DNA of 64,000 nucleotides. It comes from Candidatus Woesebacteria bacterium (GTDB taxonomy: Bacteria; Patescibacteriota; Microgenomatia; UBA1400; UBA1396). Shown in pieces: positions 1-64,000 of this stretch (position 1 is the stretch's first letter; each line of letters begins with the position of its first letter). Below the pieces are notes generated by a model. The model was given only the letters and a program-made list of their open reading frames with translations. It made no database searches and was not told the DNA's origin. A program made the translations under genes and the position numbers. Location of the stretch: assembly GCA_021208605.1 (NCBI GenBank), contig JAJOJK010000017.1, positions 17,872-81,871 on the forward strand, in the 5' to 3' direction.

Positions 1-259
1 GATGTTTGAGCCAAAATATAATGGCTGTCAGGTTTTTATCTCGAATAGCGGAGAGTAGTTGAGCTTCGGCCATGTCGTTGATAAATAGCTCGCCAGCCAC
101 AATGGCTTCTTCCGCTTCTTTGGCAAATGTTTTGTTTTGCTTTTTCCAGCGATAATAGGTTGAACGGGCAACTCCTGTTTTCTCGCAAGCCATCTGAACA
201 ATCGGTGTTTTCTTGAGCTGTTCGATGAGTAATTTCTTTAATTCTTCTGGCTTGCTCAT
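1..259 (-). CDS. phage-type terminase small subunit, N-terminal part; the gene runs off the window start
   Basis: ATG at 259..257 overlaps the upstream stop (ATGA). Translation MSKPEELKKLLIEQLKKTPIVQMACEKTGVARSTYYRWKKQNKTF...LTAIIFWLKH has an HTH (ARSTYYRWKK) and an AIFWLK motif typical of phage terminase small subunits. No stop before position 1. The overlapping listed ORF 36..458 is in a different frame and is low-complexity. Confidence 0.55.
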   Translation of the reverse strand, partial: MSKPEELKKLLIEQLKKTPIVQMACEKTGVARSTYYRWKKQNKTFAKEAEEAIVAGELFINDMAEAQLLSAIRDKNLTAIIFWLKH

Positions 260-1002
260 ATCTGCCTCGCTTTCTCGCCAGTAAGTTTTTCCCAACGATT
301 AATAATGGTTTGGCAATACTCAGGATCGAGTTCAACCATGAAGCACTTCCGTTTTGTTTGTTCACAGGCAATGAGCGTAGATCCCGATCCGCCAAAACAG
401 TCATAGACAACTTCGCCACGGTTACTACTGTTAAGAATGAGTCTCCGTAGCAGTCCAATTGGCTTCATAGTGGGATGGAGTACTGATTTGTTAGGCTTGG
501 GGTAAAACAAAACGCTCTTGTCTTTGGACTTCACGAACTTGTGTCTGCCGTGCCAGCCATAGGCAATAAGTTCGTGTTGGGGAAGGTAATCTAGTCGGCC
601 TACTACCGCACTGTTTTTGATCCAAATTAACAGCTGAGCAAACTTTATGTCTTCATCTGTAAATGCATCCTCTAGTGCAAAGAGCATCTTGTCACTGTTG
701 AAGACATAGAAGGCATTTTTGCTGGCTAGGAATTGTTTAACAACATGAATCCAGTCCTGCATGAACTGTTGGTACTGAGTGTTGGTTTGGGGCTGGTCGT
801 TAGCTATGATTTTTTGTTTAGCTACCGACTGCGTAAAATCTTGCTTATTTTCCACATATCCCACCCCGTAAGGTACATCCGTGAGAACGACATCGATCAG
901 TAGTTGGCCAACGAGTTTTTTGACTATCTGAGCATTTGTGGCATCTCCACAAATCAACCGATGTTCCCCAAGTACAAACAGGTCTCCAATATTTATTGAC
1001 AT
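256..1002 (-). CDS. DNA methyltransferase, beta-class (N6-adenine or N4-cytosine), standalone
   Basis: Starts MSINIGDLFVLGEHRLICGDA with SD AAGGAGG before the ATG at 1002. Has a DVPYG (motif IV-like) and a C-terminal FGGSGST (motif I). Its C-terminus is paralogous to the C-terminus of the adjacent ParB-MTase. Confidence 0.7.
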   Translation of the reverse strand: MSINIGDLFVLGEHRLICGDATNAQIVKKLVGQLLIDVVLTDVPYGVGYVENKQDFTQSVAKQKIIANDQPQTNTQYQQFMQDWIHVVKQFLASKNAFYVFNSDKMLFALEDAFTDEDIKFAQLLIWIKNSAVVGRLDYLPQHELIAYGWHGRHKFVKSKDKSVLFYPKPNKSVLHPTMKPIGLLRRLILNSSNRGEVVYDCFGGSGSTLIACEQTKRKCFMVELDPEYCQTIINRWEKLTGEKARQI

Positions 1003-2265
1003 AGTTCTACCTCCTTGCCAGTAAGTTCTGTAAATCGCTTGATAATGAGATCGCAAAATATAGGATCAACTTCGCACAAGAACGCTCGTCGCTTAAGTTG
1101 TTCGCAAGCAATCAAGGTTGAACCTGAGCCGCCAAATAGATCTACGACTATATCCCCAGGTTTGGTGCACCTTCGAAGTGGTTTTTCATGCAGAGTTGGT
1201 GGCTTGGAAGTGGGGTGTTCATAGTCTTGACCAGGAAGTCGTTTCACCAACCAAAGATCAAGTAAATCGAGGATGTCATCCAATGTCCGATTTCCTGTGG
1301 CAACTTCCTTGTTGAGAACTTCGTTGAGATTGTTAATTGGTGCTAAGTATGGTTTGCCACGGGTGGCATACACACATGGTTCGTACGCTTTGTTGAAGGC
1401 CACCTGTGGAGTCATGTTGTGGTTGTTTTTGACCCACAGACAGACTCGCTTCAGATCGAGATTAAGATCCTGATAAGTTGACTGCACAAGACCGATCCAA
1501 TTTTGGTCGCACCATGTAAAAACGTGGCAATCTGGTGAAGCCACGCTAAGTGCATTGATTAAGATCTCTTGCAAGAAATTTTGGTACTCTGCAGAGCTTT
1601 TATTGTCCTGTTGGAAGTTACCGCCATACTTACCCTTAGTACTGATTCCTTTGTTGTAGTCCAGCGAGATGTTATATGGAGGATCTAGGTAGATCATCGA
1701 GGCTTGTTTTTTTCTGAGCAATCGTTTTACGCTTTCTACTTCTCGAGAGTCACCGCATAACAAATAGTGGTCTCCTAATTTGTAAAGGTCACCAGACTTA
1801 GTAGTAGGTATAGTAATTTCTTGTAACGTTTTTGCTTCATTAAAATGATCGTCTTCAATGGTCAAAACATCGTCCCAGACAGCAGAGAGATCCGAATCAT
1901 TGAAACCAACATCCAAGAGCATCTCGATATCAAATTGCTTTAAGAGCTCAAAATCCCATTGTCCGGTATTACGGTTTAAACGAAGGTTGAGTTCTTTTTC
2001 TCGTTCAACATCGGCAATGGAAACAAATAAGACCGGCACTTGTTCCATGCCAAGTTTTTTGGCTGCTGCCAAACGCATGTGTCCGCCAATGACCACGTTT
2101 TTGCGTTCTTCATGGTTATTGGCAATAACAGGATCAAGGAAACCAAACTTGTTTATACTCTCGCAAAGTTGCTTAAGAGCTTCCTCATCCCAAGTTCTGG
2201 GATTATATGGAGCGGGGTTAAGCTCCGAAATTGGTATGTAGTGTATGACGGGTGGTGTTTGCATC
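993..2265 (-). CDS. ParB-like nuclease domain fused to a beta-class DNA methyltransferase (DPPY)
   Basis: Start refined to MQTPPVIHYIPISELNPAPYNPR, which has SD AAAGGAGA 4 nt upstream. N-terminal ParB/Srx-like domain, then LGDHYLLCGD, DPPYN and FGGSGSTLIACEQ motifs. This architecture is typical of prophage MTases. Confidence 0.75.
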
Positions 2266-2310
2266 GCGTCTCCTTTCATAAAGGAGAACGCGCTCACAGG
2301 GTGTGAAGAT

Positions 2311-2793
2311 TTAGCGTTGAGCCATAAACATTCGGTGACGTGGGGAATTATTTTGTTTCAAAATCTCAAGGAGTTGAGGCATTTGCGATTGGTGATACCA
2401 AACAGTGCCAGATTCTCTCAGGGTATTCACCAAACCTTTTCTTTCCCAGTTTCTTAAAGTGTCAACATGTATGCCCAAAACAGATGCAACTTGTTTTCGA
2501 GTGAAGAGTTTGTCCCTCTGACGTTTATTTTTGACTGAATGAGTTTTTAGCTTGGAGATAAGCTCGGGCGAGTATGGAAAATGCCACGCTTCGTTTTTGT
2601 GCCCAGATCGAGCAGAAACATAAGGTAGTTTGACTGCACCAAATTTCCCTTTCGATGCATATCTGCGCAAAGTTGCTACTGAAATATTCGTCAAAGCTGA
2701 GAGTGAGGGGATGAGTAAATATTTTTTGTCTTGATAGTAAACAATACATTCTTCTGCATTTTTTTTCTCTGGCAAATTTTTTTTGCAACTCAT
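2311..2793 (-). CDS. DNA-binding protein with two excisionase/MerR-like HTH segments
   Basis: VATLRRYASKGKF and VDTLRNWERKGLV resemble HTH_17/excisionase-type helices. It lies inside the phage-like module. Confidence 0.5.
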   Translation of the reverse strand: MSCKKNLPEKKNAEECIVYYQDKKYLLIPSLSALTNISVATLRRYASKGKFGAVKLPYVSARSGHKNEAWHFPYSPELISKLKTHSVKNKRQRDKLFTRKQVASVLGIHVDTLRNWERKGLVNTLRESGTVWYHQSQMPQLLEILKQNNSPRHRMFMAQR

Positions 2794-3433
2794 GGCAAGC
2801 TTTTCGGATCAAATCTCGCAGGATAAGTCCAAGTCTAAAAAAGAACTTTTTCAGTGAAACCAATAAATTATCTTCATCTAAAGGAGACCGTTTATCTGCT
2901 TGATCGAGTGCTTCTAAGAAATGAGTAGCAAACTCGATCCGAGCTGATTTGTTTCGGCTTAGGTCATTCATCCGACAAAAAAGCCGGAATTCTTTGGGAT
3001 ATAGGTGACTTAGTGCCATTACATCTGATTCTGTACCGTCTCTAGCACGATGAAGCTGATGGTATTCAGCCAAAAGAAATGAAACAACGAAGTTTTGTAC
3101 ATGTTGCCAAATATTTTTGAAAAATTCTGGCCAACGTATTGATTTGAAAAAGTTTACGAGTTTGTCATACGCCTCCCGCATTATTTTTATCCAGTTTCGA
3201 TACGTTTCCAATGCTTGGTCAATTGCTCTAAAAGTTTGTTGTGCCATCTCCACAGCTTGAAAAATACTCGGCTTAAGACTTTGAATTGTTTCAATGGCCT
3301 GAAAAATAGGGTGGCGGTAGTTATCAAAAACAGATGACAAGAGTGTTTTGGCTTTCTCTTGTTCTTCCTCAATGATCTTCGCCACAAATGTTGAAGCTGG
3401 TCTTTCTTGAGTAGTGCTTTCCATTATTAGCAA
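2525..3433 (-). CDS. hypothetical helical protein (phage module); the C-terminal approximately 90 codons overlap the next gene and look non-native
   Basis: The long ORF's last approximately 90 aa are Cys/Ser-rich low-complexity and overlap 2311..2793 by 269 nt. The true gene may end near 2800 (possible frameshift or misassembly). Confidence 0.35.
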   Translation of the reverse strand: MLIMESTTQERPASTFVAKIIEEEQEKAKTLLSSVFDNYRHPIFQAIETIQSLKPSIFQAVEMAQQTFRAIDQALETYRNWIKIMREAYDKLVNFFKSIRWPEFFKNIWQHVQNFVVSFLLAEYHQLHRARDGTESDVMALSHLYPKEFRLFCRMNDLSRNKSARIEFATHFLEALDQADKRSPLDEDNLLVSLKKFFFRLGLILRDLIRKACHELQKKFAREKKCRRMYCLLSRQKIFTHPLTLSFDEYFSSNFAQICIEREIWCSQTTLCFCSIWAQKRSVAFSILARAYLQAKNSFSQK

Positions 3434-3461
3434 TCACTCTACCATAGTTGCCAAAAACCCA

Positions 3462-3490
3462 AAAGAAGCACAAAAACACACCCCGAGTAG
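3462..3490 (-). terminator. intrinsic terminator after the DUF4352 gene
   Basis: Minus-strand acacc-tctactcgg-ggtgt hairpin followed by GTTTTT. Confidence 0.4.
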
Positions 3491-3518
3491 AGGTGTATTT
3501 TTGAGAGTAAGTTGGTGT

Positions 3519-4106
3519 TTACTCTGAGAGTTCAACTTCTGCTGGAGTTGCGAAGAGTCCACCACGCAGTTCTATCATGAGACCCTCTGCAGTTTCTGGT
3601 ACGTCGAAGACGATTTCGCCGTTCACACTCAGTCCTGGTTGGACTTGCTGGAGGAAGAGATCGACTTGTCCTTGAGAGAGACCCTTGGCTGTTTGCCCGT
3701 CTATTGATCGCTCGAAGGTGCGTCCTTCGCTATCTGTGAGCTTGATCATCGAGCTGTCGATAGTCTTTGTCTCTTTACCGACATTCTCAATCTTGAGTGA
3801 CACTACCTTAAATACTCCCTGAGCATCCTTTGATGTAAAGGAGTTGCCAAGACTTTGGTATTCCTTAACACCGTTGACAGTAAAGGCGAGGTCTCCACTT
3901 TGGACTGTTTCTCCGATCTTTGCAGTAACAACCTCTTTATCTTGCTGTTCTTGTTGGGCACCTGAATTCCCATTGTTAGAGGTGTTACTTGCACTGTCTC
4001 CACCAGAGGCACTGACTACAACTACGAGAATAATCACTACCAGTATGCCAGTAAGGAACTTATGGCGAATGAACCAGTTACCCTTCTTTTCTTGATCTTT
4101 AGACAT
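3519..4106 (-). CDS. DUF4352-like membrane-anchored protein
   Basis: Start MSKDQEKK with SD AAAGGAAA. One TM helix, then a Thr/Ser-rich linker and a beta-rich domain resembling DUF4352. Confidence 0.45.
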   Translation of the reverse strand: MSKDQEKKGNWFIRHKFLTGILVVIILVVVVSASGGDSASNTSNNGNSGAQQEQQDKEVVTAKIGETVQSGDLAFTVNGVKEYQSLGNSFTSKDAQGVFKVVSLKIENVGKETKTIDSSMIKLTDSEGRTFERSIDGQTAKGLSQGQVDLFLQQVQPGLSVNGEIVFDVPETAEGLMIELRGGLFATPAEVELSE

Positions 4107-4297
4107 ATTTCCTTTCTTATTTACCAGAAGCAAGCATGGGCTCAGCTGTAGAGATGTGGATGGCTCACCAAAACAACGTACCGATTGTCACTATCTCACC
4201 TATGAAAGCTAATTGGGTTGTGAAACTCTTATCAAAGGCAGTATATACAGACCTTGAAGAATTTCTATCTTCATTCAACGCAGAAATTTTGAATTCA

Positions 4298-4903
4298 TTA
4301 AAGATGAGTTAAGTGGTCAGTGCCTGCTAGAAGTTTCAACGCATAATTACTGTTTGTTGAGTTATATTCAATAATAGTTAGTGAACACTCGAAAACATTG
4401 CTGTCTTTTGTTTTTGAAAAGTCTGGAAGAGCTTCATCTAGTGTTTTGCTATCAAAAACATTTAAAACAAAGTCAGTGATTACTCCACCATGTGTTATTA
4501 GTGCAATGTGCTCTTGAGTACCATCATGTGTTTCAATTACTTGCTGAATACGTTTTCCCGCATTACGAGATGAATCACCTACTGGTGGGGTCCAGTCACG
4601 TTCTAAACTAGCTTTTTCCCACATCGCCAAGAAATCTTCAAATGACTGTTCTGGGTCATCTCCCCAATTTACGCGCTCTCGTAGCAACGGCTCCGTTTCT
4701 ATACGAAACCCCGTTTTATCTGCCAAATATTTTGCGGTTTGTTGTGTTCTTAAGATAGGACTTGCAATTATTTGTTGTAGCGGGTGGTTAGACATATATT
4801 CAGCCGTAGCTATAGCCTGAGCGACACCTTTTTCCGACAGAGGAGGGTCACCAATAGTTTTAACTTTATCCCCGTGGCGAATTAAATAAAAAGTTTTATT
4901 CAT
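4298..4903 (-). CDS. histidine phosphatase family protein (phosphoglycerate-mutase-like), paralog 1
   Basis: N-terminal LIRHGDK (RHG catalytic motif) and ITHGG. About 50% identical to 19500..20126. Confidence 0.75.
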   Translation of the reverse strand: MNKTFYLIRHGDKVKTIGDPPLSEKGVAQAIATAEYMSNHPLQQIIASPILRTQQTAKYLADKTGFRIETEPLLRERVNWGDDPEQSFEDFLAMWEKASLERDWTPPVGDSSRNAGKRIQQVIETHDGTQEHIALITHGGVITDFVLNVFDSKTLDEALPDFSKTKDSNVFECSLTIIEYNSTNSNYALKLLAGTDHLTHL

Positions 4904-4951
4904 AAGAGAAAATATATCATAAATAGTAACGATATTCCCTACGGGTTTTTA

Positions 4952-5698
4952 TTGGATGATGGTAAAATACAAATCATGAAACAACAAGCAATTTATAGAG
5001 ATTTAGCAAAGTATTACAACCTCATTTACTCTTTCAAAAATTACGAGGCTGAATCAGAAAAAATAAAAGAATTAATTGCTAAACATTGCAAGTCAACAGG
5101 AACAGCTCTTCTGGAAGCAGGTTGTGGAACAGGTAAACACGCTGCTCTCTTAAACAAAGATTTTGACGTTGTTGCTACTGATATTAATGAAGGCATGTTG
5201 AATGTTGCTCGTTCTCATTTCCCAAGCCTTGATATCCGCCAAGCAGATATGAGCCAGCTTAACTTTGAACAAGAATTTGACGTAATTATTAGCCTTTACA
5301 GCTCTATTGCATACGTAAAAACTCAAGTAAAACTAAAAAAGACTTTACAGGGTTTCTTCAAACATTTGAAAGTTGGTGGTTTGGTAATTTTTGAACCTTG
5401 GTTCACGAAAGAAACGTATACCGTGGGAGTTCCAAGCGTAAAAACATATGAATCAGAAGACACCAAGATTGTTCGTGCTTGTGTTCCCAAGATTATTAAT
5501 GGTGTTTCTATTATGGACTTAAACTACCTTATCGCTGAGAAAAATCAAGAGGTTCAACACGTCATTGACCGTCACGAAATGGGACTCTTTGAAATTGAAG
5601 ATACCTTACAACTGATGAAAGATATTGGTTTTAAGGCAAAGTACCTCAAAAACGGTTTAATGAAAAACCGTGGATTGTATATCGGCGTTAAAAAATAA
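4952..5698 (+). CDS. class I SAM-dependent methyltransferase (TylM1/DesVI-like sugar N-methyltransferase family)
   Basis: LEAGCGTGKHA motif I, VATDINEGML, acidic motif II-like FDVIISLYS. Confidence 0.6.
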   Translation: MDDGKIQIMKQQAIYRDLAKYYNLIYSFKNYEAESEKIKELIAKHCKSTGTALLEAGCGTGKHAALLNKDFDVVATDINEGMLNVARSHFPSLDIRQADMSQLNFEQEFDVIISLYSSIAYVKTQVKLKKTLQGFFKHLKVGGLVIFEPWFTKETYTVGVPSVKTYESEDTKIVRACVPKIINGVSIMDLNYLIAEKNQEVQHVIDRHEMGLFEIEDTLQLMKDIGFKAKYLKNGLMKNRGLYIGVKK

Positions 5699-5956
5699 TG
5701 TATCAAAATACATCATTTTAAAAACAAGACATTCCCTTTTTATAGTGTCCCATTTGTCCCGTTTTTGCTAAAATTACCCTGGAAGCTCAATTCTTGAATG
5801 GGACAGTTATAACGACGCACGGGTTCCAGACCCACCACCTCCGCAACAATCGAAAAGTTCTGACAGACCCGTCCTTTTAGTCAATTAAGATCGGTATTGC
5901 TTGCTAAAAAACGCTGAAAACAACAAATGTCAATTTAACAGCCTAGTAAGAAAACT

Positions 5957-6436
5957 ATGAGTATTTTCGAAAATATTCTCCAAATCCTTGAAAAATCTGA
6001 TATTCCATACAAATTGATTGAACATGAGCCAGTTTTTACTATGGAACAGGCGGCTGAAATTTGTAATCATAAACCTGAACAAGGAGTAAAAACACTTCTT
6101 ACTAAACTCTATACAACGAAACGTCAGTTTGAATACTGGCTCATTGTTTGGCAAGGAGATGAGCAAATTCCTTTTACTGATATATGTTCCAAGCTAGATT
6201 TCAAGAGGAGTAAATTAGCACGACCTGAAGAAGTTATCGATATACTCGGAATCGAAATTGGAGCCCTAGCACCATTTGGATACGATACTGAATACCTAGT
6301 CATTTTCGATAAAAGACTTCTGGAGCAAGAACAGGTGTTTATCAATGCGGGCGTGCATGACAAAACGATTGCTCTTGCCCCAGATGATTTACAAACAGCA
6401 GTGGAACAAAATGCTCTCAGGTTCATTTTGAGTTAA
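5957..6436 (+). CDS. YbaK/ProX-type aminoacyl-tRNA deacylase (trans-editing domain)
   Basis: 159 aa in the size and sequence pattern of the YbaK/EbsC family (HEPVFTMEQAAE..., GALAPFG). Confidence 0.55.
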   Translation: MSIFENILQILEKSDIPYKLIEHEPVFTMEQAAEICNHKPEQGVKTLLTKLYTTKRQFEYWLIVWQGDEQIPFTDICSKLDFKRSKLARPEEVIDILGIEIGALAPFGYDTEYLVIFDKRLLEQEQVFINAGVHDKTIALAPDDLQTAVEQNALRFILS

Positions 6437-6657
6437 CGATTTTGCATCGAACCATCATTCTGCTCTACTTTATATACTTTTTTTGTCCACCCATTGGCAT
6501 AGATCACCTTATCTTGCCAAAGATAAATGATAGCAAAGTTGTCTGGACGACCAACTTTTCCCCAATAAGAAGCATCGGCAGGAACATCCTTACCAACCAG
6601 ATTTATAGACTTTTCTTCCTCGCCTTGTGGAGGAAATTGTTGAGGTATTTCTTTCAT
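6433..6657 (-). CDS. small hypothetical protein (74 aa)
   Basis: Start MKEIPQQ with SD AGGAAAGG. Plausible composition (IYLWQDKVIYANGW). Confidence 0.35.
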   Translation of the reverse strand: MKEIPQQFPPQGEEEKSINLVGKDVPADASYWGKVGRPDNFAIIYLWQDKVIYANGWTKKVYKVEQNDGSMQNR

Positions 6658-7022
6658 ACCTTTCCTTTCTGTAGGTGAGGAAACACAAAAACGCCCCTTC
6701 ACCTACAAATATTTTGTAGACAAAGGGGCATTCTCAATATGATGCAAAACGCGGTACCACCCTTATTCAGTATGTTGTTACCAACACACACTTTGTAACT
6801 TGCTCAGTTGCTCTTATGAGTGACACAAGTCTGGAAGTTACGGATGCCAGCCGATCTCGATTTTGCGAGATTCCGCTCTTGAATTTTGTCATTCAAGATT
6901 ATGAGGCGCGACTCTCATTGATTGCGGATTGAGGTGAATTATATTGGCAGCAATTCAGTCTGTCAAATATTGCATATGTTCGAGACATTTAGAATCGAGC
7001 TATAATTAAAAACAAATAAATT

Positions 7023-7538
7023 TTGCAACAAATTATGAGGTTTGAAATACGCCAATATCAGCTCGAAGATACACCTAAAGTCGTCCAGCTCATGAGTAAG
7101 TTACAAGATTTTTTTGTTGAAATTGATACTCATCAGGAACTCAAATCATTTGATTCACTGCAAACAGCAAAAGATTATATTGATCAAGCAATAAAAGATA
7201 CTACCGATATGAACGGGGTAGTTTTCATAGCTGAAAGTGAACATGGTGAGATAGTTGGCTTCATTCAAGGTATCATTAATAGCCATGAGGATGAAGTGAT
7301 GCACAACCTCACTCATCAACAAGGAAAAGATGGCTGGATAGGATTATTGATTGTTGATGAAAAATATCGTAATCAAGGTATTGGGAAACAATTACTACTG
7401 CGCATAAGTGTTTTTTTTGATAAAGCTGGTTGTAGTTCAATACGCCTGAAAGTTGCTAGTAATAACACTCATGCCATTGAAGTTTATAAGAGTTTAGGAT
7501 TTGCTGAACGTGATATTGAGTTGGCTCGTAAGTTGTGA
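7023..7538 (+). CDS. GNAT family N-acetyltransferase
   Basis: Motif A RNQGIGKQLL and downstream KSLGF. Confidence 0.7.
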   Translation: MQQIMRFEIRQYQLEDTPKVVQLMSKLQDFFVEIDTHQELKSFDSLQTAKDYIDQAIKDTTDMNGVVFIAESEHGEIVGFIQGIINSHEDEVMHNLTHQQGKDGWIGLLIVDEKYRNQGIGKQLLLRISVFFDKAGCSSIRLKVASNNTHAIEVYKSLGFAERDIELARKL

Positions 7539-7617
7539 AACAGGAGCCTCGCAACACCCTCAAATATAAGCTAAAATAGCGGGGCTACCAGATCTGGTGA
7601 GAATCCCGTCCTCCTTG

Positions 7618-8196
7618 CTACCCAGACTCTAATGCCTTTCGCCACTCGCGATCATTATAATACCCGCGGTCATCACAAATTTTTCGTAAATGCTGGATAA
7701 GCACAGAATTCATGTTCGGAGAAAAGTCTTTTGGAAGATTTTGAAAAATATTCGCCTCTTCCGGCGTTATATCATCAAAGGCATTATTCCCCAAAATCGT
7801 GGGGAGGTTTTCACTCGTAGACTGTATTGTCGCCTCGAAATTACCCACCGAACCCCATAGTCTTTGCGATGTTCTCTTTTCCGTGCTCACTGCTTTTTTC
7901 ATTAGATCAAGATGGCGATGATAGGCAGCTTGAATTATTTTGCGCTTATTCTCATCGTTCAAAGTACTGAAACATTTCCGTAACAACAACCCACCTTCGC
8001 GTGGCGTCAAAGAGAAAGTAGTACAAAGATACTGCACATACATAGTATGCGCATCGATGGAGCCAGCCCCCACCATAAAACTTTGGATAACGATGCTGAT
8101 TTTATCCGCATCAGACAGTGTCTCAAGCACTTCCTGCACTTTTCGAGATTCTTGTTGATTGATTGAAACTTCCTGCTCGTACTGTGGTCGCGCCAT
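7618..8196 (-). CDS. hypothetical protein
   Basis: 192 aa ORF with no recognisable motif. Confidence 0.4.
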   Translation of the reverse strand: MARPQYEQEVSINQQESRKVQEVLETLSDADKISIVIQSFMVGAGSIDAHTMYVQYLCTTFSLTPREGGLLLRKCFSTLNDENKRKIIQAAYHRHLDLMKKAVSTEKRTSQRLWGSVGNFEATIQSTSENLPTILGNNAFDDITPEEANIFQNLPKDFSPNMNSVLIQHLRKICDDRGYYNDREWRKALESG

Positions 8197-8301
8197 ACTA
8201 GGTAATCATACAGATATGATGTAAAAAGTTCCAATTTTGTTCTACGCTCTCCGCTCTTGAGAATAGACTTTGTTACCTGGGAACTTTGCTATACTTTCCG
8301 T

Positions 8302-8970
8302 ATGCATTCCCCACTACTTATCGCTCATCGAGGTGATCGTAAATATTTTCCAGAAAATACTTTGGTGGGATTCCAATCCGCATTCAGTAAAGGGGCTGAT
8401 GGTGTAGAAATGGATATCCAACTCGTGAGTGGCGAAATCCTTCTTATCCATGACTATATGTTTGATCTCCAACAAGAATACACTTCTCTAGAGAGTGTTC
8501 TACAAGAACTCAGTCAAGTTGGGCGACTAGAAATAGAAATCAAAGCCTTTACACCAGATATTATCGATCCACTAAACACGCTTCTGAAAAAATATGCACC
8601 AAAAGATATTGAAATAACTACCAGTGAGTTGCCAATTGTTCCATACATCACAAAAGCCTTTCCTCAGTATTCTGTCGGTGTAAACTTTAATGAATGTCAT
8701 TATGAATCCTGGATGAGTGAAGAGCTTTACGTAAGAAAAGTAAGTGACTACCTCGATATTTTCAGTGCCCAAGTTGCTCATTTAAGCAACTTACCAGAAG
8801 AAAAAATCACTGAATCTTTAGTGCATTCTCTCCAAAGAAAAGGCTACATAACTCACTACCACATTGGCTTCCTGGAAATGGATACCCAAATGCAAACTTA
8901 CAAGTTGTTACAAGAAGTAGGAATTGATCAGTGTACTTTTGACGACACTGACTTACTGAGTGGTGTATAA
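8302..8970 (+). CDS. glycerophosphodiester phosphodiesterase (GDPD) family
   Basis: LIAHRGD...ENTL and GADGVEMDIQL. Start refined to MHSPLL, which sits 6 nt after a TGcTATACT extended -10 (leaderless type). Confidence 0.7.
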   Translation: MHSPLLIAHRGDRKYFPENTLVGFQSAFSKGADGVEMDIQLVSGEILLIHDYMFDLQQEYTSLESVLQELSQVGRLEIEIKAFTPDIIDPLNTLLKKYAPKDIEITTSELPIVPYITKAFPQYSVGVNFNECHYESWMSEELYVRKVSDYLDIFSAQVAHLSNLPEEKITESLVHSLQRKGYITHYHIGFLEMDTQMQTYKLLQEVGIDQCTFDDTDLLSGV

Positions 8971-9068
8971 TAAAGCTCCAATTTCTTACCAAAATCTTTT
9001 CTCAGAGACTAAAACTGGAATGGAGTCCAAGACCCAAGCTTATAATTAAGATACACTCAACTAAAGAT

Positions 9069-9584
9069 ATGAATGAAGCTAAATTTGGACAACTCTCTGT
9101 GGATGGTAAAAAATACGATGCAATTTGGGTAGAAATAGATGGAAAACCTGTAGCAAAACTCTTTTATGTTGAAATTGATGAAGAAACAATCTTAACCAAT
9201 AGAGAAACTGATGAAGAGTTCCGACGACAAGGATTACAAAAAACAATTTCAGCAGCATTATTGCGTTTCATGACTGAACACAATTACCGGTACATTCAGA
9301 GTTCTATTCCTATAGATAACCTAGCATCAATTGCAAATAGACTGTCACTCAGAGTGCCTGGTACAAAACATGTCTTTGAAACCAAAGTATCTGAAAGAGC
9401 CTTAAATCGTTTGAATGAAATAGCGAAATCGAGTCAAAAAAGATATCCTGAAAGTATAGTTTTTATTACTGACATAAAAAGTGTCGTACCAAATAACCAT
9501 TCTTTATGGGAAAAAATTCTTGATGCACAAGAGTATCTTTCAGAGAAGCGCTATTCTTACGACAACAAAAATCAAACTTCTTAA
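9069..9584 (+). CDS. hypothetical protein, possibly acyl-CoA N-acyltransferase-like
   Basis: Weak GNAT-like RRQGLQKTISAALL segment only. Confidence 0.3.
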   Translation: MNEAKFGQLSVDGKKYDAIWVEIDGKPVAKLFYVEIDEETILTNRETDEEFRRQGLQKTISAALLRFMTEHNYRYIQSSIPIDNLASIANRLSLRVPGTKHVFETKVSERALNRLNEIAKSSQKRYPESIVFITDIKSVVPNNHSLWEKILDAQEYLSEKRYSYDNKNQTS

Positions 9585-9668
9585 CAAGTCTTGTGTAGTA
9601 ACCTGGAGGATTTAGTGTGAGATTATTATAGCGTCGAACCGGTTCCAGACCCCGCTCTCCGCTCTTGG

Positions 9669-10088
9669 TTACTTCGTTAAATCAATAAATTGCACACCTT
9701 CAAAAAAAAGCTTTACTGCAGCTGCATGACCAGGAAGAACTTCTTGTAAATGAGCTGGATCAAACCACTCCCAACCCTCACATTTTCCTGGTTCACAAAG
9801 TGTCACTTCTTGATCATGAACCTCTGCTTGAAAAACAAAATGTACGAAATCATATGCATCTTGGTTTTCACGAACGATACCTAGAAATGTGAAATCTAGG
9901 CCTGTTAGTCCGGTTTCCTCCATTACCTCACGAGAGATAGCATTAGTCACTTTTTCATTCAACTCAATTCTTCCACCTGGCAAACCGTAGAAACCTGCTT
10001 TATAGCTATTCTTTCTCTTTCCAAGCAGAATTTCATTCTTTGAATTGGTAAGTACAGCACAAGTGCCAATTGGTTGATGTTTGCTCAT
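9669..10088 (-). CDS. NUDIX hydrolase (1 of 3 in the window)
   Basis: Nudix box GLPGGRIELNEKVTNAISREVMEETGL. Start refined to MSKHQ, placed 6 nt after TATAAT (leaderless). Confidence 0.75.
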   Translation of the reverse strand: MSKHQPIGTCAVLTNSKNEILLGKRKNSYKAGFYGLPGGRIELNEKVTNAISREVMEETGLTGLDFTFLGIVRENQDAYDFVHFVFQAEVHDQEVTLCEPGKCEGWEWFDPAHLQEVLPGHAAAVKLFFEGVQFIDLTK

Positions 10089-10203
10089 ACAAGTATTATA
10101 TCGGTCAAAAAAGTTCCAATTTCGCACCACTATTTCCGCCATCCCCAGTTAACACTTACACCGCGTATGAAGAACGCATTTTTTCTCAAGGAAATGATGC
10201 TAC

Positions 10204-11163
10204 TCAATCTGCTGCATCGGGAAGTGACGTCATTGTTTTCCTACTGAGTATGTTAAAGAAATCCTGCCGAAACTGTGAGTCATCGATCTGGACCACGACA
10301 TCAGCATTCGTTTTTCCTACTTTATGTGGTCGTTTTTCAGCAACGCTCATGCCAAAAGTGTGTTCGCCTTGGGTTTCAATTACGAGATCCATTGCTTTTA
10401 AGGTAAAAGCATGTGGATTCAGTAAGTAGTATGCAGCGAGAGCATCGTATACGAGAATTCCGGTGGTACCTTCATCTGAAGTTAAACCGCCAAAAAAATG
10501 TTCCATCATGGGAATCAAGATTGATTGGAGTCTCTCATTCTGTACTTTTCGGAAATCATCGACCTGAAGAATGACTGTATTACACACGTCAAGTGGAACC
10601 AGGACTTTCTGAACTTCGGCCTGAAAAACGTCATCAGCTGCCTCGGGATCAACAAAAAAGTTGAACTCAGCAACGCGGTTTTTATTCCCAGGAACATCTA
10701 TCGCACCGCCCATGATTACCAGTTGTTTCACTTTGCTTGAAAATTGTGAATCGAGTTGTATTGCCCGAGCAACATTACTCAGTGGTCCAAGTGCTAAAAT
10801 TGTTATTTCCTCTGGATTGGCAGTAACCAACTCAACCATTTTCTCAGGTGCATTTTGGGTAAGTCTGCAATCAGTACTCGAGGTATCAAATCCCGCCATC
10901 CCAGATTCACCGTGTACTACTGCGGTAACAAGTTTTCGTTTCAATGGTTCGTCAAAACCAGAAAAGATTGGAACCGGAGAACCAATCAAATCAAGAATTG
11001 CCTGTGCGTTTCTTGTTACCTTTTCAATCGTGGCATTACCAGCAACGGTGGTGATAGCCAGTACCTCAAATTGATCTGACAGGAGTGTCATCAAAATGGC
11101 TAGGGCGTCATCGTGTCCTGGATCGGTGTCGATGATAAGTTTTGGTTTGTTGTTTATTTGCAT
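10204..11163 (-). CDS. inosine-uridine-preferring nucleoside hydrolase family
   Basis: N-terminal DTDPGHDDALAI aspartate cluster. About 320 aa. Confidence 0.8.
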   Translation of the reverse strand: MQINNKPKLIIDTDPGHDDALAILMTLLSDQFEVLAITTVAGNATIEKVTRNAQAILDLIGSPVPIFSGFDEPLKRKLVTAVVHGESGMAGFDTSSTDCRLTQNAPEKMVELVTANPEEITILALGPLSNVARAIQLDSQFSSKVKQLVIMGGAIDVPGNKNRVAEFNFFVDPEAADDVFQAEVQKVLVPLDVCNTVILQVDDFRKVQNERLQSILIPMMEHFFGGLTSDEGTTGILVYDALAAYYLLNPHAFTLKAMDLVIETQGEHTFGMSVAEKRPHKVGKTNADVVVQIDDSQFRQDFFNILSRKTMTSLPDAAD

Positions 11164-12290
11164 AGTTTCTCCATGAGCGTTGAGAAAAACTCAACTGTTC
11201 GTTGATAATTTTTGATTGGAATTCGTTCTACGTTGCTGTGCCCGGTTTTTCCAAGCCCGCCTCCGAACATTAGTGCTGAGGGCTGATCGTATTGTTGCCA
11301 CATCATTTGTAAATCTAGGTAGCCCGTGTCTTGAGGATCTGACCAAGCCGTTTTATTCGTAGTGGGAACTATCTTTTCTATATCAGTTTTGGGTGTTATC
11401 CAAGCAGAGTAGTCATGTGTGATTTGCATGACTTCGAATTCAATCCTGTTCTTTGATGCAATATCACTCAGTTGCTTTTGTATAAACTGTGCCGTTACTT
11501 TCGGATTAGCCGGCCTGATATCAATCACACATTCACAAATATCTGGAATGATATTTCCGGCTTGGCCAACTTCTGTCAAAAATTCTCTTTGTAACGAGTC
11601 AGCCTTTTTCTGGCCACCAAAAATATAAGCTAAGTTTAAGCTCGTTTTTCCTAACTCAACGCTAGTTTGAGCATCTAAGATTTCCTTGAGAATAGCAACT
11701 AATCTGAATGTAGCATCAATTGCATTTCTTCCGTTCCCTTTGGCAGCGTGTCCAGACTTCCCAAAGACGCGAAGGCGTAACTCAATTAATCCGCGACAAG
11801 CATAGCCAACTTGGAGATCTGATCCATCTGCAGAAATGATTCTTTGTGGTTTTAGATCAGGGTACTCTTTTAAGAAACCCTTCATTCCCAGAAAGTCATA
11901 TTCCTCGTCGGCATACAGAACGATCCAAAAGTTATTAGCCTGAGGATTGTTTCGAGCTGCTAACAGCAAAGCAGCTAAACCAGATTTCATATCTGAGGCA
12001 CCGCGTCCCCAGATTTCACCGCCTTTCTCAATTGCTTGGCGCTGACTGGAGTCACTCGGTGCTACAGTATCCGTGTGTGCAAGAAAGAGAGTATCTGGAT
12101 TGCCTTTTTTGATGATGAGATTATATCGATCATTCCCAAGTGGTTGTTTTTCAATAGTTGCTGTCAACGTGTTTGCTACCCATTCTTCAATGTAATTCAC
12201 TAATTTTGTTTCATTTATACCCTGCTGATCATCAACATAGGAGGGTATTTCTATGAGTTGCTTGAGGAGTTCTATGGCTTCGTTGTTCAT
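11154..12290 (-). CDS. M20 family metallopeptidase (ArgE/DapE-like), paralog 1
   Basis: HTDTV, GRGASDMKSG, ADEEYDF. Overlaps its neighbours, so it is in an operon. Confidence 0.8.
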   Translation of the reverse strand: MNNEAIELLKQLIEIPSYVDDQQGINETKLVNYIEEWVANTLTATIEKQPLGNDRYNLIIKKGNPDTLFLAHTDTVAPSDSSQRQAIEKGGEIWGRGASDMKSGLAALLLAARNNPQANNFWIVLYADEEYDFLGMKGFLKEYPDLKPQRIISADGSDLQVGYACRGLIELRLRVFGKSGHAAKGNGRNAIDATFRLVAILKEILDAQTSVELGKTSLNLAYIFGGQKKADSLQREFLTEVGQAGNIIPDICECVIDIRPANPKVTAQFIQKQLSDIASKNRIEFEVMQITHDYSAWITPKTDIEKIVPTTNKTAWSDPQDTGYLDLQMMWQQYDQPSALMFGGGLGKTGHSNVERIPIKNYQRTVEFFSTLMEKLCK

Positions 12291-12958
12291 ACCATACCTT
12301 TCTTTTTTAATACATTGAGAGCACTGACAATATCAGGAGCAATAAAGTCCGCTTGAGTTTGCGCGTGTTTGGCAATTCGCAGAGTTTTCATCCCAATTTC
12401 TTTTGCCGGGAGGATGTCGGATTGCTCCTGGTCACCTATGGCTAAAATGGCTTTTGGTTCCAGGTTCCAATACTGTGCTAATTGGAGAAAAGCTGCAGGA
12501 TTGGGTTTACGGAGGTCAGATTCTCCAGTAAAGATTGCCTCGCCAAACAGGGATCGAATTTGAAGGAAATCCAATACTTTTTCGGTCCAAACTTGAGGAG
12601 CAGCGGTCAGTAGGCCGGCGCGTACGGATAACCCGGAGAGCAGCTGTGCTAAGGAATCGTTGTACTGCAGAAACCGTTCTGCGGGAACATTCCAAGTAGC
12701 AGCAAAGTATTCGTTTCGTGAGACGCCGAGCTCTTTTTCACAGGCAAGACTGATGTGCCCAGCATATTGCTTTTGAAGCTCCAGATACTTTTTTTCTGCA
12801 TCGTTTGCGGAAAGTGCACATTGTTTTTGTAAAAATGACAAAATATTAGCTCGAATGCACTGGCCAAACTGAGAAGATGCAAATGCACTCTCTTCGTTGT
12901 CATCAAATGCATAGAGAGTGCCATCCATGTCAAAAATGATGGCTTGGATTGTAGACAT
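12287..12958 (-). CDS. HAD superfamily hydrolase (phosphatase)
   Basis: FDMDGTLY (DxDGT) motif. Start MSTIQAI has SD GGAGG. The listed longer ORF reads through the leader and terminator. Confidence 0.75.
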   Translation of the reverse strand: MSTIQAIIFDMDGTLYAFDDNEESAFASSQFGQCIRANILSFLQKQCALSANDAEKKYLELQKQYAGHISLACEKELGVSRNEYFAATWNVPAERFLQYNDSLAQLLSGLSVRAGLLTAAPQVWTEKVLDFLQIRSLFGEAIFTGESDLRKPNPAAFLQLAQYWNLEPKAILAIGDQEQSDILPAKEIGMKTLRIAKHAQTQADFIAPDIVSALNVLKKKGMV

Positions 12959-12987
12959 ATGTATTCCTCCGTATTTCCTTTCTCCAT

Positions 12988-13010
12988 AAAAAAACCTCCC
13001 TTGCGGGAGG
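12988..13010 (-). terminator. intrinsic terminator/attenuator hairpin immediately upstream of the HAD gene RBS
   Basis: Minus-strand CCTCCC-GCAA-GGGAGG followed by T7, and then GGAGAAAGGAAAUACGGAGG...AUG of the HAD gene. Confidence 0.7.
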
Positions 13011-13038
13011 TTGCTCTTGTAGTTTCTTTTCTTGCTTT

Positions 13039-13110
13039 TTACGGCATCACCAACAAACACCTCCCAGGGCGGTTAAACCAGAAATGATGGTGCATGTTGT
13101 TGGTTTGCAT
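13039..13110 (-). CDS. putative leaderless leader peptide uORF, 23 aa: MQTNNMHHHFWFNRPGRCLLVMP
   Basis: AUG 7 nt after TATACT. Stop UAA at 13041..13039. A paralogous uORF sits in copy 2. Translation is unproven. Confidence 0.3.
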   Translation of the reverse strand: MQTNNMHHHFWFNRPGRCLLVMP

Positions 13111-13157
13111 TGAAGGGAGTATATCATAGTATTTTTTTGGCTTATACTCTAAGGAGT

Positions 13158-13706
13158 ATGCAGCTCCTTCCAGAATTTCCTGATCGCTATTGGCTGAAGT
13201 TTTCCGAAGAACCGGTTGAGATCGTGCCGTATGATGCGCAGGCAAAAACCTTCGCCGCCGAGTATGAGCAAAAATTACAAGACTTGCTGAAAGAGTATCC
13301 GGTGCAGATCTATCACCGCGGATCGACTGCACTAGAGATTGCTGGCAAGGGTGACATCGAAATTGGGGTGATTCCCGATCCAGAATATTGGTTTGAAATT
13401 ATTGTGTTTTTAGCGCAACAATTTCAAGGTTTGGGAAATCTAGACGAAGAATATGCGCGGTTCAATGATGTCAAAGACGGATTTGACATCGAAATTATAC
13501 TCATGCGCGGATACACTGCACTTCTCGATAGGCGTTTGCATGACTTTTTGCGTGGGAACGCATCTTTGCTGCAGGAATACGAACGGATAAAAAAGGAATT
13601 TTGTTTTTCGCAGCGTGAGTATAATCGGCAGAAGGATGTTTTTTTTCGTAAGGTGATAACTCAGATTCCTGAATATTCGCGCTGGGCAACAAGTTCCGAT
13701 TTTTAG
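13158..13706 (+). CDS. GrpB family protein (nucleotidyltransferase-like)
   Basis: HRGSTALEIAGKGDIEIGV and the general GrpB/UPF0157 pattern. Start MQLLPEF has SD TAAGGAGT. Confidence 0.5.
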   Translation: MQLLPEFPDRYWLKFSEEPVEIVPYDAQAKTFAAEYEQKLQDLLKEYPVQIYHRGSTALEIAGKGDIEIGVIPDPEYWFEIIVFLAQQFQGLGNLDEEYARFNDVKDGFDIEIILMRGYTALLDRRLHDFLRGNASLLQEYERIKKEFCFSQREYNRQKDVFFRKVITQIPEYSRWATSSDF

Positions 13707-13746
13707 TCCTCTTTGCCCCTATCCGTCAACGAAAACCAAGATACAA

Positions 13747-14367
13747 TTGAAAACTATGTCTCACGAATCAGCTCGAAAAATGTGGAATAGCGATGCACCA
13801 AACTGGGTTGATCACCAGCATCTTGGGAGTATTGCTCCGGTAATAGAATCCTTTATTTGCAGGCATTCTGCACAAGTATTGCAGGTGACGCCGCGCAACT
13901 CACGAATAGTTGATCTCGGAACGGGAGCTAATACAAAAGCGTATTTTCCTGCTTCTGCTCACCCGAGAATTATTGGCCTTGATTTCTCCAGTGAGATGCT
14001 ACGACTCAATCCGCTGCCGCAAAAGACTGTGGCAGAGATGTCAGCACCTCTCCCATTCGCAAGGGAATCTTTTGGGCTCGTAACTTCTTTTTTGGCCTGG
14101 AGATATTTGAGTTCAGAAGAGCATGCGGCTCTTATTCAAGAAATGTACAGAGTTCTTTTGCCATACGGAACTGTCCTGCTTATTGATTTACTGAAAAACA
14201 ACTGGGAGCATCAGAAGTCAGAATTTTCACCTGACTGGAATGCACAACACCTCCGCACTGCCGGATTTAGCGTGCGTACTGCTTCCACCGAGAACGTACG
14301 ATCTCCATTAGGATATACACTGCGCTACACAGCGGAGCTGGGAGTAGTAGTGGCTCGCAAAGCGTAA
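13747..14367 (+). CDS. class I SAM-dependent methyltransferase
   Basis: VDLGTGAN motif I, acidic motif II GLDFS, and PYGTVLLID. Confidence 0.55.
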   Translation: MKTMSHESARKMWNSDAPNWVDHQHLGSIAPVIESFICRHSAQVLQVTPRNSRIVDLGTGANTKAYFPASAHPRIIGLDFSSEMLRLNPLPQKTVAEMSAPLPFARESFGLVTSFLAWRYLSSEEHAALIQEMYRVLLPYGTVLLIDLLKNNWEHQKSEFSPDWNAQHLRTAGFSVRTASTENVRSPLGYTLRYTAELGVVVARKA

Positions 14368-14397
14368 AAGGGAATATTTCTCTGGTTTATTTGTGGG

Positions 14398-14598
14398 CTA
14401 CGGTTGACTCTTAATTCTCCGAATAGTGTGCCGATTGATCCAGGATTCATCTACGTAGAGATCAAGGCCATCCTCAGTTTCAAGCCGGACTAACAGTGTA
14501 TTGCGATCAGCAAGAGTTCCAAAGCCTGTTTTGTATGGTGTTGTGAGTGGTAGGGCAACTTCCAACAAATCTGTTCTGACTATTTTTGAATTACGCAT
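14398..14598 (-). pseudogene. truncated N-terminal remnant of an enolase-superfamily (MR/MLE, dipeptide epimerase-like) gene
   Basis: MRNSKIVRTDLLEVALPLTTPYKTGFGTLADRNTLLVRLETEDGLDLYVDESW matches the MR/MLE N-terminal domain pattern but stops after about 67 aa. The ATG overlaps the M20 stop (ATGCGTAA). Confidence 0.5.
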
Positions 14599-15703
14599 AC
14601 ATTTCTTCCTCCACATCCCGCAAAAACCTCCGCAGTCCCTCATAAAACGCCATCGTCGATTCTACATCCAGCCACTCGCTTTCCATATGAATATCTCCAC
14701 CGTGGGGTTTAATCATGAGAATTGGTATGTCAAATGCCGCAAAGTGTCTGGCATCCGAACCGCCATGGGTGGGTTTGATTTGTATCTTTTGCTGGTGCGT
14801 TGTTTCCAGTACTGCCAGGAATTTTTTAACGATCGGGAGTTCCGGATCGGTGGCAGTTGGAAGACCAGTTGCCAGCGGTGAGAAAGTGACCCGATTTTGG
14901 AAAGGTTCACACATTTCTGTGAGTTCATCCACTATGCGCTCGAAGCTGTCGGTTTCTGGATAGCGGAAATCAATCTGCAGGGTAGCACTGTCACAGACTT
15001 GGTTTGTGGAAATGCCGCCAGAAATTTTTCCAAAGTTCACGGTAGTTACCCAGCCTTCGGTGGCGTTATTGGCAGCGTAGCGTTTTTCTAACTTAGTTAT
15101 AATATGAGCCAGTGGAGTGATGGCATTTTCCCCATCCCAGAGTCTGGAAGCATGCGCTGATGTTCCAGTTGACTCAACCACAAATTGCGCCACACCCTTG
15201 GAGGCATGAACAAACTGAAGATTGTCACCACCATCAGGCACAATCAGTACTTTTGGTCGCCATTGTGCGGTTTCTGCCAGGTGCGCCGCGCCGTCAAGGC
15301 CGCCGATTTCTTCGTCAGTAGTAACAACGAATGAGAATTGAAGCGGGCTCTTGTTTTCGATCAATTCGTTCAGGAGGGCAATGCCGAGTGGAATTGAAAA
15401 CTTCATGTCGCTCACCCCACGGCCAAAGATCTTGTTTTCTTGCTGAGTCATGGTGAACATTTTTTCAGATGCCGCTACGACATCAACGTGCACGAGATAT
15501 CCGATATCTGGTTGCAGTGTGTCTGAATTACTGGCAATGAGTATTTTTGCTTTAGCATTTTCAATGACTCGTACGTTTGCTTGCGGCGAGAGCAGCGTGC
15601 GAATATATTCGATTGCCTGTTGATTCGCAGTCGTGTCAGCGGTGACTGTGGGGATAGCTACCAAGTCTGATAGCTGATGCAAAAATGTATCTTTGTGTAA
15701 CAT
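14591..15703 (-). CDS. M20 family metallopeptidase, paralog 2
   Basis: HVDVV, GRGVSDMK, TTDEE. Start MLHKD with SD GGAGAAAGGA. Confidence 0.8.
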   Translation of the reverse strand: MLHKDTFLHQLSDLVAIPTVTADTTANQQAIEYIRTLLSPQANVRVIENAKAKILIASNSDTLQPDIGYLVHVDVVAASEKMFTMTQQENKIFGRGVSDMKFSIPLGIALLNELIENKSPLQFSFVVTTDEEIGGLDGAAHLAETAQWRPKVLIVPDGGDNLQFVHASKGVAQFVVESTGTSAHASRLWDGENAITPLAHIITKLEKRYAANNATEGWVTTVNFGKISGGISTNQVCDSATLQIDFRYPETDSFERIVDELTEMCEPFQNRVTFSPLATGLPTATDPELPIVKKFLAVLETTHQQKIQIKPTHGGSDARHFAAFDIPILMIKPHGGDIHMESEWLDVESTMAFYEGLRRFLRDVEEEMYA

Positions 15704-15716
15704 ATTTCCTTTCTCC

Positions 15717-15744
15717 AAAAAAAAACCTCCCAGGTGGGAGGTGG
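15717..15744 (-). terminator. intrinsic terminator/attenuator hairpin immediately upstream of the M20-2 RBS
   Basis: Minus-strand CCACCUCCC-ACCU-GGGAGGUGG followed by T9, then GGAGAAAGGAAAUAUG. Confidence 0.7.
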
Positions 15745-15771
15745 ATTCTTGTTTCTTTTTGTTCTATTGCA

Positions 15772-15837
15772 CTACAAACAAGCACCTCCGCGGGTGGTCA
15801 TAAACCAAATAAGGGCGTAGCAGTTGTTTGTATGCAT
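15772..15837 (-). CDS. putative leaderless leader peptide uORF, 21 aa: MHTNNCYALIWFMTTRGGACL
   Basis: Same -10/N7/AUG geometry as copy 1. The peptides share M-x-T-N-N, WF and C-L positions. Confidence 0.3.
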   Translation of the reverse strand: MHTNNCYALIWFMTTRGGACL

Positions 15838-15920
15838 TGTGGGGAGTATAGCACAGTAGTTACGCGTTCAAAATGAAAACATATCCGGATTTGTAAGCGT
15901 TATTGTATAATACACAACTT

Positions 15921-16784
15921 ATGAGAAAGGTAGAATCCCAATTTTCAGTTGTGGTGCCAGTATCAAATGACTTATCCGTGAGGGAATATGCAAAGAGTGT
16001 TTCTAGTGCGCGTGAATTTGATTCTACTGAGCATGTGTTTGTTCAAAATGGCGTGAGTGATGCTGTTCGGCAAATAACGGATGAATTTGCTAATGACTAT
16101 TCCAACCATCGGAATATACAAATACTGGAAAAGGGAATTCAAATCTCTAGAAACATAGGTATATCTCAAACGAGCTGTGAATGGATTGTTAATTTAGATT
16201 CTGATGTACAAGTGAATCGTCGTTTCTTTGAGGCACTGCGTATCGCTATTGAAGAAAATCCTGGAGTAGAAGTTTTGGTTCCGCGTTTGTTGAGAGATGA
16301 GGGACAGAGTTTCTTACAGAGAATGACTTCAGCGCATTTTACAAACCTCTCTCGTCGACCTAAACCGCCGGTGCACAATCCAGGACTTGTGGTGAGGCGG
16401 ACCGTGTATGAGGATGTTGGATTACTAGATACGCGATTTAAAAACGGAAATGACAATGATTTTAAGCGGAGAATTAAGGGAAAGAAGACTATAAATGTAC
16501 CGGGTGCTGTGGTTTTTCATAAAGCAGATCCAGACGCAAAACTCATGAAACAGCATTTCAAGTATGGTCGCGACCGATCACGAATATCCCGTCATGGTCA
16601 CCCAGAAGATAGAAAAGCCATTTTAGGAGATAGGATAAGTAAAACGCTTTTATTCCCAAAATTTATTCAGTTTTTACCTTATGGTTTCAAAGTGGCCAGC
16701 TACGAAACAGTACTCGGTTTTATTTCAGCGGCTGGGTTTTGGTATCAAGAAGGAATGCGTATTTTAGGTAAGGAGTTGTTGTGA
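15921..16784 (+). CDS. glycosyltransferase family 2
   Basis: VVVPVSND and a DSD (DxD) motif. Start MRKVESQ lies 9 nt after TATAAT. Confidence 0.7.
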   Translation: MRKVESQFSVVVPVSNDLSVREYAKSVSSAREFDSTEHVFVQNGVSDAVRQITDEFANDYSNHRNIQILEKGIQISRNIGISQTSCEWIVNLDSDVQVNRRFFEALRIAIEENPGVEVLVPRLLRDEGQSFLQRMTSAHFTNLSRRPKPPVHNPGLVVRRTVYEDVGLLDTRFKNGNDNDFKRRIKGKKTINVPGAVVFHKADPDAKLMKQHFKYGRDRSRISRHGHPEDRKAILGDRISKTLLFPKFIQFLPYGFKVASYETVLGFISAAGFWYQEGMRILGKELL

Positions 16785-16801
16785 GTCATTATTTGATACT
16801 G

Positions 16802-17377
16802 TTATTTTTGTAGGAACTCCATCAACTGCCGCCGGCAATCATTTTTTGTTTGGCTGGCAATGTGTTGGTGCCACTCTTCGTTGGAAATTTCTGCCAAGGT
16901 TTTTCCAGGAAATTCAGCGGGAGAGTAGATCAGTAAAAGTTCTGTCCAGCCGCGTAAATTTTCTCCACGCGGTTCGTGGACGATTACCCCTGGTTCTTCA
17001 TCCATGAAGTAGTGATCTTGTTGGCCGTCGAATAAGCCGAGAGTAGAAATAAAACTGGCGCGACGGTCAGTTTGATCTTCCATCAATTTCAAAATGCCGC
17101 CAATTCCCAGTGTTTGTAGTACCGGTTTAACAAGTGGCCCCGGAAAACCATTGAGCGCGGGAATAGAAAACCCGCGGTCGTCAACGAGAACCGCCTTTCC
17201 TGGTAGGAGTTTTTTTGCTTGCTGAAGTTTGTGTCGAATGATTGCCTCACCGGTCATGAGTTGCAGTTCGTTCAGTTCAGTGGAATGCTGTTTCAGTGCT
17301 ATCGGCAGTTGTTGGAAGCGTCGCGCTAAACTGTCAAACTTCGCTTGATTGGTAGTAACGAAGAAAAGTTCTTGCAT
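16802..17377 (-). CDS. rdgB: non-canonical purine NTP pyrophosphatase (Ham1/RdgB/ITPase family)
   Basis: FVTTNQAKF and VDDRGFSIPALNGFPGP motifs. Start MQELFF is 6 nt after TACAAT (leaderless). Confidence 0.65.
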   Translation of the reverse strand: MQELFFVTTNQAKFDSLARRFQQLPIALKQHSTELNELQLMTGEAIIRHKLQQAKKLLPGKAVLVDDRGFSIPALNGFPGPLVKPVLQTLGIGGILKLMEDQTDRRASFISTLGLFDGQQDHYFMDEEPGVIVHEPRGENLRGWTELLLIYSPAEFPGKTLAEISNEEWHQHIASQTKNDCRRQLMEFLQK

Positions 17378-17405
17378 GGGGGTATTGTAGCGCAACGAAT
17401 ACCTT

Positions 17406-18134
17406 CTACTCACCTGAAAACTCTTTCGAGTAAAAGATTTTTTCCTCCGAAAAAATAACTACATCTCGACGGCGAAAGGGAATGTGAATTTCTAAAGCAG
17501 CAAAAGTTTCAGACGGAGTGAAGTTCAAGCTCTTACCAGTATTCAAGAAAATTTCCACCCAGGTGTCTTTTTGGACTGCGTCGACAATATGGGCCTTTTC
17601 TTGAGCGAGCGCTTGCATCGCAGTTTCCATTTTTTCCGTCGAGTCTGAGCTCTGAGCCAGTATGTGCCTGGGTTCACTTCCCCAAGTTTGCAGATTCCAG
17701 TGGCCGTAGGAGCTCAGTATACTGCGGTTCTCTAGCTGGATCTGCACAATCGATCCGTACACAATAAACGCATCTACGATACGTTGGGTGTGCAGCAGCG
17801 CTAAATCTTTGGCGGCCTGTTTGGGTGAGATGGAGTGTTTTTGTGTCAGTTGGATGAGCACATGGACTCGGTCAAAACTGTACACTCTTTTTTCGTGACG
17901 TCGCTGAGAGAGTTTTGGGAGTCGATTTTCCAGATAGCTCTCCAGTTTGGCAGGGTAGATTTCTTGCGCCGTGTCAGGATATGAGTACAACTCAAAAGTA
18001 CCTTGTGGAGTTTCAATCCAATGCCGCCATATGCGACGGTGTGCCGGTTCAAAGTACATGACATCTTCGATTGATCCAATATGCCAGTGATCGACAACGC
18101 GTTGAAGAATGGCCGGCGAATAGATACTGTTCAT
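17406..18134 (-). CDS. hypothetical protein
   Basis: Start refined to MNSIYSP, directly after the upstream stop. No known motif. Confidence 0.4.
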   Translation of the reverse strand: MNSIYSPAILQRVVDHWHIGSIEDVMYFEPAHRRIWRHWIETPQGTFELYSYPDTAQEIYPAKLESYLENRLPKLSQRRHEKRVYSFDRVHVLIQLTQKHSISPKQAAKDLALLHTQRIVDAFIVYGSIVQIQLENRSILSSYGHWNLQTWGSEPRHILAQSSDSTEKMETAMQALAQEKAHIVDAVQKDTWVEIFLNTGKSLNFTPSETFAALEIHIPFRRRDVVIFSEEKIFYSKEFSGE

Positions 18135-18352
18135 TCTTCCAACTTCCGAAATCTCGGCACTGTCTGTCCATCCACTTCTACAGATTCCAGAAACATTTCC
18201 AGCGGCCGCACCCACATGCTGGCGGTTTCGTTTTCGTAGAGCGAGACATACACTACCAGATCTTCCAGCGTTTCGCTGTGTTTGGCCACGCCCAAGACTA
18301 AGTACTTTTTGCCTTTGTAGTGTTGGTAGAGGCCGGTGGGGAGATTAGACAT
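18131..18352 (-). CDS. DUF1653 domain protein
   Basis: YQHYKGKKY...VYVSLYE pattern characteristic of DUF1653. Confidence 0.6.
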   Translation of the reverse strand: MSNLPTGLYQHYKGKKYLVLGVAKHSETLEDLVVYVSLYENETASMWVRPLEMFLESVEVDGQTVPRFRKLEE

Positions 18353-18823
18353 GAGTGTTTTCTAGATAGTTTTTTATTTTGTCTACGTACTTCATTCTCA
18401 CATCCGGTTCCGACAAATAACTTTTTTTCGTGAGCTCTTGATTAAACGCATCTCCTTCGTAGCGCGGAAATACGTGCATGTGGTAATGCAGCGCATGTTG
18501 ATCGCCAGCGGGTTCATTATTTTGGCGCAGAGTAATGCCGTCGCAGTGATAGGCTTCTTTGATCGCGATGCTCATCAATTTTGAATTTCAAAGAGACGGT
18601 GACCAACTTGACTAGGAGCAGAGTAGATATTCTCAAAATGCTCGTTTGGCACAATAATCACATGACCTTCATTTCCCTTGATCCAAAAAGAATTTATCCA
18701 CACGCTTACAAGATCGTCACGAAACACTAAGTCCGCTTGTTTGAGGAGCGTGTCGTCACTTTCGATACCTTGATTTCCTAGACAGATTGGGCAGATGTAG
18801 TTTTTGGGAGTGTTTATTTTCAT
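18345..18823 (-). pseudogene. HIT (histidine triad) family gene split by a frameshift
   Basis: The N-terminal ORF (CPICLG zinc-ribbon-like start, HVIIVPNEH) and the C-terminal ORF (NNEPAGDQHALHYHMHVFPRY, the HxHxHxx motif) are in different frames. They join within AAATTCAAAATTGATGAG. Confidence 0.6.
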
Positions 18824-19488
18824 CTCTCACCACTCTTCACAATACGCCCGTCTCTCACCACCGGGAAGAAGTCAAAAATACTTTCTTGCAGACACAGGTG
18901 GAAATCCTCTTCCGGGAATTTTTCATTGTTTGGATCTAAGAAATGGGTTTGGATCCACTCGTATTGGGCAATTGTGTTTTTCATATTTGCAAATGAGAGT
19001 GATTTTTCACCCAGCAGTGCCGAGTAGAGAGAGAGGGCGAACATATGGTCGTCATAGGCATCCATGGGGACAATCGTGATTTCTCGATCGGGAAATTGTT
19101 GTAAATACGAAACGAGAGCGCCCGCCATGACAAAGCTGCCAAAGAGTATTTCTTGCGCTTGTTTGGCATTGACTAAGCCTTGTGTGCCCGTTGAGCTGCG
19201 GTGAATGACTGTTTTCCCATCCAGATCATTTCTTCGGAGAATCTCGCTGGGTGAATTTCCGAGGTCAAAGCCAGGAATTATAATGCCTTTGTTCTCACCC
19301 ACCAGCAGCGTAGTATCATCATTTTTCAGTTGAAAGGCCTCTTCAGCAGTCGAAACCGGAAGAATAGAAGTTACTCCAGCATCAAGAAGATACGCCGCCA
19401 CAGACGCCGCTCGGAGTACATCGATTATTACGGCTATGTCAGTTGCTTGTTGGGCACCGTGTATGCCTGGAATAATCTGAATACGCAT
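18820..19488 (-). CDS. 2-phosphosulfolactate phosphatase (ComB) family
   Basis: IIDVLRAASVAA and GENKGIIIPGFDLGNSP. Start refined to MRIQII. Confidence 0.55.
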   Translation of the reverse strand: MRIQIIPGIHGAQQATDIAVIIDVLRAASVAAYLLDAGVTSILPVSTAEEAFQLKNDDTTLLVGENKGIIIPGFDLGNSPSEILRRNDLDGKTVIHRSSTGTQGLVNAKQAQEILFGSFVMAGALVSYLQQFPDREITIVPMDAYDDHMFALSLYSALLGEKSLSFANMKNTIAQYEWIQTHFLDPNNEKFPEEDFHLCLQESIFDFFPVVRDGRIVKSGER

Positions 19489-19499
19489 GTGTATACTTA

Positions 19500-20126
19500 T
19501 TGTATCGCAAAAAAACATTTTCTGGAAATACAACCGTGACCACCTTCACCCTCATCCGCCATGGCGACAAGCTTTTTTCACCGCTCGATCCGAGTTTGAA
19601 TGAACTCGGCCACGAACAAGCCCGCCGTACGGCCGAGTACTTAGCCGACCAACCAATCCAAAAAATCATTGCCAGTCCTTTGCGTCGAACGCAAGAAACA
19701 GCCCAGTATATTGCCGAAAAACTCAATTTACCGATTCACACCGACGAGCGTCTGCGCGAGCGCATTAACTGGGGAGATCGCCCCAATCAAACACGGGACG
19801 ACTTTGTGCAAACCTGGATTCAAACCAGTCGCGACCGCGACTATGTTCCGCTCGGAGGCCAGTCTTCCCGACAAGCTGGGGAGAGTTTTTTATCCGTAAT
19901 TACAGAGCAGATTGGTGCTCCTGAAGAACATATTGCGCTGGTTTCGCACGGCGGGATCATTAGCGACTTTTTGCGCAATATTTTTACTGAAGAGCAACTT
20001 GCGCCCATGAGTAAGAAATTTCCCAATGGCTTGGACTACGAAATCAAAGAATGTTCTCTCACCCAAATAAAGGTCGATACCGATTTTCAACTGATTTGTA
20101 TCAATGCCGTTGATCATTTGGTGTGA
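19500..20126 (+). CDS. histidine phosphatase family protein, paralog 2
   Basis: LIRHGDK and VSHGG. Paralog of 4298..4903. The true start may be the GTG at 19536. Confidence 0.75.
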   Translation: MYRKKTFSGNTTVTTFTLIRHGDKLFSPLDPSLNELGHEQARRTAEYLADQPIQKIIASPLRRTQETAQYIAEKLNLPIHTDERLRERINWGDRPNQTRDDFVQTWIQTSRDRDYVPLGGQSSRQAGESFLSVITEQIGAPEEHIALVSHGGIISDFLRNIFTEEQLAPMSKKFPNGLDYEIKECSLTQIKVDTDFQLICINAVDHLV

Positions 20127-20578
20127 TGGCCCATGCTACACTACATCTCATGACACCATTCTTTCATACCTCTCGTCAGCGCACGTTGTTTCTCGGCATC
20201 ACTCTGGGCGTATTGTTGCTCGGTTTACTCGTGTGGAAGATTGCTGGAACCCAATCCCTCTGGGAACCAACCGGCACTCCATCAACGGCCAGCCAGGCTG
20301 AAGGCACACCCGTTGACTTGCCTCGTGAATACACCTTTACTGCCTCTGAAGCCATGACAGCAGAGGAACTCCTCAATTCGCAGGCGGAAGTGGAGTACCA
20401 AGACTTTGGCCCAGGCGGAAAATTTGTGCAGTCGATCAATGGTCTGGCGAGTGATGAAATGTATTTCTGGGGGTTTTATGTCAACGACGAATTTGCCCAA
20501 GCTGGGGTAAGTCAGACGCAACTGCAACCAAATGATACGATACGTTTTACCTATGAAAAAATTGAACCACTTCAGTAA
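20123..20578 (+). CDS. DUF4430 domain protein (N-terminal TM anchor)
   Basis: GKFVQSINGL...YFWGFYVNDEFAQAGVSQ...NDTIRFTY matches the DUF4430 pattern. Confidence 0.55.
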   Translation: MMAHATLHLMTPFFHTSRQRTLFLGITLGVLLLGLLVWKIAGTQSLWEPTGTPSTASQAEGTPVDLPREYTFTASEAMTAEELLNSQAEVEYQDFGPGGKFVQSINGLASDEMYFWGFYVNDEFAQAGVSQTQLQPNDTIRFTYEKIEPLQ

Positions 20579-21062
20579 CCAAATTCTCGTCGCAGCTGGC
20601 GTTTTTGTCTGGCGAGCGGCGCGCGTCGCGGCGAACGTTTCTCCACTCGGAAGTTTCGGCTTTTTTGGGAGAGCACCAGTAGCCTACTTTGCAACTATCA
20701 TTGCGTTTGATTGGCTCGTAGGTGGTTTTTATAGTGGTTTTCTCTGGACCTATATCGCCTTTGCCGCGTATCCCATGTTTGGATACTTTGCTCGCGGTAA
20801 TTGGCGTCGCCAAGCAGTGTTGCTTCCTCTGGCTTCATTTGCCTTTTTTGCCATTTCGAATGCCGGAGTCTGGTGGCACTGGTATCCGCACACGTGGTCA
20901 GGATTGCTGACTTGTTATACGCTCGCATTGCCGTTTTATGTTCGGACTTTACTCGGCGATGTAACTTTTGGATATGGGTATTTGTTCTGTCGATGGCTCG
21001 TGCGCCAGAAAACTGGCAGTCATTGCACCAGAGTGTGCCCCTTTTTCGCCAAGCATAACTAA
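20553..21062 (+). CDS. polytopic membrane protein, possibly an ECF-transporter S-component-like protein
   Basis: Five to six hydrophobic helices. Overlaps the DUF4430 gene. Confidence 0.35.
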   Translation: MKKLNHFSNQILVAAGVFVWRAARVAANVSPLGSFGFFGRAPVAYFATIIAFDWLVGGFYSGFLWTYIAFAAYPMFGYFARGNWRRQAVLLPLASFAFFAISNAGVWWHWYPHTWSGLLTCYTLALPFYVRTLLGDVTFGYGYLFCRWLVRQKTGSHCTRVCPFFAKHN

Positions 21063-21128
21063 CTTGTCTTTCCTTCCAGCCTGACTTATACTGGCGTTTC
21101 TCAATCAGCTGCCCAGAAAGAATGAGCT

Positions 21129-21656
21129 ATGTCGGCAGAGGTACCTATTTCACCATCATATGGAGTCACCGCTCTTTTTGTTGGTCAAAACGGAGAACTG
21201 TACGGCTTACCGCTGTTGCGTGAAGATTCAGCATGTCAGAAACGGGAAGCGTGGCGTACGGCGAGTACTGCCCAAACCATTGCACAGGGGCGGCTGTCAG
21301 ATTTTTCTTACGGTGCGGTAGGCGGGGCAGTGGCAGCCGGTGAAACCCCACGCGAGGCATTGCGTCGCGAGATGGTCGAAGAGCTCGGTGAGCTGCTGCA
21401 CGACGGTGTTTTTGCACAGGAAATTATCAATCAATTCGTCATTCGTACCCTAGTTCGTATGCCCAGTTTTTTTATTGATCAGTATAAAAATGAGAGTTTT
21501 CGCGGTCGTTTTACCGTGTGGTCGACACTCATTTTGTTAGATACGGAAATACAGAACAGCCTGCAGTCAATTTTGCATCCGCTCCGCGAATCAGAAATGC
21601 ATCTGTATCGTCCACTATTACAAGCCCTCTACCAGACTGTCACTGGTATTCGCTAG
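21129..21656 (+). CDS. NUDIX hydrolase (2 of 3)
   Basis: GAVGGAVAAGETPREALRREMVEELG is a Nudix box. Confidence 0.6.
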   Translation: MSAEVPISPSYGVTALFVGQNGELYGLPLLREDSACQKREAWRTASTAQTIAQGRLSDFSYGAVGGAVAAGETPREALRREMVEELGELLHDGVFAQEIINQFVIRTLVRMPSFFIDQYKNESFRGRFTVWSTLILLDTEIQNSLQSILHPLRESEMHLYRPLLQALYQTVTGIR

Positions 21657-21679
21657 GATTTTTCGTCTATACTGCGTGC

Positions 21680-22300
21680 ATGTCGGTGCCTTTTTTTCTT
21701 GGAATCGCGGGCGGTAGTGGATCAGGCAAGACTACGCTTGCGCAGAATATCTTAAAAAACATTGATTCAGAGTCTATCTCTCATATTTCCCATGATGCCT
21801 ACTACCGCGATCAGTCGCACATGCCCATGGAAGAGCGGGTCAAAACCAACTACGACCACCCCAGTTCACTGGAGACAGATTTATTGGTAAACCATGTTCA
21901 CCAGCTTCGCTCCGGCCAGGCGATTCAGCAGCCGACCTACGATTTCTCTCAGCATACGCGCGCAGAAGCTACCGCAGTTGTGCAGCCACGGCCTATCATC
22001 ATAATCGAGGGCATTCTCATTTTTGCCGAACCAGAATTACGAGACGCTCTCGACATGAAGATTTTCGTCGATACAGATTCGGATATCCGCTTTGCCCGTC
22101 GGTTGCTACGCGATGTTGCCGAGCGCGGCCGCACATTTGAATTTGGTATCGAACAGTATCTGACCTATACCAAACCCATGCACGAGCAGTTTGTGGAACC
22201 GTCCAAGCGCTATGCCGACTTGATCGTTCCGGAAGGCGGAAAAAACAGTCGCGCCATCGAGGTCATTTTGTCCCAATTGCAGCGCATAGTGGAGCAGTGA
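21680..22300 (+). CDS. udk: uridine kinase
   Basis: GIAGGSGSGKTT P-loop and DAYYRD. Start MSVPFF is 6 nt after TATACT (leaderless). Confidence 0.8.
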   Translation: MSVPFFLGIAGGSGSGKTTLAQNILKNIDSESISHISHDAYYRDQSHMPMEERVKTNYDHPSSLETDLLVNHVHQLRSGQAIQQPTYDFSQHTRAEATAVVQPRPIIIIEGILIFAEPELRDALDMKIFVDTDSDIRFARRLLRDVAERGRTFEFGIEQYLTYTKPMHEQFVEPSKRYADLIVPEGGKNSRAIEVILSQLQRIVEQ

Positions 22301-22312
22301 TACCATAGACAC

Positions 22313-23122
22313 ATGGAAAACCAATCTTCCCCCTCAACCCGTCAAATGCTCGCCTGGGCTATCTTGGGTGTGGCGATCTTAGCTGCTTTTGGTCTCGGTT
22401 CCTTTATTGGCAGTGGGTTTAACTGGGGAGTAGTGGCAGTGCGTCAAGCTCCCAGCATTACGGTGAGCGGTTTTGCGGAGCAGCAAGAGCAAAATCAGAT
22501 TGCTTACTTTACCGTGGGCGTTGATGAGACCGATCCAGACAAAAATACCGCCGTCGAAGCCGTTAACTCCGAAATGGGTAGCATCATTGAGCAACTGAAG
22601 TCGTTTGGTATTGCTGAAGAAGACATTCAGACCCAAAACCTGAGCATTTACAAAATGGAGCCACCCGTTTTTGAAGCGCGCACCATGATGGCACCCGCCC
22701 AACCTGGTGCAAGTGGTGTTGCTGAGCCAAGCTCAGATGGCAGTGTGTGGCAAGCCAATAACTCGCTCGAGGTTACCTTGCGCGAAGTTGACCGGGCCGC
22801 CGAATTAGCCGATCTCCTCGCTTCTACCGGAGCTACCAATGTGTATGGACCGCGTTTCTCCCTAGATGATCGTGAGTCCACCGAAGATGCCTTGCTCCAG
22901 GCTGCTATCGAAAACGCCCGCGAAAAAGCACAGCGTATAGCCGACAGCAGTGGTCGCCGCCTCGGAAAAATTGAAACAGTCGTTGAAGGTGCCAGCTCTG
23001 GTGGGGTGTACCCAATGTTTTCTCGAATGGAAGCCGCTGATGGCCTGGGTGGTGGCGCTGTCGTCGAGCCAGGAAGCACGCAAGTTACCAAGACGGTGAC
23101 CGTGACCTTCACACTCCGTTAA
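22313..23122 (+). CDS. SIMPL/DUF541 (BP26-like) domain protein, membrane-anchored
   Basis: N-terminal TM helix, then the two-lobed SIMPL pattern ending in TKTVTVTFTL. Confidence 0.6.
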   Translation: MENQSSPSTRQMLAWAILGVAILAAFGLGSFIGSGFNWGVVAVRQAPSITVSGFAEQQEQNQIAYFTVGVDETDPDKNTAVEAVNSEMGSIIEQLKSFGIAEEDIQTQNLSIYKMEPPVFEARTMMAPAQPGASGVAEPSSDGSVWQANNSLEVTLREVDRAAELADLLASTGATNVYGPRFSLDDRESTEDALLQAAIENAREKAQRIADSSGRRLGKIETVVEGASSGGVYPMFSRMEAADGLGGGAVVEPGSTQVTKTVTVTFTLR

Positions 23123-23253
23123 TAGCACTCGGCGTGATTGATTGCCAAAAATGCCATTCTGTACAATTGCTTGATAAATAAGCAAAAATAGGCTGTCTTT
23201 CGCGGTTTTCCGCGTGCTCTGTGCACTGAGAAACCAGAGAATTCCCAAAAAAA

Positions 23254-23946
23254 CTACTGGTAGACGCGCTCGGCGAAGACCAGTTTGCGCTGGAGTGTGG
23301 TCCCTGGTGGCCAACAAGTCTGGAGAACAATGGTTTCAGTAGCGTATTCTTGTTGCAAAAAGTAGGTATCTTCCGGGTCAACCTCGACTGATTGTGTCAC
23401 CTGGTACTCAAACCGTTCGCCCTGGTGCCAGATAAATATTTCATCACCTGGTTCCAGTTTTCCTAGCAGGTAAAAAACAGCGTTGAACTGCGAACGAAAC
23501 TCTGGCGCAGAGGAGTGGGCGAAGTAGTAGCCAATTCCACCCGTATCCGGAAATGCAGTACTGGAAGCGTGCGCAATACCTTGGCGTAGAGCGGCGAGAT
23601 ACGATTCCGAGTCATTGGGATTGACGTTATAGATCACCGGCTCGTCCAAATAGATGGCTGGAATGACAATGCCGTTTTCGGTGTTTGTGGCGTTGAAGCC
23701 GCGGATATCAACCGAGATGTTGGGAATGAACAGTGAGCGCAGTGATCCGTCGCCCGTAAATACGGTGCTGAACAGGCGTCGATACTGGTACTTTGCTTCC
23801 ACTGCAACAACTGGACCAAACGTGAGTAAGAGCCACAAGAGTGCGCTGAGGAGTCCAACTGCAGCGATACTCAGCCAGAGAATTGGTGACTGCAACCACT
23901 GTATGCGAGAGTGTTGATAGCGTGCAGCTGGTTTGGCAGGTTTCAT
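23254..23946 (-). CDS. sortase (class E/F-like)
   Basis: N-terminal TM helix, YLLGKLEPGDEIF, and catalytic TLxTC (IVLQTCWPPG). Start refined to MKPAKP. Confidence 0.7.
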   Translation of the reverse strand: MKPAKPAARYQHSRIQWLQSPILWLSIAAVGLLSALLWLLLTFGPVVAVEAKYQYRRLFSTVFTGDGSLRSLFIPNISVDIRGFNATNTENGIVIPAIYLDEPVIYNVNPNDSESYLAALRQGIAHASSTAFPDTGGIGYYFAHSSAPEFRSQFNAVFYLLGKLEPGDEIFIWHQGERFEYQVTQSVEVDPEDTYFLQQEYATETIVLQTCWPPGTTLQRKLVFAERVYQ

Positions 23947-23986
23947 AGGTGGGCAGTACCTTTGTTTTCCGTTTCGGTATTGACGC

Positions 23987-25459
23987 CTAGGCGCGGAGCG
24001 CGCGGTAGCGAAGTAAGCCGACCGTGCCGATGATGCCACTAGTGATACCGAAGATGGTGAGGCCGGTTGGGGTGCCGGTGTCAGGTTGCTTGGTTAGTGG
24101 TTCGGTTTCAATGTACACCGTAGAGGTACACGTACCGTCGCCGCCCTGCCAGTTGCCTTGGGAGTCGCGGATGTAGCCTTTGACGGTGTAGGTGCCTGGC
24201 TGGTTGTACAGCTGTTCAAAGGTTTCGCCATCGGATTCTTTGACCACGCCGTTTCCGAAGTCCAGTTTGTATTTTTGAATGGCACCCTTGTTGTCGTAGC
24301 CAGTTACTTTGAACTGTACTGTGCTGGGCGATTCCTCGCGGTTACCAGACAAGATGAACAAATCGGAACATTTGGATTTATGGCTTTCGATAGAACGAGC
24401 TTTGATCGAGACGGTGCTTTCACAAGCGTTGCTCGAAATCCAGTTGCCTTTGCTGTCTTTGACATCGGCCCGGGCGGTGAAGTTGCCGGAGCTTTCGTAT
24501 GTGTGGCTGAATTCACCGGACTCGTTTTCTTCTTTGGTGCCGTCGCCGTAGTAGACGCGGTAGCGTTGGATGTCACCCAGGTTGTCGGTGCCTTCCACTT
24601 CGAACTTCACTGTGGCCGGAACAGTGCCCAAGTTGCCTTCGCGCAAGATCAAGTCTTGGCAGGAGCTGCGGTGCTCTTCACCGGCTTGCTCACGGCGAAC
24701 GCGGAAGCTGTCGGTGTTGCTACAGGCATCGATCGTGGTCGAGTAGCAGCGGAAGCGATACGAGCCAAAGTCTTTGACTTCATAGTTGCGGAGAACGCTG
24801 GTGTGTTTGGTTTCGGTGCTGTTATCTGGTTTGGTAATTTCGATTTTGGCGCCAGGCAAGAGGTCAGCACCATTTTTGGCAAAACAGTTGACGTCTACTG
24901 TGTCACCGATGGCGATGTTTTTGCTCGACATGTCGTCGCCGCTAATCCAGGTGTTTTCGCCTGATTTGCGGAACTGCGTATTTACTGGTTCGTAGGCGCT
25001 ACAGGTTTGGTCGTTTTCATCGTTGCCTGGGTTAGGACGATCGTTGCTACAGTCGCCGGAGTACCAGACCATGTAGTCGACGAGGTCATTGTCATCACAG
25101 ATCCAGTCGTTACCATCGCGGCATTGCGTATTGAAGACATCGATTTGCACAGTTTTGCCACATCCGACACCGCTCACCGATTGACGCAAGCTGAAATCAG
25201 ATTCGTTACTGCGACACTCGGTCTGGCGACCGTCACAAATGTAACGGACCACGGAAGCTTTGGGATACGAACAGGAGCCATCAAAAGTATTACAGTAACC
25301 GCCACATGTATTGTGTGTAGCCGAAGTGCCGGAGCCACAAAGATTGGTGTATTCGCCATTTCCGTAGGTCATGCGCGCCGAGGCCGTGCTGGCAAATGCG
25401 CCGAGAACAACGAAAGTGGTGATGAGAGCAGTGAAAAATCGAATGAATTTTTGTGTCAT
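23987..25459 (-). CDS. secreted Cys-rich protein with three PKD-like repeats and a C-terminal cell-wall sorting signal (sortase substrate)
   Basis: Signal peptide. Repeats with ...GNFTARADVKDSKGNW, ...GTYTVKGYIRDSQGNW and a third repeat. C-terminal KQPDTGTPTG, then a hydrophobic helix, then RYRALRA. Confidence 0.65.
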   Translation of the reverse strand: MTQKFIRFFTALITTFVVLGAFASTASARMTYGNGEYTNLCGSGTSATHNTCGGYCNTFDGSCSYPKASVVRYICDGRQTECRSNESDFSLRQSVSGVGCGKTVQIDVFNTQCRDGNDWICDDNDLVDYMVWYSGDCSNDRPNPGNDENDQTCSAYEPVNTQFRKSGENTWISGDDMSSKNIAIGDTVDVNCFAKNGADLLPGAKIEITKPDNSTETKHTSVLRNYEVKDFGSYRFRCYSTTIDACSNTDSFRVRREQAGEEHRSSCQDLILREGNLGTVPATVKFEVEGTDNLGDIQRYRVYYGDGTKEENESGEFSHTYESSGNFTARADVKDSKGNWISSNACESTVSIKARSIESHKSKCSDLFILSGNREESPSTVQFKVTGYDNKGAIQKYKLDFGNGVVKESDGETFEQLYNQPGTYTVKGYIRDSQGNWQGGDGTCTSTVYIETEPLTKQPDTGTPTGLTIFGITSGIIGTVGLLRYRALRA

Positions 25460-25617
25460 ACTAATGGTGATTATAGGAGAGGCTTTCCTCCCTGGCAAGC
25501 GCTATCCGATAGTATCATTCATGAGGTGGTAACGGAAAAGTAAGTGGTTTCATATCCGTGAAATGTTACCTATACTATGAACTCCGTAATCAAATGAAAG
25601 AAGAAAGAGGAAAGCGC

Positions 25618-26136
25618 ATGTCAGAAGACATCACTCCCCCCAACCAATCAGGAAATAAGACGATGGGATTTGTTATCCTGGGCGTTTTAGCGGTAGCTGC
25701 TATTGGCGTTTTGGCGTATGACCAGCTCAAGCCAGCTGCATCGACCGAGATGGAGCAAGTAGAAACAGTAGAGGCTAACCAACCGAGTACCGCTGAGCAG
25801 AACATGGGTGCTGATGCTCCCGAAATGGCAGCAGATTCGAAGTATCAAGATGGAGAATACACCGTGATGGGTGAGTATACTTCTCCAGGTGGCCCAGAAG
25901 AGATCGAAGTAACTGTGCAATTAGAGAATGGTGTGATTGTAGATTCAGAAGTAGTGCCACAGGCAACAGCCCCGATTTCTGTCAAAATGCAAAATGATTT
26001 TGAGTCAGGATACGAGGAACAAGTAATTGGAAAGTCTCTTGATGAGGTTCAAGTTTCGAAAGTAGCGGGTTCATCCTTAACTCCGAAGGGCTTCAACGAT
26101 GCGCTTGAGAAGATTAAACAAGAAGCACGTGCCTAA
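25618..26136 (+). CDS. FMN-binding domain lipoprotein-like protein
   Basis: SD AAGAGGAAAG before MSEDIT. One TM helix. The FMN_bind pattern YQDGEYTV...KVAGSSLTPKGFNDAL includes a candidate flavinylation Thr. Confidence 0.65.
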   Translation: MSEDITPPNQSGNKTMGFVILGVLAVAAIGVLAYDQLKPAASTEMEQVETVEANQPSTAEQNMGADAPEMAADSKYQDGEYTVMGEYTSPGGPEEIEVTVQLENGVIVDSEVVPQATAPISVKMQNDFESGYEEQVIGKSLDEVQVSKVAGSSLTPKGFNDALEKIKQEARA

Positions 26137-26141
26137 TCGGC

Positions 26142-27080
26142 ATGGCTTCGCTTCTTGGTCGGCAATTCTCATTTGAAGCGATTGGCACGCAGTGGACGCT
26201 TGATATTTGGACAAACACAGAAGAATCGGCGCTACAAGAGCTTTTGCAGTCGGTGCATCAGCGTATCGAGCAATTCGATCAACGGTATTCCCGTTTTCGC
26301 GCTGATTCTTGGGTGAGTGAAGTCGCCGCAGCAGCCGGAAGCTATGCTTTGCCTGTCGATGCCGAGCCTTTGTTGCACGTGTATGACGAGTTGTTTCGTT
26401 TGAGTGACGGCAGTATTACGCCGCTCATTGGCGGTTTACTGGAACAGGCCGGCTATGATGCCGAGTATTCTTTAGCTGAAAAGAGCGGGTTTGCGGAACA
26501 GATTGCTCCCAAATGGCAACAAGCTGTGACCTATGCTGACGGACAGTTACAGGTTTCCGAACCGGTGGTGCTGGACTTTGGCGCTGCCGGAAAAGGATAT
26601 CTGGTTGATCAAATTTCTGAACTGCTCGAAGCCGCCGGAATCACGCAGTACTGTGTTGATGCCAGCGGTGACATGCGGTATCGCCATCCGCGGCAGGTGC
26701 CGTTGCGAGTGGGATTAGAAAACCCGTTTGCGCAGCAGCAAGTTATTGGAGTGGTGGAGCTCACTGAAGGCAGTTTGTGTGCTTCGTCTGGTAATCGGCG
26801 CCGGTGGGGGACTCATCACCATATTATGGATGCGCAGACCAAGCGATCTCCGGAAGATATTGCCGCAACATGGGTAGTTGCCCCGCGAGCCCTCGAGGCC
26901 GATGCTTTGGCTACCGCGCTCTATTTAGTTTCTCCAGACATTCTCGAACAGGCATTTTCTTTTGAGTATCTTATTTTGTACGATGGGTACAGAGTGCAGC
27001 GGAGCGATGATTTTCCGGTTGAGCTGTTTACTGCCTCATCGCGTCCGCACGAAACGCAGAAAGGGGAGATTCCTGCATGA
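26142..27080 (+). CDS. apbE: FAD:protein FMN transferase (ApbE family)
   Basis: FGAAGKGYLVDQ and DASGDMRY are ApbE hallmarks. Confidence 0.8.
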   Translation: MASLLGRQFSFEAIGTQWTLDIWTNTEESALQELLQSVHQRIEQFDQRYSRFRADSWVSEVAAAAGSYALPVDAEPLLHVYDELFRLSDGSITPLIGGLLEQAGYDAEYSLAEKSGFAEQIAPKWQQAVTYADGQLQVSEPVVLDFGAAGKGYLVDQISELLEAAGITQYCVDASGDMRYRHPRQVPLRVGLENPFAQQQVIGVVELTEGSLCASSGNRRRWGTHHHIMDAQTKRSPEDIAATWVVAPRALEADALATALYLVSPDILEQAFSFEYLILYDGYRVQRSDDFPVELFTASSRPHETQKGEIPA

Positions 27081-28606
27081 TTGCTCCATGGCGAAAAATT
27101 GATGAATTTCTGAATGAGTACACCATGTATCGGGTGGTGCTGTATGCCTTGGTAGTCTTGGCCGGTATTGCGTTCTTTTTTAGTGCGGTTGGGATTCTCG
27201 ATTATTCATTTGTTTCGTTGTTGTCGAGTATTGTGCTTTTGGGTGTGAGTTGTGTGAGTGTGAATCGAGTGGCAGCTTGGGCTCTGAGTGTCCCCACAAA
27301 TGTGGAGTCGGCAGCTATTACTTCGCTGATTCTGTTTTTTGTGGTGACGCCACCGCAAAACTTCTCAGAAGGCATGGTTTTAGTTGGTGTGGGAGCGATC
27401 AGTATGCTCAGCAAATACTTGCTAGCTTGGCAGAAAAAACACGTCTTTAATCCGGTCGCAATAGCCTTGGTGATCGCGGGCATTTTAGGATTGCCCATTG
27501 CCAGTTGGTGGGTAGCAACGCCCGTATTAGCTCCATTCACCCTGATTTTGGGAATTCTCGTTGTGCGGAAAATTCGACGATTTGGCATGGTGGGAGCTTT
27601 TATCCTGGCGGCCAGTATGGGAATTTTGGGCTTAGGACTCTGGCGCGGAGCGAATCTCACCGATTTGGTATATGAACTCTACGCATCGTGGCCGATTGCT
27701 TTCTTTGCCACATTTATGCTGACTGAACCACTGACCACGCCGCCAACTTGGCAGTATCGGGTGGCCTACGGCGTTTTGGTGGGCGCGATTTTTGGTTCCC
27801 AACTGGGCTGGTGGCGGTTGTATGCCTCGCCTGAGTTGGCCTTGATAATGGGAAATATATTTTCGTTTGCGGTGAGTCCGAAGTATCGTTTGCTGTTGCG
27901 GTTGGTGGAAAAACGGCAGTTGGCGCGTCAGACCTTTGAGTTTGTATTTCAGTCGAGTCGGAAGATGCGTTTTCAGCCTGGGCAGTACATGGAGTGGACG
28001 TTTGCGCATGATGCACCAGATGACCGCGGCAATCGCCGTTACTTTACGATTGCTTCGTCGCCGACGGAAGAAGAAATTTTGCTTGGAGTCCGTATTCCAG
28101 AGCAGGCGAGTTCCTATAAGCGCGAACTGGCTGCTATGCAGCCGGGTGAAGAGATTGTGGCCGGTCAGTTAGCCGGCGATTTCACTTTGCCCGCTGATGA
28201 GACTCAACCGCTGGTGTTTATTGCGGGCGGGATTGGTATTACGCCGTTTCGCAGCATGATTCAGTATTTGGTCGACACGAAGCAGAAACGTGCGGTGACA
28301 TTGTTTTACGTTAACAAAATCGTTGACGATATTGCGTATAAAGACCTCTTTGATGCTGCCAAGAAAAAACTGCCTGGTTTTTCTGTGGTGTATGTGCTCA
28401 CCGATGAATCGCAGGTGCCGAAAAAATGGTCAGGCGAAACAGGATACATTACTGGTGAAATGCTCCAACGGCATTTGGAAGATATCACGCGACCGCTGTA
28501 TTACTTATCGGGACCGAACGCAATGGTCGACGCCTACAAAGACGTTTTGCGTGTAAATGGCGTCAACGAGGCGGCGATTAAGACGGATTATTTCCCGGGA
28601 TTTTGA
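27077..28606 (+). CDS. fusion protein: NqrB/RnfD-like polytopic membrane domain plus an FNR-like FAD/NAD(P)-binding oxidoreductase domain
   Basis: The N-terminal approximately 300 aa have multiple TM helices (HVFNPVAIAL). The C-terminus carries RRYFTIASSP (RxYS FAD motif) and GGIGITPF (NAD motif). Translationally coupled to apbE. Confidence 0.6.
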   Translation: MIAPWRKIDEFLNEYTMYRVVLYALVVLAGIAFFFSAVGILDYSFVSLLSSIVLLGVSCVSVNRVAAWALSVPTNVESAAITSLILFFVVTPPQNFSEGMVLVGVGAISMLSKYLLAWQKKHVFNPVAIALVIAGILGLPIASWWVATPVLAPFTLILGILVVRKIRRFGMVGAFILAASMGILGLGLWRGANLTDLVYELYASWPIAFFATFMLTEPLTTPPTWQYRVAYGVLVGAIFGSQLGWWRLYASPELALIMGNIFSFAVSPKYRLLLRLVEKRQLARQTFEFVFQSSRKMRFQPGQYMEWTFAHDAPDDRGNRRYFTIASSPTEEEILLGVRIPEQASSYKRELAAMQPGEEIVAGQLAGDFTLPADETQPLVFIAGGIGITPFRSMIQYLVDTKQKRAVTLFYVNKIVDDIAYKDLFDAAKKKLPGFSVVYVLTDESQVPKKWSGETGYITGEMLQRHLEDITRPLYYLSGPNAMVDAYKDVLRVNGVNEAAIKTDYFPGF

Positions 28607-28640
28607 AGCATTAAAAAAGCAGCCAAAGCTGCTTTTCTTG

Positions 28641-28715
28641 TGGCTGCCGGACTAGGACTCGAACCTAGAATAACGGCTCCAAAGGCCGCTGTGATGCCAT
28701 TTCACCATCCGGCAA
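28641..28715 (-). tRNA. tRNA-Gln (UUG)
   Basis: Hand-folded cloverleaf: acceptor UGCCGGA/UCCGGCA, T-arm CUAGG-UUCGAGU-CCUAG, anticodon loop CUUUGGA, CCA encoded. Confidence 0.75.
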
Positions 28716-28840
28716 AGACGAACGAAGCATCATTATACCAGACCGATACGGTTTTCTGGGAAGCATTTCATGCAAATTTCCTCAAGCAAAGTCTCTCCGC
28801 AGACCGGGGAAGGAATGATACAATACAGTTCTCCAGCCGT

Positions 28841-28913
28841 GCCGACGTAGCTCAGTGGTAGAGCGGCGGTATCGTAAACCGTAGGTCGTGGGTTCGAATC
28901 CCACCGTCGGCTC
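28841..28913 (+). tRNA. tRNA-Thr (CGU)
   Basis: Acceptor GCCGACG/CGUCGGC, D-arm GCUC-AGUGGUA-GAGC, anticodon loop AUCGUAA, T-arm GUGGG-UUCGAAU-CCCAC. Confidence 0.8.
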
Positions 28914-28916
28914 ACA

Positions 28917-28945
28917 AAAAAGACGCTTTCGGCGTCTTTTTTTGT
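28917..28945. terminator. bidirectional intrinsic terminator
   Basis: AAAAAAGACGCUUUCGGCGUCUUUUUUU is a perfect hairpin with A and U runs on both sides. Confidence 0.8.
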
Positions 28946-29128
28946 GAGGCTATGTTGGTAGCAGAGAAGCCAATTGGGTTCCGACGCCCAGGGAGTCCTT
29001 TGAGCGAAGCGAAACGGCGACCAGGCTAGTACCCGGAGGGTGCGACGGGGTGAGCATATCAAATATAATGAATGCGAAACCATGACCAGACAGTATCCAG
29101 TGTGGTGCCAAGGTGGGTCTATTAAAGC

Positions 29129-31129
29129 TTAATGAGAAGTAGAATTTGCCGTGTCTTTCTTCCAAGCCAATGTCTCTACTAAACGGCGTTCAAACTCTTG
29201 GAAGAGGCGGGAGTAGTTGCGTTCAATAATTTGCATCTGGAAGCTGTTTTTGAGACGGAACTGCTCGTGTTCAGTTTTGACACTGTCGATAATACGCAAC
29301 GCTTGTTTGTCGTTATCGAGGAGGTCAGCTACGTGTTCGAGGTAAAGAATTGCTTCACTACTGGCTACAATACGAGCCTGTAGAAGTGATAAACGGCTCA
29401 TAATTAAGTTTTTCTGGTTGCCAATTAACCAGCTTTGAATAAAAGGCAGTGGGAAGTTTTGAATAGATTCGCGAAGGCGAGCGAGACGTCCGAGGAACGT
29501 TTCTTGGCTATCAACTCGGCCACCAGCACGGTATCCACGTCCAGCGTAGAGTTCTGGGTACTCAAGCGCGTCTTGCTGAAGGTCGAGTTCTGTTTTGAAG
29601 GTGTTCAAAACGTTGGCGGAGATGTGTTCATGCTCAAAGAGGCGATTGATCGTTTTTCGCTCGATTTCCAGTACTTCCAAACGCAAACTTTTTTCCAGCT
29701 CGCGTGGAGTGGCGAGTTCCGCAAGGCGTTTTTGGTGTTTTCGTTCCCGTTCGGAGAGAGTGCGTTGCACATCTTTCAAAACCACTCGAGAGAATTCGTT
29801 GTCAGAGAGTTGTTCTAAGCGATGCTTTGCTTCTTGAATAGTGAAGATATTCGTTTCTTCTTGAATAATCTCTTCTTCCCGTTTCGGCAGGTGGAGGCCA
29901 AGCTTCATGAGGAGTTTGCGGATCGTGGTGGCATTTACCAGCATAGTGAAAAGGAAGGTAGCCAAGGTGTAAGCAATAAATTCTTCGCGCAACACAAAAT
30001 CTTGTGGCAGTGAGTACACCAAAACTAAAGGAATTACTCCCCGTAAACCACCCCAGTTCAAAACGTGTTGCCACTTAAGGAACACATTTGGCTCATTTTT
30101 GAAGAAAGGAATAGTGTTCGTTAAGAAGAAGGTGACATACGTAGAAACCGCGCGGCTAATGAGTACCGCCAGAATGACAAGCATGACACTGTATGGTTGC
30201 GCGATAATTCCGGCGAGGTCCAAATCCAGACCAGCAAAGAAGAACACCAGCGAAACCGAAATAAAACCAATGTATTCCCAGAGTTCTTCCATGAAAGAAA
30301 TAACTGGCGAGGAAATATTGGTGCGACCAATATTACCCATGGTGAGACCAGCCGCGACAGTGGCAATTACGCCAGAAAGTCCGAAGAAGTGCTCCGCCGC
30401 GACGAAGGTAATGAGTGCCAGGGCAATTGTCATGGTGGTTTCGACCAGACGATCATTCTTGATGTTTGAGATAAAGAGCGAAGTCGCGTACGCAGCCACA
30501 AAGCCAAAGCCCATACTGCCAATAAAGACATAGGTAAAGTCAAGCAAGCTGTAGGCCAAGTCGACTGTGGCAAACAGTTGGTCTGCCACCACAAAGCCAC
30601 TAATCAGACGGAACAAAATAACAGCCGTAGCGTCGTTAAACATACTTTCGCCTTCGGCAAGGAGACCGAGTCGTTTTGGTGCACCCAATTCCTTAAAGAG
30701 CGCGAGCACCGCGATAGGATCGGTTGCGGATATGAGGGCACCAAAGAGTAAACCGTGCAGTGGGTCCATGCCCAGGAATTGAGAAAGCAAGAAGGCCACT
30801 GTTCCCGTGGCAAGTAACACGCCAAAAGTGGCTAAGAAGGTAATCGTCTTAAACTGCAGTTGGAACTGGTGAAAGTTAATGTGAAACGCAGATTCATATA
30901 GCAACAGCGGAAGCAAAACGAAGTAGATAAGGTCGGATTCCAAGCTGAGCGGGTTGTGGAGTCCAGCTGCCTCGAGTAAATATTGACCGATAAAGCCACA
31001 CACTAAGAGTGCAACGGTGTACGGCACGTTACTGCGACGAACGAAAGACTGCAGGGCAGCCGTGATAGCCAAAAAGAGGCCAGTAAACAATACACCAATA
31101 ATCAATGCTTCCGCATGCATGTTCTGCAT
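29129..31129 (-). CDS. CPA1-family Na+/H+ antiporter (NhaP-type) with a long C-terminal cytoplasmic regulatory domain
   Basis: Twelve or more TM helices with Na_H_Exchanger pattern, and a 230-aa coiled C-terminus. Confidence 0.75.
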   Translation of the reverse strand: MQNMHAEALIIGVLFTGLFLAITAALQSFVRRSNVPYTVALLVCGFIGQYLLEAAGLHNPLSLESDLIYFVLLPLLLYESAFHINFHQFQLQFKTITFLATFGVLLATGTVAFLLSQFLGMDPLHGLLFGALISATDPIAVLALFKELGAPKRLGLLAEGESMFNDATAVILFRLISGFVVADQLFATVDLAYSLLDFTYVFIGSMGFGFVAAYATSLFISNIKNDRLVETTMTIALALITFVAAEHFFGLSGVIATVAAGLTMGNIGRTNISSPVISFMEELWEYIGFISVSLVFFFAGLDLDLAGIIAQPYSVMLVILAVLISRAVSTYVTFFLTNTIPFFKNEPNVFLKWQHVLNWGGLRGVIPLVLVYSLPQDFVLREEFIAYTLATFLFTMLVNATTIRKLLMKLGLHLPKREEEIIQEETNIFTIQEAKHRLEQLSDNEFSRVVLKDVQRTLSERERKHQKRLAELATPRELEKSLRLEVLEIERKTINRLFEHEHISANVLNTFKTELDLQQDALEYPELYAGRGYRAGGRVDSQETFLGRLARLRESIQNFPLPFIQSWLIGNQKNLIMSRLSLLQARIVASSEAILYLEHVADLLDNDKQALRIIDSVKTEHEQFRLKNSFQMQIIERNYSRLFQEFERRLVETLAWKKDTANSTSH

Positions 31130-31167
31130 TTTACCGCTTGGTCAGGGAAAACGGAAGAAGATTTTTT

Positions 31168-31215
31168 TCAATGCCAAAAAGCCGCGGTTGCTCGGCAGCC
31201 GCGGCTTAAGTTGGA
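31168..31215 (-). terminator. intrinsic terminator after the LysM gene
   Basis: Minus-strand AAGCCGCGG-loop-CCGCGGCTT followed by TTTTTGG..AAAAAAA. Confidence 0.5.
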
Positions 31216-31225
31216 GTCTCACTAT

Positions 31226-31783
31226 TTACTCTTGAGTGTTTACTGGAGTGGTCATCCCACCCTTAGTTTGGACAGGCTGATCAGGATTTTGCTCCTGCAT
31301 TTCTTGCACTGTTTCGGTCATCGCGCTACGAGGAACACCAGCTTCTTCTTGTGTTCGCACTGAAACTTTTGGAATAGTCAATTGCATCCCTGGAGTCAGT
31401 TCTTGATCTGGGTTGAGGCTGTTTTCCGTTTCGATATCGACGTAGTTAAATCCAGAACCGTAGAAAGCTTCGGCGATAGCCCAGGTAGAGTCGCCTTCCC
31501 GAACGGTGTAGCGTGCTGGAAGGTTTGTGGGCACTTCGCGTCCGGTTTCATCTGTCTCTGTCATAACCTCGGTGGGGAGTTCCGTGACCTCAACCACGTT
31601 TTGTTGCTGCTCTTCTGTTGGTGTTTCTTCAGCGGCCTGACGGTTTTGCCGCCAGTTACGGATGTATGAAAACGCCAAAGCACCAATAACTACGACCACC
31701 ATGGCGCCAAGAATCATGCTAATTACGGACTCGCTGTCGGTGGGGACAGTAACTTTAGGTTTGGCATTCTGTGTATTGGCCAT
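31226..31783 (-). CDS. LysM domain protein, membrane-anchored, acidic
   Basis: One TM helix and a C-terminal LysM (YTVREGDSTWAIAEAFYG...LTPGMQLTIP). Confidence 0.7.
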   Translation of the reverse strand: MANTQNAKPKVTVPTDSESVISMILGAMVVVVIGALAFSYIRNWRQNRQAAEETPTEEQQQNVVEVTELPTEVMTETDETGREVPTNLPARYTVREGDSTWAIAEAFYGSGFNYVDIETENSLNPDQELTPGMQLTIPKVSVRTQEEAGVPRSAMTETVQEMQEQNPDQPVQTKGGMTTPVNTQE

Positions 31784-31947
31784 TTTCCTCCCTACTTGTA
31801 GGCTCTATTTCTCTTTTCGGAGTTTTGTGGACACTATGCCACTGGCTCCATCTTTTTCGCAAAGATTATAAGTTACCGTATACGATTTTTCGGGGAGTGG
31901 CAAGAGGGAAAGAGCTTCTTTGTGGTAGAGAGTTCGCTTTATAAGTA

Positions 31948-32504
31948 TTAGCGGCGAGAAAAATAGCGAAAAAGAGCGTCGGCAAGTTCATCTATTGATG
32001 ATGAGTGATGCAAAGTATCGAGGCTCTCGTTGGCTTTCGTCGTGGCTCGAATAAGTTCAGCAGTATATAAGATGTCATTCGGTTTTTCCGGATGCCACGT
32101 CAGCGATACCTGAAGTGCAGTAGTGGGCCGAGCAAGTCGTCCCAGTGCTAATTCTGCAGTCAGAGTAATGTTCTGTATCTCCACGCGTTCTCCCCAAAGA
32201 ATAATCTGCACTTGGGCAGATGTAGTCAATCGATCAGAAAAACCATTTTTTTCATCCTCCAAGAGGGGTGATAATTCATGTATCCGGAAAAGCAGATGAT
32301 AGATAAAGTTGTTGAATTCTCCGTGTATCTTCTGATATTCAGTTTTTTTTGAATTGCTTTAAGGACATCAGAAGTAATATTTGGTACTGCGGTTGCTGAT
32401 TCGTGATACGGAGCAACTTCGGAATGGAGCATCGTTCCGCGGAGTTCGATTGTGGGGAGCATAGTTTCTTGTCCGTAGTATAAGGAAAGGAGTGGTTGTG
32501 TCAA
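31948..32504 (-). CDS. hypothetical protein(s): two overlapping ORFs (92 aa and 104 aa) in different frames; possibly one frameshifted gene
   Basis: 32226..32504 and 31948..32262 overlap by 37 nt. No recognisable motif. Confidence 0.25.
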
Positions 32505-32589
32505 AGTTATTTCTGTGTTTCTTGCCTGAACGTAAAAGCTCCTTCTTTTTTTGCCTCGCCATGATACAATAACTTTCTCATCTCGCTAT

Positions 32590-32666
32590 GGTCGCGTGGT
32601 GTAGCTGGTTAACATACCTCTCTGTCACAGAGGAGACCGCCGGTTCGAGTCCGGTCGCGACCGCCA
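32590..32666 (+). tRNA. tRNA-Asp (GUC)
   Basis: Acceptor GGUCGCG/CGCGACC, anticodon loop CUGUCAC, T-loop UUCGAGU, CCA encoded. Preceded by a TGaTACAAT extended -10. Confidence 0.8.
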
Positions 32667-32718
32667 TTTTTTGAGTTGAATTATATTTCTTTTATCCTTT
32701 AAAATACAAAGTAGGTAT

Positions 32719-33804
32719 ATGTTTACAGAAAATCCACAATCGACAAATTTAAAAGATCGAGAGTCTGTGAATACGCCACGTGCTTTGGAAGTTTTTTCTC
32801 AACTTCTCTTACGTTATAATACTCTTTCAGATCAACAGCAGCAGGTCATAGATGGAATTATTACTCAACTTGATTTTTTGCAAAGAACCATTCTTGGCAA
32901 ACAAAGTGAGCCTGAAGAGTCCGCGGAGCAAATAGAAATTCGCAGTGAAGAAAAAGAGACTTTATCAGCAGGTATAGATCCGGATGAAGTGTATGCTCAA
33001 ATGAGAGATTTTGAAGTTATCGCAACTCAAGAGCAGAGAAGAAAACTCAGTAGAATGTTCTTTAATTTAGGGTATTGGTCGCATATCAGGTATGGCGCCA
33101 GCAGTTCTCATGATATTATTCAAGATTTAGAAGAAATATCGGATGATAGCCCAGAAATAAATAGACAAAAGCAATTAATATTGCAATACATTCAAGACTA
33201 TATTAATGCTGTCAAAAATGAGGCTGATTTACCTTCGATTGATTATGAAATGCTTGAAAATGGTGGAGTAGAGATTCTTCATGATCTCTCTGAGGAAAGC
33301 AGAGAAAAAGTAATGAAAGTATTAGAAGATATAAACGAGCTTACGGCACATCTTTTTCAGGTAGATAACGTAAATTTTACAGTGAGGGGAAATAATTTAA
33401 TTCAAACACCCGGGGTATATGATCTTTCGTTCAGACCATCTAGTGCCTTTAAAAGTGCATTTCCAAATGATTATGATGATCAAGCTGATGTTATTGAAAG
33501 AAGAAACTTGAATAAATCTCTTACTATTGTTTTGGATGGTTCTACCGCTCATTTGAATGGACATAATATTGGTGTTGACTTTTATGATCGTCCCACCAGT
33601 TTTGGTATTAAAATTATTTTTAAGGACTCCGATTCTGCAAAACGGTTTCTTCAGGTAATCAACGAGGTTAAAGTAGCTGATAGAAATAGCTTTTTAATGA
33701 CTTTGCTTGAAGGAGCTGTTAAACGTTGTAATCAAGATATATATGATTTAGGTATGTATTTTTCCAAACAACTAATTCGCGAAGTGATTGTAGAAGTAAT
33801 TTAG
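32719..33804 (+). CDS. hypothetical protein (AT-rich ORFan next to tRNA-Asp)
   Basis: 361 aa with about 33% GC versus about 48% nearby. No known motif. Confidence 0.45.
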   Translation: MFTENPQSTNLKDRESVNTPRALEVFSQLLLRYNTLSDQQQQVIDGIITQLDFLQRTILGKQSEPEESAEQIEIRSEEKETLSAGIDPDEVYAQMRDFEVIATQEQRRKLSRMFFNLGYWSHIRYGASSSHDIIQDLEEISDDSPEINRQKQLILQYIQDYINAVKNEADLPSIDYEMLENGGVEILHDLSEESREKVMKVLEDINELTAHLFQVDNVNFTVRGNNLIQTPGVYDLSFRPSSAFKSAFPNDYDDQADVIERRNLNKSLTIVLDGSTAHLNGHNIGVDFYDRPTSFGIKIIFKDSDSAKRFLQVINEVKVADRNSFLMTLLEGAVKRCNQDIYDLGMYFSKQLIREVIVEVI

Positions 33805-33825
33805 CAGAATAGGAAAGGATAATTT

Positions 33826-34416
33826 ATGAATACACTCTTTATCATCATCGTCATTGCTTTACTCGCTGGAGCATTTTACGTCGTTTCCGTCTACAACGGC
33901 CTCCAAGCCTTGCTCACGCAAATCGAAGCCGCCACGCAAGAGATTGGGAACCAACTCAAGCGCCAAGCCAACTTAATTCCAAATTTGGAAAAATCTGCCA
34001 AAGCTATCTTGAAGCAAGAAAAATCCATTTTCGAAATGCTCTCGGAAGCTCGTAAAAGTGTAAACCAAGCTGTGGAAACAGGATCTGCCAGTGCCATCGA
34101 GCAGGCCGAAAAGCAAATCCAAGCCGTTTTACCAAAGTTGCAAGTGGTCATGGAAGACAATCCCGAGATGAAGAGCAACGAGACTGTCCAACAGTTTATG
34201 GCCGAGTTGCGTGACACCGCGGACAAAGTCACCTACGCTCGCCGTGCTGTCATCGATTTGTCGCAACAATACAACCAACGCTTAGTGGTCTTTCCTTCAA
34301 ACATTATTGCGAATATGTTTGGCTTCAAGAAGCAAGCTGGTTTGCAGATGCCAACCGATGGTGACCATCTGAGCGTCTCTGACGACGAGACCCAGAGTCC
34401 AGAAGTTTCTTTATAA
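33826..34416 (+). CDS. lemA: LemA family protein
   Basis: N-terminal TM helix and the LemA pattern (VYNGLQ...IPNLE...ARRAVIDLSQQYN). Confidence 0.75.
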   Translation: MNTLFIIIVIALLAGAFYVVSVYNGLQALLTQIEAATQEIGNQLKRQANLIPNLEKSAKAILKQEKSIFEMLSEARKSVNQAVETGSASAIEQAEKQIQAVLPKLQVVMEDNPEMKSNETVQQFMAELRDTADKVTYARRAVIDLSQQYNQRLVVFPSNIIANMFGFKKQAGLQMPTDGDHLSVSDDETQSPEVSL

Positions 34417-34450
34417 GTGAGCGAGAAAGCTCCCAAGCAGAGGAGGGGAG

Positions 34451-35350
34451 ATGTCGGTCTACCAACAAATTGCTAGTAACAAGCGTAAGACATGGTTTAT
34501 TGTCGGAATGTTTACCGCCTTTGTGGTCGGAGTGAGTTGGGTTTTCGCCCAGGTGATGGGATATGGCCCCGGCGCCGTCGGCATTGCCATGATTTTGGCT
34601 GGTATTGGTTCCTTTGCCACCTACTGGTTCTCGGACCGCATTGTGCTGACGATGAGCGGTGCGCGACCAGCTACGCGCGAGCGCGATTTCGAGTTCTTTA
34701 CCGTTACTGAAAACCTCTGTTTAGCGGCTCGTCTGCCGATGCCAGATCTCTATGTGATCGAAGACACGGCCATGAATGCCTTTGCTACTGGTCGTGATCC
34801 CAAGCATGCCGTGGTGTGTGCTACCACTGGCTTGCTGCAGCGTTTAGATCGCTCGGAATTAGAAGGTGTGGTGGCGCATGAACTTTCACACATTGAAAAT
34901 TACGATATTCGTTTGATGGCTGTTGTCTCTGTCATGGTTGGTTTTATTGCTTTGATTGCCGATATCTTTCTGCGTTGGAGTTTCTGGGGCGGGAAGTCTG
35001 ATAACGAGGGTGGAAAACAATTCCAAGCCATTTTATTTCTGGTGGGAATTGTGTTGGCGATTTTGTCGCCCATTGCCGCTCAACTCATTCAGCTGGCTAT
35101 TTCTCGCAATCGCGAGTTCTTGGCTGATGCCTCAGCAGCCAAGTTAACGCACTATCCTGAAGGGTTAGTGCGTGCACTGCAAAAGATCTCTGCTGATCGT
35201 GAACCACTAGAAGCTGCCAACAAGGCTACAGCGCACATGTACATCAGTGATCCGCTGAAAAATCATAAGGACGCTGTTGGGTGGTTTGCTGGTTTGTTCC
35301 AGACACATCCGCCGGTAGATGAGCGTATTTCTCGCTTAAAATCGCTATAA
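34451..35350 (+). CDS. htpX: M48 zinc metalloprotease HtpX-like
   Basis: HELSHI (HExxH) motif, four TM helices, and the conserved lemA-htpX gene pairing. Confidence 0.8.
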   Translation: MSVYQQIASNKRKTWFIVGMFTAFVVGVSWVFAQVMGYGPGAVGIAMILAGIGSFATYWFSDRIVLTMSGARPATRERDFEFFTVTENLCLAARLPMPDLYVIEDTAMNAFATGRDPKHAVVCATTGLLQRLDRSELEGVVAHELSHIENYDIRLMAVVSVMVGFIALIADIFLRWSFWGGKSDNEGGKQFQAILFLVGIVLAILSPIAAQLIQLAISRNREFLADASAAKLTHYPEGLVRALQKISADREPLEAANKATAHMYISDPLKNHKDAVGWFAGLFQTHPPVDERISRLKSL

Positions 35351-35377
35351 ATCAGCATATTTGTATTTTCTTCGGTA

Positions 35378-35404
35378 TTATCACTCCCCTTGAATGATTG
35401 CTAA
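35378..35404 (+). promoter_or_regulatory. CIRCE-like inverted repeat (candidate HrcA operator) overlapping the clpB promoter
   Basis: TTATCACTC-N9-GATTGCTAA matches the CIRCE consensus TTAGCACTC-N9-GAGTGCTAA at 16 of 18 positions. It overlaps a -35 TTGAAT, with a 17-nt spacer to AATAAT. Confidence 0.4.
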
Positions 35405-35460
35405 TTTTGCGCAATAATACGTATACGACAATCGTAAAACGAGTAACAAAAGGAGTGACC

Positions 35461-37611
35461 ATGCAGATGTACCCCGCCCCAGAGCAGAAGAAACTCGAAG
35501 ACTTTACTACCGACATTACCGCTTTAGCGAACGAAGGCAAACTTGATCCCGTGATTGGTCGCGAAGCCGAGATTCGCCGGGTGATCCAAGTGCTTTCCCG
35601 CCGCACCAAAAACAATCCGGTTTTGGTGGGGGAGCCTGGTGTCGGGAAAACGGCCGTGGTAGAAGGCCTGGCGCAGCGGATCGCCAACGATGACATTCCC
35701 AACTCGCTGAAAGGAAAACGAATTCTCTCGTTGGAGATGGCTTCGGTTTTGGCTGGGGCAAAGTTCCGCGGCGAGTTCGAAGAGCGTTTCAAGATGATTG
35801 TGGAAGAAGTTACTAAGTCTGAAGGCGAAATCATTTTGTTTGTGGATGAACTGCACACTATTGTTGGCGCGGGGAAAGCTGATGGATCAGTTGATGCGGG
35901 CAATATGCTCAAGCCGGCTCTGGCACGTGGGCAGTTACGCTTGATTGGATCGACCACCCTCAATGAATATCGCCAATACATTGAGAAAGACTCGGCTTTG
36001 GAGCGTCGTTTCCAGCCGGTGTTTGTCGAAGCGCCGAGCGTGGAAAATACTATTTCCATTTTGCGTGGTTTGAAGGAAAAGTACGAACTCCACCACGGTA
36101 TTCGTATTACGGATGATGCGTTAGTGTCTGCGGCTGAACTCTCTGACCGCTACATTCCGGCGCGCCATTTGCCAGACAAAGCGATCGATTTGATCGACGA
36201 AGCCGCCTCAGCTTTAAAAATCGAGACGGAGTCTGATCCCACGGCTATCGACCAACTCAAACGCAAAAAGACGCAGCTCGAAATTGAAGAGCGCGCCCTC
36301 AAAAAAGAAAAATCGGCCGAGTCCAAAGAGCGCTTAGAAGAAGTGCAAAAAGAACTTTCGAGTATCAATGACGAATTGAGTGAACTGCAATCTCACTGGC
36401 AAGAACAGAAAGAGATACTGAATACGGTACAAAGTGTGCGCACGAAAGTGGAAGAGCTCAAAGCGCAACTCGAACGAGCCGAGAGAGACGTGGAGCTCGA
36501 AAAAGCGGCGCAAATTAAGTACGGCCAACTTCCCGAAAAACAAGCTGAGCTCGATGAAGCGCTGAAAAAATGGAGCGCTATTCCGGAGTCAGACCGCCTG
36601 CTCAAAGAAGAAGTTACGCAAGAAGATATTGCCGGTGTGGTGGGGCGCTGGACTGGTATTCCGGTCACGCAGCTGGTGAAAAGCGAAACCGAAAAACTGA
36701 AACACCTTGAGGAAGAACTTGGCAAACGAGTCGTGGGGCAAGATGAGGCGCTGCGGGCGGTGGCCAATGCCGTGCGTCGTTCACGCGTGGGAATCAGTGA
36801 TCGGCACAAACCTCTAGCGACCTTCTTATTCTTGGGTCCGACTGGAGTGGGAAAAACCGAGACCGCCAAAGCCTTAGCAGAGCAACTCTTTGGTGACGAG
36901 CGCGCCATCGTTCGCCTGGACATGAGTGAGTACAGCGAGCCGCACACCGTGGCACGTTTGATTGGAGCTCCTCCTGGATACGTGGGGTATGAGGCTGGTG
37001 GTCAGTTGACTGAAGCGATTCGTCGTCGACCATACTCGGTGGTATTGCTCGATGAAATGGAAAAAGCGGATGCGCAGATTTTCAATACGTTCCTGCAGGT
37101 GTTTGATGATGGTCGCCTGACCGATGGCCAGGGGCGCACGGTCGATTTTACGAACACGGTGATCATTATGACTTCCAATGTGGGTTCAGACCTCATGCTC
37201 GATATGGCGGCCAAAGACAAGTCAACAGAAGTCATCGAGACGGCCGTGTGGGATCGTCTGCGCGGTGCTTTTAAGCCAGAATTCTTGAATCGTATCGATC
37301 ACATTTTGTTGTACGAGCCATTGCAGCCAGAGCAGTTATTGTCGATTGTCGATATGCAGCTCGGCGAGCTCGAAAAACAGCTCGCCTCAGCGCATGTGAA
37401 ACTGCATGTGACTGACGCTGCGTCTCAATGGTTGGCTGATAACGGTTACGATCCCGCCTTTGGTGCCCGTCCGCTGAAGCGTCGCATTCAGTCTGACATT
37501 TTGGATGAAGTTGCTCTGTTGATGCTGGATCGGGAAGATGAGAATGAACAATTGACTGTCCTGGTTGATGCCCAGAACAACGAACTGACAGTGGAAAAGT
37601 CGGATTCATAG
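35461..37611 (+). CDS. clpB: ATP-dependent chaperone ClpB (short form lacking the N-terminal domain)
   Basis: Two AAA+ modules ([16 protein letters not shown]) and a long coiled-coil M-domain between them. SD AAGGAGTG. Starts directly in NBD1. Confidence 0.85.
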
Positions 37612-37645
37612 GTTTTTTGCTTATGGTGCGGTATAATGGCCGACT

Positions 37646-38206
37646 ATGGGAAAAGATAAAGAAACTTTGTATACACCACAAGATATAAAGCGACTTGTAG
37701 CTGCCTACCGTACAGGCAATAAGTTGAAAATTATCGGAGGTTTTTTACAGGAAGTTGGTTTCCCTTACAAAGGTATTTTACTGAGAGAAGAGTGGCAGAA
37801 ACTTACTGGTCAGCCATTACTAGAGCCGCTGAGGGATTTTGCAGATGAACTGAGTACTCTTCCTGATGAATGCGGGGCACTTGATTTGTTGGAAGTAGCG
37901 GTCTCTCTTCAAGTCATGGTGGAGTTTGCCATACACGAAAAAGAGAAGCTGCAAGCGGTAGAACAGACAAAAAGCATTAGCTCTTTCGAGATAATAAATC
38001 TTTTACAGAGATCTGAGAAAGATTTACGGCAATTAGCAGAAAAATTGAAAAAAATATCGAATGATACGTTAGGTTGGTGGAAAACTGAGTGGGTTGATCA
38101 ACAAAGACCGTCCGCACAAGATCTCTCAGATACACGTCGTGTGTTGAACATATATTTTTCTGAACTCCTCAAAATAGTTGAGAATTATCCTGATCAGAAT
38201 CGCTAG
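37646..38206 (+). CDS. hypothetical protein (AT-rich ORFan)
   Basis: 186 aa with about 36% GC. No motif. Confidence 0.4.
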   Translation: MGKDKETLYTPQDIKRLVAAYRTGNKLKIIGGFLQEVGFPYKGILLREEWQKLTGQPLLEPLRDFADELSTLPDECGALDLLEVAVSLQVMVEFAIHEKEKLQAVEQTKSISSFEIINLLQRSEKDLRQLAEKLKKISNDTLGWWKTEWVDQQRPSAQDLSDTRRVLNIYFSELLKIVENYPDQNR

Positions 38207-38266
38207 AATTATTTTCTTTTCAGACTCGGGCTCGCCACGCGTCTAAAAAATGCGTAGAATGGTGCT

Positions 38267-39391
38267 ATGTCTGTATTGGAGAATGACCTTGAACGAACCC
38301 AAACTAAAACTCGTTTGTCGTATGAAGACATTCGGCGAATTTTGGGTGACGAAGCCGATTATTTGTTGAATCATGTTAGCAAAGCAGTTCCCAAAGAACA
38401 TTTAGTTTTACCTGCGCCAGACTTTGTTGATCAAGTATGGGGCGATTCGGATCGCAGTGACCGCGTACTGCGGAATATGCATCGGTTGTACGGCAGTGGT
38501 CGTTTGGCTGATACGGGATATCTTTCTATTTTGCCGGTCGATCAAGGCGTGGAACACAGTGCGGGCGCAGAGTTTGCAGCTAATCCGATGTATTTTGATC
38601 CAGAAAATATCATTAAGCTGGCAGTGGCGGCAGAGTGTAATGCGGTCGCGTCCACGATTGGGGTTTTGGGCACGGTCGCGAAACGCTACGCTGAACAAAT
38701 ACCTTTTATTGTCAAACTCAATCACAATCAACTGTTAACCTATCCAAAGACGTACGATCAGATTATGTTTACTTCGGTAGAGAAGGCCTATGAAGTCGGC
38801 GCTGTTGCTGTGGGAGCCACTATCTATTTCGGCTCTCCGGAGAGTGACCGACAGATAATTGAAGTGGCACAAGCTTTTGCGCGGGCACACGAACTTGGTC
38901 TAGTTACTATCTTGTGGTGCTACGTGCGGAATTCTGAGTTCAAGCATGACGGTACCAACTACGAGCGTTCGGCTGACATCACCGCTCAGGCAAATCACCT
39001 GGGAGCGACCATTGAAGCGGATATTGTCAAACAAAAATTGCCAGAAACGAATGGCGGTTTTGCAGCTTTAAATCAGGCCGGTAAAGATTTTGGTTACTAC
39101 GATGAGCGCATGTACACCGAACTGGCCACTGATCATCCAATCGATCTGGCTCGTTACCAAGTCTTGAATGGTTATGCGGGTCGAGTTGGACTGATTAGCT
39201 CTGGTGGTGCGGCTTCTGGCGGTGATGATGATTTCCGTGCAGCGGTGCGTACGGCGGTGATAAACAAGCGGGCTGGCGGCATGGGCTTAATTACTGGTCG
39301 CAAGGCCTTCCAACGTCCATTTGGCGAAGGGGTCCAGCTCATTCAGGCTATTCAGGATGTGTATTTGTGTGACGAAGTTACTATTGCATAA
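38267..39391 (+). CDS. fbaB: class I fructose-bisphosphate aldolase (FbaB/DhnA type)
   Basis: Collinear near-identity to remembered E. coli FbaB blocks (VLRNMxxLYxxGRLAxTGYLSILPVDQGVEHSAGAxFAANPxYFDP, AVRTAVINKRAGGMGLIxGRKAF, DVYL). Confidence 0.85.
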   Translation: MSVLENDLERTQTKTRLSYEDIRRILGDEADYLLNHVSKAVPKEHLVLPAPDFVDQVWGDSDRSDRVLRNMHRLYGSGRLADTGYLSILPVDQGVEHSAGAEFAANPMYFDPENIIKLAVAAECNAVASTIGVLGTVAKRYAEQIPFIVKLNHNQLLTYPKTYDQIMFTSVEKAYEVGAVAVGATIYFGSPESDRQIIEVAQAFARAHELGLVTILWCYVRNSEFKHDGTNYERSADITAQANHLGATIEADIVKQKLPETNGGFAALNQAGKDFGYYDERMYTELATDHPIDLARYQVLNGYAGRVGLISSGGAASGGDDDFRAAVRTAVINKRAGGMGLITGRKAFQRPFGEGVQLIQAIQDVYLCDEVTIA

Positions 39392-39438
39392 ATAACCAAA
39401 GGAAAAAAGCACATCTCTAGCTTTGTTTTTTCCTCTGG

Positions 39439-39798
39439 TTGCGGTACACTAACCCCATGAAAAAACAGAGTTCCGCTTCCGAACCCTCGGCTGTGCAGGT
39501 GACGCCAGCCACGGTTGCTCACATCGGGCAGCTTGCTAACCTCGAAATTTCCAATCAAGAACAACAACAATTTGCGCAAGCGTTTACCGAAACTCTTGCA
39601 GAAGTGCAGAAAATTTTTGCTGTTGATGTCTCTGAAGTTGAGCCCACACATCATGTGACCGGTTTGGTCAACGTGTGGCGCGAAGACGTGGTCGACGAAA
39701 ATCAGGTGCTTTCCCAAGAGCAAGCGCTCTCAGGCGCCAAGCACACCTTTGGCAAAATGATCGTCGTTGATCGTGTGTTGGAAGGAGATACGGCATGA
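39439..39798 (+). CDS. gatC: Asp/Glu-tRNA amidotransferase subunit C
   Basis: Small acidic protein immediately upstream of and overlapping gatA. Confidence 0.75.
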   Translation: MRYTNPMKKQSSASEPSAVQVTPATVAHIGQLANLEISNQEQQQFAQAFTETLAEVQKIFAVDVSEVEPTHHVTGLVNVWREDVVDENQVLSQEQALSGAKHTFGKMIVVDRVLEGDTA

Positions 39799-41189
39799 GC
39801 GTGGCTTTAAACGAACTCACACTGCGCGAAGCAATTGATGGCATTCGCGCCAAACAGTTTTCTGCAGCAGAAGTACAACAAGCGGTGATCGCGACCGTAA
39901 TCAAAAAAAATCCGGAACTGAACGTCTACCGTGATTTCCACGAGACTGCCACGGATGAAAATTTTGCCGAAGATCTCGCTGGTGTACCGATTGCCGTCAA
40001 AGATAACATCTTAACGCCAGGTTTGAAAACCACGGCCAGTTCCGCGGTGTTGACTGAGTATATGCCGCACTACGAGGCCACGTTGGCCAAGCAGATTCGC
40101 GAAGCCGGCGCCTTTGTGGTAGGGAAAACGAATCTCGATGCCTGGGCACATGGGTCAAGCACCGAAACCTCGGCCTTTGGACCAACCAAAAATCCTTTGA
40201 ATCCTGAGTACATTCCAGGTGGTTCTTCTGGCGGTTCGGCCGCAGCCATTGCGGCTGATATGGCCATTGCGGCGATTGGCACCGAGACTTCTGGTTCTAT
40301 TTTGGGTCCGTCAGCCTGGTGTGGCATGGTAGGCTTGAAGCCAACGTATGGCCGCGTCTCGCGCTATGGTGTGATTGCCATGGCTTCCTCTTTGGACTGT
40401 CCTGGTCCGATGACGAAAACAGTGGAAGATGCCGCGATCATGCTGGAGTACATGGCTGGTCAGGATAAATATGATGGCACCACTTCTCCAACAGAAGTGC
40501 CAGGCTATCGTGACTTCATTGGCAAAGACATCAAAGGTTTACGCATCGGTGTCATGTATCTCGACATTTTGGACAGCGATGAACAACGTGCTGTTTACGA
40601 AACAGCCAAAGAAGAACTCCGCGCTCTGGGAGCAATTGTTGAGGATGTTCAAGCCATGAATCCGGAACCGGCGATTGGAATGTATGCCGTTCTGCAGCGC
40701 AGTGAGGTCAGCTCTAACTTGGCGCGGTTTGATGGCATTCGCTATGGCGAAGGCCGCGATGCCTTTGGCGAAGAAGCTAAGCGCCGCATTATGCTCGGAA
40801 CCTACACCTTAAGTAAAGGGTATGCCGAGAAGTACTACATCCAAGCGCAGCGAGTGCGCAGCTTGTTCATTCAAGACTTTACGCGTTTATTTGCCGAGTA
40901 TGACGTGCTCGTGTCGCCAACGATGCCCGGTTATGCTTTGAAACTCGGTGAAAGCAAGAACTTTGCTTTCTTTGGTGAGATGGTGGACAAAATGGCCGAA
41001 CCACGCGCAGCCGCCGGATTGCCAGCGGTGAACGTGCCGTGTCATCGTGATCCAGCTACGAACCTGAGTCTGGGCCTCGCATTTACGGCGCCGGCCTTCC
41101 AAGAGCAACTCGCCATCCAAGTGGCCGACGCCTACGAACGAGCCACGAACTGGAATCCATGGCGGAAACGTCAGCAGGAGGGAGCCTAA
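39795..41189 (+). CDS. gatA: Asp/Glu-tRNA amidotransferase subunit A (amidase signature)
   Basis: Amidase signature GGSSGGSAAAIAA with a Ser-cisSer-Lys context. Confidence 0.9.
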   Translation: MSVALNELTLREAIDGIRAKQFSAAEVQQAVIATVIKKNPELNVYRDFHETATDENFAEDLAGVPIAVKDNILTPGLKTTASSAVLTEYMPHYEATLAKQIREAGAFVVGKTNLDAWAHGSSTETSAFGPTKNPLNPEYIPGGSSGGSAAAIAADMAIAAIGTETSGSILGPSAWCGMVGLKPTYGRVSRYGVIAMASSLDCPGPMTKTVEDAAIMLEYMAGQDKYDGTTSPTEVPGYRDFIGKDIKGLRIGVMYLDILDSDEQRAVYETAKEELRALGAIVEDVQAMNPEPAIGMYAVLQRSEVSSNLARFDGIRYGEGRDAFGEEAKRRIMLGTYTLSKGYAEKYYIQAQRVRSLFIQDFTRLFAEYDVLVSPTMPGYALKLGESKNFAFFGEMVDKMAEPRAAAGLPAVNVPCHRDPATNLSLGLAFTAPAFQEQLAIQVADAYERATNWNPWRKRQQEGA

Positions 41190-41190
41190 C

Positions 41191-42612
41191 ATGTCTACGA
41201 ATGAATACACGCCAATTATTGGTCTCGAAATCCACGTTGAGATGCGCACCAATTCCAAAATGTTTTGTGGCTGTCCGGCCGAACACTTTGGTGCCGAACC
41301 AAACTCGCACACTTGTCCAGTATGTTTAGGCTTGCCAGGCGCTTTGCCGGTGGCCAACGGAGAGGCGATCAAGCGAACGGTCAAAATTGGTTTAGCTTTG
41401 GGATGTTCGATTGCGGAAGAAAGTAAATTTGACCGCAAGAACTATTTCTATCCGGATTTGCCGAAGGGCTATCAGATTTCGCAGTACGATCAGCCACTGT
41501 GTTATGAGGGTTTGGTCCATACTGATTCTGGTGACGTGCGCATTACGCGCGTTCACTTGGAAGAAGACACCGCCAAACTGCAGCACGTAACGCTCACTCC
41601 GGACCAAATGAAGGCGGCTAATGTGGAACACGCCGATGTTTCCTTGCTGGATTTTAATCGCTCGGGTGTGCCGCTGGTAGAAATTGTGACGGAGCCAGAT
41701 ATTAAAACCGGTGCGCAGGCGCGTGAGTTTGGAAAACTGTTGGTCCAAACCTTGCGCTATCTCGGCGTTTCTGACTGTGACATGGAGAAGGGTTCGTTGC
41801 GATTAGAGGCGAATATTTCGGTGCAGTCCGAAGAGGAAAAAGCTGCTGGCAAGCTGCCGAACTACAAAGTCGAAGTGAAGAACCTGAACTCTTTCCGATT
41901 TTTGGAGCGGGCCATCGATTTCGAGATTGAACGCCACACGGCCATGCGTCGAGCTGGAGAAACGCCAACGCAAGAAACCCGGGGCTGGAACGATGACCGC
42001 AGTGTGACCTTTAGTCAGCGCAGCAAAGAGGAGGCTGAAGATTATCGGTATTTCCCGGACCCAGATTTGCCACCACTGTATTTGTCGCAAGAACTCGTGA
42101 CCGAGATTGGCGAGAGTTTGCCCGAACTGCCGCAGGCTGCTTATATTCGTTTGCAGAGCGGATATGGTTTGAGCGCCCAGAATGCTGAAGTCTTTACTGC
42201 CGAGCGGGAAGTTTTGTTGGCTGGAGAGCAGTTGCTCCAAGCCGCCCAAAAATCGGAACTCGAGCCGCAAACGGTGGCGAATGACGTAGTGAATAAAAAG
42301 GTTGAGACGTGGATTTTGGATGCAGAACGTGTCAGTTCTGCTCCGCCAGAAGAAGTTGCTGCTGAAGTCAAAAAAGTGCTCCAGACGATTGCAAAAGCGC
42401 GGCAAACTGAATCTATTCCTGCAGAAGAGGTTCATGCTATCATGGATGAAATAGCCTCAACTGCCGATGGAAAAGATGCTATCGAAAAGTACCGATCCGG
42501 AAAGGTGCAAGTAATTGGCTTCCTGATGGGTCAGTTAATGCGCAAGCTCCAGAAGAAGGTCGATGCAGGTGAGGTGAAGCAAGTGCTCGAAAACTACCTG
42601 CAAAATGACTAA
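41191..42612 (+). CDS. gatB: Asp/Glu-tRNA amidotransferase subunit B
   Basis: GLEIHVE...CPVCLGLPGALPV and a C-terminal GatB/YqeY domain. Confidence 0.9.
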   Translation: MSTNEYTPIIGLEIHVEMRTNSKMFCGCPAEHFGAEPNSHTCPVCLGLPGALPVANGEAIKRTVKIGLALGCSIAEESKFDRKNYFYPDLPKGYQISQYDQPLCYEGLVHTDSGDVRITRVHLEEDTAKLQHVTLTPDQMKAANVEHADVSLLDFNRSGVPLVEIVTEPDIKTGAQAREFGKLLVQTLRYLGVSDCDMEKGSLRLEANISVQSEEEKAAGKLPNYKVEVKNLNSFRFLERAIDFEIERHTAMRRAGETPTQETRGWNDDRSVTFSQRSKEEAEDYRYFPDPDLPPLYLSQELVTEIGESLPELPQAAYIRLQSGYGLSAQNAEVFTAEREVLLAGEQLLQAAQKSELEPQTVANDVVNKKVETWILDAERVSSAPPEEVAAEVKKVLQTIAKARQTESIPAEEVHAIMDEIASTADGKDAIEKYRSGKVQVIGFLMGQLMRKLQKKVDAGEVKQVLENYLQND

Positions 42613-45217
42613 AGATTTACTTCAATCACCACAAAATGTAGAGGGCGGTGGAATTCCTCCACAGGTTGAACAACTCGGAAGATCTGAATGGAAGCAGCGC
42701 CTTCCTGGCATCCTCAAGGAGCTTGCGGTACCAATGGATGCTGATGATGATATGGCTGGGCATCTTAAGGAAGCTCGCATCAAGGCAGCACAGCTCCATC
42801 TGCAAGAGATGAGGGAGCTTGCTACTGAGATGTACGAAGTGTACCAACGCCTTATGGATGGTGAGTCGACAAATGCCTCTGAAAAATTCGTAGTATCTGC
42901 CGAACAAAAAAAACAGATAGAAGATATTGTTATCTCATTTTATCGGCAAGGGCTGGCTATCCTTCACGAAGATTCTAATTTTCCTGTTAACTCACTACCA
43001 ATGGCGTTTAGGACTAACTTACAATGGAATAATTTCTCCAGGTTTTTGCCTACTGAAAAGGTGCAAAATGATATTTTGCAAAGAATTATCACCAAGATTC
43101 AGGAAACTCTTGCGCAGAGTACAGAGTTATTGGACCAAGAGACTGTGCAAGCAGTAGAAGCAACTCCTGAAATCGGAACTGAAGCGTTCGCCGACGATCC
43201 AGCAGAGCTTGCACCCGAGAATGATTATCCTGAGTTTGATGGAGATACTGAACCTAACCGAGTAGCTGCACCCGAAAAGGAAGCTGTTAATCCGTATCAG
43301 CCAGTGCCACAAGAGGAACGAGCTGAGCACTCATCATTTTTGAAGAATATGCTCTGGAGGTCGGAATCAACGGAACAGGTTCCTGCTGCGAAGGAAACCT
43401 ATTTCTCTAATGAAAAACGATTCCGCATTCTTCCTCTAAAACCAGAAGAACGACAGTACCGAGAGACCGTGCAACGACTTTTACCGGAAGGTGTCGTTTT
43501 GCTCCAAGTGGTCTCTGAAAATGAGTCTGAAGGGGATTTAACACATACGATGACCGTTTTCCCTGGATCACAGTTTTACAATGAAGTTTTGCTCCCTGGA
43601 GGTGTGGATGAGTCTCTAGAAAATGAACCGTTTTTACGAATGGAGAGTGAATCTGAAGTTTGGTACGCAGTAGCTTCTACAGAGCCGGGAGTACGACTTG
43701 AATTTTCGGAAACGCTGGATTCAAATGGAGAAGGTGCCCGGGCTCGCGAAGTGATGAGGCAGCACATTCTTGGAAACTGTATCGAAGAAATTATCCTCCT
43801 ATACGGTATGGCTACTGAACCGAATGTGGATGCGAGTGATCTCTCAGACCAAAAGGAACTATATGCTCAGTTCAGTGCTGGATATAAAGAGTTTTCAGCT
43901 CGAGTGAATTTGGCAGGCTTAGCAGAAAAGATTCAAGAGTTTGAAGCGATGGCTAGTCAGGCCTCAAAAGGAAACGCATCACCAGAAGCTTCGGCTGCGT
44001 ATCGATCGATAGGCGCTGATAATGTAAAAGAAATTGGCAAACACGCTGCTGAACTCAAAAAAGTGCTAACGTATTTTTATCCTGAGGAAGAGCTTCTTGC
44101 TCTTCTTGCGGAACTCCAAAATGAGGGCCAAAATGTTGATTTTGCAAACCTGTATTTTGATCTCGGAGAATTAGAAGCAAAAGCAGATAAGATTGCCCAA
44201 GAAATCCGTAAGAAGAAAAACGGCCTTACTTTTGAGAGCGATGAGGTGAGACAATTTATCACTGTCACAAGAAAGATCTTTACCTACCTTGATGACATGC
44301 TCGATCTAGAAAGAACACAGTATACAGAAGCGGTGTACATTTCTAGGCAGGAGCAGCGACTTAGTTTAGTACAGCAGAAATTAGAACAAATGGGACTTAC
44401 TTTTGATATATCACAAGCGGGTTTGTCTCGAAATTTCTTGTTAGGGATGACGGGCGGAGAATCTCTGGCTCAGCAAGAGGTGAATCCAGTTGAGCTTTTA
44501 GGCGCTGTGGAGCGTGAGTATGGTGTGGCGGTGTCTGAAATACAGCAATTTTTGACAGATCAAGCTGGAGATATTGAGTGGGCAACCTTTTTCCCACCTG
44601 CTTGGCAAATAGACTCTTTGTATGACTGGTATACCGATTTTGTGGCGGTGCGTTCAAATTTCCAGGAAACTATGGATGCGATGACTGCCTATCTTGACAG
44701 AATTGTATGGTTATTATCGGGAACGGAGACGGAGATTGCCTCTCTCGCACAAGCTGCAAAAAACAGTTTAGGTGGTCGGTCAGACGAAATTGGAGCCCAT
44801 TTAGTGTCTCTTGAGCAAAAGATCAATGTTTTGCAAAAACCTGAACCTGAAATTTTGGGAAGCATAAAGCTACTTCAAAGAGAATTTAATTCATATGCAG
44901 AGCGGCGTAAATTGGTCACACGGCTCGTGGAACCAGTGAAGAACATTCTTTTGCGGGAACGAGGTCGTCAAGGAGAGTACACAGATAAGAATAGAGAGGT
45001 AAAAAGGATATTTTACCGTGTGTTAGAGAAAAATTTCAAAAACACCTACGGCAGTTTAGAAAATATAGTTACCAAAACTCGAATCACCGATACTACGAAT
45101 GACAGAGTAACAGTTTCTGAATTATCACGAGCCCTGAACGAAGTATTTGATGATGTTTCTCAAGAAGTGAGTCAAGATATAAATAGCAGCCTTGGGTTAA
45201 CCGCAGAGGCAGCTTAG
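42605..45217 (+). CDS. large acidic hypothetical protein (870 aa ORFan) between gatB and dnaE
   Basis: Overlaps the gatB stop by 8 nt. No TM helix or signal peptide and no recognisable catalytic motif. Predicted mostly helical. Confidence 0.5.
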   Translation: MTKDLLQSPQNVEGGGIPPQVEQLGRSEWKQRLPGILKELAVPMDADDDMAGHLKEARIKAAQLHLQEMRELATEMYEVYQRLMDGESTNASEKFVVSAEQKKQIEDIVISFYRQGLAILHEDSNFPVNSLPMAFRTNLQWNNFSRFLPTEKVQNDILQRIITKIQETLAQSTELLDQETVQAVEATPEIGTEAFADDPAELAPENDYPEFDGDTEPNRVAAPEKEAVNPYQPVPQEERAEHSSFLKNMLWRSESTEQVPAAKETYFSNEKRFRILPLKPEERQYRETVQRLLPEGVVLLQVVSENESEGDLTHTMTVFPGSQFYNEVLLPGGVDESLENEPFLRMESESEVWYAVASTEPGVRLEFSETLDSNGEGARAREVMRQHILGNCIEEIILLYGMATEPNVDASDLSDQKELYAQFSAGYKEFSARVNLAGLAEKIQEFEAMASQASKGNASPEASAAYRSIGADNVKEIGKHAAELKKVLTYFYPEEELLALLAELQNEGQNVDFANLYFDLGELEAKADKIAQEIRKKKNGLTFESDEVRQFITVTRKIFTYLDDMLDLERTQYTEAVYISRQEQRLSLVQQKLEQMGLTFDISQAGLSRNFLLGMTGGESLAQQEVNPVELLGAVEREYGVAVSEIQQFLTDQAGDIEWATFFPPAWQIDSLYDWYTDFVAVRSNFQETMDAMTAYLDRIVWLLSGTETEIASLAQAAKNSLGGRSDEIGAHLVSLEQKINVLQKPEPEILGSIKLLQREFNSYAERRKLVTRLVEPVKNILLRERGRQGEYTDKNREVKRIFYRVLEKNFKNTYGSLENIVTKTRITDTTNDRVTVSELSRALNEVFDDVSQEVSQDINSSLGLTAEAA

Positions 45218-45274
45218 TTCTGAGCGCCTGTATTCCTGAGGTAAAGCCTTTCTGAATTTGCTACACTACAGATC

Positions 45275-48200
45275 ATGTCCTTTGTTCACCTGCACGTTCA
45301 TACTGAGTACTCGCTGCTTGATGGTTTGAGTAAGATTCCCAAGTTAGTGGAACGGGCCAAAGAGTATGGTCAGCCGGCGATTGCCATGACCGACCACGGG
45401 GCCATGTATGGTGCGGTGCCATTTTTCAACAAAGTGAAGAAGGCCGGCCTGAAACCGATTATTGGTTTAGAGACGTACATGTCGGCCACGAGTCGCTTCG
45501 AAAAACAGAAACGGCCTGGAGCCGATGCCTATCACTTAACCTTGCTCGCTAAAACGTTCAAAGGCTATCAGAACTTGATGAAGCTCACTTCCCGGGCGCA
45601 TATTGAGGGGTTTTCCTACAAACCGCGCATAGACGAAGAGCTCTTGCGGGAACACAGTGAAGGCGTCATTGCCACCACCGGGTGTTTGGCCAGTATTTTT
45701 TCGCGCAAACTCATGGACGGTGAGTACGACGAAGTCAAAGAAATGGTCAAACGGTACTATGAGCTGTTTCACGGAGATTTTTTTGTCGAGATTCAACACC
45801 ACCATGGTATTCCTGAAGTCCAACAACACGCGGAAGAAATGGTCAAAATTTCGCGCGAAACCGGCGTACCGTTGGTGGCTACGAATGACGTACACTATGT
45901 CGACAAAGACGACGCCGAGGCGCAAGACGCGCTGGTGTGTGTCTCGACTCGTAAACTCATTAGCGAAAAAGACCGCATGTCGATGCTGCACTCGCCAGAC
46001 TTCTATCTGCGCAGCAGCGAGGAAATGGAGCAGCTCTTTGCCAAGTATCCAGATGCGATTGAGAATACGCTCAAAATTGCCGATATGTGTACCGCTGAAA
46101 TCCCCACCGGACAGTGGATTCTGCCCCAGTACGGCGTGCCCGATGGAATGAGCGCTGAAGAGTACTTGCGCCACATGACGTACGAGCGCGCTCCCAGCGT
46201 GGTCGGGGCCATTACCGACGAGGTAACGCAGCGCTTGGATTACGAGCTCGAAGTTATCAACACCAAGGGTTATGCGAACTACTTTTTGATCGTGCAAGAT
46301 TTTATTTCTTGGGCCAAGGAAAATGGAATTTATGTTGGTCCGGGCCGTGGTTCGGCGGCAGGTTCTTTGGTGTCATTTAGCTTGGGAATTACCACGCTGA
46401 ATCCGCTGGAGCACGATCTGAAGTTCGAGCGGTTCTTGAATCCAGAACGCCCGTCTCCGCCAGATGTTGATGTCGACTTTGCTGATACGCGCCGCGAAGA
46501 AGTGATCGAGTACGTCACCAATAAATACGGCGCTGATCGTGTGGCCAACGTGATTACATTTGGAAAGATGGAAGCTCGGGTGGCAATTCGTGACATTGGC
46601 CGTGTGCTTGGCATGGATTACTCAGATCCAGATAAAATCGCCAAACTCATCCCGCAAGGCATGCGGTTGGGCGAAGCCATTGAAGAAGTACCCGAGCTGA
46701 AACAGTACAGTGAGCTGCCAAAATACTCCAAGTTGTTTGAGTTGGCGCTGAAAGTGGAAGGTTCGATTCGCCACAGCAGTGTACACGCCGCCGCGGTGAT
46801 CGTGACCGATGATGACATTACCAATTACTGTCCGGTGCAACAAGATCCCAACGGAAAAATTGTCACGCAGTACGACATGTATGTTTTGGATGCCAACGTG
46901 TCCGGTGATGATGCCATTGGTTTGCTGAAGTTCGACTTTTTGGGTCTGCGGAACTTGTCCATCTTGGGTGAGGCTGTGGAGTGGGTCAAGAAAACCAAAA
47001 GCATAGATGTTGATCTCGACCGCATTTCTCTCGAAGAAAAAGATGTCTACGACATGATTTCGCGCGGTGAGACAACTGGTATTTTCCAGATGGAGTCGGG
47101 TGGTATGCGGCGTGTGGCCCGTCAACTCAAGCCAAATAAATTTTCTGATATTACTGCTATGGTCGCTTTGTACCGTCCGGGTCCAATGGACCTGATTCCA
47201 GGTTTTGTGGAAGCCAAACATAATCCGGAGAAGATTCAGTATCCTCATCCGGATCTCGAGCCAGTTTTTAAAGATTCTTACGGATACATGATTTACCAGG
47301 AGCAGGCGATTGGTGTGGCCAACGTCATGGCCGGCTATACGCTCGGTGAAGGTGACGTGCTGCGGAAAGCGATCGGTAAAAAGAAAATCGAGATCATGCA
47401 GAAGCAGCATTCTGAGTTTATTCGCCGGTCCATGGAAAAGGGCTACGCCAAAAAAGTGGCCGAAGAAGTCTGGGGCTACATTGAAAAATTTGCGGGCTAT
47501 GGTTTTAACAAAGCCCACGCGGCTTCCTACGCGATGGTGGCGTATCGCACCGCATACATGAAGACGAAGTACCCGGTTGAGTACATGACCGCTCTGGCTT
47601 CGGTGGAGTCTCTGTCGCACAACCAGAAGCGCGAAGAGAAGGTGATGCTGGCGGTCGAAGAAGCCAAGAGCATGGGTATTTTGGTATTTCCGCCGGATAT
47701 CAATAAGTCGGATGTTGGTTTTGTCATCGAAGAAAATGACGAGTCGCTGGAAAATATGGCGATCCGTTACGGACTGGGAGCAATTAAAAATGTCGGTACC
47801 GCTGCGGTAGAATCGCTCCTGGCTGAGCGAAAAGAGAATGGTCCGTTCCAGTCCTTTACTGACTTTTTGCAACGTACGGATTCCCGCAAGGTCAATAAAA
47901 AAGTAGTGGAAAGTTTAGCTCGCGTTGGTGCCTTTGATGCCTTTAGCACCCGTTCCAGCATTTTGGAAAATCTGGATGAAATACGCGCCCAAGCCTCACA
48001 ATTTAAGAGTGATATTGAGGGACAAGATTCCTTGTTTGCGGCTATTGATGACGATAGTGCCACGCAAGTGCAGGACACGTTTCCGCAGTTGGAAGAGTAT
48101 CCGCAAGCGGAACTGTTGGCCTATGAAAAAGAACTGCTTGGTTTTTATTTGACGCAGCACCCAATGGCTAAAGTCTTGACAAAAATTTCGCAGCAAGCGG

Positions 48201-48754
48201 ATCGCAAGATCGCCGATCTCGATGCTGATATTCATGCTGAGCAAGTATTTGTTGTCGGCGGTATTCTTGGTGGCATTCGCGAAGTACGCACCAAAAAGAA
48301 AAATGAAAAGATGGCCTTTGGTACTTTAGAAGACCAAAGTGGTTCGGTTCGAGTCGTGTGTTTCCCTCGTACCTACGTACAAGCCGAGAAGCATTTTCAA
48401 GATGACAACGCTGTTCTCATTCGAGGAAAGCTTGATTCGCGTGATGAAGAAGTGCAAATTATTGCCGAAAAAGTATGGGTGCCCACAATGAGCCCTGATG
48501 AAGAAGACGAGTTGGAAGATGCCGTCGAGATCCTTATTCCTCGTGGTACCTCGAAAGAACTTCTTCAAGAAGTTGGCACTTTACTGAAGAGAAGTCCCGG
48601 GAAAACGCCTCTCGTGTATCTGATCCCTTCACCAGATGGTCAAAAAGTTTCAAAACACCGACCGAACTATACTGTGCACTGGACGGAAGATTTAGCGGCG
48701 TATGTTGCCGAAAAACTCGGTTTGCAAACCAAAGATCTCTCAAAACAGGCGTAA
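45275..48754 (+). CDS. dnaE: DNA polymerase III alpha subunit
   Basis: PHP domain start MSFVHLHVHTEYSLLDG, polymerase core, and an OB domain. 1159 aa. Confidence 0.9.
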   Translation: MSFVHLHVHTEYSLLDGLSKIPKLVERAKEYGQPAIAMTDHGAMYGAVPFFNKVKKAGLKPIIGLETYMSATSRFEKQKRPGADAYHLTLLAKTFKGYQNLMKLTSRAHIEGFSYKPRIDEELLREHSEGVIATTGCLASIFSRKLMDGEYDEVKEMVKRYYELFHGDFFVEIQHHHGIPEVQQHAEEMVKISRETGVPLVATNDVHYVDKDDAEAQDALVCVSTRKLISEKDRMSMLHSPDFYLRSSEEMEQLFAKYPDAIENTLKIADMCTAEIPTGQWILPQYGVPDGMSAEEYLRHMTYERAPSVVGAITDEVTQRLDYELEVINTKGYANYFLIVQDFISWAKENGIYVGPGRGSAAGSLVSFSLGITTLNPLEHDLKFERFLNPERPSPPDVDVDFADTRREEVIEYVTNKYGADRVANVITFGKMEARVAIRDIGRVLGMDYSDPDKIAKLIPQGMRLGEAIEEVPELKQYSELPKYSKLFELALKVEGSIRHSSVHAAAVIVTDDDITNYCPVQQDPNGKIVTQYDMYVLDANVSGDDAIGLLKFDFLGLRNLSILGEAVEWVKKTKSIDVDLDRISLEEKDVYDMISRGETTGIFQMESGGMRRVARQLKPNKFSDITAMVALYRPGPMDLIPGFVEAKHNPEKIQYPHPDLEPVFKDSYGYMIYQEQAIGVANVMAGYTLGEGDVLRKAIGKKKIEIMQKQHSEFIRRSMEKGYAKKVAEEVWGYIEKFAGYGFNKAHAASYAMVAYRTAYMKTKYPVEYMTALASVESLSHNQKREEKVMLAVEEAKSMGILVFPPDINKSDVGFVIEENDESLENMAIRYGLGAIKNVGTAAVESLLAERKENGPFQSFTDFLQRTDSRKVNKKVVESLARVGAFDAFSTRSSILENLDEIRAQASQFKSDIEGQDSLFAAIDDDSATQVQDTFPQLEEYPQAELLAYEKELLGFYLTQHPMAKVLTKISQQADRKIADLDADIHAEQVFVVGGILGGIREVRTKKKNEKMAFGTLEDQSGSVRVVCFPRTYVQAEKHFQDDNAVLIRGKLDSRDEEVQIIAEKVWVPTMSPDEEDELEDAVEILIPRGTSKELLQEVGTLLKRSPGKTPLVYLIPSPDGQKVSKHRPNYTVHWTEDLAAYVAEKLGLQTKDLSKQA

Positions 48755-50113
48755 TTACTGATACATTTCTCGTAAGCCACCCTCAAGCCAGATGATGTCC
48801 ACACGTTTTCCGAGCAGCGAGAGTTTGTGAAGTATCTCTTCTCGCGTCAGGCCTTCGAGAAGTGTGAGTGATGTTTTTTTCCGCAGGGCGTCACGTAAGT
48901 CGGCGTTATATCTCGTTGGCAGGACTCCAACAATGGTTGCTACACGAGAAAGATCTTTAGCCATTTCGAGATGCGCTTGGTGTGTTGTTTCGGCGTCCAG
49001 CTCAACAAAACCGCTCGCGAGAACCATGACGTTTTTTTCTTGAAACTGTTCCAAAATTTCAACCGATTCTTTCCAGGAACCCGGATTAGTGTTGTAACTA
49101 TTGTCGATAACCCAAGTATTATTTGGATTTCGATGTACTTCCAGGCGGCGAGAAATCGGAATATGATACTGCAGACTGCGCGCTGCTTGGGTCCAGGAGT
49201 GGTTCAGTGTGGCGGTCAGCCAGAGACCAGGGAGCGCATTGTGAATTTGGTGTTTAGCCAAGAGTGGCGTGGTTGCGGTCAGGTCACGATTTTGAAAGCG
49301 CACAGTAAAAGAAGAGCCATAGAGATCACTGGTAAAGTCACGCAACTGAATATCGCTTTTTGCTTTGGATCCGTACCAAATAATTTTTCGATAGGTTGGT
49401 GGGGATAGCAACGAGCGATTCTGGTCATCGATCAACACCGTAGTGGGCGCCCATTGACTGGTAAACATTTCGGCAAAGGTAGCGAGCAGATTTTCGCGAG
49501 TTTTGAATCGTTCCATGTGGGCAAAGCCCACTGGTGTGAGAATGCCAAAATCGGGTCGAACAAGCTCGAGCAGCATGTCGATGTCGCCTTTTTGGTACTC
49601 ACCAAGCTCAACAATAAAACACTGGTGGTCATTGCGGAGTTGCGTGGTAATGGTGTGGGCGATTCCCAGTGGGGTGTTGTAACTGGCCGGAGTCATCAGC
49701 GTAAAAAAATGATTGCTGAGGACATGGTGCACGCTGTGTTTTAAAGAGGTTTTCCCATAGCTTCCGGCTACGGCGATAACTTTGAGGCCGTTGCGCTGGG
49801 CGCGACGCAATTTGCGTCGCGCACGCCACATTACCCCCCATTTGCTCATGTTTTCTACTGGGCGCAGCAGTGCGGTGCTCCAGAGTATGGCGGTGGTTTT
49901 GGGGATAGCAATCAGAGTAAAAAATTGACTTATACGATAGATCAGTTGAATTTTTTTGGTCCATTTTTCTGGCTGTAAGCCCTGAATGTGATGCGTGAGA
50001 GCTGTTTCGCGTGGCTCAGCTGCTACCCATTCACGGAAGAGACGAGGTTCGTATTCCTGTTGTTGCCAGATGGCGAGCAAGTTTTTGAGGGAGTAAGGCA
50101 GTCGGGATTTCAT
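48755..50113 (-). CDS. murF: Mur ligase family protein, MurF-like (UDP-MurNAc-peptide ligase)
   Basis: AVAGSYGKTS P-loop and DNSYNTNP (the MurF DxSYNANP motif). Atypical N-terminal 100 aa. Confidence 0.6.
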   Translation of the reverse strand: MKSRLPYSLKNLLAIWQQQEYEPRLFREWVAAEPRETALTHHIQGLQPEKWTKKIQLIYRISQFFTLIAIPKTTAILWSTALLRPVENMSKWGVMWRARRKLRRAQRNGLKVIAVAGSYGKTSLKHSVHHVLSNHFFTLMTPASYNTPLGIAHTITTQLRNDHQCFIVELGEYQKGDIDMLLELVRPDFGILTPVGFAHMERFKTRENLLATFAEMFTSQWAPTTVLIDDQNRSLLSPPTYRKIIWYGSKAKSDIQLRDFTSDLYGSSFTVRFQNRDLTATTPLLAKHQIHNALPGLWLTATLNHSWTQAARSLQYHIPISRRLEVHRNPNNTWVIDNSYNTNPGSWKESVEILEQFQEKNVMVLASGFVELDAETTHQAHLEMAKDLSRVATIVGVLPTRYNADLRDALRKKTSLTLLEGLTREEILHKLSLLGKRVDIIWLEGGLREMYQ

Positions 50114-50889
50114 AGTGAGGTCTCCAACCAGCGCTGTATGTCTGTCGGGTGAGTGAGGTGAATAAAGTGGTCTCCGCCTGGCACGACGAATACATCGTTT
50201 TCTTTGGCAATAGTGCGGAAGCGGTAGGCCATCCAGAGGTCGACCGCCTGATCATGGCTTCCCCAAGCAAAATGCAGCGGGAAGGGGCGTGGTTCCGAAA
50301 CTGCTTCGGTAATATCCTGGCTGAGAAAACGACGCAGTGATTCCTCTTGGAATGGAGTGGCATTGAGGTAGTCCGTTTCTTGAATGACGGAGCTGTACAG
50401 GAAAGCCCGTAAGCGGCCGAGGACACGTCGCTTCATGGCATAAGGAATATATCCCAAAGCAGTGCGAAGTGCGCGTTTTGGCCAACTCAGAGGTCGGACA
50501 ATCCCAGACGGAGCAATGGCAAAGAAACCAGCTGTAACGGGTGGCAAAGAGAGTTCATCACCATAGGCAAACCAAGCAAAGCTGAAGAGTTTTCCGCCAA
50601 ATGAGTGGCCAATAACCGCGTGGAGCTGGGTGATACCGCAGCGTTGCAAAAAATCTTCTAACCAGATGCTCCATTGCCACATATCCCAGCCACTGAACGA
50701 GCCATCACTCTGCCCAAATCCAGGCAAATCTGGAATAACTACGCGATACGAGCGTGAGAGCATCGGAATATATGGGGCCCAGGTTTCCCAGTTGTGTCCC
50801 CATCCGTGGAGAAGCAAAAGGACAGGCGCATCTTTTTTTCCAATATCTTGGTAGTGAATCTGGAGATGTCCGGTGCGGCACGTTGGCAT
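50110..50889 (-). CDS. alpha/beta hydrolase fold protein
   Basis: HGWGHN oxyanion region and the GHSFGG nucleophile elbow. Confidence 0.7.
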   Translation of the reverse strand: MPTCRTGHLQIHYQDIGKKDAPVLLLLHGWGHNWETWAPYIPMLSRSYRVVIPDLPGFGQSDGSFSGWDMWQWSIWLEDFLQRCGITQLHAVIGHSFGGKLFSFAWFAYGDELSLPPVTAGFFAIAPSGIVRPLSWPKRALRTALGYIPYAMKRRVLGRLRAFLYSSVIQETDYLNATPFQEESLRRFLSQDITEAVSEPRPFPLHFAWGSHDQAVDLWMAYRFRTIAKENDVFVVPGGDHFIHLTHPTDIQRWLETSL

Positions 50890-50949
50890 GGTAGGTTTCG
50901 TAACTCTAGTGTAGCGCAGAAAGAGGGGAAAAGTAACTTGTTTGTCTTT

Positions 50950-51957
50950 TTAGTGCGGGTGTTTATGGGTGTGGTGATGACTGGAGTGGAGGTCAATTGG
51001 TCTGTCGAGTATTTTGGGCAGGATGAGCAAGCTGGCGGCGGCCAGAAAAGTACTGACGGGCACAGCAGTCACTAAACCAATTGATCCAGTGATGGTGCGC
51101 ACCATTTCTTCCATGACCAGTTCGCTGTTGAGGGTTACCCAGAGTGGTTCAGGTGAGTCGGCGAACAGGAGGAAAAGAGGTAGGTTGGCACCGGCATACA
51201 CTAATACCAATGTATTCACGAGCGAGGCGACGTGGGTTTGTCCGACGCGCAGGCTGCGTTGGAAGAGTTCCGCAAAACCGATCTTCGGTTTGGAGGCAAA
51301 GAGTTCTTGCACCACGGCAATTTGGGACACGATAATATCGTCGAGAACACCAAGTGTGCCCAAGAGGATACCGCCGAGGAGTAGCCCTTGGAGGCGAATT
51401 TCGTTACTTCCCAAGAAACGTACAAAGAGGGCTTCTTCGCTCCCCAGGCCAGTTAAGTGCATGGACTGCACACTGCCATACGAGAGGAGGCCGACACTCA
51501 AGAGCACGCTGACGATGGAAAAATAGGCGATGTGAGTAGTCATGTTCCAGCCGTGCGTGATGTAGAGCGTCAAGGCAGAAAGTGCGATGGCACCAAAAAT
51601 ACTTACCAATAATGGGTCATAGCCGCGAGAAAATGCGGGAATGAGCGCCACGGAAAGCACAATAATAGTCGCCGACATGCCCACCACGGAAAGAAGTCCT
51701 CGCCATCTGGCTACGGCAAATACCAGTAACAGGAAAAAGGCAAATAAGACCAGCCAAGTATTCAGACGAAAAATATCCACAATTTGGTATGTCGGTTGTG
51801 CTTCCGACTGATCGGTAATTGGCGTGGCCTGCACAATAATAGTTTGGCCGGTGCGCAGGAGTTGGTCTTCGCTCAAGGGTGTAAACTCGCTGCCGTAGGA
51901 AACGGTGTACTCTGTTTCGTCTCCAGGAATTTGAAAAGAGATTGTTTGCACGGCCAT
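50950..51957 (-). CDS. YibE/F family membrane protein with a His-rich C-terminal tail
   Basis: Periplasmic N-terminal domain, then six to seven TM helices with the YibE/F pattern. Tail HSSHHHTHKHPH. Confidence 0.55.
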   Translation of the reverse strand: MAVQTISFQIPGDETEYTVSYGSEFTPLSEDQLLRTGQTIIVQATPITDQSEAQPTYQIVDIFRLNTWLVLFAFFLLLVFAVARWRGLLSVVGMSATIIVLSVALIPAFSRGYDPLLVSIFGAIALSALTLYITHGWNMTTHIAYFSIVSVLLSVGLLSYGSVQSMHLTGLGSEEALFVRFLGSNEIRLQGLLLGGILLGTLGVLDDIIVSQIAVVQELFASKPKIGFAELFQRSLRVGQTHVASLVNTLVLVYAGANLPLFLLFADSPEPLWVTLNSELVMEEMVRTITGSIGLVTAVPVSTFLAAASLLILPKILDRPIDLHSSHHHTHKHPH

Positions 51958-52196
51958 GGTCCGCGCGGTGCTTGGAGCAGCGGCGGGATTTGGTTCGAGG
52001 TACTCTGTTTCTACATTTGTTATGCGAGCGCGCTGAAATGAGGTATCAGTAGGCAGAGCTTCAGATGGAAGTGCTGGTTCTTGCGCCGAGACGCTCGTCG
52101 CGAAAAAAAAACGAAAAAAGGAAAATCAGAAGTCCGGGAAGAATGGTAGAGAGAAGCTGCTTGTGGTAGGTCATGAACAGATCTATACTAACATGC

Positions 52197-53213
52197 ATGG
52201 TCTCCTTTTTTCGACGTTTGAAACTCTGGCAATGGATTCTGATCATCGGTTTAGTGACGGTGATTGGTGGTGGGATAGCTTGGCGGCAGTTTGGCCAAAA
52301 AGAGGAAGTTGTCGAAACCATCACACCACGCTATCAGCCGTTGCAGCAGACGTTGGAGTTCACCGGTTTGGTAAATGCGCATGATCGGGTGCAACTTCGT
52401 TTTGCTACCGGCGGCGAGGTCATCTACATTGGAGCTCAGGAAGGTGACACGGTGAAACGAGGGCAGACCATAGTGAGTCTGGATCGACGTTCAATGGAGA
52501 AGTCGCTCGAAAAATCGCTCAGTTTATATGAAACCCAGCGCCGCACGTTTGAGGGCACAGAAGATACCCTCGGTGATTATATCGATGACGACGATGAAAA
52601 ACGCGAAGCCGAAAAGAATCAGTTTGCGCTCGAGCGCTCAGTATTAGATGTAGAAATTCAATCTCTCGCTATAGAAAACTCCCGTTTAAGTTCCCCATTG
52701 AACGGTGTTTTAGTGACATCTCCCGTCACTGTAACCGGAGTGAATATTTTTGCGACTGATATCTTTGAAATTGTTGATCCCGATACTCTCTATTTCCAAT
52801 TACTGGTGGATGAAGTCGATGTCGACAAGATGTATGTTGGTCAAAAAGCCTACGTGCGTTTGGATGCTCGCCCCGATGATGTCCTAGAAGCCATCGTGGC
52901 GGATATTTCTTTGAAGGCGGCACAAGGTGCGAGTGGAACGGTTTTTCCTGTCGAACTTGATTTTATTGCGCCAGTTTCGATTCAAGAGCAACGGCTTGGC
53001 ATGAACGGTGAAGCCGCCGTGGTCTTAGCGGAAAAAGATAACGTCTTGACGGTCCCGATTGAAACCGTCACATTCCGTGATGGCGAGAGTTGGGTTGAAG
53101 TTCTTGTGGACAGCGAAGTACAACGACGAGTGGTAGTCACTGGTGTCGAAGGTGATGATTCCGTGGAGATAGTGAGTGGTTTGTCGGAAAACGATCAAGT
53201 AGTTTTGCCATGA
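52197..53213 (+). CDS. efflux periplasmic adaptor (HlyD/MacA family)
   Basis: TM anchor, coiled-coil hairpin and a beta-barrel region. Start refined to MVSFF, 7 nt after TATACT (leaderless). The in-frame ATG at 52173 would include the -10. Confidence 0.7.
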   Translation: MVSFFRRLKLWQWILIIGLVTVIGGGIAWRQFGQKEEVVETITPRYQPLQQTLEFTGLVNAHDRVQLRFATGGEVIYIGAQEGDTVKRGQTIVSLDRRSMEKSLEKSLSLYETQRRTFEGTEDTLGDYIDDDDEKREAEKNQFALERSVLDVEIQSLAIENSRLSSPLNGVLVTSPVTVTGVNIFATDIFEIVDPDTLYFQLLVDEVDVDKMYVGQKAYVRLDARPDDVLEAIVADISLKAAQGASGTVFPVELDFIAPVSIQEQRLGMNGEAAVVLAEKDNVLTVPIETVTFRDGESWVEVLVDSEVQRRVVVTGVEGDDSVEIVSGLSENDQVVLP

Positions 53214-53917
53214 CGAAACGAAATACGGGTCCAGTATTAGAGTTGCACGCTGTGCAAAAACGATATCGGCTGGGCGAGCAAACGATTCAGGCCTTGCGTG
53301 GCGTTGATTTTACGATCGAAAAGGGCGATTTTGTGGCCATTATGGGACCGTCAGGCTCTGGGAAGTCCACTTTATTGCAGATTGCTTCTCTATTAGATAA
53401 TCCGAGTGAAGGAGAAGTTATTTTGCACGGCATGGATGTATCCAAGTATTCAGAAACAGAATTAGCCAAAGTGAGAAACCAAGAAATTGGTTTTGTGTTT
53501 CAACAGTTTAACTTGTTGGCGAAAACATCTGCCTGGGAAAATGTGGCGCTGCCATTAGTGTACGCCAATGTGTCGCCGGCTGAGCGGCAGCAACGAGCGC
53601 AGGCCATGTTGGAGCAAGTTGGTTTGGGTGAACGGCTCGAGAATACGCGGGCTCAGCTCAGTGGCGGCCAACAGCAGCGCGTTGCGATCGCCCGCGCGCT
53701 CATCAACGATCCCACCATTATTTTTGCGGACGAACCAACCGGAAATCTCGATACCAAATCGGGCGACGAAATTATGGGCATTTTACAAAATTTCTCGAAA
53801 GAAGGTCGCACGATTGTCATGGTCACACACGAAGAAGATATCGCTGCGTATGCGCATCGTATTGTTCATTTGCGGGATGGCCTGATCAGTAGTGACCAGA
53901 AAAATGGAAAAAAATAG
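53210..53917 (+). CDS. ABC transporter ATP-binding protein (MacB/LolD-type)
   Basis: Walker [10 protein letters not shown], signature LSGGQQQR, Walker [13 protein letters not shown]. Confidence 0.85.
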
Positions 53918-53929
53918 AGAAGACAACAC

Positions 53930-55157
53930 ATGCAGTGGGTTAACACCGTAAAAGTCGCTTGGAAGGCCATTTTTACGAACAAATCACGTTCTCTCCTCAC
54001 AATGCTGGGCGTCATTATTGGTGTCGGTTCGGTTATTTTGCTGACTTCTATTGGGACTGGTATCCAAAAGTTTATCGAGCAGCAGTTTGAAGACTTGGGT
54101 GTGAACACCATTGTGGTGTATCCGTTCCAAATTTTCAGCGAGAGTGGTGGATTCCAGAATGGCGATGATCGATTGGGTGAAATAGCTGGCCAACAATTTT
54201 CGGAGCGCGAGGTGCAGGATATTGCTCGTTTGAGTTCGCAAATAGTAGCCGTCATGCCGGAGTCATCGCAGCGCAGCGATGTGGCGTGGCGGAATACCAG
54301 CGAAGTGGGCACTATTGTTGGCACTTCGGAAGAGTACGAAATTGTGCGCAACACGAAAGCAGAAAAGGGTCGTTTTTTTTACCGAGCAAGAAGCAAAATC
54401 GGGCCAACGCGTGGCGGTGCTCGGAAATACCATTGCCGAAGAAGTTTTTGGGGATGTCGATCCGGTGAATAAAGATGTGCGTATTGGCGAGACGACTTTT
54501 ACTGTAGTCGGTGTGGCCGAGAAAAAAGGTGGCGGGTTTGGTGGACCTGGTTTTGACCGCTACGTTATGATTCCGCTCGATGCCTATTTCCGTATGTTTG
54601 ATACTCGCGATGTGAACAGCATGTCGATTAAGGTGCGTTCGAAAGAAGATATTAACGACGTGATCAGTCTGGTGGAGAATTATCTGGAAGAAGAAAGCAA
54701 TCGCGACGCTGATGATTTCGATGTTTTTGATCAGACCGAAATTCTCAATACTATCAATCAGATTTTGGGTGTTTTGACGCTCGGCCTCGGTGGAATCGCG
54801 GCGATTTCTCTTGTGGTGGGCGGTATTGGCATTATGAACATTATGCTGGTCTCGGTAACCGAGCGAACGCGCGAAATTGGCTTGCGAAAAGCCTTGGGAG
54901 CGACCCCGAACCAAATACTGTTTCAGTTTCTTATTGAGTCTTCCCTGTTGTCATTTATTGGCGGGGCGATTGGCGTCGGGTTGGCAGCTTTACTGTCGAT
55001 GGCATTAGTGGTCTTTGCTGATTTTCCCTCGGCGATTACGCTTGATGCGATCGCGCTCGCTTTTGGTGTGTCGTTTGTAGTGGGTATTGTGTTTGGTGTG
55101 GCACCGGCGCGCAAGGCGAGTCGCTTGTCTCCAATTGAAGCGTTGCGCTCAGAGTAA
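53930..55157 (+). pseudogene. MacB/FtsX-type ABC permease interrupted by a +1 frameshift in a T8 homopolymer
   Basis: The 53930..54472 and 54279..55157 ORFs join cleanly if the T8 tract at 54371..54378 is T7 (…AEKGRFFTEQEAKSGQRVAVLGN…). The FtsX-like four-TM C-terminus is intact. Confidence 0.6.
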
Positions 55158-55202
55158 TTTTCCGCTTCATGATCCGTGTGCTGTATACTGAATGAGAAAG
55201 TT

Positions 55203-55694
55203 ATGACCAAGTTTTTCGCTTTTGCCCTTATTTTGGTTGGACTCGGCGGGGCCGCTTTGTGGTATGTGGCGTATCAGCTGCAATTGCCAGATTTAACGCA
55301 GGCTCAAACGACGGCACCAAGTATGTCTGTTTCAACAGATGCAATCCAGAATGAAGTGAAGCGTATTGATCAGCAGATCGCGGCACAGATTCGGAAAGTG
55401 GGCGAGGAAGGTATTGATTTCAGTATGTTTTCACAAGTGCCCCAAGTGGCGAGTTCATTTCAGCAGGCTTCTCAGGCGACGCTGTCTGCCACTGTGAGCA
55501 CTACTCCAGAAGAACTCTGGCAGACGCTACGTGAAGAAGGTGCACAAGCTGTAATGGGTTCGCTCGCGAAAAATGCCGAAGTGTCGGTCAACGACCTTTC
55601 TACCGATATTATGAACGAAGCACGTTACCAATACTGTGTCGGTGTGGTCGAGCAGTATGAACACAATCGATCGGCAGAGGACGCTGCCCAATAA
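55203..55694 (+). CDS. hypothetical membrane-anchored protein
   Basis: Start MTKFF. One N-terminal TM helix and a Gln/Ala-rich region. Confidence 0.4.
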
Positions 55695-55720
55695 GCGCGG
55701 CGCCTGATATACTAACGCAC

Positions 55721-56821
55721 ATGATACTTCCCAAAGACATTCGTGAGCAGTGGCAAGAAGCCGAGCAAAAAGCGAATGAACTCCGTGAGTCTGTCGACAC
55801 TGTGGCCAAAGAGGCGGAAATTGCCCGTTTGCAAAATTTGACGCTCGATCCCGCGTTCTGGAATGATCAAGTGAAAGCGAAAAAAATAAACCAAGATTTA
55901 TCTAGCCTGCAGCAAGAACTCGAACGCATCCAGGAGCAGGCACAACTACTGGAAGATATTGCAGCGTATATTGATTTAGTTTCAGAAGAGGAAGACGATG
56001 TGCCGGTTTCTGACCTTTATGCACTTTTGTCTCGCTTGCGTGCCGTCAACCAGACTATTGAATTGCAAACGTATTTGGCTGGTCCTTATGATAAGAATGA
56101 TGCTCTAGTAACGATTCACGCCGGCCAAGGTGGCACGGAAGCCATGGACTGGGCCAGTATGCTCCGCCGCATGTACGAGCGTTACTTCCAACGGCAAGAG
56201 TGGAAGTTCGAAACGCTCGAAGAAAGTCGCGGCGAAGAAGCCGGTATTAAATCAGTTACTTTTTTAGTGCACGGTGCGTATGCATATGGGTACCTCAAAG
56301 GGGAATCCGGAGCGCATCGTTTGGTTCGCCAGAGTCCATTTAATGCCGATGGATTGCGCCAGACCTCTTTTGCGGGCGTTGAAGTAATGCCCTTTTTAGA
56401 TGATGAAGATACCTCCATTGAAATTAGCCCAGATGACTTGGAATGGCAGTTCGCGCGTGCTGGCGGAAAAGGCGGTCAAAATGTCAATAAAGTGAATACC
56501 GCTGTCTATCTAACGCACACCCCAACGGGAATTACCGTGCATGCTCGTCAAGAACGCAGTCAAGAGCAGAATCGAAAAATTGCTTTGCAGATGCTCCGTT
56601 CACAGCTGGCTGAACAGGAAGAACAGAAACGTCGCCAAGAGATTTCTGATATTAAAGGGGAGTACCAACAGGCCTCCTGGGGAAATCAGATTCGCAACTA
56701 TGTTTTGCATCCGTACCACTTGGTAAAAGATACGCGCACCGAGGTGGAGACCAACGATACGACGGCCGTTTTGGATGGTGATCTCGACACATTTATCTTT
56801 GCTGAGGTCTCCCAACTCTAG
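55721..56821 (+). CDS. prfB: peptide chain release factor 2, single uninterrupted ORF
   Basis: SPF tripeptide (RF2-specific) and GGQ. No internal in-frame UGA and no split frame. Confidence 0.85.
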
Positions 56822-56914
56822 TTTCTCGAGTAGGGTGTTCGACGGAAAGAACTCATCCTCTTTTGAAATTGCCGTTCTCTTGCTATAGTGAACAGACAGA
56901 GATAGAGGAGTTCT

Positions 56915-57577
56915 ATGGCCTTTCAACGTGTCACTATGAAAACGCAAACTGCAACCGATACCAACGGATCAACTCCGACTTCCACCGCAGCTCCTGCAGA
57001 GGAGAAGCAGGCGACACCTCGTCCGGAAGCGTTTCGTATGCGCACCGTAGCGCCAGATTCCTCGAAAAAGCAGAGTCTGTTTGACGATACAAAGGAAAAA
57101 AACACTATGAAAAATACATTTTCCCGCAAAACACTTCTTATTGGCGCTCTTGTGATGGTGGTGCTTGGTTTGAGTTCCGGTTTCGCTGGTGCATACCTGA
57201 CGAAACAATCGGGCGGCGTTGCCGTTGTCCCGAAAGAAAATCAGAAAACCGCTCAAGAAGTTGAGAATGCGGTTCGTGTGGGTGCCGTATTTGGTGTACC
57301 CGATGAAAAAACATTCAGTGATGACACTACTGGTGTGCTTATCACCGGAGGCTTGGAAGGAGAAGGTTCTCACACACTGCTTCGTCCTGGCGGAGAATCG
57401 CAGAATGTTTACCTCACCTCTTCGGTTGTCGATCTAGACCAATTTGAAGGTCACCGCGTGCACATTTGGGGTGAAACCTTTAAAGGCCAAAAGGCTGGTT
57501 GGTTAATGGATGTCGGTCGTATCGAAGTCGAAGAACTCGACGCCGACAAGCCAGAGTGGTATACCGAGTCACAATAA
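56915..57577 (+). CDS. hypothetical membrane-anchored protein
   Basis: Thr/Pro-rich N-terminus, one TM helix, and a beta-rich C-terminus. Confidence 0.4.
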   Translation: MAFQRVTMKTQTATDTNGSTPTSTAAPAEEKQATPRPEAFRMRTVAPDSSKKQSLFDDTKEKNTMKNTFSRKTLLIGALVMVVLGLSSGFAGAYLTKQSGGVAVVPKENQKTAQEVENAVRVGAVFGVPDEKTFSDDTTGVLITGGLEGEGSHTLLRPGGESQNVYLTSSVVDLDQFEGHRVHIWGETFKGQKAGWLMDVGRIEVEELDADKPEWYTESQ

Positions 57578-57601
57578 AAGAAACAAACGAATTGTACGTC
57601 T

Positions 57602-58354
57602 ATGATCCAGTTTGAAAACGTCAGCAAGGTGTTTCCAAATGGGTTTGTGGGGCTGGAAGATATTTCTTTCACGATTGAACCGCAAACACTGACGTATATT
57701 ATTGGTGAATCAGGAGCGGGAAAAACAACGCTGCTGCGATTGCTTATTCGCGAACTCATGCCGAGTGAAGGCGAAATCTATTTTGGTGGTGAACCGCTCA
57801 CTCGTTTGTCTTCACGCCATATTCCTCACTTACGCCGTCGTATTGGCGTAGTGTTTCAAGACTACAAGCTGATTCCAGAGCGCACCATTCGCGAGAATAT
57901 TGGCCTGGTTTTAGAAATCATGGGAGTTCCCCGATCTGAACAGCGCAAGAAGACCGAAGATGTTTTGGATGTGGTCGGACTCGGTGACAAAGCTGATTTG
58001 TTCCCAGTGCAGTTGTCGGGTGGTGAGTTGCAACGAGTGTCAATTGCCCGCGCCTTAGCTACAACTCCAGAAGTCCTCTTTGCTGATGAGCCGACCGGAA
58101 ATCTCGATCCGGAAACCAGCAAAGGCATCGCTGATCTTCTCAAGAAAATTACCGATCTCGGTACAACCGTAATTATTTCCACCCATGACTTGGTGCTCTT
58201 GGAAGACTTCCCAGGACGTGAGTTGCACCTTCGTCAAGGAAAGCTCGTTCGTGACACCGCTGCTGACGAAAAAGAAGATACCAAGTCAACTTCCAAGAAG
58301 AAATCCACTCCCAAAGAAGCCCCAGCAGAAACCGCAGAGGAAGAGGAGGCGTAA
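57602..58354 (+). CDS. ftsE: cell division ATP-binding protein FtsE (Lys/Glu-rich C-terminal tail)
   Basis: Walker A GESGAGKTT, LSGGELQR, Walker [12 protein letters not shown]. Adjacent ftsX. Confidence 0.85.
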   Translation: MIQFENVSKVFPNGFVGLEDISFTIEPQTLTYIIGESGAGKTTLLRLLIRELMPSEGEIYFGGEPLTRLSSRHIPHLRRRIGVVFQDYKLIPERTIRENIGLVLEIMGVPRSEQRKKTEDVLDVVGLGDKADLFPVQLSGGELQRVSIARALATTPEVLFADEPTGNLDPETSKGIADLLKKITDLGTTVIISTHDLVLLEDFPGRELHLRQGKLVRDTAADEKEDTKSTSKKKSTPKEAPAETAEEEEA

Positions 58355-59223
58355 TGGCGGCCTTAACGCAAGCGTTCAAAAACATCCGTCGTTCGCCGTA
58401 TCAAGCTTTTGCGGCGGTGTTGTTGGTGATAGTAACATTTGTGGTCGGCTATTCGTTGGTACTCTTTATGTTGGGTTCGGACCGCGTGCTGCGCTATTTT
58501 GAGACGCGTCCACAAGTGACGGCATTTTTTGAACAAGATATTGAAACCGAAATCTTAGAATCGCATGCCGAGGAGTTACGCACACAGTCGTATGTTAGTA
58601 ATGTCGAGGTGATTTCTCAGGAAGAAGCTTTGGAAATCTATCAGGAGCAGACTGGCAATGACCCAGTCATGCTGGAGTTAGTGACCGCCGATATCTTACC
58701 GCCTTCCCTGGAAGTTTCGACTGTGGCGTTAGAAGACCTCGCCCAAGTTGCCGATCAGCTCGAACAAATGGAAGGTATTGACGAAGTTGTGTACCAAGAG
58801 GATGTTGTGGACAGCTTGCGCCACTGGTCGACACTTTTGCGCCAAATTGGTTTGGGCGTGACTGGAGTTTTCGCTCTGACCGCCATCTTAATTATTGTGG
58901 TCATTACTAGTATTCGCATTGCCAGTCGAAAAGGAGAGATCCGTATTATGCGCCTCATGGGTGCGACCAAGTGGTACATTATGCAGCCATTCTTGTTGGA
59001 AGGTGTTTTGTACGGCTTGCTTGGTTCTGTTTTTGCCTGGGGTGTGGTCTACATTGGTTTGTTGTATGCCACGCCGACAATTCAACAATTTTTTGGAGAA
59101 GTACACTTGCTGCCGGTACCACCATTACACATGCTTATTTTGCTCGGTGGTGGTTTGGTAGTGGGCGCGAGCATTGGCATGATCGCCAGCTTCTTTAGTA
59201 CCCGTCGACTTTTCCGTCGATAA
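58354..59223 (+). CDS. ftsX: cell division permease FtsX
   Basis: TM1, an extracellular domain, then three TM helices. Overlaps the ftsE stop. Confidence 0.8.
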   Translation: MAALTQAFKNIRRSPYQAFAAVLLVIVTFVVGYSLVLFMLGSDRVLRYFETRPQVTAFFEQDIETEILESHAEELRTQSYVSNVEVISQEEALEIYQEQTGNDPVMLELVTADILPPSLEVSTVALEDLAQVADQLEQMEGIDEVVYQEDVVDSLRHWSTLLRQIGLGVTGVFALTAILIIVVITSIRIASRKGEIRIMRLMGATKWYIMQPFLLEGVLYGLLGSVFAWGVVYIGLLYATPTIQQFFGEVHLLPVPPLHMLILLGGGLVVGASIGMIASFFSTRRLFRR

Positions 59224-59233
59224 TCGCTACACT

Positions 59234-60478
59234 GTGCACTACTGTATGAAACTGCCCCAGTTATCCGCATCAGCCTTTCTGCGACGCCTTGCTGGAATTT
59301 GCTTAGTGTTGCTTTTGGTATTTTCCGTTCCGGTTTCAGCGCAAGCGCAACTGATTGATGATGAGCGTCATCAGCAACTCCTTGACGAAATTTCCGAGCT
59401 CGAAAAAAAACTTGCCGAAACAAAAGCAGAGAAAAATACACTTTCCGAGAATATTCAATATTTGAATAACCGTATTGCGCTCAACGAAAAAGAAATCGAA
59501 AAGACGCAGTATGATATTGCCGTGTTGGATGCCCAGATCAACGATCTCGGACAGCGTATTGTCGGTCTCGAGTCCTCGCTTGGTGAATTGTCGGAAGCGT
59601 TAATTGATCGCGTGCAAACCCAGTATAAGCGTCGCGCAACCGATCCTATTAGTATGGTTTTTGCGACCACTGGCCTGTCAGATTTCTTTAAGGAGCATAA
59701 GTACTACGAGCGAGTACGGAGTCACACGCAAGAACTCTTGCTGACCACCGAACTCAAGCGTCAGGTCTACGACGAGGAAAAGACCAACAAGGAAGACAAG
59801 CAAACCGAGATGGAGGTGTTGCAACAGCGCCTGAACTCGCAGCAGGCGGAACTGCGTCAACAAGAGCAAGCCAAACAGCAATTACTCACGCAGACAAAAA
59901 ATAGTGAAGCGAACTACAGTCGTTTGCTCTCCGAAGCTCGTGAAGAATTGAACTCGCTGAGTCGATTTACCGAAACGAAAACGGCATCAGGAGTTTTGCC
60001 AGCGCAGAACAGTCCTGATGGGTGGTACTTTAGCCAGCGTGATGAGCGATGGGCGAACAACTGTGTTGGCCTGAGTTGTGACTACAATATTTACGAGGTC
60101 GGCTGTCTTATTTCCAGCGCCGCTATGGTGAAGAAGAAATTCGGTGAAAGTGTGACTCCAGCGAGTATTGCGGGCAATACCAGCTACTTCTTTGGTACCA
60201 CCGCGTATATGTTACGTCCATATCCGTCGCCATCAGGCTACTCTTACGCGTACAGTGGATACAATCCGAGCGTGATTGATTCACAGCTCGAAAAAGGAAA
60301 TCCCGTTATTGTGAAGTTAAATGTGGCTACTCAGTACTCAACTCACTTTGTTGTCCTCAAAGAAGGCAAGGGCGGTGACTACATCATGCATGATCCGTGG
60401 GAAGGCTACGATAAGAAATTCACCGATTTTTATTCGCTCGGCCAAATCTCGAGTATGGCATACTTAATTCCTGGTTAA
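59234..60478 (+). CDS. PcsB/EnvC-like secreted coiled-coil protein with a C-terminal C39-like/CHAP-like cysteine peptidase domain
   Basis: Signal peptide, approximately 250 aa of coiled coil, and a C-terminal domain with a Cys (EVGCLISSAAM) and a His (THFVVL). Confidence 0.6.
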   Translation: MHYCMKLPQLSASAFLRRLAGICLVLLLVFSVPVSAQAQLIDDERHQQLLDEISELEKKLAETKAEKNTLSENIQYLNNRIALNEKEIEKTQYDIAVLDAQINDLGQRIVGLESSLGELSEALIDRVQTQYKRRATDPISMVFATTGLSDFFKEHKYYERVRSHTQELLLTTELKRQVYDEEKTNKEDKQTEMEVLQQRLNSQQAELRQQEQAKQQLLTQTKNSEANYSRLLSEAREELNSLSRFTETKTASGVLPAQNSPDGWYFSQRDERWANNCVGLSCDYNIYEVGCLISSAAMVKKKFGESVTPASIAGNTSYFFGTTAYMLRPYPSPSGYSYAYSGYNPSVIDSQLEKGNPVIVKLNVATQYSTHFVVLKEGKGGDYIMHDPWEGYDKKFTDFYSLGQISSMAYLIPG

Positions 60479-60514
60479 CGCTGTCGAAACTGTTCTTTTA
60501 TTGTCTCTTTTTGT

Positions 60515-61324
60515 GTGTATGGTAGGAGCGTGTGGAAACGCTTTTGTATTTTGACAGGGATTGGAATTATCTTTTTGACTTGCGCTTCCTCTGCTGTGGC
60601 GATTGATGTTGGTGGAGTTCGTGTCCGTGCCGTCTTCCCGAATCCACAAGGCTCGGATACCACGGAGTGGATCTTGATCGAAAATAACGGTTCTCAACCC
60701 CTTACAAGTGGTGAGATTACGGTGCGTGATACCGAAGGTTCGGTGCACGGATTTACGGTAGCGGAAGAAATTGCTGCAGGAGATTTTTTGTTCCTTCCGG
60801 CAACTGTCAGTGGTATTGCTTTGAATAACTCAACTGATACCGTCGAGATTGTACAGAACAACACAGTCATGTTTACGTCAAAACCCTACCAAGATGCCGA
60901 AGAAGACCAAGTGTGGTGGGTGTCAGATGAGAATGCCTGGCAGTGGTCACCGGTAGCGGAATTTTTGGTCCGGCTCGATAACGGCGACTTTGCAGTATCT
61001 CCATCGAGTCAGGAAGAAGAGAACACGTCACCCACACCCGATCTTCAGGGCTTACCTGCTGTTACGCCACACCCAGCTTCTGTGAATGAAGCTGATCCAG
61101 AAAGTACTCCAGACACGCCACTGGTCACGCCAACACCATATTTGGGCCAGTCACCGCATCTGGAAGCTTCTTTAGCCACACTTTCTGCCCAGCAACAAAT
61201 GCCATCGGAACCATTGGCCTTTCCCCAATTTGACTTTTCTGCCCAAGAGGATCGATTTATGCAGTGGAAGCGCCAGGCACTCCTCGGGAGTTTGCTGAGA
61301 TTTTTTCTGGTGGCTGCTTTTTAG
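60515..61324 (+). CDS. lamin tail domain (LTD) protein, secreted, with a Pro/Thr-rich linker and a C-terminal hydrophobic segment
   Basis: VFPNPQGSDTTEWILIENNG is the LTD signature. Confidence 0.6.
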   Translation: MYGRSVWKRFCILTGIGIIFLTCASSAVAIDVGGVRVRAVFPNPQGSDTTEWILIENNGSQPLTSGEITVRDTEGSVHGFTVAEEIAAGDFLFLPATVSGIALNNSTDTVEIVQNNTVMFTSKPYQDAEEDQVWWVSDENAWQWSPVAEFLVRLDNGDFAVSPSSQEEENTSPTPDLQGLPAVTPHPASVNEADPESTPDTPLVTPTPYLGQSPHLEASLATLSAQQQMPSEPLAFPQFDFSAQEDRFMQWKRQALLGSLLRFFLVAAF

Positions 61325-61328
61325 TCAT

Positions 61329-61805
61329 TTGCGTGCCGTATTTTTGGGAGCGATACCACTGGCGCTTCTGAAACTCTGTCTGAAGGTTGCTACAATAACG
61401 GATATGCTTCGCTTCCTGTGGGAACGCGCGGTACAGTGGGGACCAGCTGTTTTCATTGTGAGCGTCATTACCTTTCTGTCGCATCAGCCAAAGTTACCCG
61501 GGCCAGATGGCTTTGCGTGGGAGTTTTTGTGGTTTAAGACGGGGCACTTGGTGGTGTATGCTCTGCTGGCTTGGTCTTTGTATCGGGCGTTGTGGTGGCA
61601 GCGGTGGTCGCAAATACTTTCTCGTCGCCAAGTTTGTATCTTGTTAGCCACGGTTGCAGTATTGGCAGTGCTCGATGAGGTTCACCAAAGTTTTATTCCT
61701 GGTCGCGGACCACATATTCGCGATGTGGGTATTGATGTACTCGGCGCAATGCTTTTTGTAGTGTGGCATCGGTGGAGTTCCCAAATTATATCGCCAGAGC
61801 AGTAA
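61329..61805 (+). CDS. VanZ family membrane protein
   Basis: LDEVHQSFIPGRGPHIRDVGIDVLGA matches the VanZ core. Confidence 0.7.
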   Translation: MRAVFLGAIPLALLKLCLKVATITDMLRFLWERAVQWGPAVFIVSVITFLSHQPKLPGPDGFAWEFLWFKTGHLVVYALLAWSLYRALWWQRWSQILSRRQVCILLATVAVLAVLDEVHQSFIPGRGPHIRDVGIDVLGAMLFVVWHRWSSQIISPEQ

Positions 61806-61882
61806 TACGCCAGGAGTTTTCTCGAGCAAGCGTGCTATAATTTTGTTCTTGCCACCCGTGCTGAGAGCACGGGGAACCCCGC

Positions 61883-61957
61883 CGGGATGTAGCTCAGATG
61901 GCTTAGAGCGCACGCATGGGGTGCGTGAGGTCGCTGGTTCGAGTCCAGTCATCCCGA
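61883..61957 (+). tRNA. tRNA-Pro (GGG)
   Basis: Acceptor CGGGAUG/CAUCCCG, anticodon loop AUGGGGU with G37, T-loop UUCGAGU. Confidence 0.75.
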
Positions 61958-61959
61958 CT

Positions 61960-61995
61960 CATGAAAAACTGCCAATTGGTCAGTTTTTTTATGAG
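61960..61995. terminator. bidirectional intrinsic terminator after tRNA-Pro
   Basis: CUCAUGAAAAACUG-CCAAUUGGU-CAGUUUUUUUAUGAG. Confidence 0.7.
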
Positions 61996-62156
61996 TTGTG
62001 GAATGTCGGAGCGCGCCAAGTTCGACGCCGCCAAGTGCATGTCGTAGACGCACATGGCTAGTACTGGGAGGCGTTTACGCCGAGCAGTGATCCAGACACC
62101 TTATACCTTACGAGAGCGAATTGACTCGCGACGGGGTGAGCCTACCGATTTCCCTC

Positions 62157-63023
62157 CTACACCTCATTGGCTTCTCGTACCTGCAACGCAGCCAACCGCG
62201 ACAACATTTGCATATACTCGCGCAAAAAAATGAGTTCAGGTTCTTTCTCTAAGGCCTCCGCAGGGATACGAGAAAGATGTTGCGCCGCGGAAAAAAGCAG
62301 GGCGTTTGTGCTGGCTCTTCCCTCGGGCGAGATGTTGGGATCGGTATAGATGTTCAAAAAGTGTTCCAGTAACTGCCTCAGTGCGGAATGAAGCTTTTGC
62401 CGAGTAGAGTCTTTGTCATAGATATCAGATTGGAGTGCGTTTATGTCGCGTATGTACGTTTTAATCTCTTCGTGATGCGACGCAATGCGGCCGTGTCTTC
62501 CAAAGATCCACTCTGTAGCCTGCCCGATGCGGGCTTTTGCTTGGGTAAAGGTGTAGGCTAGAAGGGAAATGTTGTTTGTACTGCGTTGAATATTTTCTAC
62601 GGCGCGACTAAAACTGATAGGATGGGAGTGTGATTCGCTGGAGATATTGCGTGAGTACCGAGCGACCGTATCGGGCGAGAATGGCAACTGTGGATTGTAG
62701 ACATGAACCGCTAACTCGATCAAATCTTTGAGCCAGACAGATTGCGATTCCATTGTCTCTATTTTTTGCTGCATTGGTTCTTGCGACAGTGCCTTGCGCA
62801 AACGGAGTAACCCAACAATGGCTTGGGAAAGATCCGCGGTGGAGTCGCCTTTATAGGCTTCGCCACGATAGATGGTGTGTTTGTTGATGGTGGTGATGAG
62901 ATCTATCAACTGTGATTGCGGAGGGCGCTCATTTTCAGTTTGTCGTTGATCCGGGCCAGAAAGTGGTTCTAATGGAAGCGGTGGTTCTACCCTGTCCTGT
63001 TTTTGTCGGCGAATTTGCACCAT
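62157..63023 (-). CDS. hypothetical protein
   Basis: 288 aa. No motif. Confidence 0.4.
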   Translation of the reverse strand: MVQIRRQKQDRVEPPLPLEPLSGPDQRQTENERPPQSQLIDLITTINKHTIYRGEAYKGDSTADLSQAIVGLLRLRKALSQEPMQQKIETMESQSVWLKDLIELAVHVYNPQLPFSPDTVARYSRNISSESHSHPISFSRAVENIQRSTNNISLLAYTFTQAKARIGQATEWIFGRHGRIASHHEEIKTYIRDINALQSDIYDKDSTRQKLHSALRQLLEHFLNIYTDPNISPEGRASTNALLFSAAQHLSRIPAEALEKEPELIFLREYMQMLSRLAALQVREANEV

Positions 63024-63069
63024 ATCAAAACCTATTATAGAGAACGAGCGTGGTGAAAGATAGTCTGTG

Positions 63070-63381
63070 TTATCGAGAGATAGGACTCAGATGAGTTCGA
63101 GCTCTTTGAGTACTCATCACAAAGCAATGACCAATAACATCTCTATTCTCTGATTCCTGAACTTTGAATTTTAAGTAAGCAGGATTACTACTAGATTTAC
63201 CAAGATAGATAATCGCTGTTTTTGCTGGTAGCGTTTGCCAATTGAGAGGATGGCTAAAGTTACGCTGTAGTTCCTGAGCAATGAAGTACGTGCTGTTTAC
63301 AGTATATTCAAGTTTCTGATCACCACTCAGTGGTCCTAAATATCGTTGATCTACTGTTTCTTGGCGTCTTGGTTTTCTCAT
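63070..63381 (-). CDS. hypothetical protein
   Basis: 103 aa. No motif. Confidence 0.3.
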   Translation of the reverse strand: MRKPRRQETVDQRYLGPLSGDQKLEYTVNSTYFIAQELQRNFSHPLNWQTLPAKTAIIYLGKSSSNPAYLKFKVQESENRDVIGHCFVMSTQRARTHLSPISR

Positions 63382-63454
63382 ACTTCTCCTTAAGTCCCAT
63401 AGTATATATCAAAAACTATTTTTTGGATAGAAGATATGCCGTACAATAAACAGC

Positions 63455-63889
63455 ATGCAAATTACAGACGCCGCCTACGGTTTCGTTCCATTCATTATCA
63501 AAAATGGTGAACCACTCTATCTAGTAACCCTTCACCACAAAGGCCACTGGGCATTCCCAAAAGGCCATGCCGAAGGCAATGAAACTCCGCTTGAAGCTGG
63601 TCTGCGCGAACTCCGGGAAGAAACCGGATTAGAGCCAAAGCGTATCTATGAGCAAGCTACGTTTCTGGAAGAGTACACGTTTACCGATCCCGATGGCAAT
63701 GAAGTAGAGAAGACGAATACCTTTTGGTTGGCTGAGATGCCGCACCAAGAAGTGACTCCACAAGAAGCGGAAGTGGATGACTTTGCGTGGTTGCCATATG
63801 ACGAAGCAATGGAAAGAATGACTTTTGCGAGCGCAAAAAAATCATTGCTGCGTGCTCATGAGCTTTTTGAGCAGTACGTTCGCGAGTAA
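63455..63889 (+). CDS. NUDIX hydrolase (3 of 3; Ap4A-hydrolase-like size)
   Basis: GHWAFPKGHAEGNETPLEAGLRELREETGL. Preceded by a TACAAT -10. Confidence 0.75.
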   Translation: MQITDAAYGFVPFIIKNGEPLYLVTLHHKGHWAFPKGHAEGNETPLEAGLRELREETGLEPKRIYEQATFLEEYTFTDPDGNEVEKTNTFWLAEMPHQEVTPQEAEVDDFAWLPYDEAMERMTFASAKKSLLRAHELFEQYVRE

Positions 63890-64000
63890 TTTGCTCCTGT
63901 TTTCCTCAAGAAAATTTGGTAGGCTGAGCACAGCTACACAGCACTTCTTCGTTGAAATCGTTGTGTTTTTTATACCATTACAAAGGACTCAGGCCTGCTC

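Follow-up and report, generated by a model that had tools for sequence, protein, structure and literature searches.

A divergent NQR/RNF-like flavinylation locus in a Candidatus Woesebacteria bacterium, with an ApbE-family enzyme lacking an export signal

Three same-strand genes, here called A, B and C, form a real flavinylation module comprising an FMN_bind-like protein, an ApbE-family enzyme and a fusion of an NqrB/RnfD-like membrane domain to an FNR-type reductase. The locus is an NQR/RNF-like flavinylation-associated system in the sense of Méheust et al. 2021 (PMC8238504) and Huang et al. 2024 (PMC10979944), and belongs to a divergent branch termed subtype II. We consider it probable (about 65%) that it is a complete subtype II electron-transfer module, leading from NAD(P)H to a surface flavoprotein. 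This reading draws directly on which genes are present and in what order, on the identities of their domains and folds, on an RnfD loop lost from protein C, on a conserved hydroxyl in protein A, on export signals in the protein A family, and on a leaderless ApbE. A preliminary description of the same DNA had proposed such a module. Its account of the gene set, the NqrB/RnfD half and the topology stands, but a second ApbE acceptor, an unusual fusion and a sortase connection do not, and the comparison it suggested with Listeria shows no resemblance.

In the proposed mechanism, NAD(P)H would be oxidized in the cytoplasm by protein C's FNR-type domain, with a non-covalently bound FAD. Electrons would then cross the membrane via a flavin in that polypeptide's NqrB/RnfD-fold domain, pass to FMN carried covalently on Ser153 of protein A, tethered at the outer face of the membrane, and leave for an extracellular or envelope acceptor; ApbE (protein B) would place the FMN on protein A. 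We infer this cofactor content, direction of electron flow, contact between proteins A and C, and physiological acceptor. The A–C contact would follow from a published AlphaFold-multimer model of a subtype I complex, in which the FMN_bind flavin reaches the flavin pocket of the membrane subunit (Huang et al. 2024, PMC10979944). The simplest role in a fermentative CPR cell, where no respiratory chain is in view, would be that of an outward sink or reductase for reoxidizing NAD(P)H.

The three genes (Table 1) are closely packed, with a gap of 5 nt between A and B and a 4-nt overlap (ATGA) between B and C, so that the translational coupling originally suggested for them is plausible. The ATG of gene A at 25618 is preceded by a Shine-Dalgarno-like AGAGGAAAG, and an identical 172-aa product is called in the public record. 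The promoter match upstream of gene A is a positional hint only, since such sites are no commoner in the region than in shuffled sequence; its position agrees with a start at ATG 25618, not at GTG 25558. The order A-B-C on one strand, with a gene A counterpart upstream of ApbE and the fusion, is kept in about 65 of 83 surveyed loci from several phyla.

Table 1. Features of the locus and its neighborhood, in positions of the window (the whole 64-kb stretch of DNA analyzed)
Feature	Position	Strand	Description
Sortase	23254-24039	opposite to A-B-C	
PKD surface protein	23987-25498	opposite to A-B-C	
Promoter match (tentative)	25549..25576	+	weak, sigma-70-like; 9/12 hexamer positions; upstream of gene A
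Gene A	25618-26136	+	172-aa membrane-anchored divergent FMN_bind (NqrC/RnfG-like) protein
TM anchor of A	25666..25719	+	aa 17-34, GFVILGVLAVAAIGVLAY; single anchor, one hydropathy peak, KD19 = 2.48
Variant flavinylation motif of A	26056..26076	+	S147-K-V-A-G-S-S153, aligned to canonical D-x-x-S-G-A-T of subtype I partners
Gene B	26142-27080	+	312-aa ApbE-family FAD:protein FMN transferase
Gene C	27077-28606	+	509-aa NqrB/RnfD-like + FNR fusion
Membrane domain of C	27077..27880	+	aa 1-268, polytopic, ~10 helices, NqrB/RnfD fold
Short outward loop of C	27485..27511	+	aa 137-145, LGLPIASWW; stands in for ~79-residue RnfD/NqrB loop
TEPLTTPP motif of C	27722..27745	+	aa 216-223; counterpart of RnfD/NqrB 'TDPVT' signature
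Reductase domain of C	27881..28603	+	aa 269-509, FNR-type FAD/NAD(P)H reductase, predicted cytoplasmic
R-Y-F-T of C	28034-28048	+	within RRYFT
GGIGITP of C	28226-28246	+	aa 384-390, exact

Full-length homologs of protein C are approximately 505 aa long, with identities of 46–65%, and the AF2 model of the protein has a pLDDT of 91.7 and a pTM of 0.85. Pfam searches with its N-terminal 274 aa return zero matches even at E ≤ 10, PF03116 included, and assigning the membrane half to the NqrB/RnfD group therefore needed family profiles and fold comparison. PF03116 is matched by 17 of 19 family members (best 1.1e-10), the window copy not among them. The family profile finds RnfD as its sole match in the PDB (E 1.3e-3), and hhalign places the domain with Escherichia coli RsxD at E 2e-5. 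The AF2 model of this domain (pLDDT 93.4) aligns to RnfD and NqrB with TM scores of 0.68–0.69 and 0.55–0.61, respectively, and the top 15 PDB matches in the fold search are all RnfD or NqrB. LTDPVTAS of RsxD and TDPVTSP of 8ahx_D are the aligned counterparts of the TEPLTTPP motif, in which T216, E217, P218, T220, and P222 do not vary across 55 sequences. The initial assignment is thus upheld by profiles, hhalign, and fold, not by direct Pfam matching.

The reductase domain is matched by NAD_binding_1 (PF00175; E 4.1e-22, aa 381–488), while FAD_binding_6 scores 15.8 bits, under the 21.1-bit cutoff. By sequence it resembles T4moF, NqrF, and BenC-type reductases, and Foldseek gives TM scores of 0.85–0.87 (target-normalized) to the flavohemoglobin reductase domain and Fre. 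The GGIGITP motif first noted is exact, but the residues described as RxYS are R321-Y-F-T324, an R-x-F-T; DYFPGF lies at the C-terminus. The linker preceding the domain, KYRLLLRLVEKRQLAR, is positively charged, which fits a cytoplasmic location. Together with K/R-rich loops and an RnfD-based topology, it places the reductase half in the cytoplasm, in line with the original prediction.

The sortase and the PKD surface protein, noted earlier as the module's neighbors, are indeed present, but are divergently transcribed from it. This arrangement is syntenic in one 65%-identical relative only, which gives no indication of a functional link. Among real neighbors in the survey, a histidine kinase (22 loci) and an OmpR-type regulator (16 loci) come up most often; MacB/MFP-type ABC genes also recur, as do a P-type ATPase family (5 loci) and, in 7 alphaproteobacterial loci, a small secreted protein read by eye as PepSY-like. 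A conserved terminal-acceptor gene does not accompany the module across the surveyed loci. These neighbors, and the VIT1 iron transporters found in 6 clusters by Méheust et al. 2021 (PMC8238504), lend some weight to a possible, though rather unlikely, alternative in which the same architecture serves as a specific envelope or metal reductase, induced by an envelope signal, whose defined extracytoplasmic substrate would be an oxidized envelope component or a metal, such as ferric iron for uptake. Against this, none of these neighbors adjoins the module in the window, no single partner occurs in most loci, and the window itself gives no hint of a substrate.

A minimal ion-motive pump, in which NAD(P)H oxidation would drive Na+/H+ translocation in the manner of NQR and RNF, would fit the NqrB/RnfD fold of the membrane domain and a Na+/H+ exchanger gene lying just downstream on the opposite strand. 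We regard this as improbable. The NqrD/E or RnfA/E subunits of true pumps and their semicircular electron path are absent, and the exchanger is syntenic in one close relative only. More broadly, Pfam scans of some 60 sizeable ORFs in the window reveal no NqrA/D/E/F or RnfA/B/C/E family, in keeping with a standalone module, and the conserved neighbors in the 83 loci include none either.

Protein A scores 19 bits against Pfam FMN_bind (PF04205), under the 22-bit cutoff, and shows no specific similarity to E. coli RsxG. Subtype II partners as a group are nearly invisible to Pfam, with 2 of 21 reaching E ≤ 3e-4, roughly the threshold. Homology over the whole domain emerges from alignments: hhalign of the 21 subtype II members against subtype I partners covers 104 columns and brings the acceptor columns into register, at a probability of 97.8% (E 7e-13). 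PF04205 is present in the one subtype I partner checked (that of locus L002), and there is also a weak match to the FMN-binding domain of PDB entry 8p2a.

Ser153 (codon 26074–26076), 19 residues from the C-terminus, is the predicted FMN acceptor. All 74 aligned sequences have Thr or Ser in the acceptor column, and all but one (73 of 74) keep the Gly; in subtype II, Ser153 itself is invariant (21/21). A search for the [S/T]GA[S/T]-type motif, suggested at the outset, finds no literal copy in protein A, the aligned site being A-G-S-S. Of D-x-x-[ST]-G-A-[ST], the sequence retains the Gly and the hydroxyl of the acceptor alone, departing at three defined positions. A review reports a minor effect for D to A, approximately 50% residual flavinylation for G to A and A to V, and the use of Ser acceptors. 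Given these tolerated substitutions, S-K-V-A-G-S-S remains a plausible acceptor site.

The TM anchor of protein A is followed by an acidic Pro/Thr/Ala-rich stalk. At the position of the anchor, orthologs carry signal peptides of the MKK type or, in actinobacterial ones, lipoboxes (VTGC, LAGC). From the anchor and these lipoboxes, the FMN_bind domain is predicted to be extracytoplasmic, as first proposed. The NqrB/RnfD assignment is supported, and the FMN_bind domain is not placed in the cytoplasm, the two points on which the preliminary description had staked its reading.

Protein B is an unambiguous match to ApbE (PF02424; 143.4 bits, E 1.2e-41, cutoff 25.6 bits) and retains the GKGY, SSG..R, and HHIxD motifs in alignment with crystallized ApbEs. 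Subtype II ApbEs are longer (~285–325 aa) than their counterparts (~247 aa). Residues 11–13 onward of protein B align with residues 15–22 onward of the crystallized chains, the protein has no hydrophobic segment that could serve as signal peptide or membrane anchor, and the ORF is not extendable upstream. None of the cluster-associated ApbEs from 72 loci has a signal peptide, while E. coli ApbE, used as a control, begins with 17 extra residues that include the lipobox FFVGC. This missing export signal was overlooked in the preliminary description, and the puzzle is mentioned in neither Méheust et al. 2021 (PMC8238504) nor Huang et al. 2024 (PMC10979944). With leaderless ApbEs on one side and acceptors with signal peptides, anchors or lipoboxes on the other, FMN may be attached before export, or this ApbE may serve another role.

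The same observation could be explained if all flavin chemistry were cytoplasmic, with the FMN_bind domain of protein A on the cytoplasmic side and the complex acting as an NAD(P)H oxidoreductase that is bound to the membrane and faces inward. The absence of a leader in 72 of 72 loci, the weak charge bias around protein A's own TM anchor, and the leaderless ApbE of Klebsiella pneumoniae, which modifies a cytoplasmic fumarate reductase, are all compatible with such an arrangement. It is nevertheless quite improbable, given the orthologs of protein A with lipoboxes (loci L072, L081–L083, and L026) or with MKK plus hydrophobic signal peptides, and a flavin pocket matching the FMN site of NqrB/RnfD, which is taken to be on the outer face.

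The membrane domain of protein C had been put forward as a second acceptor of ApbE, and in the canonical complexes ApbE does modify NqrB and RnfD (PMC8238504, PMC10979944). In a global alignment, however, residues ~142–221 of E. coli RsxD, which contain D-G-I-S-Q-A-T187, have no counterpart in protein C. The covalent FMN site of NqrB (Thr236) and RnfD (Thr187) is therefore absent, its loop being deleted. The loss is family-wide: Huang et al. 2024 (PMC10979944) report that the flavinylated Thr of NqrB/RnfD is unconserved across the NQR/RNF-like family. A reading of protein C by eye likewise finds no loop in which a conserved hydroxyl residue sits in a sequence resembling [ST]-G-[AS]-[ST]. It is thus very improbable that ApbE flavinylates both protein A and protein C. 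Least probable of all is a decaying relic with frameshifted apbE and fusion genes, as in the public assembly GCA_021208925.1, which lacks one G in each gene, splits the fusion into 255 + 285 aa, and leaves apbE uncalled: the frames are intact in the window, the apbE indel adjoins a G-run and that of the fusion gene lies in a short G-rich stretch, family-invariant residues persist downstream of both sites, and other indels between the two sequences also fall in homopolymers, all of which indicates an assembly error in the public record.

The outward electron-transfer module stays the preferred reading of the locus. Several observations count against it: a copy that does not reach the Pfam thresholds for PF03116 and PF04205, the variant motif, a leaderless ApbE set against an exported acceptor, no conserved terminal-acceptor gene, and the single-base frameshifts in the public apbE and fusion gene.

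Membership of the class depends in part on the surroundings of the fusion. The published rule places members within five genes of ApbE and/or FMN_bind; here apbE overlaps the start of the fusion gene and the FMN_bind-like gene lies directly upstream of apbE. Having no PF03116 match, the window copy would fall outside the published Pfam-based operational definition. Subtype II accounts for 21 of the surveyed loci. The fusion had been called unusual, but it belongs to a published system and was found in at least 439 species genomes, spanning CPR, Chloroflexota, Alphaproteobacteria, Actinomycetota, and Spirochaetota. The searchable literature contains no biochemical data on any member of the class.

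With Na+-NQR and RNF the locus has in common a membrane domain of RnfD/NqrB fold that carries the motifs FNPA and T[DE]P[VL]T, a reductase similar to the FAD/NAD domain of NqrF, a protein A similar to NqrC/RnfG, and ApbE encoded alongside. It differs in having no NqrA/D/E, RnfA/B/C/E, 2Fe-2S ferredoxin domain or covalent-FMN loop, in joining NqrB-like and NqrF-like parts in one chain, and in an ApbE without a lipoprotein signal. Electrons presumably run one way, toward the outside, in contrast to the semicircular path of Na+-NQR and RNF.

In NOX, SpNOX, and ferric reductases, similarly, electrons from a cytoplasmic NAD(P)H-FAD domain travel outward through the membrane domain fused to it. The membrane domain of NOX-type enzymes is a six-helix di-haem ferric-reductase domain, unrelated to the membrane half of protein C, with its RnfD/NqrB fold and presumed flavin. 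SpNOX appears among the fold matches of full-length protein C via its dehydrogenase domain, with a weak Foldseek TM score of 0.37–0.39 (query-normalized) that is consistent with a match confined to the FNR half.

In common with Listeria EET, the locus would use an enzyme of the ApbE family, together with an FMN_bind flavoprotein at the surface, as the outward electron outlet of a monoderm cell. The comparison suggested earlier shows no resemblance of the locus as a whole. Electrons would enter through the FNR/RnfD-like fusion rather than from a quinone pool as in Listeria (FmnB, PplA, Ndh2, EetA/B, DmkA/B, FmnA/RibU), and general Pfam scans of the window's sizeable ORFs revealed no respiratory, quinone-biosynthesis or flavin-transport family and none suggestive of Ndh2, quinone synthesis, EetA/B, or ECF flavin export. 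ApbE of the locus, without a lipoprotein signal, also differs from Listeria FmnB, which acts outside the cytosol (PMC9973259). The cytoplasmic ApbE of K. pneumoniae is likewise leaderless, and that genome also encodes FMN_bind-type acceptors. However, its acceptor, a soluble fumarate reductase, is cytoplasmic, whereas the only motif-bearing acceptor of the locus has export signals in its family.

The NQR/RNF-like class was described bioinformatically in 2021 (Méheust et al., eLife, PMC8238504) and again by Huang et al. 2024 (PMC10979944), and the locus is therefore mostly ordinary, with the exception of its ApbE without export signal. The acceptor motif of subtype II is [AS]-G-S-S, in place of the S-G-A-T of the published system. 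Both have the fusion to PF00175, ApbE and FMN_bind neighbors, and a membrane domain without the NqrB/RnfD flavinylation site, and both occur in CPR and Actinobacteria.

The window segment 25618–28606 contains three ORFs, all on the plus strand, encoding a membrane-anchored, divergent FMN_bind protein (A), an ApbE (B), and a fusion of an NqrB/RnfD-fold membrane domain with an FNR-type NAD(P)H reductase domain (C), confirming the three-gene flavinylation module proposed in the preliminary description. The longest ORF for gene A begins at GTG 25558; the public record calls a 172-residue product matching the ATG start. A search for riboswitches and structured RNAs around the operon found two tRNAs only, and promoter and terminator scans of the region yielded site counts no higher than in shuffled sequence and no convincing signal. 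Spurious ORFs overlap both tRNA genes.

Features of the window, with coordinates in nucleotides
Feature	Position	Strand	Length	Remarks
ParB N-terminal domain + N6/N4 DNA methylase fusion	993–2297	-	434 aa	adjoins a lower-GC region (4–10 kb, ~0.37–0.39)
ORF without Pfam match	2525–3433	-	302 aa	
ORF without Pfam match	17406–18215	-	269 aa	
DUF4430/DUF6580 gene pair	20123–21062	+	151 aa/176 aa	overlapping; secreted-looking/membrane; few kb upstream of module
Sortase	23254–24039	-		upstream of module; overlapped by PKD-protein gene
PKD-domain surface protein	23987–25498	-	503 aa	upstream of module, opposite strand
Gene A	25618–26136	+	172 aa	AGAGGAAAG precedes ATG 25618
Gene B	26142–27080	+	312 aa	starts 5 nt past stop codon of A
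Gene C	27077–28606	+	509 aa	ATGA overlap with B; AAGGGGAG precedes start
tRNA-Gln(ttg)	28641–28714	-		directly downstream of operon
tRNA-Thr(cgt)	28841–28913	+		directly downstream of operon
ORF without Pfam match	32719–33804	+	361 aa	low-GC stretch (~0.39 vs ~0.49 nearby)
ORF without Pfam match	42605–45217	+	870 aa	
MFP (HlyD-like) + ABC ATPase + MacB/FtsX permease set	52173–55157	+		24 kb from module

A public assembly of the same organism (GCA_021208925.1, contig JAJOJC010000021.1; L085) is 99.87% identical to window 23747–32600. It lacks one G inside apbE (window 26803, next to a G-run) and one inside the fusion gene (27763), and as a consequence no apbE is called there and the fusion is split into products of 255 and 285 residues. 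Both frames are intact in the window and collinear with the family, with conserved residues continuing past the two indel sites; the single-G differences are more simply read as assembly errors in the public record. Further differences occur at 28856–28934 and 32343, with another indel in a T-run, and a cluster of differences lies within the tRNA-Thr gene and directly behind it.

Both sequence and fold identify the C-terminal half of C as an FNR-type reductase. It matches NAD_binding_1 (E 4e-22), in sequence it is closest to T4moF, NqrF, and BenC-type reductases, and its fold matches include the FAD/NAD domain of NqrF, the reductase domains of flavohemoglobins, and Fre. The GGIGITP motif ascribed to it is present at residues 384–390; the reported RxYS motif is correctly placed (residues 321–324) and reads R-Y-F-T, a version of R-x-Y-S. 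A fold search with full-length C returned FNR-type matches only, and the N-terminal domain was therefore modelled separately. Searched alone, the N-terminal 270 residues gave no Pfam match and no PDB sequence match, and assignment of the membrane half required a family profile together with the domain-only structure model. A 19-sequence profile of this domain finds RnfD as its sole PDB match (E 1.3e-3), 17 of the 19 homologs individually match PF03116 (best 1.1e-10), and hhalign aligns the domain with Escherichia coli RsxD at E 2e-5. The AlphaFold2 model is of high confidence (pLDDT 93.4), and its top 15 PDB fold matches are RnfD (TM 0.68–0.69) and NqrB (TM 0.55–0.61), followed by urea transporters. 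On this combined profile, homolog, hhalign, and fold evidence, the N-terminal domain of C belongs to the NqrB/RnfD family. The Lys/Arg-rich loops of C (RKIRRF and the KYRLLLRLVEKRQLAR linker) lie on the opposite side from the loop matching the periplasmic Thr187 loop of RnfD, which places the FNR domain in the cytoplasm, as proposed.

In RsxD, the sequence D-G-I-S-Q-A-T187 sits within a long loop that runs from the FNPA helix to the GWQWV helix. In a collinear global alignment, C and its family have no counterpart of this loop of ~79 residues, only LGLPIASWW. The membrane domain of C had been put forward as a second ApbE acceptor; absence of the Thr187 loop contradicts this, in agreement with Huang et al. 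2024 (PMC10979944), who modelled the Ktedonobacter racemifer complex and described the NqrB/RnfD flavinylation site as not conserved. A cryptic site elsewhere in C was also considered, at the invariant residues Thr16, Ser78, Thr220/221, and Ser263/267. It was rejected because RsxD has residues equivalent to Thr16 and the TEPLT threonines, and because a G-[AS]-[ST] context is lacking at every one of these positions.

Protein A scores 19 bits against Pfam FMN_bind, under the 22-bit threshold. Its 21-member subfamily aligns by hhalign with the subtype-I partners of other loci, which are better conserved, at 97.8% probability (E 7e-13), and the one such partner checked, from locus L002, carries PF04205. 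E. coli RsxG has no significant profile similarity to A, and “RnfG-like” is thus valid for A only in the sense of shared FMN_bind family membership. Of 74 A-family sequences, 46 have Thr and 28 have Ser in the column aligned with the flavinylated position, and 73 keep the Gly before it. Two subtypes can be told apart. Subtype I (52 loci) has the acceptor D-x-x-S-G-A-T, an ApbE of ~247 residues, and an A N-terminus of MKK plus a hydrophobic, signal-peptide-like stretch. Subtype II (21 loci, the window and actinobacterial loci included) has x-x-x-[AS]-G-S-S-L-T, an ApbE of ~285–325 residues, and an A N-terminus in which a longer polar region leads to a strong transmembrane helix or a lipobox. 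The window motif is S147-K-V-A-G-S-S153, with Ser153 invariant across subtype II and 19 residues from the C-terminus. The canonical motif is reviewed as D-x-x-[S/T]-G-A-[S/T], in which D→A matters little, flavinylation is still ~50% with G→A or A→V, and Ser is accepted as acceptor. Because these mutants stay partly flavinylated and Ser functions, the variant motif is a plausible FMN acceptor site. Lipoboxes in the orthologs of Agreia, Pseudolysinimonas, Herbiconiux, and locus L026, and the signal-peptide-like N-termini of subtype I, predict that the FMN_bind domain of A lies outside the cytoplasm, as originally proposed.

Roughly threshold-level scores against FMN_bind (PF04205) are reached by only 2 of the 21 subtype-II partners, which share the signature Y-K-D-G-x-Y ... 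S-P-G-G ... [AS]-G-S-S-L-T (for example, window 25618–26136, loci L004, L072, and L083, and L001, a 65%-identical relative). Since PF04205 misses most of these partners and C of the window misses PF03116, Pfam-based pipelines would overlook the window locus. It is likely that subtype-II acceptors are under-counted in genome surveys, and this sizeable Pfam-invisible branch may be part of the reason why flavinylation systems have been reported as scarce in CPR.

B matches ApbE clearly (143 bits), aligns from residues 11–13 onward with crystallised ApbEs, and keeps the GKGY, SSG..R, and H-H-I-x-D motifs. It has no hydrophobic segment, its ORF cannot be extended upstream, and its start coincides with that of the crystallised chains. 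None of the 72 ApbEs encoded beside the fusion has a leader, even with maximal ORF extension; the E. coli ApbE control has a 17-residue lead with the lipobox FFVGC. The “MGMPVxVxV” start of short subtype-I ApbEs, although hydrophobic, was rejected as a signal peptide, since it aligns to the N-terminus of the ApbE profile instead of lying ahead of it, and has acidic residues. ApbEs for exported targets are reviewed as normally secreted lipoproteins, and the leaderless Klebsiella pneumoniae ApbE as serving a cytoplasmic substrate; ApbE can also modify a 7-residue tag at a protein terminus. The available portions of Méheust et al. 2021 (PMC8238504) and Huang et al. 2024 carry no comment on a leaderless ApbE. 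One possible resolution is that FMN is attached to the near-C-terminal motif of A in the cytoplasm, before export; possibly, B instead has another role, such as flavin supply to the membrane domain. Another ApbE, one that is secreted, may also be encoded at a different place in the genome; the 64-kb window has no second copy.

A broader reading, to which we assign a probability of about 0.3, is that NQR/RNF-like systems as a rule use a dedicated cytoplasmic ApbE. Acceptor FMN would be attached on the cytoplasmic side with FAD from the cytosolic pool, either ahead of Sec export or in its course, or the ApbE would act non-canonically, for instance by supplying the membrane domain with its non-covalent flavin(s); subtype II, whose acceptor reads [AS]-G-S-S and whose ApbE is longer, would represent an enzyme–substrate pair that co-evolved and that standard annotation misses. 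If true, either route would be a new form of biogenesis for extracytoplasmic flavoproteins, and the cytoplasmic one would make FAD export needless in genome-reduced CPR cells. The pairing of a leaderless ApbE with an exported acceptor is a consistent, testable anomaly that bears on where and how such proteins form, and is the sole feature of the module that could lead somewhere new.

The module comes from a divergent, poorly annotated branch of a class already described from bioinformatics, to which the window adds a clean Woesebacteria example. Méheust et al. 2021 define the NQR/RNF-like system as a flavinylation cluster encoding an NqrB/RnfD membrane domain fused to PF00175, and count 127 such clusters, mainly in Actinobacteria and CPR; a literature search found no experimental characterisation of the class. 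Full-length homologs of C number in the thousands, and at least 439 species-representative genomes are confirmed carriers, including many CPR lineages, Chloroflexota (Ktedonobacteria), Alphaproteobacteria (Mesorhizobium, Kaistia), Actinomycetota (Agreia, Herbiconiux), and Spirochaetota. Among 83 loci plus the window, ~65 keep A, B, and C in this order on one strand.

Elsewhere, the true neighbors seen most often are genes for a histidine kinase (22 loci) and an OmpR-type regulator (16 loci), along with MacB/MFP-type ABC genes. The kinase and regulator recur across phyla (loci L004–L083, e.g., L045, L050, L073), hinting at signal-dependent regulation, and are absent beside the module in the window. 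No conserved terminal reductase is found among the neighbors at the 83 loci. Pfam scans of the sizeable window ORFs found no genes for respiration, NQR/RNF partner subunits, quinones, or flavin transport, and the remaining genes are CPR housekeeping. The window sortase, PKD protein, SIMPL protein, and Na+/H+ exchanger recur only in L001, and a functional link of any of them to the module was rejected on that ground; the suggested sortase association is lineage synteny. Thus, of the preliminary description, the NqrB/RnfD–FNR fusion with an extracytoplasmic FMN_bind partner stands, and the second acceptor and sortase link do not; neither an unsupported NqrB/RnfD assignment nor a cytoplasmic FMN_bind domain was found on checking. 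The C-terminus of the PKD protein (...KQPDTGTP, a hydrophobic stretch, then RYRALRA) resembles a non-canonical sortase sorting signal (xPDTG). In L001, the MFP/ABC/MacB set (8608–11776) is immediately downstream of the fusion gene, and 10–20 other loci have related ABC/MFP genes close to the module.

CPR/Patescibacteria are regarded as fermentative symbionts that lack respiratory chains, and their disposal of reducing equivalents and surface redox chemistry are poorly understood. The module, which is widespread in CPR, offers a candidate route for electrons, compact and flavin-only, from NAD(P)H to the cell exterior. NAD(P)H would reduce FAD in the cytoplasmic FNR domain of C, and electrons would cross the membrane via a flavin held in the RnfD/NqrB-fold domain, a step that, judged from NQR structures, would be the FMN/riboflavin leg of NqrB/RnfD reversed. 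Through a putative contact between C and A, they would then pass to FMN on Ser153 outside the cell and on to a further acceptor. In outline, such a module would work like NOX and ferric-reductase enzymes, with flavins replacing haems, and by ancestry it is a stripped-down version of NQR/RNF.

Follow-up and report, generated by a model that had tools for sequence, protein, structure and literature searches.

The stretch of DNA analysed here (the window; 64,000 nucleotides) carries, between the genes of the amidotransferase GatCAB and dnaE, an open reading frame of 870 codons, and the question is whether this frame is a genuine gene and, if so, where it comes from and what its product might do. 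The frame, denoted ORFX (Table 1), is probably a population-restricted orphan gene of Candidatus Woesebacteria (CPR/Microgenomates) that is inserted at the 3' end of gatCAB, upstream of a separately promoted dnaE. The initial annotation, made from the letters of the sequence, pointed to a CPR-like genome, which agrees with the GenBank assignment to Candidatus Woesebacteria and with the presence of Levy-, Curtiss- and Roizmanbacteria MAGs among the nearest GatB relatives.

Table 1. Features of the ORFX locus, in window coordinates
Feature	Coordinates	Strand	Remarks
gatC-gatA-gatB operon	39439-42612	+	Pfam; ORFX appended to the 3' end
GatC	39439-39798	+	Pfam
GatA	39795-41189	+	Pfam Amidase, 8.8e-112
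GatB	41191-42612	+	Pfam GatB_N, 6.6e-109, and GatB_Yqey
ORFX	42605-45217	+	870-aa orphan protein gene, ATG start; GenBank: hypothetical protein, Candidatus Woesebacteria bacterium
ATGACTAA	42605-42612	+	ORFX start overlapping gatB stop, 8 nt; candidate termination-reinitiation coupling site
N-terminal predicted helical region	42605-43156	+	residues 1-184, low-confidence model; no PDB sequence relative
Alternative ORFX start M44	42716-42736	+	AAGGAG 42716-42721, ATG 42734-42736
A8 homopolymer	42906-42913	+	A9 in GCA_021208155.1 and Logan SRR12390694, ORFX apparently truncated to 124 aa
Acidic, proline-rich segment	43157-43399	+	residues about 185-265, no predicted secondary structure
Beta-strand region	43400-43726	+	residues about 266-374; only predicted beta strands of ORFX
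C-terminal all-helical region	43727-45214	+	residues 375-870, predicted; basic patch 751-800 (net +6)
23-nt patch	44045-44067	+	in frame AAELKKVL; 22/23 identical to gatB 42358-42380 (AAEVKKVL)
ORFX-dnaE spacer	45218-45274	+	57 nt; -10-like TACACT at 45262-45267
dnaE (DNA polymerase III alpha)	45275-48754	+	Pfam PHP, DNA_pol3_alpha (1.8e-92), finger, HHH_6, OB; downstream border of the slot

ORFX is a genuine protein-coding gene that is coding over its full length. The probability of an 870-codon open frame at this base composition is about 6e-23, and its GC1/GC2/GC3 values (0.58/0.36/0.37) follow a coding-type pattern. A frame-specific codon model trained on 20 annotated genes of the window and applied in windows of 60 codons favours the annotated frame in 28 of 28 cases (mean +13.1 nats, with +24.8 for gatB), the remaining five frames all scoring negative. 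The locus is not an assembly chimera, as indicated by a Logan contig (L081, from SRR12390697) that is 100% identical over window positions 42033-45861 and thus covers both ORFX junctions. The 870-aa protein is on record in GenBank in three MAGs (MCD8507586.1, MCD8527428.1 and MCD8546172.1), the first entry being a hypothetical protein, LRY65_04470, of Candidatus Woesebacteria bacterium that carries no functional annotation; no paper mentioning these accessions was found in the literature. Two of the three MAG contigs (GCA_021208925.1 and GCA_021209405.1) were compared directly and encode an identical 870-aa protein, with 0 substitutions relative to the window, in a context that consists of the genes for LemA, an M48 peptidase, a Clp ATPase, orf186, DeoC, GatCAB, ORFX, DnaE and a Mur ligase.

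Formally, the frame is disrupted in two further assemblies, GCA_021208155.1 and Logan SRR12390694, by 1-nt homopolymer indels, one in the A8 run listed in Table 1; an A6 run at about 44057 is the second indel site. Similar indels disrupt dnaE and mur in both of these assemblies as well as gatA and clp in GCA_021208155.1, and the two copies show zero substitutions; the breaks are errors made in sequencing the same clone, and they present no counter-evidence to the gene. Because all copies of ORFX are identical, dN/dS is not computable, and the gene could be a recent, possibly transient acquisition. A non-functional ORFX, either an artefact of gene calling or an extended open frame within DNA that is decaying or was acquired recently, would be compatible with a singleton that shows no sign of selection, is broken in two assemblies and has a codon score of about half that of gatB, but it is extremely unlikely given the minute chance probability, the coding signal that extends over the full length in this frame only, the homopolymer nature of the breaks, and the intact frame of the three MAG copies and of an independent contig.

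The protein has a molecular mass of 98.5 kDa, a pI of 4.62, 17% D+E, a single cysteine and 0.9% histidine. Neither a hydrophobic segment (maximum Kyte-Doolittle 19-residue mean of 0.91) nor a transmembrane segment or signal peptide was found, and the N-terminus is not hydrophobic; the product would be an acidic, cytoplasmic protein of 98 kDa. A motif scan detected no Walker A, HExxH, GGDEF, CxxC, GxSxG or similar motif, and no LPXTG; the protein contains no internal repeats and its heptad periodicity is weak. A P-loop or SMC-like coiled-coil ATPase was considered and rejected on the grounds of the missing Walker A motif, the weak heptad periodicity and the lack of any match to SMC or AAA families in Pfam. 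More generally, there are 0 Pfam matches (coiled-coil noise only at E<=10), no NCBIfam match (best 0.11), no PHROGs or PADLOC family (the best, a DdrA-like PHROG at E 0.87, is noise), and no match at E<=10 among PDB sequences for the whole protein or for three pieces of it. A word-index search of 5.8 billion clusters retrieved ORFX alone, even at E<=10, and an exhaustive phmmer (HMMER) search of 1.84 billion cluster representatives yielded only two ORFX fragments and one repeat-inflated match discussed below. Scans of genome, metagenome and viral (IMG/VR) contigs revealed no relative, tblastn found no match in 160 gatB loci, and there is no paralog within the window. As far as these searches reach, ORFX is a strict singleton that is confined to one clonal population and has no detectable homolog, let alone clear homology to a well-known family; the initial description of a large, acidic, soluble ORFan that lacks recognisable motifs is thus borne out.

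The insertion of ORFX into a conserved gatCAB-dnaE backbone, likewise proposed at the outset, is apparent from synteny. The gatCAB-dnaE order is conserved among Microgenomates-like relatives, and the slot between gatB and dnaE is empty in the four nearest ones by DnaE identity. These include the closest relative, L085 (GatB 61% and DnaE 71% identical), which has the same gatC-A-B-dnaE-mur order and an 88-bp gap that contains no ORF. In total, tblastn gave gaps of 20-120 bp in L085 and in L001, L002, L003, L009, L012 and L087, with 20-46 bp in the latter six. In more distant relatives, the slot accommodates other genes, namely a pseudouridine synthase in L004 and, in 12 relatives, homologous GGDEF-type proteins, seven of which were confirmed by Pfam PF00990 (1e-27 to 1e-46). 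The GGDEF (diguanylate-cyclase-type) proteins (of L007, L008, L014, L086, L092, L098, L104 and others) occupy the same position and strand as ORFX but are only 205-310 aa long and show a clear PF00990 domain with the GG[DE]EF motif, whereas ORFX, with its 870 aa, lacks this motif. A profile of 11 slot GGDEF proteins gave an hhalign probability of 0.1% and nothing with hmmsearch --max; with no PF00990 match either, identification of ORFX as a GGDEF diguanylate cyclase was rejected. Because the slot is empty in the nearest relatives and holds unrelated genes in distant ones, synteny identifies ORFX as an insertion specific to this lineage, in a slot whose content varies; its lack in the nearest relatives suggests that it is an accessory gene and does not belong to the core of either the amidotransferase or the replisome.

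The predicted architecture of the protein would comprise N-terminal helices, a flexible linker that is acidic and rich in proline, a short beta-strand region and a helical C-terminal region of about 500 residues. Two AF2 runs, both performed without an alignment, gave models that are unusable (pLDDT 37.6 and 44.2), one low-confidence model being about 62% helical; residues 185-265 or so are likely a disordered linker. Foldseek searches with these models returned no match at E<=0.001 and otherwise just generic helical bundles, a result that is uninformative either way. Accordingly, the proper tests of homology are sequence-based only, and a protein that belongs to a known fold or family but has diverged extremely, such as a helical-repeat or helical-bundle protein, could be invisible to them yet recognisable by comparison of structures, particularly in a poorly sampled lineage where the GatB of the nearest species representative is merely 52% identical. 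Such extreme divergence is nevertheless somewhat unlikely, since no sub-threshold family signal emerges even at E<=10 and the slot, being empty in the nearest relatives, holds no diverged ortholog there.

Two local resemblances merit consideration. Within the beta-strand region, a 32-residue motif (aa 302-333) resembles one repeat of P0004, a Gram-positive LPXTG surface protein with the SpaA/prealbumin-like fold (PF17802); the ungapped alignment contains 13/32 identical residues and a common PG-x5-E-x3-PGG spacing, and the database E-value of 8e-5 is inflated by 11 near-identical P0004 repeats. Pfam SpaA scores the P0004 repeat at 3e-12, and no Pfam family matches ORFX 256-382 at E<=0.1; the PDB search with ORFX produced no SpaA or Cna-B chain. 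A SpaA/Cna-B domain is accordingly not supported, PF17802 being unmatched and the protein having no signal peptide, LPXTG or hydrophobic segment. The second resemblance, the 23-nt patch shared in frame with gatB, is the sole such match across the other 61 kb on both strands, compared with 0.01 such matches per shuffle in codon-shuffled controls, and in a one-to-one comparison ORFX 481-552 aligns weakly with GatB 390-466, at 28% identity over 80 aa (E 0.021). These findings would fit an origin of part of ORFX from a duplicated 3' end of gatB, which encodes the YqeY-like tail, or gene conversion with gatB. The near-identity spans only 8 codons, though, a profile built from 52 GatB C-terminal regions and the window's own gives 0.5 bits with hmmsearch --max and 0.1% with hhalign, and the Pfam GatB_Yqey model (PF02637) does not match ORFX, which leaves minimal odds for this scenario.

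The composition of ORFX is mixed. Its bulk GC of 0.436 (22nd percentile of the window) is unremarkable, as the initial annotation had it, and its tetranucleotide distance (79th percentile) is no outlier. The claim of native codon usage is less well supported: GC3 is 0.369, compared with 0.546 in gatA, 0.534 in gatB and 0.548 in dnaE, the RSCU correlation with the window genes is 0.76 (0.88-0.93 for the neighbours), and the dinucleotide bias ranks at the 98th percentile among windows of 2.6 kb. These features suggest a foreign origin, with the qualification that neither bulk GC nor tetranucleotide usage stands out; most likely, ORFX derives from an unsampled lower-GC source or has diverged very fast after acquisition. 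Alternatively, the low GC3 could reflect weak codon selection in a low-expression gene. It is quite unlikely that ORFX, perhaps as an acidic anti-defence protein of the DNA-mimic type or an exclusion factor, arrived as cargo of an unsampled phage or other mobile element. A GC3 17 points under that of the flanking genes, the atypical dinucleotide bias, the occurrence in a single population and the strongly acidic product are all consistent with such cargo, but there is no PHROG or PADLOC family, no IMG/VR contig match, no flanking pair of repeats, whether direct or inverted, and neither an integrase nor a transposase next to ORFX, the neighbours being gatB and dnaE, and the neat fusion of its start to the gatB stop suggests some residence time. 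Low GC3 is also common to other native-looking genes of the window, such as the one for the M20 peptidase.

The overlap of ORFX with gatB was confirmed: in the junction caaaATGACTAAagat, the ATG (42605-42607) lies inside the 8-nt overlap, with the gatB stop TAA at 42610-42612. The start codon is nonetheless ambiguous between M1 and M44. No Shine-Dalgarno motif precedes M1, which would thus depend on coupling to gatB; M44, chosen by one gene caller (an 827-aa call on the Logan contig), has an AAGGAG at a spacing of 12 nt, longer than the 4-8 nt at other genes here. Elsewhere in the window, the mfp-to-abc junction (53210-53213) is another overlap that lacks a Shine-Dalgarno motif. Since a consensus scan detected no promoter or terminator signal above chance, the initially asserted co-transcription with gatCAB is plausible. 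Transcripts that start at the gatCAB promoter would read through into ORFX and ribosomes would reinitiate at the ATGACTAA overlap, and in that case the expression of ORFX would be tied to that of gatB.

Downstream, dnaE appears to have its own promoter-like box: the -10-like TACACT, read from the sequence and not called by the consensus promoter scan, lies 7 nt ahead of the dnaE start codon. Boxes of this type are also present in front of orf186, deoC and the release-factor gene, and the closest relative has TAAACT in the place of TACACT. The location of ORFX immediately upstream of dnaE is correct as to position, but with this apparent promoter box the adjacency need not imply a functional link. 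The shared strand and operon with gatCAB, the start/stop overlap and the position directly before dnaE could be taken to indicate a lineage-specific partner of the neighbours, either a transamidosome-associated factor or a replisome subunit that replaces a component missing in CPR. Such a role is very unlikely because the nearest relatives keep gatCAB-dnaE without ORFX, the unrelated GGDEF and pseudouridine synthase genes found in this slot elsewhere show that position does not predict function, and dnaE apparently carries its own promoter-like box.

No signs tying ORFX to the neighbouring housekeeping machinery were found in these analyses. Given the absence of catalytic, nucleotide-binding and metal-binding motifs, together with the low-confidence secondary-structure predictions, the protein most likely has a non-enzymatic role, binding other proteins as a scaffold or adaptor; it could instead be an enzyme whose fold escapes recognition. 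Overall, the favoured picture is a non-essential, helical protein of the scaffold type in the cytoplasm, its expression coupled to gatB. It is highly improbable that ORFX represents a new family with a new fold and serves as a partner of the co-expressed machinery, for instance by tethering GatCAB/tRNA or DnaE. Such tethering would involve the helical domains, the basic patch (aa 751-800) and the acidic flexible linker, and, if true, would mean that, within a reduced CPR genome, this lineage has added a component of its own to the core machinery of translation or replication.

Altogether, ORFX, as a coding frame with no homolog and with syntenic absence in the nearest relatives, can be filed on sequence grounds as a taxonomically restricted orphan gene. 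In comparison with the orphan genes of CPR/Patescibacteria as they are generally known, rather than with a specific catalogue, ORFX is typical in having no homolog outside its population, a GC3 lower than that of core genes and a location in a variable slot that borders a conserved operon, but with 870 aa it is longer than is usual for an orphan and, in a further difference, it overlaps the upstream gene by its start. As an ordinary orphan gene, ORFX opens no long-standing question; its protein is a candidate for structure determination and may have a new fold. If the interpretation of ORFX as a population-restricted orphan is right, this locus presents a clean case in which a 2.6-kb orphan was appended to an essential operon via a start/stop overlap, and would provide a worked example of lineage-specific gene gain in reduced CPR genomes.

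ORFX, an 870-aa ORF that separates gatB from dnaE (see table), is fused to the end of the preceding gene: in the junction DNA, caaaATGACTAAagat, the ORFX start codon ATG (42605-42607) precedes the gatB stop codon TAA (42610-42612), so that the 8-nt overlap noticed in the initial annotation can be read directly. On the 5' side of gatCAB, there are a Clp-type AAA+ ATPase, a 186-aa ORF (orf186) without annotation and a DeoC-type aldolase, as indicated by Pfam. An Rfam scan of the ORFX region (E<=1) returned no RNA family, only one chance miRNA match, and no ORFX paralog is present within the window.

Coordinates of the features discussed (window positions; ORFX residues where indicated; for the related loci L007-L106, positions are those of the respective locus)
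Feature	Location	Strand	Basis or remark
ORFX	42605-45217	+	ATG start, 870 residues, open frame
GatC	39439-39798		Pfam
GatA	39795-41189		Pfam
GatB	41191-42612		Pfam
DnaE, full domain set	45275-48754		Pfam
Mur ligase	48755-50113	opposite to ORFX	Pfam
-10-like hexamer region, orf186	37616-37645
-10-like hexamer region, deoC	38237-38266
-10-like hexamer region, dnaE	45245-45274
-10-like hexamer region, release-factor gene	55691-55720
ORFX helical segments	residues 1-184		low-confidence AlphaFold2 trend
ORFX acidic proline-rich stretch without predicted structure	residues ~185-265		AlphaFold2 trend
ORFX sole predicted beta strands	residues ~272-320		AlphaFold2 trend
ORFX all-helical region, basic patch at 751-800	C-terminal 500 residues		AlphaFold2 trend
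GGDEF protein, L007	11341-12063		gatB-dnaE interval
GGDEF protein, L008	11325-12155		gatB-dnaE interval
GGDEF protein, L014	11305-12081		gatB-dnaE interval
GGDEF protein, L086	1540-2325		gatB-dnaE interval
GGDEF protein, L092	11379-12143		gatB-dnaE interval
GGDEF protein, L098	3218-4156		gatB-dnaE interval
GGDEF proteins, L099, L100, L102, L104, L106			gatB-dnaE interval

The protein-coding status of ORFX is clear. The chance of an 870-codon open frame at the local base composition is ~6e-23, and a frame-specific codon model trained on 20 Pfam-annotated genes from the window scores every one of 28 60-codon windows in favour of the annotated frame (mean of +13.1 nats vs +24.8 for gatB) and rejects the two other forward frames and the three reverse frames; the antisense ORFs across the gene are only 86-93 aa. 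Over window positions 42033-45861, both ORFX junctions included, the sequence is matched at 100% identity by a Logan contig from run SRR12390697. The identical 870-aa protein is present three times in GenBank (MCD8507586.1, MCD8527428.1 and MCD8546172.1), on MAG contigs that reach 409 kb, under the title "hypothetical protein [Candidatus Woesebacteria bacterium]". The copies all carry the same sequence, with no substitutions. The possibility that the frame is disrupted elsewhere was also addressed. Breaks do occur, into 124, 341 and 394 aa in a fourth MAG (GCA_021208155.1) and into 124 and 738 aa in a Logan contig from SRR12390694, and both sequences differ from the window solely by 1-nt indels in homopolymer runs, with zero substitutions. 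Within ORFX, the frame-breaking length variants lie in the A8 run at 42906 and the A6 run at 44057. Similar indels break dnaE and mur in both sequences, and gatA and the Clp ATPase gene in GCA_021208155.1. These breaks reflect sequencing errors in one and the same clone and do not contradict the gene. A literature search with the assembly, run and locus-tag identifiers found no paper.

Two other genes of the window also differ between assemblies. For the Clp-type ATPase (35398-37611; listed at 737 aa from a TTG start), the MAG copies are called at just 323-324 aa; the GCA_021208155.1 copy differs from the window by homopolymer indels at 36511-36536. The MacB_PCD/FtsX permease (53930-55157) is split into ORFs of 180 and 292 aa by a T8 run at ~54373, whereas the GenBank MAG copies have T7 and a single 408-aa gene; hence, unless the frameshift is genuine, one or more homopolymer indels are specific to the window assembly.

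The designation of ORFX as an ORFan stands after searches of family libraries, PDB sequences, protein clusters and contigs. No Pfam family matches the whole protein or four pieces of it; at E<=10, there is only coiled-coil-type noise (DASH_Dad4, Zw10_N and CEP152) far under the gathering cut-offs; the top NCBIfam match is MCE at 0.11, and PHROGs and PADLOC yielded no usable match. The whole protein has zero matches among PDB sequences at E<=10, and three segments of it give only noise. A word-indexed search of 5.8 billion clusters recovered ORFX itself alone, even at E<=10, and no related locus was detected in scans of genome, metagenome and viral contig collections. When 1.84 billion representatives were scanned exhaustively with HMMER, two self-fragments and one foreign protein (P0004) emerged; P0004 is an LPXTG surface protein with 11 near-identical SpaA-domain repeats. 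This match is limited to ORFX residues 302-333 (13 of 32 identical), and the repetitive nature of P0004 inflates the E-value of 8e-5; furthermore, the matching segment gets no hit from the Pfam SpaA model, and the PDB sequence search contains no SpaA or Cna-B structure. Thus, membership of ORFX in the SpaA domain family was rejected.

The predicted protein (98.5 kDa, pI 4.62) contains 12% Glu, 0.9% His and one Cys, with no hydrophobic segment (maximum 19-residue Kyte-Doolittle mean of 0.91) and no internal repeats. A simple motif scan found none of Walker A, HExxH, GG[DE]EF, CxxC, GxSxG, DEAD or LPXTG. AlphaFold2 models built without an alignment are of unusable confidence (pLDDT of 37.6 over the whole length and 44.2 over residues 375-870) and were used for the secondary-structure trend alone, which gives ~62% helix. 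A Foldseek comparison of the low-pLDDT 375-870 model (44.2) with the PDB was uninformative, with nothing at E<=0.001 and only generic helical bundles. Judging from these absences, and with modest confidence, ORFX most likely encodes a mainly helical, non-enzymatic protein of the cytoplasm with a scaffold-type accessory role.

The genomic context was analyzed in 160 related loci gathered with a GatB probe. The top matches come from CPR/Microgenomates-type MAGs as well as Levy-, Curtiss- and Roizmanbacteria, in agreement with the CPR-like placement made initially; the best species representative has a GatB that is just 52% identical, and the lineage is therefore poorly sampled. Several of the nearest GatB relatives (L001, L002, L003, L005-L007, L010, L013, L014 and others) are titled 'uncultured Pseudomonadales/Gammaproteobacteria bacterium', labels that look wrong because the gatCAB-dnaE synteny and protein identities group these MAGs with Microgenomates (CPR). 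The order gatC-gatA-gatB-dnaE is conserved across the Microgenomates-like group of the host. In the closest relative (L085; JGI contig Ga0123335_1008675; GatB 61% and DnaE 71% identical), the gene order is the same, including the opposite-strand Mur ligase, and gatB (end at 5208) and dnaE (start at 5297) are separated by an 88-bp gap without an ORF. The next relatives by DnaE identity, L001, L087 and L002, have gaps of 29-36 bp. Thus, the proposed insertion into a conserved gatCAB-dnaE backbone is borne out by four loci that lack ORFX, and tblastn of ORFX against all 160 loci yielded no match. Most parsimoniously, ORFX entered an empty slot once this lineage had separated from that of L085.

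In more distant relatives, the slot between gatB and dnaE is occupied at 12 loci by homologous GGDEF-type proteins of 184-312 aa, 7 of which are confirmed by Pfam PF00990 (1e-27 to 1e-46). Proteins of ~205-310 aa whose GGDEF/GGEEF motifs are intact are encoded on the same strand as gatB and dnaE in many Microgenomates-like relatives, which gives a recurring gatCAB-GGDEF-dnaE order. Microgenomates-like genomes are usually regarded as poor in signalling genes. L004 carries an S4 and pseudouridine-synthase protein instead, and a few other loci contain small unannotatable ORFs, so the slot would be a recurrent landing place for accessory genes. Derivation of ORFX by degeneration of a slot GGDEF protein was considered and rejected, given that the two show no similarity.

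With respect to the origin of the insert, the initial claim of native composition holds only for bulk GC (0.436 vs 0.465 for the window; an unremarkable 22nd percentile among 2.6-kb windows) and is weak overall. The GC3 of ORFX is 0.369 vs 0.546, 0.534 and 0.548 for gatA, gatB and dnaE; its RSCU correlation with the window genes is 0.76, despite its length, vs 0.88-0.93 for the neighbours; and its dinucleotide relative-abundance distance falls in the 98th percentile. Either acquisition from a source of lower GC or weak codon selection on a rapidly evolving gene with low expression would be compatible with this composition. Low GC3 is also seen in the M20 peptidase gene and in two unannotatable genes, orf186 (37646-38206; 0.34) and 32719-33804 (0.24); together with 56915-57577, the latter two are ORFs of 186, 361 and 220 aa, respectively, without a Pfam family. 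Beside the insert, no mobile-element hallmarks and no notable flanking or internal repeats were found. Separately, GC reaches its window minimum (0.37-0.40) and tetranucleotide distance its maximum at ~3000-9500. This region, which may have been acquired as an island, encodes small accessory enzymes (DUF4352, histidine phosphatase, SAM methyltransferase, tRNA-editing domain, GNAT acetyltransferase and GDPD proteins) and adjoins genes for a MerR-type regulator and for a fusion of ParB-N with a DNA methylase (993-2297).

A short patch of ORFX (44045-44067; AAELKKVL) matches gatB (42358-42380; AAEVKKVL) at 22 of 23 nt, in frame in both genes. It is the sole such ORFX match in the other 61 kb on either strand, and codon-shuffled controls give 0.01 such matches per shuffle. 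One-to-one BLASTP extends the similarity to 28% identity over 80 residues (E 0.021). Profiles gave no support to derivation of ORFX from the gatB tail: one built from 52 GatB C-terminal regions and the window copy fails to recognise it. The patch may reflect a small gene conversion, be a relic of an origin seeded by duplication, or be due to chance.

Of the two candidate starts, the upstream one (M1), which overlaps the gatB stop, has no Shine-Dalgarno motif, as is also the case at the overlapping mfp-to-abc junction (53210), whereas window genes with their own ribosome-binding site carry GGAGG-type motifs 4-8 nt upstream; translation by reinitiation after gatB is therefore plausible. The downstream start (M44; 42734), picked by the gene caller on the Logan contig, is preceded by AAGGAG at an unusually long 12-nt spacing. 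Promoter- and terminator-like sites from gatC to dnaE are no more numerous than expected from shuffling. The hexamer TACACT lies 7 nt before the dnaE ATG, with TAAACT at the equivalent position in L085; dnaE thus probably has its own transcript. Co-transcription of ORFX with gatCAB, as initially proposed, is plausible, and ORFX is most readily viewed as the terminal gene of that operon rather than a partner of dnaE. Similar boxes (TATAAT, TAGAAT and TATACT) are found ahead of the start codons of orf186, deoC and the release-factor gene. In these three genes and dnaE, the hexamer ends 7-9 nt before the ATG and there is no Shine-Dalgarno motif, a pattern suggestive of mRNAs with no leader or almost none in this organism.

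Elsewhere in the window (57602-60478), the genes for FtsE (ABC ATPase) and FtsX (FtsX_ECD domain) precede one for a 414-aa protein that combines an N-terminal coiled coil with a Peptidase_C39_2-like domain; a coiled-coil hydrolase activator of the EnvC/PcsB type is what other bacteria would be expected to have at this position.

Altogether, the description that fits ORFX best is that of a genuine orphan gene, confined to one population of a Candidatus Woesebacteria bacterium and added to the end of the gatCAB operon in a slot whose content varies. Such long orphans are familiar in CPR genomes, and ORFX is chiefly valuable as a clear-cut instance of orphan insertion and as a target for structure determination.
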